Part shown: piece by piece, positions 1 through 64,000 of the stretch
Position numbering within the stretch: position 1 is the stretch's first letter
Layout of the letters: every line of letters starts with the position of its first letter
Source of the DNA: Trueperaceae bacterium
GTDB lineage: Bacteria; Deinococcota; Deinococci; Deinococcales; Trueperaceae
NCBI GenBank assembly: GCA_034520945.1
Contig: JAXHNB010000005.1
Span: forward strand, 64,001-128,000
Length of the DNA stretch: 64,000 bases
Direction: 5' to 3'
Program-made: the position numbers and the translations under genes
Notes under the pieces: model-generated
The model's input: the letters and a program-made list of their open reading frames with translations, nothing else
What the model was told of the DNA's origin: nothing
Database searches by the model: none

Positions 1-1516
1 GGCGGAAGAGGCGCGTGACGACGCCTTGGCCGAGCGAGACGCGGCAGCGGCCGAGCGTGACCGGATCCAAGCCGAGGGGGAGGAGCTGCGCGACGAGGTG
101 GCGTCCCTGCAAGACGAACTGGCGACGATCCAAGACGAGCTGCAGGCGGCGCAGGAGGAGCTAACCACCGTGCGCGAAGACCTGCAGGCGGCCCGTGACG
201 AGCGTGATGCGGCCAGGCAGGACGCGCAGGACGCCCGTAACGACGTGCAGGCGGCCGAAGCCGAAGCCCAGACCCTGCAGGATCGTGTCACCGAGGTTCA
301 GGCCGAGCTGGACGCGTCGAACGAGCGATTGGACGCCATTCAGGACGAGTTGACGGTGGCCGAGAGCCGGGTCGAGGAGGCCCAGGCCAACCTCCAGGCG
401 GCCCAGGAGGCCCGGGACGCGGCGCTGATGGAACGGGATGCGGCGCTGACCGCGCGCGACGAGGCTTTGGACGCTCGCGACGCCGCCCGCGCCGCGGAGG
501 CCGAGGCCCTGCAAGCGCGCGACGCCGCCATCGCCGAGCGGGACGCGGCGCTGGGCGAACGCGACGAGGCGCTGGCCGAGCGGGACGCGGCCGAGTCGGC
601 GGCGTTGGCTGCGCGCGAGACCATCGCGCAGCTGCAGGACGCGATCACGGTCCTGGAGGAGGAGGGGAACCTACTCGAACGCGAGACCGCCGAACTGCGG
701 GAGCAGAACGAATCCCTCACGGCGCAGAACCAGTCGCTGGAGCAGGCCAACGCCGAGTTGGCCAGCCGCAACGAGGGCCTGGAGACGCTCAACGAGAACC
801 TCGAGACGCGCATCCGCGAGGCCAGCGACCGCGCCACCGAACTCCAGGAGCAGGTGTCCAGCCTCACGCTGCGCCTGGAGGAACAGTCGCGCCGCCTGGC
901 CGAGATGCAACGCGAGTTCGACCGCGCCGCGCGTGGCGACGTGACGTTCGAAACGGGCGAACTGATCTACAGCAGCTCCATCGACGCCGACACCGCGAGC
1001 GAAGCGCGCGAAGCGCTGTCCCGCTTCGTACGCGAGGCCAGCGCCCTCACCGCACGCCGGGGCGCGGGCGAGGTGGTGCTCCGCTCCGACCAGGTCGAGA
1101 TCCTGGTGGACGCCATCACGCAGACGCCCGGCTCGGACCTGGTCCGCTTCCTCTCGCCCCGCAATCAGTTCAGCCCCGTCGAGGTCGAAGTCACCATCGA
1201 AGCGTTCGAGAACGACCTCGTCGTGGTGGCGGGCCGGTTGCTGGTGAGCCGGCACGTCCACCTGGGCAGCGACGAACTCCCCATCAGCCAGTCGGAGCTC
1301 CGCTCGGCGCTGTCGAGCCTGAAGGGCGAAGCGCTGGTGGCCCTGCGGCGCGCCGGCCTCGACGAGTTCCAGCTGCCCCGCTATCCGACCCTCAGCGAAG
1401 AGGTGTTCGCCAGCCTGCTGTTGCGCCGCACGGGCCCCGCCAGCATCGGAGTGATGGTCCTAGGCGACGTGTACCGCAGCGGACCGGCGGACCTGGAATT
1501 GGTGGTGCTCGATTGA
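1..1516 (+). CDS. Long coiled-coil protein, DUF3084-like (5' end lies upstream of the window)
   Basis: The reading frame is open from the window edge. It has ~300 aa of acidic/Ala heptad coiled coil (ARDAALx/ERDAALx repeats) followed by a globular C-terminal region resembling DUF3084 proteins. Confidence 0.7.
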   Translation, partial: AEEARDDALAERDAAAAERDRIQAEGEELRDEVASLQDELATIQDELQAAQEELTTVREDLQAARDERDAARQDAQDARNDVQAAEAEAQTLQDRVTEVQAELDASNERLDAIQDELTVAESRVEEAQANLQAAQEARDAALMERDAALTARDEALDARDAARAAEAEALQARDAAIAERDAALGERDEALAERDAAESAALAARETIAQLQDAITVLEEEGNLLERETAELREQNESLTAQNQSLEQANAELASRNEGLETLNENLETRIREASDRATELQEQVSSLTLRLEEQSRRLAEMQREFDRAARGDVTFETGELIYSSSIDADTASEAREALSRFVREASALTARRGAGEVVLRSDQVEILVDAITQTPGSDLVRFLSPRNQFSPVEVEVTIEAFENDLVVVAGRLLVSRHVHLGSDELPISQSELRSALSSLKGEALVALRRAGLDEFQLPRYPTLSEEVFASLLLRRTGPASIGVMVLGDVYRSGPADLELVVLD

Positions 1517-1592
1517 GGCGCGTGTGCACGAGGCGGGTGCGCGCGTCGGCCGACCGCGTCGCGCACGCCGAGCGGCGTCGTATGGTCGCATC

Positions 1593-2009
1593 GTGACCCC
1601 GACCTCCGAGCCGACCCGGACCATCCTCGTCGCCGACGACCAGGAAGGACAGCGCGTCCTGATCGACATGCTGCTGTCGCTCGAGGGGTACCGACTGGTC
1701 GCCGTCGAGGACGGCCGAGAGGCCCTCGCTTGGCTGAAGGAGAACACCCCCGACCTGGTGGTGCTGGACGTGAACATGCCCTACGTGGACGGCATCGACG
1801 TGTGCCGCCGCATGAAGGGGGTGTCGCGCCTGGCCGAGGTGCCCGTCGTGGTCCTGACCGCCATGCGGGACGAGGGGACCGAGCAGGCCGTGCGGGCGGC
1901 CGGCGCCGACGTGATGGTGCGGAAGCCGCTGGAGGGCAAGGACTTCCGGAAGCAGGTGAGCCGGCTGTTGTCGCGTCGCGAAGACGGCGACGACGCGGAC
2001 GGAGCGTAG
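1593..2009 (+). CDS. Single-domain response regulator (receiver)
   Basis: Motifs ILVADD, PDLVVLDVNMPYVDG (phospho-Asp), VVVLTA and RKP. GTG start 6 nt after a TATGGT -10 box (leaderless). Confidence 0.9.
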   Translation: MTPTSEPTRTILVADDQEGQRVLIDMLLSLEGYRLVAVEDGREALAWLKENTPDLVVLDVNMPYVDGIDVCRRMKGVSRLAEVPVVVLTAMRDEGTEQAVRAAGADVMVRKPLEGKDFRKQVSRLLSRREDGDDADGA

Positions 2010-2246
2010 CGGCCCCCTGCCCGACGCGAAACGGGGCGGGACGCCCTGCGGCGACGTGATCCGGCCAACGCTCGCCGATCCGGCCGGCGTCCTAGCCTTG
2101 AACACTGCGAGGGTGGTCCGGGCCGTTGGGCCGACGCCCACGACGGCGCGCACGCGATCCTCGGCGCACGAACACCACGACGAAGCTACGGTTTCGACCC
2201 GGACGGTCACGTCGGTGCACCGCCCGGACGAACGAGGAGGTGCTTC

Positions 2247-2660
2247 ATGAGCGCGATGCAACCCCCGGAAGCCCGCCAACTGCAGAAGGAACCCGACGCC
2301 CGCGGGGCCTCCATGGGCGACGCGGCGCTGGAGGGCGTGCGCGGATTCGGCACCCTCCAGGTCGTCCGCGACCGGCAGGGTCGCCGCGTCGCGATGGAAG
2401 GGACATGGCGGCCCGCCGATCCAGACGCCAACGTGGCGCCCCTGGTGACCGCGGCCGGCGCGGACCGCACGATGCGCTACGAGGGGCCGGTCGACGATCC
2501 TCGCGCCTCGGGCCGCCCCGACACCGCCGTCGACGTGCGCATCACCTCGCACGCCGACTACCCCTTCACCGAGGCGCCCGACGGGGAGCACGCGCCGGGC
2601 GGCACGCGACACGTGTTCAACTTCCAGCCCGACGACACGGAACAGCTTCCGGTCGACTGA
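2247..2660 (+). CDS. Hypothetical protein (137 aa)
   Basis: Strong SD GAGGAGG before the ATG and GC3-biased codons; no recognised domain. Confidence 0.6.
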   Translation: MSAMQPPEARQLQKEPDARGASMGDAALEGVRGFGTLQVVRDRQGRRVAMEGTWRPADPDANVAPLVTAAGADRTMRYEGPVDDPRASGRPDTAVDVRITSHADYPFTEAPDGEHAPGGTRHVFNFQPDDTEQLPVD

Positions 2661-2730
2661 GACGAGCTGCGCCGCGCGTGCCCCGCCCGCCCCCACCGGC
2701 GGGCACGGCACGCGGTCCGTCCCAGCGGCC

Positions 2731-3543
2731 CTACGCCTCCCGGGTCCAGTTGCGCCGCTGACGACGCGCCTCGAACAGCATCAGCGCGCCGGTCACCGAC
2801 ACGTTCAGGCTGTCGGCCGCGCCCGTCATCGGGACGCCCACCCGGGCGTCCGCCGCGCCTGCCCACGCCGGGTCGAGCCCCTCGTGCTCCGGCCCCAGCA
2901 CGATCGCCACCGCACCGCGCAGATCGGCGTCCCAGTAGGGCGTAGCGGCGGTGGGTACCGTGGCCAGCACGCGTAGGCCGCGGCGGCGAAGCCAGGCCCG
3001 CGCGGCTTCGGGGGGAAGGTCCAGCACGGGACACGCGAACACGCTGCCCATGCTGGCGCGCACCACGCCGGGGTTCCACGGGTCGGTGCCGCCGCCGCTC
3101 ACCACCATGGCGTCGGCGCCGGCGGCGTCGGCCGAGCGCAGCAGCGCCCCCAGGTTGCCGGGCTTCTCGAGGCCGGCCGCGACCACCACCAACGCATCAA
3201 AGGGCAGAAGCAGGTCCGGCGACGCCACCGGTGGGCGGATCAGGCACGCCACCCCGTCCGGCCCCTGGCGTTGGCTCAGGCGCGCGAAGGCGGCCAATGA
3301 TACCTCCGTGACCGGGACGCCCGCGGCATGAAGTCGGCCGGGAAGGGCCGTGCCCTCCCCCCGCAGCAGGGCGGTGCACACGAACGCCTCGCGGACCTCG
3401 ACGCCGGCGCCCAGGGCCCGCCCGGTCTCGCGCGCGCCCTCCACCAGCGTCACGCCGCTCCGTGTGCGTTCGCGGCGCGACCGCAGCCGCACCAACGCCT
3501 TGATGCGGGGGTTCTTCGGGCTCTCGATGGCGTCGGGCGGCAC
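2731..3543 (-). CDS. TrmH/SpoU family RNA methyltransferase
   Basis: Motifs IESPKNPRIK, EKPGNLGALLRSADAAG, VVRASMGS, LGPEHEGL, PMTGAADSLNVS. Confidence 0.92.
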   Translation of the reverse strand: MPPDAIESPKNPRIKALVRLRSRRERTRSGVTLVEGARETGRALGAGVEVREAFVCTALLRGEGTALPGRLHAAGVPVTEVSLAAFARLSQRQGPDGVACLIRPPVASPDLLLPFDALVVVAAGLEKPGNLGALLRSADAAGADAMVVSGGGTDPWNPGVVRASMGSVFACPVLDLPPEAARAWLRRRGLRVLATVPTAATPYWDADLRGAVAIVLGPEHEGLDPAWAGAADARVGVPMTGAADSLNVSVTGALMLFEARRQRRNWTREA

Positions 3544-3604
3544 CCGCGTATGCTACCCGCGGCGCCCCGACCGAGCCGCGCGCGAGGGACGCTACAGTAG
3601 GGCC

Positions 3605-4450
3605 ATGTCCAACCTGATCGACGTCGCCGCGCTCGAGGGACGACTGGGAGACGACGGTCTCCGCGTCCTGGACGTGCGCTTCGACCTGGCCGACCCGGCG
3701 GCCGGCCGGGCCGCCTACGACGCCGGACACCTCCCCGGCGCGATCTACCTGCACCTGGACGACGACCTGTCCGGCCGTACGGCGCCGGACGGTCGGGGCG
3801 GCCGCCACCCGCTGCCCGACCCGCAGGCGTTGGCGGCGCGCCTCGGGGCGCTGGGCGTCGGCGCGGCGCACGAGGTGGTGGCGTACGACGACGGTGGGGG
3901 CGCCATCGCGGCGCGGGCGTGGTGGCTGCTGCGTTGGATCGGACACCCACGGGTGCGCGTGCTGGACGGTGGGTTCGCGGCATGGCGGGCCGCTGGCGGC
4001 GCGGTGGACGCCGCCGCGCCGAGCTACCCGCCGGCGACGCTGGAGGCGCGCCCCGACCCGGCGATGGTGGTCGACGCCGACTGGGTACGGGCCCATCTCG
4101 GCGAGGCGGGCACCACGCTGGTCGACGCGCGGGCACCGGAGCGCTACCGCGGCACGCACGAACCGATCGATCCCGTCGCCGGGCACGTCCCAGGGGCCGT
4201 CAACCTTCCCTACGCCGACAACCTGGTCGGCGGCCGCTTCGCGGCGGCCGAGGCGCTGCGCAGGCGCTTCGCGCCCGTCGCCGCGGCGGACACGGTGGTG
4301 GTGTACTGCGGATCGGGCGTGACCGCCGCGCACGACGCCTTGGCGATGGAGGAGGCGGGCCTGGGCCTGCCGCGCCTCTACGCCGGCTCGTGGAGCGACT
4401 GGTGCAGCCGCGACGACGTCCCCGTGGCGCGGGCCGACGAACCGGCCTGA
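3605..4450 (+). CDS. Tandem rhodanese sulfurtransferase (SseA/3-mercaptopyruvate sulfurtransferase family)
   Basis: Motifs GHLPGA, GRHPLP, LDGG, DAR..RY, GHVPGA, catalytic YCGSGVTA, LYAGSWSDW. ATG 6 nt after TACAGT. Confidence 0.92.
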   Translation: MSNLIDVAALEGRLGDDGLRVLDVRFDLADPAAGRAAYDAGHLPGAIYLHLDDDLSGRTAPDGRGGRHPLPDPQALAARLGALGVGAAHEVVAYDDGGGAIAARAWWLLRWIGHPRVRVLDGGFAAWRAAGGAVDAAAPSYPPATLEARPDPAMVVDADWVRAHLGEAGTTLVDARAPERYRGTHEPIDPVAGHVPGAVNLPYADNLVGGRFAAAEALRRRFAPVAAADTVVVYCGSGVTAAHDALAMEEAGLGLPRLYAGSWSDWCSRDDVPVARADEPA

Positions 4451-4527
4451 GGGACGCGCGCTGCAGGGTCTGCACACGGACCTCACCCGCACGTCTTGTA
4501 CGCTCGGGGCATGCGAAGGGACCTGCC

Positions 4528-5211
4528 GTGAACGACCCGGAACCGCCGCGTCTGCCCGGCCTCGGCTGGTTGCGCGAACCCATCAACGCCCTCACGCACG
4601 GCGTGGGCGTGATCCTGGGCCTGGTGGGCCTGGTGGCGTTGATCGTGCTGGCGGACGGCGAGCCGTGGCGCCTGGCCAGCAGCGTCGTCTACGGTGTCAG
4701 CCTGGTGGTGCTGTTCCTGGCCAGCACGCTGTTGCACGCCGTCCGCGCCTCGCCCGGCGTGCTGCGGTTGCTGCGGCTGTTCGACCATGCCGCCATCTTC
4801 GTGCTGATCGCTGGCAGCTACACGCCGATCACGCTCGTCACCCTGCAGGAGCAGAACCCGACGTTGGCGTGGACCCTGTTCGCCGTCGCGTGGGGGTTCG
4901 CGCTGTTGGGGGTGGCGTTCAAGCTGGTCTGGATCGGCGCGCCACGCTGGGTGTCTACGGGTCTGTACCTCGCCATGGGGTGGCTGGCGGTGGTGGCCAT
5001 CGGCCCGCTGGTGTCCGCCATGCCGGCGCCCGGCCTGGCGTGGCTGATCGCGGGCGGGGTGGCCTACACGGTGGGCGCGGTGGTGTACGCACGCAAGCGG
5101 CCCGATCCGATCCCGCAGGTGTTCGGGTATCACGAACTGTGGCACCTGTTCGTCCTGGCCGGCAGCGCCTGTCACTACGTGCTGATCGCCCGCTACGTGG
5201 TGGCGGCGTGA
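4528..5211 (+). CDS. Hemolysin III/PAQR family membrane protein (TrhA-like)
   Basis: Motifs EPINALTHG, ASTLLH, DHAAIFVLIAGSYTP, YHELWHLFV; about 7 TM segments. Confidence 0.9.
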   Translation: MNDPEPPRLPGLGWLREPINALTHGVGVILGLVGLVALIVLADGEPWRLASSVVYGVSLVVLFLASTLLHAVRASPGVLRLLRLFDHAAIFVLIAGSYTPITLVTLQEQNPTLAWTLFAVAWGFALLGVAFKLVWIGAPRWVSTGLYLAMGWLAVVAIGPLVSAMPAPGLAWLIAGGVAYTVGAVVYARKRPDPIPQVFGYHELWHLFVLAGSACHYVLIARYVVAA

Positions 5212-5819
5212 GCGAGGCGGGCCCCGCGCAGACAGGCATCGCGCGGTGCCCGTGGGCCGAGGGCGACGCCCTGATGGCCGCCTACCACGACAGCGAGTGG
5301 GGTGTGCCCCTGTACGACCCGCGCCGCACCTTCGAGTTCCTGGTGCTCGAGACCTTCCAGGCCGGCCTGTCCTGGCGGGTCGTCCTGCACAAGCGGGAGG
5401 CGTTCCGAGATGCGTTCGCCGACTTCGATCCCGAGCGGGTCGCCGCCTTCGGGCCCGACGAGGTGACGCGGATGATGGGCGACGCCTCGCTGATCCGCAA
5501 CCGCGCCAAGCTCGAGGCCGCCATCGCCAACGCCCGAGCGTTCGTGGCGATGGAAGAAGGCCCGAGGTTCGTTCCACACGCTTGGTCGTTCGTGGGTGGC
5601 GCACCGATCGTGCACCGCTTCGAACGGCCCGAGGAGGTGCCGGCCACCACGCCCGAAGCCGAGGCGTGGGCGCGCGACCTGAAGCGCCGCGGGTTTCGGT
5701 TCGTGGGACCGACGGTGGCGTATGCCCACATGCAGGCGACCGGCATGGTCAACGACCATCTCGTCACGTGCCCGCGCCACGCCGAGGTGGCGGCGATGGC
5801 GGCGGGGGTGCCGACGTGA
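5208..5819 (+). CDS. tag: DNA-3-methyladenine glycosylase I
   Basis: Motifs RCPW, YHDSEWGVP, LETFQAGLSW, IRNRAK, GFRFVGPT, GMVNDHLVTC. GTG overlaps the upstream stop (GTGA). Confidence 0.93.
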   Translation: MSEAGPAQTGIARCPWAEGDALMAAYHDSEWGVPLYDPRRTFEFLVLETFQAGLSWRVVLHKREAFRDAFADFDPERVAAFGPDEVTRMMGDASLIRNRAKLEAAIANARAFVAMEEGPRFVPHAWSFVGGAPIVHRFERPEEVPATTPEAEAWARDLKRRGFRFVGPTVAYAHMQATGMVNDHLVTCPRHAEVAAMAAGVPT

Positions 5820-6073
5820 AGGACGAGGCGCGCCGTACCTACCGGGGGTTCTCGACCTTCTTCCTGGCGACCGGGGCGGTGTTCCTGGGGTTGAGCATGC
5901 TTCGGTTCACGCCCATTTCGTCGGGTTTGCGGGGCGATCCGCTGTGGGTGGCGCTGCTGCTGATCGGCATCGGGGGCCTGCTGCGGTGGACGGTGCGCAG
6001 GCGCCCCCATGAGGACGCCGAGCCCGAAGCGACGCCCGACGACGCGAACGGCGGCCAAGACAAGGAGCGCTGA
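5816..6073 (+). CDS. Small two-TM membrane protein
   Basis: GTG overlaps the tag stop; two hydrophobic segments then an acidic tail. Confidence 0.6.
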   Translation: MKDEARRTYRGFSTFFLATGAVFLGLSMLRFTPISSGLRGDPLWVALLLIGIGGLLRWTVRRRPHEDAEPEATPDDANGGQDKER

Positions 6074-6104
6074 CGCGCCGGCGCGCACGGGTATCCTGTC
6101 GCGC

Positions 6105-6845
6105 ATGCGGGTGTCGGTCGAGCTCATCCCCCGAAGCGTCGAGGCGATGAACGCGCAGTTGGACGAGGTCCAGGCGTTCGCCCGCGTCGACACCATCAAC
6201 GTGCCCGACATCCTGCGCTTCGAGCTGCGCGCCTGGGATGCCTGCGGCCTGGCGCGCGGGCGAGGGTACCGGGCGGTGCCGCACCTGCGCGCCATCGACG
6301 TCGACCCCGGTGCGCCGCTTCCGTTCGCGGAAAGCCTGGACACGCACGGCCTCGACGAGGTCCTGGTGATCGCCGGGGACGCGCCACCCGACATGTCGAA
6401 GCAGGTGTTCGAGACCAGCAGCGAGGCGCTGATCCGGCGCCTCAAGCGGGAACGGCCGCACCTGCGTGTCTACGCGGCGTTGGACCCGTATCGCCAAGGC
6501 TTCATCGCCGAGCGCGACTACCTGCTGCGCAAGCTCGACGCCGGCGCCGACGGGCTGTTCACGCAGCCGTTCTTCGACCTTCGCCTGTTGGAGGTGTGGG
6601 GCGACCTGTTGGCCCCCTTGGGCGTCCCCGTGTTCTGGGGGGCGACCAGCGTGACGACGACGAAGTCGGCCCGCTACTGGACCACGCGCAACCGCGCGGT
6701 GCTGCCCGCCTCGTTCGCGCCGACGCTGGCGCACAGCCGCGAGCTGGCGGGCGGCATCCTGTCGTTCGCGGCGGCACGCGACGACAACGTCTACTTCATG
6801 CCGATCCGCGCGTCGAGCCGCGCCTACCTGGAGGGGATCCTGTGA
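6105..6845 (+). CDS. metF: Methylenetetrahydrofolate reductase (short form)
   Basis: Motifs VSVELIP, INVPD, PHLRAID, LVIAGD, KLDAGADGLFTQPFFD. ATG 7 nt after TATCCT; metH is nearby. Confidence 0.8.
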   Translation: MRVSVELIPRSVEAMNAQLDEVQAFARVDTINVPDILRFELRAWDACGLARGRGYRAVPHLRAIDVDPGAPLPFAESLDTHGLDEVLVIAGDAPPDMSKQVFETSSEALIRRLKRERPHLRVYAALDPYRQGFIAERDYLLRKLDAGADGLFTQPFFDLRLLEVWGDLLAPLGVPVFWGATSVTTTKSARYWTTRNRAVLPASFAPTLAHSRELAGGILSFAAARDDNVYFMPIRASSRAYLEGIL

Positions 6846-6869
6846 TCACAGGCGCGGCGGGACGCCCGG

Positions 6870-7625
6870 CTACGCCTCGGCGTCGCCGGCGTCCGCGTAC
6901 GGTTTGCGCAGCTTGACCGGTTCACGGCGCGCCCGGATGCGCAGGTTGATGGTCTCGACGAACACGCTGAAGCCCATCGCGAAGTAGATGTAGCCCTTGG
7001 GGATGTGCTGCCCCAGGCCGTCGGCGACCAGCGTCATGCCGATCAGCAACAGGAACGACAGCGCCAGGATCTTGACGGTGGGGTGCCCCTCCACGAAGGT
7101 GCTGATCGGGCCCGCCGTGAACAGCATCACGCTCACCGCCGCCATGACGGCGATGATCATCACCGGCAGGTGGTCGGTCATGCCCACGGCGGTGATCACC
7201 GAGTCCAGGCTGAACACGGCGTCCAGCAACAGGATCTGAACGATCACGCCCATGAACGTGGCGCCGGCGCGCGCGTCTCCGTGGCCCTCCTCGCCCTCCA
7301 GCTTGTCGTGGATCTCGAAGGTGGCCTTGGCCAGCAGGAACAGGCCGCCCATGATCAGGATCAGGCTGCGGCCGCTGAAGTCCTGGCCCAGCAGCGAGAA
7401 CCACGGCTCGGTCAACTGCACGATCCAGGCGATGGAGAACAGCAGCGCGATGCGCATGCCCATCGCCAGCAGCAGGCCGATCGTGCGCGCGCGGGCCTGC
7501 TGGTGCTCGGGCAGCTTCCCGCTGAGGATCGAGATGAACACGATGTTGTCGATGCCGAGCACCAGCTCCAGCGCCGTGAGGGCGGCCAGCGCGATCCAGG
7601 CGTCGGGTGAGGCCATCCATTCCAT
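6870..7625 (-). CDS. TerC family membrane protein
   Basis: Motifs LELVLGIDN, LLDAVFSLDSVITAVG, HPTVKILALSFLLLIG, KGYIYFAM. Alternative start at 7637. Confidence 0.92.
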   Translation of the reverse strand: MEWMASPDAWIALAALTALELVLGIDNIVFISILSGKLPEHQQARARTIGLLLAMGMRIALLFSIAWIVQLTEPWFSLLGQDFSGRSLILIMGGLFLLAKATFEIHDKLEGEEGHGDARAGATFMGVIVQILLLDAVFSLDSVITAVGMTDHLPVMIIAVMAAVSVMLFTAGPISTFVEGHPTVKILALSFLLLIGMTLVADGLGQHIPKGYIYFAMGFSVFVETINLRIRARREPVKLRKPYADAGDAEA

Positions 7626-7792
7626 GCCCGCGGTCATACCACGACGCGGCGTGACCTCGACGACCGTTCATGCCGGTGTCGCCGCGCACACGTACCCATG
7701 TGTTGCAGGGTGTATATTCCGTATTCGGTGCTCGTGCCGCGAGCGCCCCGACACCCCAACGATTCCGGCCGTACGGCCGGTGGAGGACACCC

Positions 7793-7993
7793 ATGATCGA
7801 CTACGACCGCATCATGCTTCAAACCCGCCACAATGAGCTCGAGGCCATGGCCGAACGTCACCGCGCCTGGCGCGAAGCCCGCCGCGAACTGGGCGCTCAG
7901 CGCACCCGCGCCCCGGGCCGGCTGCTGGATGGCCTGCGAGGCCTGCGTTCGAACCTGCGTCGCCGCGTGAAGAGGCACCACGCCCCGGCCTGA
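7793..7993 (+). CDS. Small Arg-rich hypothetical protein (66 aa)
   Basis: SD GGAGG at 7782-7786; sequence MIDYDRIMLQTRHNELEAMAERHRAWREARR...; preceded by an AT-rich promoter-like patch. Confidence 0.6.
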   Translation: MIDYDRIMLQTRHNELEAMAERHRAWREARRELGAQRTRAPGRLLDGLRGLRSNLRRRVKRHHAPA

Positions 7994-8009
7994 ACCCCCG
8001 CAACGCGGT

Positions 8010-8693
8010 TCACGAGGCGGAGGGATCCTCCGTCTCGTGCGTTGTCTCGTGCATTCCGCGGCGCCCCGCGCCGTCGCCCGTCCGGCCGGCATCGCCGGCG
8101 CGGACGCGCTGGTAGGCGTCCCGGACCTCCGCGAACAGTTCGCGGCCCAACGGCGTGGACAGGCGGGCGTCGGCCGAGGCGAAGAACTCGTCCAGGCGGC
8201 CCTCCGGCGCCGGCGGGCCCCCGTCCGCGTCCGGCTGGTAGCGCCCCTCGCGCTCGTACGCCAACGCCTGCAAGCACATGTCCAGCAGGTTCATGTCCCG
8301 CACGAACAGCGCCACGTCGTCGCGGCGCGCTTCGTACGCCCGCCAACGCGCCATCGCGCGGGTGCTGGCCGGACCCGGCCAGCTCGACGTCAGGCGCGTC
8401 ATGGCGCGTTCCTCGCGCCGCGCCTTCTCGTGCGCCGGTACCGGCCGTGCGGCCTCGTCCGCCAGGCTGGGCAGATCGCCGGTCTCGGCCTCGGCCAGAT
8501 CGTGCACCAGGGCGATCTCGATCGCCTCGCCGCGGGGCACGCCCGCTTCGTCGGCGAACGTCAGACACAACAACGCCGTGCCCCAGCTGTGGTCGGCGAC
8601 CGACTCGCCGCCGCGCACGCCACGCAGGACCCACCCCGCGCGGGGTTCGTCCTTGAGGCGGTACGCCTGCAACAAATAGTCCAGCGTGGCCAT
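8010..8693 (-). CDS. HD-domain hydrolase (YfbR/HDDC2-like 5'-deoxynucleotidase family)
   Basis: Motifs LK..R.GW, ESVADHSW, VHDLAEAETGD, D..LDMCLQA. Confidence 0.85.
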   Translation of the reverse strand: MATLDYLLQAYRLKDEPRAGWVLRGVRGGESVADHSWGTALLCLTFADEAGVPRGEAIEIALVHDLAEAETGDLPSLADEAARPVPAHEKARREERAMTRLTSSWPGPASTRAMARWRAYEARRDDVALFVRDMNLLDMCLQALAYEREGRYQPDADGGPPAPEGRLDEFFASADARLSTPLGRELFAEVRDAYQRVRAGDAGRTGDGAGRRGMHETTHETEDPSAS

Positions 8694-8730
8694 GGGCGGC
8701 GATGCTAGCAGACGGGCCGGCGGGGCGTCC

Positions 8731-12405
<3,675 letters not shown>

Positions 12406-12487
12406 GGGACCCTCCCTGGGCGCCGGCGCAGGACGTTTCGCGCCGGGAGCCCTCATGGTACCCGCGTCCAAGTGCGCCAGCCGCGCG

Positions 12488-13444
12488 TCAGTCGACGTCG
12501 CGCCGCACGAACGTCACGCTCAGGATCACGCCGAACAGCACCGCGTACCCCGCCATCACGGCGGCGGCGTGGGGCAGCGAGAGGCTCGCCCCGAGCAGTT
12601 GGGCGAGGTCGCCCTGCCCGCCCTCCGCGACCGATTCGCCGAACGTGCGCATCAGATCGCCCACCGGCGTCTTGGCGGGGAGGAGGAGGTTGTCCGTGAA
12701 GAAGTAGCGGGGCAGGTTCTCGAACGTCTCCCGCAGCCGCAACGCCTGGAACGGCGCGTTCAGGCGGGTCAGCGGCTCGAAGCCCACCGTGAGGCGCCAC
12801 ACGCGGTACAAGCCCTCCAGCAGCGCGGGCAGGAAGAAGGTCAGCACGATGCCGAGCGCCACGTTGCGGACCAGGAAGATCAGCAGCGACGCGAACAGCG
12901 TCGCGGCGGTGAGCAGCGCCCACTGCAGCGCGTACAAACCCAGCAGCGAACCCCACGCGCCGGTGAAGTCGGTGGGGAGGAACGCCGTGCCGATCGTGCC
13001 CGCCAGGGCGGCGCACGCCATGGCCCCGGCCAGCATCACGCCCAGCAGCACCTGGATCGCCACGATCTTGCCCCACAGGACCGCCAGCCGGGACGGTTGG
13101 GCCACCAGCGTGGTCTTCCACATGTTCAGGCTGCGCTCCTCGCCGAAAAACACGGCGGCCAGCAGCGCCACCACGATCATGTAGTAGGTGGGGCTGAGGA
13201 ACGCCGGTCCGGTGAGCGCGATTCGGGTCAGCCCGTACGGCGAGGCGAACGCCTGCACGATCGACGCGACGGTGGTGCCGGTCTCGTCCACGAACGAGCC
13301 GGCCAGGTTGGTCTGCACCACCTGCCCCAGCACCAGCGCGAGCACCGGCAGCACGATCCACCACAGGCCGGCCAACACGTAGGTGCGTCGCTTGCGCCGG
13401 GCCTTGAACAGCTCGGCCGCGACGACGCGGAACAGCGCGGTCAC
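12488..13444 (-). CDS. ABC-2 type transporter permease
   Basis: N-terminal AELFK motif, GEE...WKTTL, six TM segments, C-terminal FVRRDVD; coupled to the ATPase gene. Confidence 0.85.
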
Positions 13445-31947: not shown

Positions 31948-33180
31948 ATGCAGGCGACGTTGCGGCCCGAACGGATGGTGCATGGCGGGTACGCGCTGGC
32001 GCGGGACGCACGGGGACGCGTGGTGCTGATCGAAGGCGCGCTGCCGGGCGAAACCGTGGAGGTCGAGGTGGGCCGCCGCGCCGGCGTGGCGGCTGCGCGC
32101 GTCACGTCGGTGCTGGACGCCAGCCCCGATCGCATCGAGGCCCCTGCGCATCCCGGGCTCGACCTCGGCTTCGTCTCCTACCCGCGGCAATTGGCCCTGG
32201 GGGCGGAGGTGTTGCGCGACGCCGCCCGCCGCAGCGGCGTGGCGCTTCCGGACGTGGGGATCGCGGTGACGCCGTCGCCGCAGCCGTGGGGATACCGCAA
32301 CGTGGTGCAGCCCGCCGTGCAGGGCGGACGTCTGGGATACCGCCTGCCGCACAGCGACGACGTTCGGCTCCTGGACGAGGATCCCACCGCCACGCCCGCC
32401 GTGCGTACGGCCTGGGACCGGGTGGTCTCGGTCGGGCTCCCGTCCAGCGTGGCCGAAGTCGTGCTGCGCGGCAACGACGACGGCGAGGTGCTGGCTGCGC
32501 TTATCACGCGCGCGGCGCCCCGCAGCCTGGTGGACCTGGCGCACCGCCTGGTCGACGCCGGCCTCGCCGGGGTGGCGGCGGCCGCCTGGGATGCCCGCGG
32601 CCGCTTTCGTGCCGGCAAGTCCCGCCTGGCCGGCGCGCGGGCGATCCGGCAGCGCTACGGCCGACTGACGCTCACGCTCAGCGCCACGGCGTTCGCCCAA
32701 CCCAACCCGGCCGCCGCGGGGCTGATGCTGGAGGCGCTGGAGGAGATGGCGTCCGGCGGCGGGGTGGCGTACGAACTGTTCGCCGGTAGCGGGGTGATCG
32801 CCCTGCACCTGGCCGCGCGCTACCGGGAGCTCGTGGCCATCGAGATCGCCTCGGAAGGCGTGGCGCGGGGGCGGGCCGATGCGGCCCGGCTCGATATGGA
32901 CCACGTGCGCTTCGTGCGCGGTGATGCGCGCACGGCATACCTGTCGCGCGTCGACACGTTGGTGGTCGACCCGCCCCGCGCCGGCCTGGCGAAGCCGCTG
33001 CGGGCCGCGATCGACGCCTCCACCGCCCGCGAGCTGTTGTACGTGTCGTGCGATGTCGCGACCTGGGCGCGGGACGCTGCCGACTTCACGGCGCGCGGGT
33101 GGCGGCTCACCGAGGTGCGGGCGTTCGATTTTCAGCCGCACACGCACCATCTCGAGTTGGCCACGCGGTTCGAACGCTAG
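31948..33180 (+). CDS. TRAM-domain RNA (uracil-C5)-methyltransferase (RlmD/TrmA family)
   Basis: Motifs GALPGE, GYRN, AFAQPN, ELFAGSG, VVDPPRAGL, YVSCD (catalytic Cys), FDFQPHTHHLE. Confidence 0.88.
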   Translation: MQATLRPERMVHGGYALARDARGRVVLIEGALPGETVEVEVGRRAGVAAARVTSVLDASPDRIEAPAHPGLDLGFVSYPRQLALGAEVLRDAARRSGVALPDVGIAVTPSPQPWGYRNVVQPAVQGGRLGYRLPHSDDVRLLDEDPTATPAVRTAWDRVVSVGLPSSVAEVVLRGNDDGEVLAALITRAAPRSLVDLAHRLVDAGLAGVAAAAWDARGRFRAGKSRLAGARAIRQRYGRLTLTLSATAFAQPNPAAAGLMLEALEEMASGGGVAYELFAGSGVIALHLAARYRELVAIEIASEGVARGRADAARLDMDHVRFVRGDARTAYLSRVDTLVVDPPRAGLAKPLRAAIDASTARELLYVSCDVATWARDAADFTARGWRLTEVRAFDFQPHTHHLELATRFER

Positions 33181-33219
33181 GCCGGGCGCGGGTGGGCCCC
33201 CCGCGGTATCGTGGCGGCC

Positions 33220-34038
33220 GTGTTGGCCAAACGGATCATTCCCTGCCTCGACGTGCACGCCGGACGGGTGACGCGCGGGCAACAGTTCGGACGCGCGGAG
33301 GCGGGCGAGCTGGACGACGTCGGCGACCCGGTCGCGTTGGCGTTGCGCTACGACGCCCAGGAGGCGGACGAGTTGGTGCTGTACGACATCACCGCCACGG
33401 CAGAGGGGCGCGCGGCGATCCTCGACGTCGCCACCCGCGTGGCGGAGCGCTGCTTCATGCCGCTCACCATCGGCGGCGGGGTGCGGACGCTGGAGGACGT
33501 GCGCGCCTTGTTCCTGGCCGGGGCGGACAAGGTGTCGATCAACTCCGGGGCGGTGGCCGATCCGGAGCTGATCCGGCGGGCCTCCGACCACTTCGGCGCG
33601 CAAGCGGTGGTGCTGTCCATCGACGTGAAGCGGCGCGGCTCGGGGGACGGCTGGGACGTGTACGTCGCCGGCGGGCGCAAGGAGACGGGACTGGACGCGG
33701 TTGCCTGGGCCACGCGCGGGCAGGAACTGGGTGCCGGCGAGATCGTGCTGAACTCGATCGACGCCGACGGCATGAAGACCGGCTACGACCTGGGGGCGAC
33801 GCGGACGGTGGCCCGCGCGGTCGACCTGCCGGTGGTGGCCTCGGGCGGCGCAGGTCACAGTGATCACCTGCGCGACGTGCTGCAGCTCGGCGAGGCGGAC
33901 GCCGCGCTGGCGGCCGGCATCTTCCACCGCGGCGAGACGACGGTCGGCGACGTCAAGCGGCGCCTGGCCGCCACCGGCGTGCCGGTCCGGCTGGACGCGC
34001 TGGATCACCTCGACGCGAAGGGAGCACCGACGGCATGA
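33220..34038 (+). CDS. hisF: Imidazole glycerol phosphate synthase cyclase subunit
   Basis: Motifs [62 protein letters not shown] 7 nt after TATCGT. Confidence 0.96.
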
Positions 34039-35195
34039 GCGACGACGCGCCTGAGACGCTGCACCCCGAGACGCTGGCCGTCCACGGCGGCCAGCGGCCC
34101 GACCCCGCCACCGGCGCCGTCGTGCCGCCCATTCATCCTGCGACGACCTTCGTCCGCAATGATGACGGCCAGCCGCGGGCCGGCTGGACGTACGCACGCA
34201 GCGGCAACCCCACCCGTGAGGCGCTGGAGGCGGCGTTGACGGCGCTGCAACCCGGCGCCGGCGCGTGCGCGGCGTTCGCGTCCGGCTCGGCGGCCGCAGC
34301 GGCGGTGATGCGGATCGTCGAGCCGGGCGGGCACGTGCTGCTGCCCCTCGACATGTACCACGGCATTCGGACGCTGCTGCAAGGGGAACACCGCCGCTGG
34401 GGCCTGACGGTCGCCTTCGTCGACATGGCGGACGCAGGCGCCGTCCAGGAGGCCCTCACGGACGGCGCCTCGCTGGTATGGATCGAGACGCCGTCCAACC
34501 CTCGCCTGCTGCTGACCGACGTGCGCGCGGTGGCCGAGGCGGCGCACGCGGCCGGCGCCCGGGTGGCGGTCGACGCCACCTGGACGCCGCCGCCGCTGCA
34601 GGACCCGTTCGCCCTGAACGCCGACCTGGTGGTCCATGCCACCACCAAGTACCTGGCCGGCCACAGCGACGTGGTGGGGGGTGCCGTGCTGGCCCGGTCC
34701 GAAGAGGACGCCGCCTTCGCGCGGGTGCGCTGGCTGCAGCGGCACGAGGGCGCGGTGCCGTCGCCGTTCGACGCCTGGTTGACGCTGCGGGGGCTCCGGA
34801 CGCTGGCGTTGCGCATGCGCGCGGCCTGCGCGGGCGCGGAACGCATCGCGGCCTTCCTGGCGGAGCACGACGCGGTGCTGGAGGTGCACCACCCCAGCCT
34901 GGCCACCCACCCGCAACACGAGCTGGCGCGCGCGCAGATGACGTCGTTCGGGGCGATGCTCAGCGTGCGGGTGCGGGGTGGCGCCGAGGCGGCGGCGCGC
35001 GTCGCGTCGGCCACCCGTTTGTTCACGCGCGCCACCAGCCTGGGCGGGGTGGAGAGCCTGATCGAGCACCGCGCGCCCGTGGAGGGGCCGGACACCGCCA
35101 CGCCGCCCGACCTGCTCCGCATCTCGGTCGGGATCGAGCATCCCGACGACCTGATCCGCGACCTGGCGCGGGCGCTCGGGCGCGTGGACGGGTAG
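34035..35195 (+). CDS. Cystathionine gamma-synthase/lyase family PLP enzyme
   Basis: Motifs [31 protein letters not shown] (PLP Lys), [17 protein letters not shown]. Confidence 0.9.
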
Positions 35196-35205
35196 ACTCG
35201 GCCCC

Positions 35206-35856
35206 ATGCAGCCGTCTGGCAGCTCGTTTTCGATCGACGACGTCGCCTTCGGGCCGGAGGGCCTGGTGGCGGTGGTGGCGCAGGACGCCGATTCGGGCGA
35301 GGTGCTGATGCTGGCGTGGGCCGACCGCGAGGCGCTCGAGGCCACGCTCCGCACCCGCGACGCGCACTACCACAGCCGCTCGCGGGACGCGCTGTGGCGC
35401 AAGGGCGCCACCAGCGGGCACGTTCAGCGCGTCCAGGAGGTCCGCTTGGACTGCGACGGCGATGCCGTGCTGTACCGGGTGCACCAGCATGGCCCCGCCT
35501 GCCATACCGGCGCGAGGAGCTGCTTTCACCGCCCCATGGCCGGCGACGACGCGCCCACGCTGGGTGACGCCTTCGGGCTGCTGCAGCGCGTCGTCGACGA
35601 GCGCCTGCGCGAGCTGCCGGACGGGTCGTACGTCACGCGCTTGCACCGGCGCGGGCCGGGCTACGTGGCCCAGAAGGTGATCGAGGAGGCCGGCGAGACG
35701 GTCGTTGCGGCCCTGCAGCAGGAGGACGACGCGCTACGTGACGAGGCGGCCGACCTGTTGTTCCACCTCGCGGTGCTTCTGCGCGAGCGTGGCGCGTCGC
35801 TGGCCGACGTCGCGGCGGTCCTGGTGGACCGGCACCGCGTCCGCACCGAAGGCTGA
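35206..35856 (+). CDS. hisIE: Bifunctional phosphoribosyl-AMP cyclohydrolase/phosphoribosyl-ATP pyrophosphatase
   Basis: Motifs [47 protein letters not shown]. Confidence 0.95.
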
Positions 35857-35915
35857 GCCCCGCACGGGTCGGTACAACGCCCGCGCCGGCGGGCCGTTGC
35901 GGCATGGTGGGGACC

Positions 35916-36983
35916 ATGGACGACGCCTCGAACCGATCCGCCCGTGAGCAAGGATCCGCGCCGTCGCATCGCGCGACGGGGCCCGCCGAGCCGGACGCGG
36001 CCCGCACCGAGATGGAGCGGGCCCTGGTCCTCGACACGGTCCGCGTCACCGAGCAGGCCGCCATCGCCGCCAGCCGCGTCGCCGGCATGGGCGACGAGGA
36101 CCGGGTGGACCGGGCCGGCACCGAGGCCATGCGGCGCGTCCTGAACGAGTTGGACATCGACGGCGAGATCGTGATCGGCGAGGGGGAGCGCGACGAGGCG
36201 CCGATGTTGTTCACCAACGAACGGGTCGGCCGAGCGGGCCAAGGCGCCTGGCCGGTCGACATCGCCGTCGACCCGGTCGAGGGCACCGGCATCACCGCCC
36301 GCATGGTGAACGGTTCGGTGGCGGTGATCGCGCTGGCGGAGCGGGGCGGGTTGTTGCGCGCGCCCGACATCTACATGGACAAGGTGGTCGTTGGCCCGCC
36401 GGCGGCGGGGCGCGTCGATCTGGCGCGCCCCGTGGCGGACAACCTGGCCGCCGTCGCGGACGGCCTGGGGCGGCAGGTGCGCGACCTTACGGTGGTGATC
36501 CTGGACCGGCCCCGCCACGCCGAGTTGACCCAAGAGGTCCGCGAAGCGGGCGCGCGCGTCAAGCTGATCGGGGACGGCGACGTGATCACCGCGCTGGCGG
36601 CCGCGATCCGGGGCACCAGCGTGCACGCCGTGATGGGGACGGGTGGGGCGCCCGAGGGCGTGCTGGCGGCCGCCGCGTTGCGCTGCCTGGGGGGTGAGAT
36701 CCAGGGCCGTTTCGCGCCGCGCAACGACGACGAGCGCGGCCGGCTCCGGGCGGCCGGGGTGGAGGAGGGCCGCATCTACCACACGGACGAGCTGGCTCCG
36801 GGGACGCAGCTGGTGTTCAGCGCCACCGGCATCACGGACGGCGATCTGCTGCGGGGCGTGAAGTTCTTTCAGGACGGGGCCCGGACGCACTCGGTCGCGA
36901 TGGGGTTGCGCAGTCGCGTGATCCGTTTCTCGGACGCCGTGCACCTGCTGGAACCCGGGGCGCGGGTCAGCATCCAGTTGTAG
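35916..36983 (+). CDS. glpX: Class II fructose-1,6-bisphosphatase
   Basis: Motifs [57 protein letters not shown]. Alternative starts at 35904 or 36012. Confidence 0.93.
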
Positions 36984-37023
36984 GACGTCGGGTCGCCGTG
37001 CCCGTGCGCCTGGGGCGCGGCGC

Positions 37024-38187
37024 TCAGCGCACGAACAGGTCGCGCGGGAAGTCGGTGATGCGCTCGCCCCCCTCGGCGGTGACGCGGATGGTTTCGGTGC
37101 ACCCGATCCCCCCCTTGCCCGGCATCTGGACCCAGGGCAGAAGGTGAAACGTCATGTTCTCCTGCAGGGGACGGGTCTCGCCGGGCTTCATGCTGAGGAT
37201 CTGCCCCTCGCCCCAGTCGGGCGGGACGGCGATGCCGACGGAGTAGGCCACCCGCGACGCCTGCATGCCGCCGAAGCCGAACTCGGCGATCACCTGACGC
37301 GCGCGGTGGTCGACGTCGCCGGCGGGGACGCCCGGCGCGACCGTGGCCAGGGCGGCGTCGAAGGCCGCCTGGACGGCTTCGAACGCGTGGCGGGCGGCCG
37401 GGTCGGGATCGCCGATCATCACGGTGCGCATCATGGGGGCGTGGTAGCGGCTGCGGCAGCCGGAGATCTCGAGGAACAGGGTGTCCTGGGCTTCCAGGCG
37501 GCGTCCGGACCAGGTGGCATGGCCGATGGCGCCCCGCTCGCCGGAGGCGACGAACGGCACGATGGAGGGCCACTCGCTCCCGGCGCGGATCATGGCGGAC
37601 ATCACCTCCGCCGCCACGTCGTTCTCGGTGCTGCCGGCCCGGGCCGCGTCGACGCCGGCCTGCATGCCGGCCTCGGTGGTGCGTGCCGCGGCGCGGATGC
37701 GCTCGATCTCCAGGGGCGACTTGACGAGGCGGCCGGCCTCGACCAGCCCGGAGCCGTCGATCCAGTCGACCTCGGGGAGCAAGGAGAACAGGCGGTCCTG
37801 CTGGGCTGCCGTGAAGAACCAGCCGTCGCGTTCGTACCCGATCCGGCCCCGGTCGAGCCCCATGGCGGTCAGCTCGCCGACGAGGATCTTCATCGGATCC
37901 TGGTCGTCGCGGTAGCCGACGTTGTGCTCCGGCTCGATCCAGCTGAGGGCGTCCATGCCGCTGATCTCGAGCAGGCGCGACACCGCGGTGGGCTCGCCGT
38001 ACAGCGGCACGATCAGGCCCTGCCACCAGTAGTGCCCCGGGCTCTCGAAACCGGTGAGGTAGGTGATGTTCTCGGGCGTGGTGGTGATCATGGCAATGAC
38101 GCCGACGTCGTCCATGCGCTCGCGCAAGGCGCCTAAGCGAGCCTGGTACTCGCGGGTGGGGAAGGGAAGCCTGTCGTGGTCTCGCAT
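37024..38187 (-). CDS. Divergent ectoine hydrolase-like M24-fold enzyme (EutD/DoeA-like)
   Basis: Motifs LPF..EY..RL, H.TW, EI.G...RYHAP..RT, PPDWGE, MTFH, FPR.LFV as in DoeA/EutD. The standard M24 metal ligands are absent. Transcribed divergently from the ehu/eut operon. Confidence 0.75.
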   Translation of the reverse strand: MRDHDRLPFPTREYQARLGALRERMDDVGVIAMITTTPENITYLTGFESPGHYWWQGLIVPLYGEPTAVSRLLEISGMDALSWIEPEHNVGYRDDQDPMKILVGELTAMGLDRGRIGYERDGWFFTAAQQDRLFSLLPEVDWIDGSGLVEAGRLVKSPLEIERIRAAARTTEAGMQAGVDAARAGSTENDVAAEVMSAMIRAGSEWPSIVPFVASGERGAIGHATWSGRRLEAQDTLFLEISGCRSRYHAPMMRTVMIGDPDPAARHAFEAVQAAFDAALATVAPGVPAGDVDHRARQVIAEFGFGGMQASRVAYSVGIAVPPDWGEGQILSMKPGETRPLQENMTFHLLPWVQMPGKGGIGCTETIRVTAEGGERITDFPRDLFVR

Positions 38188-38235
38188 GTATGGACTCCCG
38201 TTCGCGGCGGTGCCGAACGTGGTCGGCGCGGCTGG

Positions 38236-38264
38236 TTGACAGGGGCGAGGCGTCCCCGTAGACT
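38236..38264 (+). promoter_or_regulatory. Sigma70-type promoter for the gntR-ehu operon
   Basis: TTGACA (38236-38241), 17-nt spacer, TAGACT (38259-38264). Confidence 0.75.
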
Positions 38265-38281
38265 TCGCACAGGTACGCAAC

Positions 38282-38291
38282 TTGTATACAA
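38282..38291. promoter_or_regulatory. Putative GntR-family operator
   Basis: Perfect palindrome TTGTATACAA matching the GntR TnGT-N-ACnA pattern, in an AT-rich island next to the gntR gene. Confidence 0.7.
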
Positions 38292-38307
38292 CCCCAATAC
38301 GGGTTGC

Positions 38308-38337
38308 ATTCTAAGTCGCCCGCCGCGCGCGGGTCAA
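38308..38337 (-). promoter_or_regulatory. Sigma70-type promoter for the eutD-like gene
   Basis: On the minus strand: TTGACC (38337-38332), 18-nt spacer, TAGAAT (38313-38308). Confidence 0.65.
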
Positions 38338-38395
38338 TCGTTCACGCCGGCGTGGCCACAACGCACGCCTACGCGCCTCCCTCGAAAGGAGCTCC

Positions 38396-39070
38396 GTGCC
38401 AGAAGGCCGAGACGTGGGCTCGATCTACCGGCTGCTACGCGAGCGGATCGCGTTGCTCGACTACCCGCCGGGCACCCTCCTGAGCGAGAACCGTCTGGCG
38501 CGCGAATTCGGCGTCAGCCGTACCCCCATCCGGCGCGTGCTGCACCGGTTGGAGTTCGACGGGCTGGTCAGCGTCGAGCGGGGCGTCGGCACGCTGGTGA
38601 CGTCGGTCGACGTGCGCTACCTGAAGCAGGTGTACGATCTCAGGTTGGCGCTGACCCACGTGATCGCCGAGCTGGACCCGTCGTTGGTGTCGCAGGACGA
38701 GATCGAACGGCTGCGCCAGCTGCTGACCTCGACCCGGACGCTGGCCGGCACGGGCGACGCCTCCGGCCTGGCCCGCGCGTATCTGTACTTCAACGAGACC
38801 GTCACGCGGGCGATCGGCAACGAGCCGCTGCGCGAGATCGCCGACCGGCTGTTCTACCTCACCCAACGGACCTGGTTGGAGGCGCTGCCCGCCTTGGACT
38901 GGGACCACGAGGTCGAGACCGTCTGCAACGAGATCGAGGCCACCGCCGACGCGCTCGAACAGGGCGACATGCGCGCCGTCGCCGACGTGCGCCGGCACTA
39001 CATGATCGACTGCATCCATCGCGTCGGCACGTACCTTGGTACGTTCGACGCCACGAGCGAACCGTCATGA
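38396..39070 (+). CDS. GntR family transcriptional regulator (wHTH plus FCD-like domain)
   Basis: IY..LRERI....YPPG..LSE..LA.EFGVSRTPIR.VL.RLE.DGLV....GVGTLV. Confidence 0.92.
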   Translation: MPEGRDVGSIYRLLRERIALLDYPPGTLLSENRLAREFGVSRTPIRRVLHRLEFDGLVSVERGVGTLVTSVDVRYLKQVYDLRLALTHVIAELDPSLVSQDEIERLRQLLTSTRTLAGTGDASGLARAYLYFNETVTRAIGNEPLREIADRLFYLTQRTWLEALPALDWDHEVETVCNEIEATADALEQGDMRAVADVRRHYMIDCIHRVGTYLGTFDATSEPS

Positions 39071-39122
39071 ACCGCCCGTCCACACCCCGATGGGGACCGG
39101 ACGCGGCCAAAGGAGGAACGAC

Positions 39123-40334
39123 GTGAACGAACGAGATCGGATCGGAACGGCGACGCGCGCCGTGTGGGGCGGCGAGGAGGTCGCCCGCGCGGGTGGGGCG
39201 ACCCAGGTGCCGGTGGTGCACAGCGTGTCGTTCGGCTACGACGACCTGGAGCACTGGCGCGACGTCGCCCTGGAGCGCACCGAGGGCCATATCTACAGCC
39301 GCAACACCAACCCCACCGTTGCGGTGTTCGAGGAGAAGATCCGGCTCCTGGAGGGGGCCGAGGCCGCCACCAGCTTCGCCACCGGGATGGCGGCGATCAG
39401 CAACACGCTGTTCACGCTGCTGGCCCCCGGCGACCGCGTCGTGTCGGTCAAGGACACCTACGGCGGCACCAGCCGACTGTTCCTGGACTGGGTGCCCAAG
39501 TTCGGCATCGACGTCGCACTGTGCGACACCGGCGACACCGAGGCCCTGCTACGCGAGATCGACGCGGGGTGCACCGTGCTGTACCTCGAGACCCCCACCA
39601 ACCCGACCTGCAAGATCCTGGACATCCGGCGCTTGGCGCAGCGGGCCAAGGACCGTGGCGCCACGGTGGTGGTCGACAACACCTTCGCCACCCCCGTCAA
39701 TCAGAACCCCCTGGCGTTGGGCGCCGACCTGGTGATCCACAGCGCGACGAAGTACCTCGGCGGCCACGCCGATGCCCTCGGCGGCGCCGTGTGCGGCGAT
39801 CAGGAACTCGTGATGCGCATCTTTCGCTTCCGCGAGGTGAACGGCGCCACGCTGCACCCCGAGGCCGCCTACCTGCTGCTGCGCGGCATGAAGACGCTCG
39901 ACCTGCGCATCGAGCGCCAGAACCACAACGCGATGGAGATCGCCCGGCACTTGGACGGGCACGACTTCGTGGAGCGGGTGTTCTACCCCGGCCTGCCCGC
40001 GCACCCCGGGCACGACGTCGCCCGCGGCCAGATGCGGGGCTTTGGCGGCATGCTGTCGTTTCAGCTGCCCGGCGACTTCGACACCGTCCGTACCTTCCTC
40101 CCCCGCCTCCGCTTCGCGCACCGCGCTGCCAACCTCGGCGCGGTCGAGACGGTGGTGGCACCGCCCCGCACCGGCAGCCACGTCGAGCTGACCGAAGAGG
40201 AGCGCGCCTCGCTGGGCATCCCCGAGACGCTGGTCCGCTACTCCGCCGGCATCGAGGACGTGAACGATCTGATCGGCGATCTCGACCAGGCGCTGGCCCA
40301 CGCCGCCGAGCGGCACCCCAGGCCCACGTCATGA
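39123..40334 (+). CDS. Cystathionine gamma-synthase family PLP enzyme (ectoine cluster)
   Basis: Motifs IYSRNTNPT, FATGMAAI, YGG, LETPTNP, VDNTFATP, HSATKYLGGHAD (PLP Lys), NLGAVET; SD AAGGAGG. Confidence 0.9.
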   Translation: MNERDRIGTATRAVWGGEEVARAGGATQVPVVHSVSFGYDDLEHWRDVALERTEGHIYSRNTNPTVAVFEEKIRLLEGAEAATSFATGMAAISNTLFTLLAPGDRVVSVKDTYGGTSRLFLDWVPKFGIDVALCDTGDTEALLREIDAGCTVLYLETPTNPTCKILDIRRLAQRAKDRGATVVVDNTFATPVNQNPLALGADLVIHSATKYLGGHADALGGAVCGDQELVMRIFRFREVNGATLHPEAAYLLLRGMKTLDLRIERQNHNAMEIARHLDGHDFVERVFYPGLPAHPGHDVARGQMRGFGGMLSFQLPGDFDTVRTFLPRLRFAHRAANLGAVETVVAPPRTGSHVELTEEERASLGIPETLVRYSAGIEDVNDLIGDLDQALAHAAERHPRPTS

Positions 40335-41380
40335 ACCTCTTCCGCGTCGCACTGGTCGGCTTCGGCACCGTCGGGCAGGGTTTTGCGCGGATCCTGCGGG
40401 ACCATGGCGAGGCCCTGCGCAGCCGTCACGGACTGAATGTTCGCATCACCGCGGTGTCCGACGTACGTCGCGGCAGCCTGCACGATCCCGAAGGCTTGGA
40501 TCTGGACGCCCTGCTGGCCGCGGTCGAGGCGGGCGGCACGCTGGCGGGCGTGTCCGCACGCGACCGCGACTGGGACGCGCTCACCACCATTCAGGGCGCC
40601 GAGGCCGACGTGATGGCCGAGCTGGCCTTCACCGACCTCGACAGCGGCGAACCGGCCCTCACGCACGTGCGTGCCGCCCTGACGCGCGGCCTGCACGTGA
40701 TCACCACCAACAAGGGACCGATCGCGCTGGCCTACCCGGAGCTGGCCGACCTGGCGCGGCGCCACGGCGTCCGCCTCGAGAGCGAAGGCACCGTGATGAG
40801 CGGTACGCCCGCCCTGCACCTCGGCACCGAACTCCTCGCCGTCGCCAACGTCACCCGCATCGAAGGGGTCCTGAACGGCACCAGCAACTACGTACTGACG
40901 CGCATGGAGGCCGGCCTCGACTTCGCCGCCGCGCTCGGGGAAGCGCAGGCGAAGGGGTACGCCGAAGCGGATCCCAGCGGCGACGTGGACGGGATCGACG
41001 CGGCGGGCAAGGTGGTGATCCTCGCCAACCGCGTGATGGGGGCCGAGCTGCGCATGGCCGACGTCCCCCGCGAGGGCATTCGCGCGCTCACCCCCGAACG
41101 GGTCGCCGAGGCGGCCGAGGTTCATGAACGCTGGAAGCTGCTCGGGAGGGTCCGGCGCGACGCGGACGGCAGCGTGCGCGCCGACGTCGCCCCGCGCCGC
41201 CTGTCCGCCACGCATCCCCTGGCCAGCGTCTCAGGCGCCAGCAACGCCGTGACCTTCACCACCGACCTGCTGGGCGACGTGACGCTGGTCGGCCCGGGCG
41301 CGGGCCGGCTCGAGACCGGCTACGCCCTGATCGAGGACCTGCTGGCGCTCCAGCGGCACCATGGAGGGACGCGGGCATGA
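40331..41380 (+). CDS. Homoserine dehydrogenase (no ACT domain)
   Basis: Motifs GFGTVG, HVITTNKGP, EGTVMSGTP, GVLNGTSNY, GYAEADPSGDVDGIDAAGK, GPGAG..TG. ATGA overlaps at both ends. Confidence 0.92.
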   Translation: MNLFRVALVGFGTVGQGFARILRDHGEALRSRHGLNVRITAVSDVRRGSLHDPEGLDLDALLAAVEAGGTLAGVSARDRDWDALTTIQGAEADVMAELAFTDLDSGEPALTHVRAALTRGLHVITTNKGPIALAYPELADLARRHGVRLESEGTVMSGTPALHLGTELLAVANVTRIEGVLNGTSNYVLTRMEAGLDFAAALGEAQAKGYAEADPSGDVDGIDAAGKVVILANRVMGAELRMADVPREGIRALTPERVAEAAEVHERWKLLGRVRRDADGSVRADVAPRRLSATHPLASVSGASNAVTFTTDLLGDVTLVGPGAGRLETGYALIEDLLALQRHHGGTRA

Positions 41381-42795
41381 AGATGCTGCTCGAAGATCGC
41401 TGGGTGGACCGCAATGAGCGCATCGAGGTGCGGAACCCCGAGAGCGCCGCGGTCGTGGACACGGTGCCGCGCGGGGACGCGGCCGACGCCGAGCGCGCGT
41501 TGACGCACGCCGAGAGCGGCGCGCGGGCCGCCGGCGCCCTGCCGGTGCACGAGCGCATGCGCATCCTTCACGCCGCGGCCGACGCCGTGCTGGACACGCA
41601 CGAGACGTTCGCGCGCCGGATCGCGACCGAGGGGATCAAGACCATCCGCGAGGCGCGCCGCGAGGCGACGCGGTGCGCCGACACGCTGCGCCTGTCCGCC
41701 GAGGAGGCCCGCCGCGCGCACGGCGAGACGGTGCCGTTCGACCAGCGGCCCGGCTCCGAGGGGCGCGTCGGGTACTGGCGTCCCGTCCCGGTCGGCATCG
41801 TGGTGGCCATCACGCCGTTCAACGACCCGCTGAACCTGGTCGCGCACAAGCTGGGGCCCGCCTTGGCGGCCGGCAACGCCGTGGTGCTCAAACCCGACTC
41901 GCGCACGCCCCTCTCCGCCCTGGCGTTGGCGGAGGTCCTGTTCGAGGCGGGGCTCCCAGACGGCATGCTGCAGGTGATCACCGGCCCCGGCTCGGACATC
42001 GGGCCGACTCTGGTCGGCGACCGGCGCGTGCGGACCGTATCGTTCACCGGCGGGCGCGACACCGGCGAGCGGATCGCCCGGCAGGCCGGCCTGAAGAAGC
42101 TCAGCATGGAGCTCGGCTCCAACGCGCCGGCCCTGGTCATGGAGGACGCCGACCTCGACGTGGCGGTGCCCGCCTGCGTCGCCGGCGCCTTCGCCGCGGC
42201 GGGCCAGAACTGCCTGCACGTTCAGCGCGTGTTCGTGCACCGCGCCTGCGCGGACGCGTTCACGGCCCGATTCGTGGAGGGCGCCCGGGCGGTGCGGACC
42301 GGCCCCAAGCTCGACGAGGCCACCGACATGGGGCCCATGATCGACGAGGAGGCCGCCCGGCGCGTCGAGGCCCTGGTGCAGGACGCCGCCGGCGCCGGGG
42401 CCGAGCTGCTGCAGGGTGGGACGCGCGAGGGCAGCGTCATGGCGCCCACCGTGATGGCCGGGGTACCGCCCACGCACGAGCTGGCGCGCGACGAGGTGTA
42501 CGGCCCCGTGACCCTGATCGAGACGTTCCGTGATCCCGCCGAGGCGGTCGCGCGCGCCAACGACGTGGACTTCGGACTCCAGGCGGGGGTGTTCACCCGC
42601 GACCTCGCCGCCGCGCACCGCCTGGCCGACGCACTCCGCTACGGAGGCGTTATGATCAACGACAGCAGCGACTATCGCATCGACGCCATGCCGTTCGGCG
42701 GATTCAAGGGATCCGGCCTGGGGCGGGAGGGCGTACGTTTCGCGATGGAGGCCATGACCGAACCGAAGCTGGTGTGCTTCACGCTGTCCCCTTGA
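41377..42795 (+). CDS. NAD(P)-dependent aldehyde dehydrogenase
   Basis: Motifs ITPFNDP, VLKP, SFTGG, ELGSNAP (Glu), AGQNC (catalytic Cys), [19 protein letters not shown]. Confidence 0.93.
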
Positions 42796-42844
42796 CCGGC
42801 CTGGCGGGCGCTCGAGGCACACCCACTCCGCGAAAGGGCTCGAC

Positions 42845-43681
42845 GTGAGCGATTCCCACGCTTCCCCCGTGACCGCCCCCGAGCGCGCGAAGACGTCCGC
42901 GCCCGACGGCCGTCCGCCCATGATCGTGTTCGACAAGGTCCGCAAGGCGTTCGGCGACCTGGTGGTGCTCGACGACCTCGACTTCCAAGCGGCCGAGAAC
43001 GAGAAGGTCGCCATCATCGGGCCCAGCGGCTCGGGCAAGACCACCATCCTCCGCGTGCTGATGACGCTGGTGCGGCCCGACCGCGGTCACGTGTACGTGG
43101 ACGGCCAGTCCCTGTGGCACATGAACGTGGGCGGCAAGGAGGTGCCCGCCACCGAGAAGCACCTTCACGCCATCCGCAGCGACATCGGCATGGTGTTCCA
43201 GCACTTCAACCTGTTCCCGAACATGAACGTGCTGCGCAACGTCACCGAGGCGCCGGTGCACGTGCGCGGCGTCCCGAAGGCCGAGGCCCGCCAGCGCGGC
43301 CTGGACCTGCTCGAGATGGTGGGGCTCAGCGACAAGGCCGACGCGTTTCCCGAACAGCTCTCTGGCGGCCAGAAGCAGCGTGTCGCGATCGCACGGGCGT
43401 TGGCGATGGAACCGAAGGTGATGCTGTTCGACGAGGTCACCAGCGCGCTGGACCCAGAACTGATCGGCGAGGTGCTGGCCATCCTGCGCAAGCTGGCGAC
43501 CGAGACCCAGATGACGATGCTGATCGTCACGCACGAGATGGGCTTCGCCAAGGACGTCGCCGACCGCGTGATCTTCTTCGACGCTGGGCAGGTGGCGGAG
43601 GAGGGCCCGCCCGACAAGATGTTCACCCAGCCGGAGAACCCTCGCACCCAGGAGTTCCTGCGGGCGGTGCTTCAGCACTAG
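42845..43681 (+). CDS. ehuA: Ectoine/hydroxyectoine ABC transporter ATP-binding protein
   Basis: Motifs [57 protein letters not shown]; in context with ehuBCD. Confidence 0.88.
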
Positions 43682-44006
43682 GCACGGCCGTGCCGGAGCT
43701 GAAGGGTGAACCGCTCTTCATCGCGATTGGACGCCGGGGCCGGTTCGCGCTATCCTGGGTCACGCCGGTGTCCGCAGGCGCTCGACCTTGCCGCGCCACG
43801 AGCGTCGCGCCCCATGGAACCATTCCCCCCAGGTGCGCGACGTCCTCGCGGAGAGGCATGCGTGAGGCGCACGCCACGGAGCGGCCCCCCCGGGCTGCCT
43901 CCGCGCACGTCACCGGCGCTGTCCCGCCGATGGACGGGCCGGCCGACATACGCGCAGCGGCGACCCGCCGCCTGCGTTTCGCCCAGCAAGATCGGAGGTT
44001 CGACAC

Positions 44007-44867
44007 ATGAACAGCGGATTCGCACGCCTTCTCGCCGCCACGCTGCTGCTCGGCATGATCATGAGCTTCGGCTTCGCCCAGCGCTCCCTGTCCGAGATTC
44101 AGGAGAGCGGCCAGGTCACCGTCGTCACCGCCAACGAGATCCCCTACGGGTGGATCGACGACGACGGCGTGCCGCACGGCATCGCCCCCGAAACCGCCGT
44201 GGCGGTGCTCGAGAGCATGGGCATCGACGACATCGAGTGGACCGTCACCGAGTTCGGCTCTCTGATCCCCAGCATCCTGGCCGGCCGGGCCGACATGACG
44301 GCCGCCAGCATGGCGATCCTGCCGGAGCGCTGTGAGCAGGTCGACTACGCCCGCCCGAACTCCAGCTACGGGGAAGGCTTCCTGGTCGAAGCCGGCAACC
44401 CCAAGGACATCCACAGCTACGAGGACTTCCTCGAGAACCCCGACCTGACCATGGGCATCGTGTCCGGCGCGGACCAGCTCGAGTTCGCTCAGGAGATCGG
44501 CATTCCCGGCGGCCAGCTGTCGTTCCTGAACGCCAACGCCGACGCGCCCTCGGCCGTCGTCACCGGCCGCATCGACGCCTACGCCGCGACCAGCGCGACG
44601 GTCGCCGAACTGGCGGCCAGCTCCGATCGCGTGGAGGGCGCCGATCCGTTCGAAGCCCCCATCATCGGCGGCGATCCGGTCCGCAGCTGGGGCAGCTTCA
44701 ACTTCCACCCCGAGGCGGACGCCTTCCGCACAGCCTTCGACGAGGCGCTGGGCGAGTTCCAGCAATCCGACGAGTGGCGCGAGATTCACCTGAGCCACGG
44801 CTTCACCGAGTCGGACGTGAACTCCGCCCTGGCGGCGAGCACCGAGGAGCTCTGCAGCCCCGAGTGA
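44007..44867 (+). CDS. ehuB: Ectoine/hydroxyectoine ABC transporter substrate-binding protein
   Basis: Signal peptide; motifs ANE.PY, EFGSLIP, I.PERCEQV, GNPK, C-terminal ELC; SD GGAGG. Confidence 0.88.
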   Translation: MNSGFARLLAATLLLGMIMSFGFAQRSLSEIQESGQVTVVTANEIPYGWIDDDGVPHGIAPETAVAVLESMGIDDIEWTVTEFGSLIPSILAGRADMTAASMAILPERCEQVDYARPNSSYGEGFLVEAGNPKDIHSYEDFLENPDLTMGIVSGADQLEFAQEIGIPGGQLSFLNANADAPSAVVTGRIDAYAATSATVAELAASSDRVEGADPFEAPIIGGDPVRSWGSFNFHPEADAFRTAFDEALGEFQQSDEWREIHLSHGFTESDVNSALAASTEELCSPE

Positions 44868-44874
44868 CCCGCCC

Positions 44875-44904
44875 GCAGGCCCGCTTCGGCGGGCCTGCTT
44901 TTCT
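44875..44904 (+). terminator. Intrinsic terminator/stabilising hairpin after ehuB
   Basis: GCAGGCCCGC-TTCG-GCGGGCCTGC followed by TTTTCT. Confidence 0.8.
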
Positions 44905-44965
44905 ATCTTGGTTCCCCGCCGTATGACGTTCGGCGCTCCGCCGGACCGCGACGCCTGGAGGCCTC

Positions 44966-45637
44966 GTGGAAGACCTGCAGCAAATGCTCACCCCCTTGAT
45001 GCGGGGTACGGTCGTGACGCTGCAACTCGCGCTGATCTCGACCGTGTTCGGCGGCATCCTCTCCTTCGCCGCCGGCATCGGCAAGCTGTCGCAGAACGGG
45101 TTCGTCCGGGCGGCGTCGGTCGCGTACATCGAGATCTTCCGCGGCACCTCGCTGCTGGTCCAGATGTTCTGGCTGTTCTTCGCGTTGCCGATCATCGGCG
45201 TCCGGTTCGAGCCCATGACCGCCGGCATTCTGGCTCTCTCGCTCAACATCGGGGCGTACGGCGCCGAGGTGGTCCGCGGTGCCATCCAGTCCGTGCCCAC
45301 CGGCCAGTACGAAGCGGCCGTCGCCGTGAACTTCACGCGGCGCTTCACCCTCTGGAACGTGGTGCTGCCCCAGGCACTGGTCGAGATGATGCCGCCGTTC
45401 GGCAACCTGGTCGTCCAGAACCTGAAGGACACCGCGCTGGTGTCGCTGATCACCCTGGGTGACCTGACCTTTCGCGCCCAGAACTACCGCAACCTCACGC
45501 TCGAGACCATTCCCGTGTTCACCGCCACGCTGTTGATCTACTTTGCGCTGGCGCTGGTGCTCATGGGGGTCATGCGCTGGCTCGAAGGGTGGATCGCGCG
45601 GCGCGTCGGCGTGGTGCACGGCAGGGCGAGCGCCTGA
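44966..45637 (+). CDS. ehuC: Ectoine ABC transporter permease
   Basis: Motifs YIEIFRGTSLLVQMFWLFFALP, LNIGAYGAEVVRGA, GQYEAA, LPQA...M.PPFGN. Confidence 0.88.
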   Translation: MEDLQQMLTPLMRGTVVTLQLALISTVFGGILSFAAGIGKLSQNGFVRAASVAYIEIFRGTSLLVQMFWLFFALPIIGVRFEPMTAGILALSLNIGAYGAEVVRGAIQSVPTGQYEAAVAVNFTRRFTLWNVVLPQALVEMMPPFGNLVVQNLKDTALVSLITLGDLTFRAQNYRNLTLETIPVFTATLLIYFALALVLMGVMRWLEGWIARRVGVVHGRASA

Positions 45638-46329
45638 TGCTGTTCGGCATCGAGTGGGACACCAGCACCACCCTAAGCTTCGCCACCACGATCTTCCCGA
45701 TCCTGTTGCGCGGGTTGTGGGTCACCCTCCAGGCGACCGTGCTGGGCTTCGCCATCGCCCTGGTAGTGGGCCTGATCCTGGCGCTGCTCCGCATGGCGCC
45801 CAGCCGCCTCGTGTCGTGGCCCGTCGCCGTGTTCCTGGAGTTCGTGCGCGACACGCCGCTGCTGGTGCAGCTGTACTTTTTGTTCTTCGTGCTGCCCGAG
45901 ATCGGCATCGTGCTGCCGGCGTTCCTGACCGGCGCGATCGCGCTGGGCATCCAGTACTGCGGCTACACCGCCGAGGTGTACCGCGCCGGCATCGAGGCCA
46001 TCCCGCGCGGCCAGTGGGAGGCCGCCACCGCCCTCAACATGCCCGCCCGCCTGACCTACCGGCACGTGGTGGTCCCGCAGGCGATCCCTCGGATCGTCCC
46101 GGCGCTGGGCAACTACCTCGTCTCCATGCTCAAGGACACCGCCATCCTGTCCGCCATCACCGTCCTGGAGATGCTGTCGGTCGCCAAGATCATCGGCGAC
46201 CGCACCTTCCGCTACTTCACGCCCATCACCATGGTTGGCGCGCTGTTCCTGATCGTCACGCTGGCCTCGGCCTGGCTGGTCCGCATCATCGAACACCGCC
46301 TGCCGAAGACCGGCATTCCGCTGCGTTGA
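45637..46329 (+). CDS. ehuD: Ectoine ABC transporter permease
   Basis: Motifs EFVRDTPLLVQLYFLFFVLP, YTAEVYRAGI, GQWEAA.ALN, PALGNYLVSMLKDT. Confidence 0.88.
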   Translation: MLFGIEWDTSTTLSFATTIFPILLRGLWVTLQATVLGFAIALVVGLILALLRMAPSRLVSWPVAVFLEFVRDTPLLVQLYFLFFVLPEIGIVLPAFLTGAIALGIQYCGYTAEVYRAGIEAIPRGQWEAATALNMPARLTYRHVVVPQAIPRIVPALGNYLVSMLKDTAILSAITVLEMLSVAKIIGDRTFRYFTPITMVGALFLIVTLASAWLVRIIEHRLPKTGIPLR

Positions 46330-46333
46330 ATGC

Positions 46334-47341
46334 ATGCATGATCCCCTGCCCCCCTCGGCCCGGGACGTGTGGCGCGCACGCGCCCGCATCCAAGGGCTGA
46401 TTCGGCGCACCCCCCTGCTGCCGGCCCCCGAGTTCGCTGCGCACGACGGCGCTGCGCCGGCCGTCTGGATCAAGGACGAGACGCGGCAGCCCACCGGCGC
46501 GTTCAAGATCCGTGGCGCCGCCAGCGCGTTGCGCGCCTTGCCGGACGACGTCGTGGCGCGCGGCGTGGTCGCCGTCTCCACCGGCAATCACGGCCGGGCC
46601 GTCGCGCACGTGGCGCGCGCCCTCGGCGTCCCCGCCCGCGTCTACGTCTCCTCGCGCGTGCCCCCCGACAAGCTGGACGCCCTCCGCGCCGCCGGCGCCC
46701 GGGTCGAGGTGCACGGCGATTCGCAGGACCAGGCCGAGGACGCCGCCCGCGCCCGCGTGGAGACGGACGGTGGCACGCTGATCCCGCCGTTCGACCACGT
46801 AGGCGTCATCGCCGGCCAAGGCACCCTCGGCCTCGAACTGCTGGAGGACCTGCCGGACCTTGACACCGTCCTCGCGCCCCTCTCCGGCGGCGGCCTGATC
46901 GCCGGCGTGGCGCGCGCCGTCAAGGCCGTCGCCCCCGACGTGCGCGTGGTGGGCGTATCGATGGAGGCCGGCGCCGCCATGCACGCCAGCCTGTCGGCGG
47001 GCCGCATCGTCGAGACGCCGGAGGCCGACACGCTGGCCGACAGCCTGCAAGGGGGGCTCGGGCGAAGCAACCGCTACACCTTCGCGCTGGTGCGCGCGCT
47101 GGTCGACGACGTGCTCTTGGTCGGCGAACGCGCGCTGGCCGAGGCGATGCGCCACGCCTTCCACCACCACCGGCTGGTCCTGGAGGGAGGCGGCGCCGCG
47201 GCCCTGGCGGCGCTGACCTCCGGCGCGACCCACGTGCGCGGGCCCACAGCCGTGATCGCGTCGGGATCCAACGTCGGCGCAGGGGCGTTCGCGCGGGTGC
47301 TGAGCGGCCGCACGCCTGCTGGAGAGGAACATCGCGCGTGA
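46334..47341 (+). CDS. eutB: Hydroxyectoine utilisation dehydratase (threonine dehydratase-like)
   Basis: Motifs QPTGAFKIRGA (PLP Lys), STGNHGRAVA, DSQD.A, IPPFD, PLSGGGL, TLADSL.GG, SGSN; ehu context. Confidence 0.85.
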   Translation: MHDPLPPSARDVWRARARIQGLIRRTPLLPAPEFAAHDGAAPAVWIKDETRQPTGAFKIRGAASALRALPDDVVARGVVAVSTGNHGRAVAHVARALGVPARVYVSSRVPPDKLDALRAAGARVEVHGDSQDQAEDAARARVETDGGTLIPPFDHVGVIAGQGTLGLELLEDLPDLDTVLAPLSGGGLIAGVARAVKAVAPDVRVVGVSMEAGAAMHASLSAGRIVETPEADTLADSLQGGLGRSNRYTFALVRALVDDVLLVGERALAEAMRHAFHHHRLVLEGGGAAALAALTSGATHVRGPTAVIASGSNVGAGAFARVLSGRTPAGEEHRA

Positions 47342-48291
47342 ATCAGGTGCGGGTGCTGGCCAAGGACGAACTGGTTCGCCAGGCGCCGCTGACGCTCGAA
47401 GTGGCGGACGAGATCGCCGACGGGTTCGAGCGCCTGGCCGCCGGCGAGGTGCGGCAGCCCCCGGTGACGTCATTGGAGATCCCCGAGGCAGAGGGCGAGC
47501 TGGACGTCAAGACGGCGTACGTGCCCGGCTGGGACTCGTTCTGCGTCAAGTTGTCCACGGGCTTCTTCCGCAACCCGGAGCTGGGCCTCCCCTCGGCCTC
47601 GGGCCTGATGGTGGTCCTGTCGGCCGAGACGGGCCGCCCCTTGGCGGTGCTGCTGGACGACGGCTACCTCACCGAACTCCGCACCGCCGCCGCCGGCGCG
47701 GTCGCCGCCGACGCCTTGGCGCGGCCCGACGCCCGCCACGTCGCCATCCTCGGGGCCGGTGCGCAGGCCCGCTGGCAGCTGGACGCGCTCCGCCTGGTGC
47801 GCAACGTGACGCACGTGGACGTGTGGGCGCGCCGCCCCGCCGCGGCCAAAGCCTTCGCCCGGGCCGCGCGCAAGGAAACCGGCCTGATCGTCACGCCCAG
47901 CACGAGCGTCGCAGACGCGGTGGCCGACGCCGACGTCGTCGTCACGGCCACGCCTGCGCGGGAGCCGCTCCTCTACGCCGACATGCTCCCCCCCGGCGTG
48001 CACGTCACCGCCATGGGGGCCGACGCCGCCGGCAAGCGCGAACTGGCCGCGGACGTGCTGCGCGCGGCCGACGTGCTGGTGGTCGACGCGCTGGCGCAGA
48101 GCCGCACCCTCGGCGAGCTGCAGCACGCCGACGACGCGACGGCCGCCAGGGCGATCCTGCTCGGCGACGTGCTGGCGGGCGAGGCCCCCGGCCGGCGCAC
48201 GGATGCCGACGTCACCGTCTGCGACCTGACGGGCACCGGCGTGCAGGACACGGTCGTCGCCCGCTGGGTGTTGGCCCGACTGGAGGGGTAG
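47338..48291 (+). CDS. eutC: Ectoine utilisation cyclodeaminase/mu-crystallin family protein
   Basis: Motifs GELDVKTAYVPG, STGFF.NP..GLPS, GYLT..RTAAAG, GAGAQA, AMGAD, DLTGTGVQD. Confidence 0.87.
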   Translation: MNQVRVLAKDELVRQAPLTLEVADEIADGFERLAAGEVRQPPVTSLEIPEAEGELDVKTAYVPGWDSFCVKLSTGFFRNPELGLPSASGLMVVLSAETGRPLAVLLDDGYLTELRTAAAGAVAADALARPDARHVAILGAGAQARWQLDALRLVRNVTHVDVWARRPAAAKAFARAARKETGLIVTPSTSVADAVADADVVVTATPAREPLLYADMLPPGVHVTAMGADAAGKRELAADVLRAADVLVVDALAQSRTLGELQHADDATAARAILLGDVLAGEAPGRRTDADVTVCDLTGTGVQDTVVARWVLARLEG

Positions 48292-48637
48292 GAGCCGGGA
48301 GGCGCCGCGCCGCGGTGTCACGTGGGTGGTTCGTTCGTGAGCCCCTTGCAACTGCGCGAGGCTGCATAGGTCCGTGTACTAGGCGCATACGTCTCACCAT
48401 CCCGTCAGCGCCGAACATACGCCCCCCTGGGGCCCAGTGCCGCGCCGACGGCATGCGCCACATGTGGCACATTCGGCCGCGAAACGCGCGCACGTTTCGG
48501 GGCAGCCCGCAGGTGCCTCCCCGCGGGGCGGTGGGCGGTACGCTGGCCGGCGGACCGGTGGGGCCCTCGTGCGTCGCGACCGCCGCGACGGGACCCCCCT
48601 TGCACCACGCACCTTCGAGCCTTCGAGGAGGATCCCC

Positions 48638-49636
48638 ATGCCCATCCGCCACGTACGTCTCGGCACGCACGGCGTGCTCGTCAGCAACCTGTGCCTCGGC
48701 ACCATGAACTTCGGGTGGCACACCTCGCAAGAGGATTCGTTCCGCATCATGGACCGCGCGCTGGAGCTCGGCATCAACTTCTTCGACACCGCCGACGTGT
48801 ACGGGCGCGGCGGGCAGCACGGCGACACCGAGATCATCCTCGGCAACTGGTTCGCGCAGGGCGGGGGGCGCCGGGACGCCGTCGTGCTGGCCAGCAAGGT
48901 GTACAACCCGGTGCAGCGGGACGAGAACCGCCCGGAACCGAACACGGACGGGCGCAGCCTGTCCGCGTACAAGATCCACAAGCACGCGGAGGGCAGCCTG
49001 CGGCGCCTGCAGACCGACCGCATCGATCTCTACCAGATGCACCACATCGACCGGAACTGCCCATGGGACGAAGCGTGGCAGGCCTTCGACAGCCTGGTGC
49101 AACGCGGTCACATCGTTTACGTCGGGTCCAGCAACTTCGCGGGCTGGGACATCGCCACCGCCTGTCAGGAGGCGTCCAAGCGCGGCCGGATGGGCCTGGC
49201 CAGCGAGCAGAGCATCTACCACCTGAACAACCGCACCGTCGAGCTGGAGGTCATTCCCGCCTGCGAGCACTACGGCCTCGGCCTGTTGCCGTGGAGCCCG
49301 CTGGGTGGCGGCCTGCTCGGCGGCGCGCTCGGCAAGATCGACGAGGGGCGCCGCATGAGCGACAGCTTCATGAAGCGCCTGGAGATGGAGCGCGACAAGA
49401 TCGAGCGCTACGAAGCGTTGTGCCGCGAGCTGGGCGAGGAGCCGGCCACGATCGCCCTGGCCTGGCTGCTGCACGTGCCCGCGGTCACGGCGCCGATCAT
49501 CGGGCCACGCACCGTCGAACAACTGGAGAGCGCGGTGCGCGCCACGGAAGTCACCCTCGACGAGGCGACGTTGGCGCGCCTGGACGAGATCTTCCCCGGG
49601 CCCGGCGGGGACGCGCCGGGGGCGTACGCCTGGTAA
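48638..49636 (+). CDS. Aldo/keto reductase
   Basis: Motifs LCLGTMNFG, GINFFDTADVYG, LASK, SLRRLQTDRIDLYQMH, GSSN, PWSPLGGG, PIIGPR; SD GAGGAGG. Confidence 0.93.
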   Translation: MPIRHVRLGTHGVLVSNLCLGTMNFGWHTSQEDSFRIMDRALELGINFFDTADVYGRGGQHGDTEIILGNWFAQGGGRRDAVVLASKVYNPVQRDENRPEPNTDGRSLSAYKIHKHAEGSLRRLQTDRIDLYQMHHIDRNCPWDEAWQAFDSLVQRGHIVYVGSSNFAGWDIATACQEASKRGRMGLASEQSIYHLNNRTVELEVIPACEHYGLGLLPWSPLGGGLLGGALGKIDEGRRMSDSFMKRLEMERDKIERYEALCRELGEEPATIALAWLLHVPAVTAPIIGPRTVEQLESAVRATEVTLDEATLARLDEIFPGPGGDAPGAYAW

Positions 49637-49781
49637 GGGGCGAGGGTCGGCAGGAGGGTGCGCCACATGCGGCGCACCCTCGCCGCAAGCGCGCGACCCG
49701 ACGACGCACCATGCACGTAGATCCGCCCCCGACGAATCGGAGGCGGATCTAAGCAGCTACCGTGTGGGACGGCGTTTCCGC

Positions 49782-49857
<76 letters not shown>

Positions 49858-49960
49858 AAGCGTTCTGGAGCGTACCGCAAGGCTCGGTAGGTGTCAACGA
49901 ACCGCGACGCAGACGCGCGGTGTCGCGGGGGGAGGGGCGCGCGGGGGTATGCTTGGGGCG

Positions 49961-51251
49961 ATGGCCGACCATCCGAGCGAGGGAGAGTCCGCTGAGAGTT
50001 GGGTCGTGGACGTCACGGCACCGCTGCCTCCGGCGCGCGTGCGGCTGGTGGCGGCCGAGGCGGCGGCACGCCTGAAGCTGCCTGCGGAGAAGCTGATCGC
50101 CCTGCTGGAGAACCGGATCGGGCCCGTGACCAAGCCTCTGCCGCGCGCGTCGGCCGATCGGGTGGCCGAGGTCCTCGAGCTCGCGGGGGCGGAGGTGGAG
50201 GTGCGGCCGGCCACGACGGCGGACGGGCCCGCGCGCCAGCGCGGCGCGGGAGACGAAGGCGAAGCGCCGGCGCAGCACGCGGATGAAACGGCCGCCGAAG
50301 AACCCGCGCCGCCGCGGCCGGACGCGGCCCGTGTCACGCCGAAGGAGGAAGCGCCGGAGGAGGACGTGCCGGCAGGCGCCGAGGAGGGCGCATCTGCGGT
50401 GCGCCCATCGCCAGGAGCCGAGCGCGGGCCGGAGCAGCGACGCGTTCGACGCCATGCGCGACGAGCCGGAGGAGGACGCCTCCATGCTGGGCCGCTGGTC
50501 GCGGACGGCGCGGCAGGCGCCGGCTCCGGAGGAGACGCCGCCGGCGGCCGCAGCTGCCGCCACGGCTACGGCGCAAGAGGCGCCTCCCGCGCCGCCGGGG
50601 GTGTTCGAGGTCGACGACGAGGAAGACGTGGACGAGGACGAGGACATGTTCGCGTACGGCATTCGCGATCCGCTGGCCGACGCTGAACGGGAGGAGCGGG
50701 TCGGGCGCCGCATGGTGCTGCTGGGGGCCCTGGTCGTGGCAACGCTGGTGTTCCTCGCTTTGCAGTGGGCGGTCTCGGATGCGGCGTTGTCGGGTCCGTC
50801 GCCGGCGCCGTACGCGGCGGGGTTGGCGGCGTACCGCGAGGGCGCCTTCGTGGAGGCGTCGCGGGCGTGGCACCCGCGGGCCGAGGCGGGCGACGCGCGG
50901 GCGATGTTCATGCTCGGCTACATGGCGGAGGTCGGGCAGGGCCGTCCCTGGTCCAACCGCGAGGCGTCCGAGTGGTACCGGCAGGCCGCGCAGCGGGGGC
51001 ATCCGCAGGCGCAGGCGCGCCTGGCCAGCCTGTACGAGCGCGGGATGGGGGTGGAGCGCGACCTCGCCGCGGCGTTGACGTGGTACCGGCGGGCGGGCGA
51101 TCGGGGCGTCGCCGACGCGGAGTTGGCGGCGGCGCGGTTGTTGGCGGGGTCGGGCGTGTTCGTCGAGGCGCGGGAGCGGCTGGACCGGGCCGCCACGGTG
51201 TTGCCCGAGGCGGCCGCGTGGCAGGCCTTGTCGCGGGCGGAGGCGCGCTAA
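49961..51251 (+). pseudogene. Membrane-anchored Sel1-repeat protein, apparently frameshifted near 50390-50440
   Basis: N-terminal domain in the frame starting at 49961 (ATG 7 nt after TATGCT). The acidic linker, TM helix and Sel1 repeats (AMFMLG, A.EWYRQAA.RG, AQARLA.LY.RG.GV.RD) are in the +1 frame ending at 51251. Confidence 0.65.
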
Positions 51252-51285
51252 GGTCGCGTTCAGAATCGGTTGCTACGCTACGGGC

Positions 51286-51810
51286 ATGACTGGATTTTTC
51301 GCGCGTATGCCGGTGGGGCGGTTCTTGATCAAAGGCGTGCTGGCTTGGGCGTTGCTCGCGTCGGTCGGGACGGTCTCGGCCCAAGCGGAGGACATCGCGT
51401 TCCGCGTCGAGATCTTTCGGGTCGACCTCGTCCGGGGCGATGATGGCGAAGTGACGGAACGGTTGACGGAGGTCGACGAGGCCGTCGCGGGTGAGGTGAT
51501 CGAGTACCAGGTCACCGCCGTGAACGAGGGAGACATCATCTACCGCCCGGGCACGGTGGTCGTCACGCTGCCGCTCGGTGAGGGCGTCGCCTACCTGGAG
51601 GACACCGCCACGCAGGAGGAGGACCGCGTGCTGGTCGAGTTCTCGGGCGACGGCGGCGAGACGTTCTCGGAGCCGCCCCTGCTGATCGAGGAGGACGGCG
51701 AGCGCAGCACCGTGCCGCCCGAGGCGTACGACGTCATCCGGTGGACCTTCACGGTGCCGTTCGAGCCTGAGCAGGAGGAGACGCTCGTCTACCGCGTCGA
51801 GGTTCAATAG
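51286..51810 (+). CDS. Secreted DUF11-like (Ig-fold) protein
   Basis: Signal peptide; motifs GEVIEYQVTAVNEG, LPLGEGVAY, FSGDGGETFS, IRWT, LVYRVEVQ. Confidence 0.72.
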   Translation: MTGFFARMPVGRFLIKGVLAWALLASVGTVSAQAEDIAFRVEIFRVDLVRGDDGEVTERLTEVDEAVAGEVIEYQVTAVNEGDIIYRPGTVVVTLPLGEGVAYLEDTATQEEDRVLVEFSGDGGETFSEPPLLIEEDGERSTVPPEAYDVIRWTFTVPFEPEQEETLVYRVEVQ

Positions 51811-51844
51811 GGGCGCGGACGCAACGAGCGGACGCATCGCATGA

Positions 51845-51880
51845 GAACGACGACCGGCAAGGGCGGGCCGGTCGTCGTTT
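51845..51880. terminator. Hairpin, probable bidirectional terminator
   Basis: AACGACGACCGGC-AAGGGCGG-GCCGGTCGTCGTT. Confidence 0.7.
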
Positions 51881-52041
51881 CCATTGGGGGGAGGGTTCAG
51901 GTGCGTCAGGAGGATTGTTGCTGCCCTTGGACGTCACCATAGGCGGCGGGCCTGAATGCCACCTGTGTGCCGCGTGAGCCGCGTGAGCCGGGCGTGTGCC
52001 ACATCGCGTGTCGCGTCGGCGGGGGCTGGTTCGCGCTTCGG

Positions 52042-54030
52042 TCAGGTCCCGCCTTGGTGCGCGGCGCGTTCGCGGAACTGCAGGTCGTACAGCTTCCGGT
52101 AGTAGCCGTCCTGGGCCAGGAGCTGGGCGTGGTTTCCCTCTTCGATCAGGCGTCCCTGGTGCATCACCAGGATGCGGTCCACGTTCTGGATGGTGGACAA
52201 CCGGTGCGCGATCACGATGCTGGTGCGGCCCTGCATCAGCTTTTCCAGCGCGTTCTGGATGAGGTCCTCGGTCTCGGTGTCGACGTTGGCGGTCGCTTCG
52301 TCCAGCACCAGCAGGATGTCGGGGTTCTGCACCAGGGCCCGCGCGAACGCCAACAGCTGCTTCTGGCCGGTGCTGAACCCGGCGCCGCGCTCGCGGACGG
52401 GCGTGTCGTAGCCTTGGGGCAGCCGTTCGATGAAGCCGTGGGCGTTGACGAACCTGGCGGCTTCGACCACGCGTTCCTGGGGGATGGTGTCGTCGTTCAG
52501 GGTGATGTTGCTGCGGACGGTGCCGCTGAACAGGAACGGGTCCTGAAGCACCACGCCGACGTGCTTGCGGAGCTCGACCTGGTCGTAGTCGCGCACGTCG
52601 CGGCCGTCGATCTTGACGGAGCCGTGCTGCACGTCGTAGAAGCGGCTGACCAGGCTGGTGATGGTGGTCTTGCCGGCGCCGGTGTGGCCGACGAAGGCGA
52701 CCGACTCGCCGGGCTGGATGGTGAACGACACGTCGCGCAGCACCCAGTCGTCGTCCTGGTACGCGAACGACACGTTCTCGAAGCGGACCTCGCCCTGGAA
52801 GGCGGTGTCGAAGCGGTCCGGGTCCGGCTTGTTGGTGACCCCTTCGGACGTGTCCAGGAGGCCGAAGATCCGTTCGCTGGACGCCATGGCGGCCTGGATG
52901 ATGTTGAACTTGTCGGACAGGTCCTGCAGGGGCCGGAAGAACATCTCGCCGTACTGCTGGAAGGTGATCAGCACGCCGATGCTGATGATCGCGGCGCTGC
53001 CGGGCCCGACCAGGTGGTAGGCGGCCCACCACAGGATCAACGCGGTGGCGGCGGCGCGCGCCAGGTTCACGGCCGGCCAGAACAGGCTGAACCAGCGCAC
53101 CTGTTCGGCGTGCGCGTCGAGGAGCTGTAGGTTGAGGTGGTCGAAGCGCTTCTGGTTGCGCGTCTCGCGGTTGAACAGTTGGACCGTCTTGATGCCGCCC
53201 AGGTTCTCCGCCAGGTACGCGTTGGATCGGCTGGTGCGCAGCCGCACCGAGCGGTAGGCGTCGCGCAGCCGGGTGCGCAGGAAGGTGAGGACGCCGAACA
53301 GCACCGGCATGACGGTGAGCGTGATCAGTGCCAAGCGCCAGTCGATGGTGAACATGTACACCATCAGGCCGACCAGCATGCCGACGTCGGCCACCAGGCC
53401 GACCACGCCGTCGGTCATGAGCATCTGGATGGCGTCGACGTCGCTGGTGATGCGGGTGATCAGGCGCCCGACGGGGGTGCGGTCGAAGTAGCCCATGTGC
53501 AGCCGCTGGATCTTGCCGAAGATGCGGCTGCGGATGTCGTAGACGATGTGCTGCCCCATCCAGGCGACCAGGTAGGTGTAGCCGTAGCGCAGCACGAAGT
53601 TGGTCAGCGCCAATCCGACGTAGATCGCCACGATCCCTGCCAGGCCGCCGAGACGCTGGTCGACGGTGAGCGACGCCCACGGTTGCTGGCCCGCCACCAG
53701 GAACCGGTCGACGGCCATGCCGATCAGGAACGGGAACATCGGCGCGATCGCGCTGTACGCCAGCAGCAGGGCGATGCCCGCCGCCAGCTGCAGCCGGTAC
53801 GGCTTCAGGAACGCCAGCAGCCGGCGCATGAGCTGCCAGTCGAAGGCGCGCTCCATCGCCATTCCGTCCTCGTCGAACTTGCCCTCGTGACGAAGTTCGT
53901 CGACGTACTGGTGTCGGTGGGCACGGTAGTCGGCCTTGACCTCGTGGATCCGGTAGTCCGGATCGTGCATGTCGGTCAGCGCGTCCCGGTCGGGCGTGCC
54001 GTTCGGCTCGTGGGGGCGCCTCGGTCTCAT
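52042..54030 (-). CDS. ABC exporter, fused permease/ATPase (MdlB-like half of a heterodimer)
   Basis: TM domain; GHTGAGKTT, FSTGQKQL, VLDEATANVD, IAHRLSTI. Confidence 0.92.
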   Translation of the reverse strand: MRPRRPHEPNGTPDRDALTDMHDPDYRIHEVKADYRAHRHQYVDELRHEGKFDEDGMAMERAFDWQLMRRLLAFLKPYRLQLAAGIALLLAYSAIAPMFPFLIGMAVDRFLVAGQQPWASLTVDQRLGGLAGIVAIYVGLALTNFVLRYGYTYLVAWMGQHIVYDIRSRIFGKIQRLHMGYFDRTPVGRLITRITSDVDAIQMLMTDGVVGLVADVGMLVGLMVYMFTIDWRLALITLTVMPVLFGVLTFLRTRLRDAYRSVRLRTSRSNAYLAENLGGIKTVQLFNRETRNQKRFDHLNLQLLDAHAEQVRWFSLFWPAVNLARAAATALILWWAAYHLVGPGSAAIISIGVLITFQQYGEMFFRPLQDLSDKFNIIQAAMASSERIFGLLDTSEGVTNKPDPDRFDTAFQGEVRFENVSFAYQDDDWVLRDVSFTIQPGESVAFVGHTGAGKTTITSLVSRFYDVQHGSVKIDGRDVRDYDQVELRKHVGVVLQDPFLFSGTVRSNITLNDDTIPQERVVEAARFVNAHGFIERLPQGYDTPVRERGAGFSTGQKQLLAFARALVQNPDILLVLDEATANVDTETEDLIQNALEKLMQGRTSIVIAHRLSTIQNVDRILVMHQGRLIEEGNHAQLLAQDGYYRKLYDLQFRERAAHQGGT

Positions 54031-55796
54031 GTCGACTCCAGGTCGCGTTCGAGTTGCTGGCGGCGGTCCATGTCGGCGTACCAGCCGTCCCGCGACAGCA
54101 GCTGGGCGTGGGTGCCGGCCTCCACGATGCGGCCGCGGTCCAGGACCAGGATGCGGTCGGCGGAGCGGAACGCGCTGATGCGGTGCGCCACGATCAACGT
54201 GGTGCGCCCCTCCTGAACGCGGTCCAGGCCGTCCAGGATGGCGGACTCGGTCTGGGTGTCGATCGCGGAGAGCGCGTCGTCCAGGATCAGGATCGACGGT
54301 TCACGGGCGAAGGCGCGCGCCAAGGCGGTGCGTTGGCGCTGCCCGCCGGACAGGGTGACGCCCCGTTCGCCCAGGCGCGTGTGGTAGCCGGCGGGGAACT
54401 CCTGCACGTCCCGGTCCAGTTGCGCCAGGCGGGCCACCTCGCGGATGCGCGGCATGATGTCGTCCATGTCGGTCTCCGGGAGCCCGTAGGCGATGTTTTC
54501 GGCCAGCGAGTCGCTGAACAGGAACGGTTCTTGCGGCACCACGCCGATGTAGCGCCGGAGCACCTCGACCGGGAACTGCTCGATGGGGCGACCGTCGATG
54601 AGGATGCGCCCCTCGTCCGGTTCGATCACGCGCGCGATCAGCTCGACCAGCACGGTCTTGCCCGCGCCGGTGCGGCCGGTGATCCCGAGCGTCTCGCCAC
54701 GCTGGACGCGGAACGACACATCATCCAGCGCGACCAGGTCGCCGAAGCGCACGGTGACGTTCTGGAACTCGATGTCGCCGTGGACCTCGCGTAGCTCGTA
54801 GTCCACCTCCGGGCCGTCCTGGATGGCGGGCTCGGTGTCCAGGATCTCGCGCAGGCGCAACCAACTGGTGGTGCCGCGCTGGATCACGTTGGCGATCCAG
54901 CCGAGCGCGATCAGCGGCCACTGGATCCCCATGAACAGGAACACGAACGCGCTGAAGTCGCCGATCGACAGGCTTCCGCCCGCCCCGAGCACCTGCCGAC
55001 CGCCGAACAGCAGCAACGCGCTGATGGTGAGCCCGAAGAACACCTCCATCAGCGGGAACAACGGCCCGTCGATGCGGGTGAGGGCCAGGTTGCGGCGGAT
55101 GAACTCGTCGTTGAGGCGCTCGAAGGCGTCCACTTCGCGGTTCTCGACGCCGAAGCCCTTGACGACGCGCATGCCGGAGAAGTTCTCCTGCGCCATGGCG
55201 CTCACGGTGCTGAACTGCTCCTGGACGCGCTGGTAGCGGCGATGGATGATGCGGAGCAGCACGAAGAACGTCAGCGTGATGAACGGGACCACCAGCAACG
55301 TCATCAGGGTGAGCCCCAGGTCCAAGCGCGCCATGCGGTAGAGGGTGAACCCCAGCAGCAACGCGGTGTTGGTGCCCATGAACACCGCCACGCCCGCCAC
55401 CATCCGTACGGCGTTCAGGTCGGCGGTCAGGCGCGCCATCAGGTCGCCGACGCGGTGGTCGTCGTAGTAGCCGGCGTCCAGGCGCGTGAAGTGCCGGAAC
55501 AGGTCGTGCCGAATGTCGAACTGGACCTCCCAACTGGCGTTCAAGATGGTGCGCCGCACGAACACCATCGCCAGGGACGCGCCCAGGATGGCCAGCACCA
55601 CCAGCCCGATCAGGCGGAGCGCTTCTGAGTAGGCGGCGGATCCGCCGCCCGCGTCGAGCGTGTCGACCACGCGACCGATCAGCACCGGCGACAGCGTGGT
55701 GAGCGCCGCCACCACGACCAGCAGGGCCAGCCCCGACAGGTACTGGACCGGATACCGTCGCGCGTAGCCGAACAGGTCCCGGATGGTCCGTCTCAC
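54027..55796 (-). CDS. ABC exporter, fused permease/ATPase (MdlA-like half)
   Basis: GDLMARLT.D, GRTGAGKT, LSGGQRQR, ILDDALSAID (degenerate catalytic Glu replaced by Asp, typical of heterodimeric exporters). Confidence 0.92.
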   Translation of the reverse strand: MRRTIRDLFGYARRYPVQYLSGLALLVVVAALTTLSPVLIGRVVDTLDAGGGSAAYSEALRLIGLVVLAILGASLAMVFVRRTILNASWEVQFDIRHDLFRHFTRLDAGYYDDHRVGDLMARLTADLNAVRMVAGVAVFMGTNTALLLGFTLYRMARLDLGLTLMTLLVVPFITLTFFVLLRIIHRRYQRVQEQFSTVSAMAQENFSGMRVVKGFGVENREVDAFERLNDEFIRRNLALTRIDGPLFPLMEVFFGLTISALLLFGGRQVLGAGGSLSIGDFSAFVFLFMGIQWPLIALGWIANVIQRGTTSWLRLREILDTEPAIQDGPEVDYELREVHGDIEFQNVTVRFGDLVALDDVSFRVQRGETLGITGRTGAGKTVLVELIARVIEPDEGRILIDGRPIEQFPVEVLRRYIGVVPQEPFLFSDSLAENIAYGLPETDMDDIMPRIREVARLAQLDRDVQEFPAGYHTRLGERGVTLSGGQRQRTALARAFAREPSILILDDALSAIDTQTESAILDGLDRVQEGRTTLIVAHRISAFRSADRILVLDRGRIVEAGTHAQLLSRDGWYADMDRRQQLERDLEST

Positions 55797-55953
55797 GTCG
55801 TCTCCTCACGGCGCGCCCGGAGTGGGCGCGCGGCCTCGTCGTAGCGGGGCCCCGACCGCGTGCCCGCGGGGGGCACGGCCGGGGCCGGTGAAAGCACCGG
55901 CCAGAATACACCCGGGCGCCGGGGCCGGCGGGCCGGCAGGTCACCCGGCGCGG

Positions 55954-57681
55954 TCAGGGATCCGGGGCGCCCGCCGGTTCGCTGCGGGTCACGCGCTGCT
56001 CGGCGTACGGCGCGCCGCCCAGCGTCAGTTCGAACGTCACCGGGCCGGGCGTGGCGGTCAGCCAGCGCCCCTCGATCTCGTCGCCCCCCTGCGCCTCCTG
56101 GCGGGCGATGCGCCGGCGGTCGCCGCCGACTGGCTGCGCGTACACCTCCGCGGTCCGTGCCGGGATGCCGGGCTCGATCACGAAGCGGTAGGGGACCCAG
56201 CGTAGGTGCGGGCTTCGGATCTCGACGCTGGGCTCGGGCACGCGCAGGGCGACGGGCCGCACGTTCACGGTCACCGTGAGGGCGTCGCCGGCCGGACTGC
56301 CGGGCGACGGGGATTGCAGGATCACGCCCTCGGGCAGGGCGCTGTGTTGCGCGTGTTCGACGCGGACGCTCAGTCCGCGGTCGGCCGCCGCGCGTTCCGC
56401 TTCGGCGCGGGTCAGGCCGATCAAGTCGGGAACGGCCGCGGCATCGGCGGGCCCGGACGGGTCGGGCGGCGCGGGCCCTTCGACGGAGGGGCCGGCCACC
56501 ACCATGCGGAGGGTCACGTCGGTCGCGCGGACCGGCGTCCACGGGGCGGGCGTCATGCTGCTCACCTGGCCCGGCGGCACGTCCAGTCCGGTGACGCGAT
56601 CGACGAGAATCCGTTCGGCCGGCAGCCCGGCCAGCCGGGCCAGCGCTCGGGCGTCCTCCAGCGATAGGCCCCGCAGGTCCGGAAGGAAGGTGGTCTCGCG
56701 GCGTGGACCGTCGCTGACCAACAGGTCGATCGGCCCTTCGGCCACGGCGCGGGCGCCCGGGTCGGGCCGTTGGGCCATCACGGTGCCCGCAGGGAGGTCG
56801 GCCGGCACCCGCGCGACGCGTCCCAGGCGCCACGGGCCGTCGGCCAACGCCGTTCGCACGTCGCCCGTGAGGGGACGTTGCCGCAGGTCGGGCACGTCGC
56901 GCACCAGACCGTCGCCGCCGGGGAGGACGTGGGTGAGCGTCACGGTGCGTCCGGGGCGCAGGGTGGTGCCCGGCGGGGGGGTGATGGACACGGCCGTGCC
57001 GGTCTCGCCCCCTTCGCCGCTCGCCTGGGGCGCCACGGCCAGCCCGAGGTCGACGAGGCGCTCGGCGGCGTCCTGCGCCTGCATGCCGGACACGTCCGGC
57101 ACCACGACCATGCGGTCGTTGTCACTGCGTTCCCACGCCGCGATGCCCAGGGCCAACGCAGTCAGGCTGGCCAGCAGCCCCACCAGCCAGGTGCGGAGCC
57201 AGGGCGGCGCGGCGGGCAGCCGCGGCAGCGAGCGGGCGCCTGAGGGGGCGGGCGCAGCCTCGTCGCTGGGCGCGTGGGGGCGGGGGGCCGGGAGGGCGGA
57301 GCCGTCCCAGGCGAGCCCCGCGAGGACCGTTCGACGGCCGGCGCGCCTAAGGTCGCTCCCGTCCGGGTCCAGGTCGAGTGCCTCCAAGCGGCGCCGCCAG
57401 GCGGCGTCCGGCGGCGCGGCGGGCGCGTCGCCGGGATCGTCCCATACCGTGTAGTGGGCGCCGGGTCGAGCGACCACGTCGCGCAGCAGGACATCATTGC
57501 GGCGGCCGAGCTGCCGCAAGGCCCAACGGTAGCGCTCGAAGGCGGGTTCGGTGCGGGGGCCGACGTCGTACCACACGATCCGAACCAGCCGCCCGTCGGG
57601 ATCGGTGGCCTGGACGAGGCTCTGGTCGGCCGACAACGCCTGTTGTTTGAGGATCTCGTACTTGCCGTCGATCAGGGGCAC
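55954..57681 (-). CDS. PASTA-domain membrane protein with a degenerate kinase-like N-terminus
   Basis: One TM helix followed by about four PASTA repeats (VPDVSG, VPDLRQ, LPDLRGLS, VPDLIGLT; V..Q.P.PG); SD GGGAGG. Confidence 0.8.
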   Translation of the reverse strand: MPLIDGKYEILKQQALSADQSLVQATDPDGRLVRIVWYDVGPRTEPAFERYRWALRQLGRRNDVLLRDVVARPGAHYTVWDDPGDAPAAPPDAAWRRRLEALDLDPDGSDLRRAGRRTVLAGLAWDGSALPAPRPHAPSDEAAPAPSGARSLPRLPAAPPWLRTWLVGLLASLTALALGIAAWERSDNDRMVVVPDVSGMQAQDAAERLVDLGLAVAPQASGEGGETGTAVSITPPPGTTLRPGRTVTLTHVLPGGDGLVRDVPDLRQRPLTGDVRTALADGPWRLGRVARVPADLPAGTVMAQRPDPGARAVAEGPIDLLVSDGPRRETTFLPDLRGLSLEDARALARLAGLPAERILVDRVTGLDVPPGQVSSMTPAPWTPVRATDVTLRMVVAGPSVEGPAPPDPSGPADAAAVPDLIGLTRAEAERAAADRGLSVRVEHAQHSALPEGVILQSPSPGSPAGDALTVTVNVRPVALRVPEPSVEIRSPHLRWVPYRFVIEPGIPARTAEVYAQPVGGDRRRIARQEAQGGDEIEGRWLTATPGPVTFELTLGGAPYAEQRVTRSEPAGAPDP

Positions 57682-57791
57682 GTCATTCGCCTCCCGCGAC
57701 CATACCGCGTGCAGTCACGGGCATCGCGGCGCCCTCGGGCGCCGCGATGCGGGCGTTCGCGTTGTGGGCGTGGGCCGCGGGCGTGGGCGCC

Positions 57792-59774
57792 TCAGCTGCC
57801 CGTGTCGGGGGCCGGGTGGGGCGGAAGCGTCGGCGCGGGGCGGTCGCGTCGGTCGTCGTTCGTCGCCTCCTCGCCCTGCGGGGCGGGTTCTTCCTCGTCC
57901 TCGGGGTCCTCCTCCGACTCCTGGACCAGCCAATCGACGATGTCGTCGACCGGCATGCCCTGTTCGGAGCGCCGGTACGCTTCGTGGATCAGGGTGCCGT
58001 CGATGGTTTCACGTCTCAGCAGCGCTTCCGCGACGGCGTGCACGGCGGGCCAGTGTTCGTCGATCAGCTGTTCGCACGACTCGTACGCTCCGGCGAGCAT
58101 GGTCGACACCTGCTCCTCGAGCTCGCGCGCGGTCTGTTCGCTGAAGTCCTTGCGCCGCGAGATCTCGCCCCCGAGGAAGATGGGTCCCTGGTCGGAGCCC
58201 CACGCCACGAACTCGGAATTGCCCATGCCGAGGTCCAGCACCATCTGTTTGGCGGTCTCCGTCGCCTGCTTGAGGTCGTTGCTGGCGCCGGAACTGAGCG
58301 TGCCGGTGATTCGCTTCTCGGCGACGCGGCCGCCGAACGCCACCACCAACTGGGCGGTGAACCGCTCGACGCTGTAGAACAGCTGTTCCTTGGCCAGCGG
58401 CGCCATGAAGCCGCCGGCGCCCCCGCGCGGCATGATGGTGACCTTGCGGATGCGTCCGAGGGTCTCCTGGGCGGCGAACGCGACCGCGTGACCGGATTCG
58501 TGGTACGCGAGGATCTTGCGTTCCTCGGGGCTGGGGATGAGGCTGCCGCGCCGAAGGCCGAGGGTGATGCGGTCCAACGCTTCGTTGAAGTCGTTCCAGG
58601 TGATGGTGCGCTTGTGGTTCCGCGCCGCCACCAGCGCCGCTTCGTTGGTGAGGTTCTCCAGGTCGGCGCCGGAGAACATCGGCGTGGCCTCCGCCAGGCG
58701 GTCGAGGTCGACGTCGTCCTCGATCGGCTTCTTCTTGACGTGCACTTCCAGGATCTCGGATCGTTCCCGCTTGGTGGGCAGGCCGATGGATACCTGCCGG
58801 TCGAAGCGTCCCGGGCGCAGCAGCGCGGGGTCCAGGACGTCGGGCCGGTTGGTGGCGGCCAGGATGATCACCGAGGTGTCCTTTTCGAAGCCGTCCATCT
58901 CGGCCAGGATCTGGTTCAGGGTCTGCTCGCGTTCGTCGTGCCCGCCACCGATGCCGGCGCCGCGCCGTCGGCCGATCGAGTCGAGCTCGTCGATGAAGAT
59001 GATGGCGGGGCTGGACTTGCGGGCGTCCTCGAACAGGTTGCGGACGCGGCTGGCCCCGACACCGACGAACATCTCCATGAACTCCGAGGCGGAGACCGTC
59101 AGGAACGGCACGCCGGCCTCGCCGGACACGGCGCGCGCCAGCAGCGTCTTGCCGGTGCCGGGCGGCCCCACCAGCAGCATGCCTTTGGGGATCTCGGCGC
59201 CGATCTGCAGGTACTTCTGCGGGTTCTTCAGAAAGTCGACGACCTCGAGGAGCTCCTGCTTGGCCTCCTTGTGGCCGGCCACCTCGTCGAAGGTGGTCTT
59301 GACGTTGTTCTCGCGGCCGTACGTCTTGGCTTTGGATTGCCCGAACTGCATCACTTGGCTCGGACCGCCCTGCGCCCGCATGAAGATGAACCAGAAGAAC
59401 GCGATCAACACCACGATCGGCAGGATCGACACCGCGAACCCGATCCACTGCGGTGGGTTGCGGACGGTGACGTCGGGCACCTCGGCCTGCAGCTCCTGCA
59501 CCAGTGAGTCGGTGATGATCGCGGTGGTGTCGAAGCGCTCGATGGTGCGGGCGGTGTCGTCGATGGTGACCTGCGTGGGGCCGGTGAGCGTGCCTTCGAT
59601 GTCGCCGTTGGAGCGTTCGATCGTCACTTCGGCGACGCGACCGTTCGCGACGAGCTCCCGGAACGTCGTCAGGTTGATCTCGCTGCTGCCGCCACCGGCA
59701 TTGAACTGGTTGAACACGAAGATGCCCAGGATGATGAGCATCACGATCAGCCAGGGATTGAATGAGCGTTTCAA
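57792..59774 (-). CDS. ftsH: ATP-dependent zinc metalloprotease FtsH
   Basis: Two TM helices; GPPGTGKT, IFIDELD, ATNRPDVLDPALLRPGRFDR, HESGH, GASND. TTG start with SD GGGAGG. Confidence 0.96.
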   Translation of the reverse strand: MKRSFNPWLIVMLIILGIFVFNQFNAGGGSSEINLTTFRELVANGRVAEVTIERSNGDIEGTLTGPTQVTIDDTARTIERFDTTAIITDSLVQELQAEVPDVTVRNPPQWIGFAVSILPIVVLIAFFWFIFMRAQGGPSQVMQFGQSKAKTYGRENNVKTTFDEVAGHKEAKQELLEVVDFLKNPQKYLQIGAEIPKGMLLVGPPGTGKTLLARAVSGEAGVPFLTVSASEFMEMFVGVGASRVRNLFEDARKSSPAIIFIDELDSIGRRRGAGIGGGHDEREQTLNQILAEMDGFEKDTSVIILAATNRPDVLDPALLRPGRFDRQVSIGLPTKRERSEILEVHVKKKPIEDDVDLDRLAEATPMFSGADLENLTNEAALVAARNHKRTITWNDFNEALDRITLGLRRGSLIPSPEERKILAYHESGHAVAFAAQETLGRIRKVTIMPRGGAGGFMAPLAKEQLFYSVERFTAQLVVAFGGRVAEKRITGTLSSGASNDLKQATETAKQMVLDLGMGNSEFVAWGSDQGPIFLGGEISRRKDFSEQTARELEEQVSTMLAGAYESCEQLIDEHWPAVHAVAEALLRRETIDGTLIHEAYRRSEQGMPVDDIVDWLVQESEEDPEDEEEPAPQGEEATNDDRRDRPAPTLPPHPAPDTGS

Positions 59775-59991
59775 CGGTTCCTCCCGTCAGTCGGCGAGCG
59801 CGCTGTCGCCGCTGACGACGGAACGCACACGCATTGCGTCGGCACTTTAGCACCGACGACCGTGGCCGCAAGGTATGCCGCAGGACGAATCCAAGCGCCG
59901 TCCAGGAGGGAGCAAACTCCCATTCTTCTCACATTCATTGGCGGGGCGTCGCTGACGCGCGCGGCCACGCGTGTTCGCGCCTCGAGGCGGC

Positions 59992-61239
59992 TCAGAAACG
60001 GTAGCCCTTCGGGATGGCTGTGACGCCGCCCTCGGTGACGGTGAAGCCGCGCGCGCGGTCCTCCTCCGCGTCGACCCCGATCCGGGTCCCCTCCGGCACC
60101 TGCACGTTCTTGTCGATGATGGCGTTGCGGATGGTGCAACCGCGACCGATCTCGACGCTGTCCAGCAGGATGGAGCGCTCCACCTGCGCGAAGCTGTGCA
60201 CGCGCGCGCGGCGCGACAGCACCGATGAGCGGACGGTGCCCCCGGAGATGATGACGCCGCCGGCCAGTAGGCTGTCGAACGCTTGGCCGCGCCGTTCGGC
60301 CTCTTCGTGCACGAACTTCGCGGGGGGCGAGAACTCGACCGACGTCCGCAGCGGCCATTCGTCGTTGAACAGGTCGAACTCGGGCACCACCGCCACCAGG
60401 TCCATGTTCGCCGCGTGGTAGCTGTCCATCGTGCCCACGTCCCGCCAGTAGGTGTTGGGGCCCTCTTGGCCCGGGATGGGGTTGCGGGCGAAGTCGTAGG
60501 CGTACAGCCTGCGACCTGACTTCAATGCGTCCGGCAGGACGTTCTTGCCGAAGTCGTGCTCGCTGGTCGGCTTGGCGGCGTCCTCGCTCAGCATCGAGAA
60601 CAGCGCGTCGCGGCTGAACACGTAGTTTCCCATCGACGCCAACGCGTGCGACGGATCGCCGGGAATCGGGTTCGGCTGCGCCGGTTTTTCCTGGAACTCG
60701 GTGATATGGAAGGCATCGTTCACCTGCAGGACGCCGAACCGGGAGGCGTCGGCGACCGGCGTGGGGTAGGCGGCGACGGTGACGTCGGCCTCCTTTTCCA
60801 GGTGGTACTCGATCATGTGGCTGATGTCCATCTTGTAGATGTGGTCGCCGGAGAAGATCGCGATCAGATCGGCGTCGTTGTTGTCGATCAGGTGCAGGTT
60901 CTGGTAGATCGCGTCCGCCGTGCCGCGGTACCACTCCGCACCGAGCTCCTCGTACAGGTACATCTGGGCGGGAGCGAGGGTGATGAAGTGGTCGGACAGG
61001 AAGCTGCCGAAGCGCCAGTTCCGCTGGATGTGCTCGGTCAGCGACTGCGCCTTGAACTGCGTCAGGACGTACATCCCGAAGATCCCCGAGTTGATCATGT
61101 TGTTGAGCGCGAAGTCGATGATGCGGTACTTGCTGCCGAACGGCACGGCCGGCTTGGTCCGCTTCCAGGTCAACGGGTGCAGGCGCGTGCCCTTGCCGCC
61201 GGCCAGCACCATGCCGACCGTCTTGAGCTTCTTCGCCAT
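59992..61239 (-). CDS. glgC: Glucose-1-phosphate adenylyltransferase
   Basis: Motifs [62 protein letters not shown]. Confidence 0.96.
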
Positions 61240-61410
61240 CTGCGTGGCCTCCTTGGGAGGTGCCGAATGCGGGGGTGTCGGAGGTTCGAGCCCGATGATA
61301 GCGCGCACCCCCCGCCCGTGTCGCTGTGGCGCGCAGCGTTCGGCGCGGTGCACGCCCGGCGTGCAGGCGGGCACACGGCCGCCGCCGGGTCGCGTGCTAG
61401 GCTTCCGCCG

Positions 61411-62472
61411 ATGACGACGGCCCCGCTTCCGCTGCTGTTCGACCTCGAACCGGACGACCTTCCCAGCGAGGAGGGGCGCGCCTACCGGCGGCGGCAGCTG
61501 GCCGGTTGGCTGTACCGGCGCGGCGCGCGCACCTTCGATCGGATGACCGATTTGCCGAAGGACTGGCGGGCGTCGCTGGCCGGCGCGTTCGCGATCGACC
61601 CGTTCGCCGAGACCGCGCGCTTTCCGTCGCAGGACGGATCGGTCCGCTACCTGTTCACGCTGCGGGACGGGCGCCGCACCGAAGCGGTGTACATGCCGTA
61701 CGAGAACCGCCGCACCGTGTGCGTGTCGTCGATGGTGGGCTGCCCGGCCGGCTGCACCTTCTGCGCGACGGGGGCGTTGGGGTTCGGCCGCAACCTCTCC
61801 CGCGGCGAGATCGTCGGCCAGCTGCTCGCGGTCGCCTGGCACGAGGCCATCCCGCCCGAGTGGATCCGAAACGTCGTCCTGATGGGGATGGGCGAGGCAT
61901 TGCTGAACTACGCCGAGGCGGTCGCGGCGGTGCGGCGCATGATCGACCCCCGCGCGCTCGGCCTCTCCGCCCGGCGCATCACGTTGTCCACCGTGGGGCT
62001 GCCGGCCAAGATCGAGCGGCTGGCGGAGGAGGGGCTGCCGCTCACCTTGGCGGTCAGCCTGCACGCGCCCGACGAGGAGACGCGGCGCACCATCATCCCC
62101 ACGGCGCACGCGCACGGCATCGACGAGATCGTGCGGGCCCTGCACGTGTGGCAGGCGCGGACCTCGCGGCGCGTGTCGATCGAGTACACCATGCTTGCGG
62201 GCGTGAACGATCGCGGCTGGCAGGCCGACGCCTTGGCGGCGCGGTTGCGCGGGCTCACGGCGCACGTGAACCTGATCCCGTTCAACGCCTGGGACGGTTC
62301 GGGCCACCGGGGCAGTTCCCGGGCCGCCATCGAGGCGTTCCGCGGGCGGCTCGAGGCGGCGGGGGCGTCGGTGTCGGTCCGCTTCAGTCGCGGGCAGGAC
62401 GCCGGGGGCGCGTGCGGCCAGCTCTCCCTGCAGGATGCCGGCGCCGCGACGGCGGGATCGCCGGTGGCTTGA
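61411..62472 (+). CDS. rlmN: Dual-specificity RNA methyltransferase (radical SAM)
   Basis: [47 protein letters not shown]. Confidence 0.94.
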
Positions 62473-62673
62473 GCGCTGTGGCCCGGGGAGCGCGGCGGAC
62501 GTCGCGGGAGGGGCCGAGCGCCCGTGTGGCACGAGAATTCGTGGTGTACGATTTCACATGGAGCACGGCCTGTCCGCGTGTAGACTCTGGCAACTCTCCC
62601 GGCCGATCCGTGCGAAGCGCGGCGGCGGCGTTCGGCGCCCGTCCGGGCCCCCGACTTTGATCTGGAGGCAGGC

Positions 62674-64000
62674 ATGAGCATCAGGAACGGAATGGCACCG
62701 GCACGGCCGCTGTGGGTCCTCGCCGCCCTTCTCGCGGTCTTCGCCTTGGTCCCCGCCATGGCACAGTCGTCCGTGGACCAGCTCCGCAGCGAGGCGGAGG
62801 CGTCCCCCGAGGATCCGCGCGGGTGGGTGGCGCTGGGCAACGCGCTGTTGGACGAAGAGGACGCGGACGGTGCGAAGGACGCCTTCCTCGAGGCGGTCGC
62901 GTTGGAGTACGCGCACTGCGACGCGCACTACGGGCTCGGCCTGGCCGAGTACGACCGAGGCGACTACCAGGCCGCGTTGTTCGCGTTCAACGAGGTCACG
63001 CGCTTGTGCTCGGACCGTTTCGATGGGCACTACAACCGAGGCGTGACGCTGTCGCAGTTGCGCCGACCGGCCGACGCCGCCGAGGCGTTTCGCGAGGCCG
63101 TCGCGCAGGCGGAACCCGAAGCGTCGTCCGAGGATCGCGTCATGGCCTGGGTCGGCTTGGCCGGCCAACTCAAGCGGACCGAGTCGTACGCCGAGGCCGC
63201 CGACGCGTACGACAGCGCCCTCACCATCCGGCCGACCGACGACGAACTGATCTACCTTCGGGCCGAGGCGCTGTGGCGGGCCGGCGAGGGGCTCGAGGCG
63301 CTGCCGGAACTGACCGACCTGGAGGGACGCACGCGCGACTACCGCGTGAGCTCCCTCATCGCCGACATCTACGTCGACGAGGGCCAGGTGGACCGGGCCC
63401 TGCGGTCGTTGGACCGCGCCCTTCGCCAAGCCCGCGAGGCGGACAACGACGAAGCGGTCGCCAGCCTGCAGGTCAAGCTCGGGTTGCTGCAGCGCAGCCT
63501 GGGGCGCGACGCGGACGCGGCCGACAGCTTCCGGCGCGCCGTCGAGGCCCATCCCGACAGCTGGGAGGCGCAGTACAACCTGGGCGTGAGCCTGCTGGAA
63601 GCGGGTCAGCTTCAAGATGCGTTGTCGGCGCTCGAGACCGCGGAATCGCTGCGCCCCGAAAGCGGGGAGGTCGCGCTGGCGCTGGCCAGTGGGTACGACC
63701 AGGCCGGCCGGCCCGAGGACGCCTTCCGCGCGGCCCAGCGGGCCGCCACCAGCCTTTCGGACAGTGAGAGCGTGACCGAGGCCCGCTTCATCGCCGGCCG
63801 GAGCGCCTACCGCCTGGGAGACTACGGCCAGGCACGCGAGTTGCTGGAGCGCGTGGTGGACGCCAGAGGCGACGACGCGGCCGCGCAGTTGTGGGCCGGT
63901 CTGGCCGCGTACCAGCAGGAGGCGTACGCCGCGGCCATCTCCTACTACCAGCGCGCCGTGCAACTGCGGCCCGACGACCCCACCGCCCGGGTCAACCTGG
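62674..64000 (+). CDS. Exported tetratricopeptide-repeat protein (runs off the window)
   Basis: SD GGAGG then ATG 62674; signal peptide ending AMA-Q; repeated TPR units (W..LG, AHYGLG, HYNRG, AQYNLG, AV.L.PDDP); no stop before the window end, so it is absent from the ORF track. Confidence 0.85.
   Translation, partial: MSIRNGMAPARPLWVLAALLAVFALVPAMAQSSVDQLRSEAEASPEDPRGWVALGNALLDEEDADGAKDAFLEAVALEYAHCDAHYGLGLAEYDRGDYQAALFAFNEVTRLCSDRFDGHYNRGVTLSQLRRPADAAEAFREAVAQAEPEASSEDRVMAWVGLAGQLKRTESYAEAADAYDSALTIRPTDDELIYLRAEALWRAGEGLEALPELTDLEGRTRDYRVSSLIADIYVDEGQVDRALRSLDRALRQAREADNDEAVASLQVKLGLLQRSLGRDADAADSFRRAVEAHPDSWEAQYNLGVSLLEAGQLQDALSALETAESLRPESGEVALALASGYDQAGRPEDAFRAAQRAATSLSDSESVTEARFIAGRSAYRLGDYGQARELLERVVDARGDDAAAQLWAGLAAYQQEAYAAAISYYQRAVQLRPDDPTARVNL

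What the first reader, a model, noticed from the sequence alone, without database searches (positions are those of the whole stretch)
37024..48291. Ectoine cluster lacking the canonical deacetylase and transaminase, with a MetB-like enzyme, homoserine dehydrogenase and ALDH instead: candidate alternative degradation route
Seen in sequence: eutD-like hydrolase (divergent), then gntR, cystathionine gamma-synthase-family PLP enzyme, homoserine dehydrogenase, aldehyde dehydrogenase, ehuABCD, eutB, eutC. The three enzyme genes are translationally coupled by ATGA overlaps (40331-40334, 41377-41380). There is no eutE/doeB, atf/doeD, eutA, asnC/doeX or MocR-type enuR in the cluster. Established: the known route is ectoine -> N-acetyl-diaminobutyrate (EutD/DoeA, which can give the N-alpha and N-gamma isomers) -> DABA (EutE/DoeB) -> aspartate semialdehyde (Atf/DoeD) -> aspartate (Ssd/DoeC). 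MetB-family enzymes catalyse gamma-elimination or replacement on O-acyl-homoserines. Inference: N-gamma-acetyl-DABA is the amide isostere of O-acetyl-homoserine, so the PLP enzyme could act on it (or on DABA) at the gamma carbon to give homoserine or 2-oxobutyrate. The ACT-less homoserine dehydrogenase could then run oxidatively to aspartate semialdehyde and the ALDH to aspartate, bypassing both deacetylase and transaminase. Alternatively the trio channels ectoine carbon into Met/Thr synthesis.
Basis: partly seen in the sequence, partly recalled or inferred. Interest (0 to 1): 0.78.

Follow-up and report, generated by a model that had tools for sequence, protein, structure and literature searches.

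The report
Ectoine breakdown cassette routed through homoserine
This is a real, mobile 11-gene cassette for importing and breaking down the stress protectant ectoine in which the usual deacetylase and transaminase are missing and a methionine-lyase-like enzyme plus a homoserine-oxidising dehydrogenase stand in their place, pointing to an untested route to aspartate via homoserine.

Summary
The gene content is confirmed, with one correction: the hydrolase gene starts at 38187, not 38280. The unit is 37024-48291: a DoeA-like M24 hydrolase, divergent from GntR, a PRK08249 Cys/Met PLP enzyme, a PRK06270 homoserine dehydrogenase (HD), an ALDH, EhuABCD, and EutB- and EutC-like genes. It moves as a unit, lying at two different chromosomal sites in relatives.

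The own genome (97% complete) has no EutE, no DoeB2-type M20 and no Dat-family transaminase above cut-off.

PRK06270 HDs are the characterised homoserine-oxidising class. The HD and ALDH are about 50% identical to those of a Rhizobium cluster with the gene order of the published canavanine pathway. In EutD-seeded loci the PLP orthologue and class-III transaminases never co-occur, and the HD occurs only with the PLP enzyme. One relative carries EutE plus a Dat-family transaminase instead of PLP and HD.

Against a dedicated acetyl-DABA lyase:
- in other phyla the same PLP orthologue sits beside M20 or EutE deacetylases;
- it also stands alone in genomes without any ectoine hydrolase, including at this very locus in same-genus genomes.

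A 2026 paper lists the Bacillales version, and this scan found the same kind on other DNA. Verdict: partly supported; a new variant of a known pathway with untested biochemistry.

The parts
37024..38187 (-). DoeA/EutD-like M24 ectoine hydrolase (387 aa; true start ATG 38187)
   Evidence: Peptidase_M24 + Creatinase_N; NF038259 376 bits and TIGR02993 239 bits, both full length and below cut-off; closest solved structure is DoeA 6twj (E 7.8e-55), with DoeA's residues at the five prolidase metal-ligand columns; start codon.
38236..38291 (+). Promoter-like TTGACA (38236-38241), 17-nt spacer, TAGACT (38259-38264), then palindrome TTGTATACAA (38282-38291): candidate GntR operator of the catabolic operon
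   Evidence: The palindrome occurs once in the 64-kb window. It is kept exactly in the same intergenic region of L016, L098, L095 and L096, with one mismatch in L100. The operator role is inferred.
38396..39070 (+). GntR/FCD-family regulator
   Evidence: GntR 65.7 bits, FCD 41.4 bits. Orthologues sit in the same place in relatives.
39123..40334 (+). Cys/Met-family PLP enzyme, PRK08249 clade (403 aa): candidate gamma-lyase giving homoserine
   Evidence: NF006097 662 > 600; MGL model 377 < 550; closest structure is an MGL (6lxu, E 1.7e-94), with YGGT where the MGL has YGCT; 43-row orthologue clade (100*). Function inferred.
40331..41380 (+). ACT-less homoserine dehydrogenase of the PRK06270 (homoserine-oxidising) class
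   Evidence: NF004912 416 > 373; second HD of the genome; 50% identical to the HD of a Rhizobium canavanine-type cluster. AnHSD, of the PRK06270 class, is NAD+-only and oxidation-only.
41377..42795 (+). Aldehyde dehydrogenase: candidate aspartate-semialdehyde to aspartate step
   Evidence: Aldedh 507 bits; 51% identical to the ALDH next to the Rhizobium HD; kept (65% identity) in the EutE-type variant L195. Substrate inferred.
42845..43681 (+). EhuA, ABC ATPase
   Evidence: TIGR03005 395 > 345.
44007..44867 (+). EhuB, ectoine/hydroxyectoine binding protein, followed by a hairpin plus T-run at about 44868-44905
   Evidence: TIGR02995 241 > 191; sequence of the hairpin.
44966..45637 (+). EhuC permease
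   Evidence: TIGR03004 270 > 197.
45637..46329 (+). EhuD permease (start ATG 45637 overlapping the ehuC stop, or GTG 45589)
   Evidence: TIGR03003 314 > 205. TGATG junction.
46334..47341 (+). EutB-like PLP dehydratase (hydroxyectoine branch)
   Evidence: NF005680 390 (cut-off 413), TIGR02991 350 (cut-off 413).
47338..48291 (+). EutC-like ornithine-cyclodeaminase-family enzyme
   Evidence: NF006141 404 (cut-off 408), TIGR02992 354 (cut-off 472).

Best explanation
The 11 genes form a self-contained, GntR-controlled cassette that imports ectoine and hydroxyectoine (EhuABCD) and degrades them to aspartate by a lower pathway that runs through homoserine.

Proposed steps:
1. The DoeA-like M24 enzyme opens the ring to N-acetyl-2,4-diaminobutyrate.
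2. The PRK08249 PLP enzyme takes the place of the DABA transaminase. By a gamma-elimination followed by addition of water, it removes the gamma-nitrogen substituent from a free-alpha-amino intermediate and gives homoserine. That intermediate is most likely DABA, and less likely N-gamma-acetyl-DABA.
3. The PRK06270 dehydrogenase oxidises homoserine to aspartate semialdehyde.
4. The ALDH oxidises that to aspartate.
5. EutB and EutC feed hydroxyectoine-derived intermediates into the same path.

Shown here: gene identities, operon structure, conservation and mobility of the unit, absence of EutE/DoeB2/Dat from the genome, and the distribution patterns.

Inferred: every enzymatic step, the product of the PLP enzyme, and how the acetyl group is removed.
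For: (1) Family assignments.

(2) The HD is the genome's second HD and belongs to PRK06270. AnHSD of that class oxidises homoserine with NAD+ only and shows no reverse activity (passages). The canavanine pathway uses gamma-lyase -> homoserine -> HD -> ASA -> ALDH -> Asp, reconstituted with purified enzymes.

(3) The window HD and ALDH are 50% and 51% identical to the HD-ALDH pair of a Rhizobium plasmid cluster. That cluster has the published canavanine gene order.

(4) In 80 EutD/M24-seeded metagenome loci:
- PLP orthologues occur in 5 and class-III aminotransferases in 23, with an overlap of 0;
- the HD occurs in 3, all with the PLP orthologue.

(5) In 20 family loci, 18 have PLP, 11 have PLP+HD+ALDH, 0 have M20 and 0 have a class-III aminotransferase.

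(6) Natural swap. G222 has M24-EutE | GntR-ALDH-Ehu-EutB-EutC. It also has:
- a Dat-family transaminase of 444 bits (cut-off 401.6) that is not EctB, since the genome has no EctC;
- no PRK08249 orthologue (362 < 600) and no PRK06270 HD (192 < 373).

(7) The cassette relocates as a unit. The neighbouring 'amidase' in L016 is GatA.

(8) The own genome lacks EutE, DoeB2 and Dat above cut-off.
Against: (1) No biochemistry exists for any PRK08249 member. The closest solved relatives are methionine gamma-lyases, whose normal product is 2-oxobutyrate (Hauth 2022, discussion).

(2) The PLP orthologue has a life of its own.
- 26 of 41 orthologous loci have unrelated neighbours.
- 5 of 5 such genomes searched have no EutD.
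- In same-genus genomes G127, G235 and G232 the PLP gene alone sits at this very locus next to glpX.
- No alignment column separates 44 ectoine-linked from 32 stand-alone orthologues.

(3) 7 of 20 family cassettes have PLP but no HD or ALDH. The five EutD-EutE-PLP loci also lack the HD.

(4) Some PLP-bearing loci carry 2-oxoacid-processing genes instead:
- Lpd in L025, L034 and L046;
- PTA and a 2-oxoacid:ferredoxin oxidoreductase subunit in L110, whose PLP enzyme is only 38% identical.

(5) The deacetylation step is unassigned.
Confidence: 0.55

Rival explanations
1. The M24 enzyme gives N-gamma-acetyl-DABA, and the PLP enzyme eliminates acetamide from it to give homoserine. Neither a deacetylase nor a transaminase is then needed.
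For: - The cassette carries no deacetylase and moves as a unit.
- EutE-like genes occur in 1 of 111 family genomes. That one genome lacks PLP and HD.
- The own genome has no DoeB2-type M20.
- gamma-ADABA was detected in Ruegeria cells growing on ectoine (PMC8739950, passages).
Against: - In Bacillota the orthologous PLP enzyme (62-69% identity) is next to an M20 N-acyl-amino-acid amidohydrolase. In L025, L034, L046, L142 and L146 it is next to a true EutE.
- No residue distinguishes PLPs of deacetylase-less cassettes from the others.
- PLP-only genomes have no ectoine hydrolase to supply the substrate.
- No acetamide-using enzyme is linked to the cassette: the neighbouring 'amidase' is GatA.
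Confidence: 0.2
2. The PLP enzyme performs an ordinary alpha,gamma-elimination of DABA or a related substrate to 2-oxobutyrate plus ammonia. HD and ALDH are an accessory homoserine/aspartate-semialdehyde module and are not fed by it.
For: - The closest characterised relatives are methionine gamma-lyases.
- 7 of 20 family cassettes and all five EutD-EutE-PLP loci lack HD and ALDH.
- Lpd follows the PLP gene in L025 and L034 and lies within 6.5 kb of it in L046, and a biotin carboxylase lies beside the PLP gene in L046.
- A phosphotransacylase and a 2-oxoacid:ferredoxin oxidoreductase subunit flank the L110 cluster.
Against: - The HD is found only where the PLP orthologue is: 3 of 3 in the M24-seeded set, and 0 of 75 loci without it.
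- PLP, HD and ALDH are translationally coupled.
- G222 loses PLP and HD together but keeps the ALDH.
- The L110 enzyme is only 38% identical and lies outside the orthologue clade.
Confidence: 0.15
3. The PLP gene is a resident general-purpose gamma-lyase, for example for methionine or homocysteine. The cassette was assembled around it, or it hitch-hikes, and it has no step in ectoine breakdown.
For: - Stand-alone orthologues occur in many phyla and in the same genus at the same locus.
- There is one copy per genome.
- No context-specific residues were found.
- Lrp/AsnC regulators sit beside some stand-alone copies.
Against: - It is linked to EutD/M24 in three unrelated cluster architectures across several phyla.
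- It travels inside the cassette to a second chromosomal site.
- Its distribution is complementary to class-III transaminases.
- It lies inside the operon, between the regulator and the HD.
Confidence: 0.07

Closest known systems
Canonical ectoine/hydroxyectoine catabolism (DoeABCD of Halomonas; EutABCDE-Ssd-Atf with EnuR/AsnC of Ruegeria and Sinorhizobium)
   Same: A DoeA/EutD-type hydrolase, an Ehu ABC importer above the equivalog cut-offs, EutB- and EutC-like genes, an ALDH, and aspartate as the likely end product.
   Different: - No EutE/DoeB, Atf/DoeD, EutA, AsnC or EnuR in the cluster.
- No EutE, DoeB2 or Dat-family transaminase above cut-off in the genome. EutA was not found either, but that search's control rang in no genome. 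AsnC and EnuR were not searched genome-wide.
- The regulator is GntR/FCD.
- A Cys/Met PLP enzyme and a catabolic HD are present instead.
- The hydrolase is about as far from EutD as it is from NCBI's DoeA_2 model.
Putative Gram-positive ectoine cluster 'pucR-eutBCD-atf / abgB-thrA-adh' (Appl Environ Microbiol 2026, PMC13188858; passages read, figures and supplements not seen)
   Same: The same PLP orthologue (62-69% identity in Halobacillus, Salipaludibacillus, Salimicrobium and Shouchella loci), HD (45-49%) and ALDH (52-57%), next to an EutD homologue. eutE is absent. That the paper's 'atf' is this Cys/Met enzyme is my inference from the matching gene order in L004-L008.
   Different: - The window has no M20 (abgB) gene and no PucR.
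- The window's hydrolase is of another branch.
- The paper gives no mechanism, calls the PLP gene a transaminase, and does not mention Deinococcota (0 matches for 'deinococc' in its text).
Canavanine gamma-lyase pathway (Hauth et al. 2022, PMC9533460) and the homoserine-oxidising HD AnHSD (Liang et al. 2021, bioRxiv)
   Same: The same logic: a Cys/Met-family gamma-lyase, then a PRK06270-class HD, then an ALDH to aspartate, next to an ABC importer. HD and ALDH are about 50% identical to those of a Rhizobium cluster with the published gene order.
   Different: - The PLP enzyme is only 38% identical and lies outside the window's orthologue clade.
- There is no guanidine exporter, dapA or aspartase in the cassette.
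- The substrate would carry a nitrogen, not an oxygen, leaving group.
Methionine gamma-lyase (closest solved structures, e.g. 6lxu, 1gc0)
   Same: Fold, the PLP lysine, the Tyr-x-Arg and the C-terminal Arg motifs align over the full length.
   Different: - It scores below the MGL equivalog cut-off (377 vs 550).
- Gly stands where the aligned MGL (6lxu) has Cys in YGCT. That this Cys is the MGL hallmark Cys116 is recalled, not tested.
- Clade-specific R-E, A-A-N-L-G and T-N-P-T motifs are present.
NCBIfam DoeA_2 / DoeB_2 pair (NF038259, NF038260)
   Same: The window hydrolase's best model is DoeA_2, matched over its full length.
   Different: - The score of 376 is well below the 575 cut-off.
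- The M20 partner DoeB_2 has no match in the genome.
- I found no paper that uses the name DoeB2 (0 papers).

Membership tests
Ectoine/hydroxyectoine catabolic cluster (Eut/Doe type) | EutD/DoeA ectoine hydrolase | tested here: inconclusive
   Full-length matches, but below both curated cut-offs (376/575 and 239/613). The closest structure is DoeA, with DoeA's residues at the five metal-ligand columns. A related cassette (L214) carries a true EutD (695 > 613).
Ectoine/hydroxyectoine catabolic cluster (Eut/Doe type) | EutE/DoeB N-alpha-acetyl-DABA deacetylase | tested here: not met
   The best hit in the whole genome is 76-79 bits against a cut-off of 402.7, in unrelated contexts. None lies in the cluster.
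Ectoine/hydroxyectoine catabolic cluster (Eut/Doe type) | Atf/DoeD DABA transaminase | tested here: not met
   The best Dat-family hit is 286 bits against a cut-off of 401.6, and it scores higher on aspartate- and 4-aminobutyrate-transaminase family models. None lies in the cluster.
Ectoine/hydroxyectoine catabolic cluster (Eut/Doe type) | Dedicated ectoine importer (Ehu or Ueh) | tested here: met
   EhuA, EhuB, EhuC and EhuD are all above the equivalog cut-offs.
Ectoine/hydroxyectoine catabolic cluster (Eut/Doe type) | EutB and EutC (hydroxyectoine branch) | tested here: inconclusive
   390 against 413 and 404 against 408: just below the cut-offs, full length.
Ectoine/hydroxyectoine catabolic cluster (Eut/Doe type) | Growth on or induction by ectoine | not testable with these tools
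   No culture or expression data were used.
Gram-positive-type putative ectoine cluster (AEM 2026) | EutD homologue + Cys/Met PLP gene ('atf') + HD ('thrA') + ALDH ('adh') | tested here: met
   Orthologues of all four are linked in L004-L008, L011 and L015 and in the window.
Gram-positive-type putative ectoine cluster (AEM 2026) | M20 amidohydrolase (abgB) and PucR regulator | tested here: not met
   No M20 lies in the cassette and DoeB2 has no match in the genome. The regulator is GntR/FCD.
Canavanine gamma-lyase pathway | Orthologue of the canavanine gamma-lyase | tested here: not met
   38% identity to the PLP enzyme of the Rhizobium cluster. It lies on a long branch outside the 43-row clade.
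Canavanine gamma-lyase pathway | PRK06270-class HD followed by an ALDH | tested here: met
   NF004912 416 > 373. 50% and 51% identity to the Rhizobium pair.
PRK08249 Cys/Met PLP family (NF006097) | Score above the curated cut-off | tested here: met
   662 > 600. The protein lies within the 100*-supported 43-row clade.
Methionine gamma-lyase (TIGR01328) | Score above the cut-off; active-site Cys after Tyr-Gly | tested here: not met
   377 < 549.7. YGGT is invariant in 76 of 76 clade members. The role of that Cys is recalled, not tested.

The most novel reading that the evidence does not exclude
PRK08249 enzymes catalyse a PLP reaction not yet described: gamma-elimination of a nitrogen leaving group, followed by hydration to homoserine. 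The leaving group would be acetamide from N-gamma-acetyl-DABA, or ammonia from DABA. In Trueperaceae-type cassettes this would make a three-enzyme, deacetylase- and transaminase-free route: ectoine -> acetyl-DABA -> homoserine -> aspartate semialdehyde -> aspartate. It would also explain how Gram-positive and Deinococcota consumers degrade ectoine without eutE and atf.
Probability: 0.2. Interest if true: 0.8.

Novelty: new variant of a known kind. Interest (0 to 1): 0.55.

Why it matters
Ectoines are abundant osmolytes and a nutrient pool in saline soils and seawater, but the only characterised breakdown route is the proteobacterial one.

If the homoserine route is real:
- it adds a new PLP activity (C-N gamma-cleavage with hydration);
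- it gives a function to a large, phylum-spanning family that NCBI names only 'cystathionine gamma-synthase family protein';
- it corrects the 'atf' label in Gram-positive clusters;
- it lets ectoine consumers be recognised in Deinococcota, Bacillota and others that searches requiring EutE and Atf would miss.

It also offers a transaminase-independent, NADH-yielding path from DABA to aspartate semialdehyde. That could matter for engineering ectoine producers, because such a path would be a drain to delete.

Tried and rejected
- **The 'amidase' next to the cassette in L016 and L099 as the missing deacetylase or acetamidase.** Rejected. It is GatA (528 > 481). It stays in its own syntenic block in the own genome, at C6.
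- **The three AstE/AspA-family genes of the own genome as EutE.** Rejected. They score 66-79 bits, lie in unrelated contexts, and two of them sit in a duplicated block on C2.
- **The class-III aminotransferase at window 24075-25574 as Atf.** Not supported. It lies 12 kb away and is separated by unrelated genes. Its best models are PigE-, ArgD- and putrescine-aminotransferase-like.
- **A residue signature separating ectoine-linked from stand-alone PLP orthologues.** None found; the largest frequency difference is 0.51.
- **A non-conserved Arg in the PPRTGSH loop as a specificity clue.** Dropped, because it is Arg in only 39 of 76 members.
- **The NAD-specificity motif of the HD.** The alignment did not separate the catabolic from the housekeeping HD clearly, so I make no claim about it.
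- **eutA search in the own genome.** No match, but the control rang in no genome, so the result is uninformative.
- **Literature searches for a DABA or acetyl-DABA gamma-lyase, or for this route**. Apart from the AEM 2026 paper found, whose passages give no mechanism, I saw only search listings. No other listed title or abstract start describes it.
- **Structure and complex prediction.** Not run. I judged they could not settle the substrate.

Full report
**1. What is there**

The window has about 70% G+C. It is C5:64001-128000 of a 3.47-Mb, 10-contig genome that is 97% complete.
- an M24/Creatinase_N protein on the minus strand;
- then on the plus strand GntR/FCD, a Cys/Met PLP enzyme (NF006097 PRK08249, 662 > 600), an ACT-less homoserine dehydrogenase (NF004912 PRK06270, 416 > 373) and an ALDH;
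- EhuA, EhuB, EhuC and EhuD, all above the equivalog cut-offs;
- an EutB-like (390, cut-off 413) and an EutC-like (404, cut-off 408) gene.

The ATGA overlaps at 40331 and 41377 and a GTGA overlap at 47338 are real. The PLP gene starts at GTG 39123 behind AAGGAGG.

One correction. The hydrolase gene starts at ATG 38187, not 38280. The 208-bp divergent region then holds TTGACA, a 17-nt spacer and TAGACT, followed by the palindrome TTGTATACAA. The palindrome is unique in the window. It is kept exactly in four related copies of this region (L016, L098, L095, L096), with one mismatch in L100. I read it as the GntR operator; that is an inference.

Flanking genes are unrelated: hisF, a second Cys/Met enzyme, hisIE and glpX upstream, and an aldo-keto reductase downstream.

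**2. The hydrolase**

It is below the cut-offs of both ectoine-hydrolase models (DoeA_2 376/575; EutD 239/613) but matches both over their full length. Its closest solved structure is DoeA (6twj, E 7.8e-55). At the five columns where Pyrococcus prolidase has its metal ligands it carries the same residues as DoeA: Glu, Pro, Tyr, a hydrophobic residue and Thr. The ligand positions are recalled, not taken from a call. So it is a DoeA-type enzyme of a separate branch.

**3.

- EutE: best 66-79 bits against a cut-off of 402.7, in unrelated contexts.
- DoeB2-type M20: no match.
- Dat-family transaminase: best 286 bits against 401.6. That protein scores higher on aspartate- and 4-aminobutyrate-transaminase family models.
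- EctC: none, so the organism is a consumer and not a producer.
- EutA: none, but the control rang nowhere, so this is uninformative.
- The cluster HD is the second HD of the genome. The other is at C5:328299 and is 41% identical over 226 aligned residues.

**4. The cassette is a unit**

In the closest public relative, a Trueperaceae MAG (L016), the same genes from the M24 gene to eutC lie between two blocks that are contiguous in the own genome on contig C6. In the window and in metagenome contig L098 the cassette lies next to glpX. The 'amidase' beside it in L016 and L099 is GatA, so it is only flank.

In a sample of 301 genomes of the phylum, this hydrolase type occurs in 38. All 38 are in the window's own family: 37 of the 102 other family members sampled, plus the window's genome.

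**5. Precedent for the trio**

Hauth et al. 2022 (PMC9533460; abstract and sections 7, 9-11 read) reconstituted this pathway with purified enzymes: canavanine -> homoserine (a Cys/Met-family gamma-lyase) -> aspartate semialdehyde (an NAD+-specific HD) -> aspartate (ALDH).

Liang et al. 2021 (bioRxiv; passages read) showed that AnHSD oxidises homoserine with NAD+ only and has no detectable reverse activity. AnHSD is an ACT-less HD of the 'PRK 06270' class.

The window HD meets the PRK06270 cut-off. It is 50% identical to the HD of a Rhizobium acidisoli plasmid cluster, and the window ALDH is 51% identical to the ALDH there. That cluster has the gene order Hauth et al. published for Rhizobiales (AsnC | HD-ALDH-ABC-dapA-PLP-aspartase). 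The PLP enzymes are only 38% identical. So HD plus ALDH is a recognisable homoserine-to-aspartate module, while the PLP enzyme is a different member of the superfamily.

**6. Survey seeded with the PLP enzyme**

There are 41 orthologous copies (57% identity or more), counting the window, from many phyla. An EutD/M24 homologue is nearby in 15. Three architectures appear.
- **(a) Halophilic Bacillota, 7 loci:** EutD-[EutC]-PLP-M20-HD-ALDH, with PucR and EutB. This is the cluster that a 2026 paper (PMC13188858; passages read) describes as 'pucR-eutBCD-atf / abgB-thrA-adh'. The paper calls it tentative, notes that eutE is absent, and gives no mechanism.
- **(b) Azoarcus, Denitromonas and an Acidimicrobiales MAG:** EutD and a true EutE (592 > 403) beside the PLP gene, with Lpd next to it in Azoarcus and Denitromonas and about 5 kb away in the Acidimicrobiales MAG.
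- **(c) The Trueperaceae type,** without any deacetylase.

Of the 15 loci, 11 have an M20 or EutE candidate deacetylase. The other 26 orthologues have unrelated, non-conserved neighbours (77 neighbouring proteins scanned). Five of five such genomes searched have no EutD at E <= 1e-20.

**7. Survey seeded with the hydrolase**

Of the 80 metagenome loci:
- 34 have EutE;
- 23 have a class-III aminotransferase;
- 5 have a PLP orthologue: three Trueperaceae-type cassettes and two PLP-EutD-EutE loci;
- none has both a PLP orthologue and a class-III aminotransferase;
- the HD occurs in 3, all with the PLP orthologue.

Three further loci have a distant Cys/Met enzyme (38-39% identity) just downstream of M24. 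In L110 the order is M24-GntR-PLP-M20-TRAP, flanked by a phosphotransacylase and a 2-oxoacid:ferredoxin oxidoreductase subunit. Many loci are short and related to one another, so these are counts, not statistics.

**8. Inside the window's family**

Of the 20 loci fetched around the hydrolase:
- 18 have the PLP gene;
- 11 have PLP+HD+ALDH, one of them (L214) with a true EutD (695 > 613);
- 7 have PLP but no HD or ALDH;
- none has an M20 or a class-III aminotransferase;
- one (L210) has the hydrolase alone.

One (L195, genome G222) is a natural swap: M24-EutE-like (321 bits, full length) | GntR-ALDH-EhuABCD-EutB-EutC. G222 is the only one of 111 family genomes with an EutE-like gene. It has a Dat-family transaminase above cut-off (444 > 401.6) and no EctC. 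It has no PRK08249 orthologue (362 < 600) and no PRK06270 HD (192 < 373). Four other non-producer genomes with the PLP cassette, counting the window's own, have no Dat above cut-off.

**9. Evidence that cuts the other way**

- PRK08249 is present in 51 of 111 family genomes, one copy each.
- In several it stands alone.
- In same-genus genomes G127, G235 and G232 the locus reads hisIE-glpX-PLP. Both flanks and the PLP gene align to the window at 73-80% nucleotide identity. The M24-GntR segment and the HD-to-aldo-keto-reductase segment are missing.
- Of these, G127 and G235, together with G147 (another genus of the family, PLP also alone), were searched for a PRK06270 HD, and none has one.
- In the tree the 43-row orthologue clade is strongly supported (100*), but ectoine-linked and stand-alone members are interspersed on short branches.
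- No alignment column separates 44 ectoine-linked from 32 stand-alone sequences. The largest frequency difference is 0.51, and 81 of 442 columns are invariant.

The enzyme therefore has a use of its own, and most likely one specificity throughout. That fits a general gamma-lyase recruited to replace the transaminase better than it fits a dedicated N-gamma-acetyl-DABA lyase. What its substrate is in hydrolase-less genomes remains unexplained.

**10. Reading**

Most likely (0.55), the cassette degrades ectoines to aspartate through homoserine, and the PLP enzyme supplies the homoserine. The arguments are:
- the exclusive HD-PLP linkage;
- the complementarity with class-III transaminases;
- the translational coupling;
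- the G222 swap;
- the enzymology of PRK06270 HDs.

Within that reading I put DABA ahead of N-gamma-acetyl-DABA as the substrate, because of the co-occurrence with deacetylases elsewhere and the lack of sequence differences. Deacetylation in this family is then unassigned: a housekeeping amidohydrolase, or the hydrolase itself. It alone explains a deacetylase-free mobile unit without outside help, and gamma-ADABA has been seen in cells catabolising ectoine (PMC8739950, passages). A 2-oxobutyrate-forming lyase (0.15) and a hitch-hiking housekeeping gene (0.07) are not excluded.

**11. Novelty**

The gene set is in print for Bacillales (2026) without a mechanism, and there the PLP gene is labelled as a transaminase. 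I found no paper that proposes or tests a DABA or acetyl-DABA gamma-lyase (apart from the AEM 2026 passages, search listings only). That paper's supplements were not opened and may show more taxa.

This scan has met the same kind of cluster before on other DNA: five earlier notes, one of them on a Trueperaceae genome, with the same reading. I saw those notes only after my own reading was formed, and they did not change it.

New here, as far as I can tell:
- the two insertion sites;
- the EutE-for-PLP/HD swap in G222;
- the PLP-only alleles of the same locus;
- the conserved operator;
- the finding that the orthologue clade is not specific to ectoine consumers.

Noticed in passing
own genome C2:57738-64417 and C2:74832-81262 (outside the window): Two near-identical gene blocks. 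Each has ORFs of 202, 1208 and 429 aa followed by an AstE/AspA-family gene (76-79 bits to EutE). This is either a real duplication or an assembly artefact.
   Followed up: no
window 34035-35195 (+): A second Cys/Met PLP gene lies between hisF and hisIE. Its best model is PRK07811 cystathionine gamma-synthase (425 bits, cut-off 513), and it is 35% identical to the cassette enzyme. The same arrangement is kept in L098 and in same-genus genomes.
   Followed up: partly
window 24075-25574 (-): A 499-aa class-III aminotransferase with a long N-terminal extension. Its best models are PigE-, ArgD- and putrescine-aminotransferase-like, all far below their cut-offs. It lies beside a family-5 binding-protein ABC system.
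   Followed up: partly
window 44868-44905: A G+C-rich hairpin followed by TTTTCT lies directly after ehuB and before ehuC. It looks like an intra-operon terminator or attenuator of the kind that raises the ratio of binding protein to permease.
   Followed up: no
L110 (metagenome locus) 8956-18300: A cluster that looks like an anaerobe's: phosphotransacylase, M24, GntR/FCD, a Cys/Met PLP enzyme (38% identity), M20, a TRAP transporter and a 2-oxoacid:ferredoxin oxidoreductase subunit. It suggests an ectoine-like fermentation via 2-oxobutyrate.
   Followed up: partly
L034 11228-18083; L025; L046: The EutD, EutE and PLP genes have near them a dihydrolipoyl dehydrogenase with an N-terminal lipoyl domain: directly after the PLP gene in L025 and L034, and about 5 kb from it in L046. 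In L034 an E2 acyltransferase is nearby. In L046 a biotin carboxylase is nearby.
   Followed up: partly
L222, L223 (genomes G310, G187): Loci with 43-47% G+C come from genomes that are listed in the same family as the 70% G+C window. L223 has a PucR gene divergent from PLP, a peptidase S41 gene, HD and ALDH.
   Followed up: no
own genome C2:103951-105156: the genome search flagged one TGA inside the best Dat-family match. My ORF scan, however, finds an open 425-aa frame at 103960-105237.
   Followed up: no
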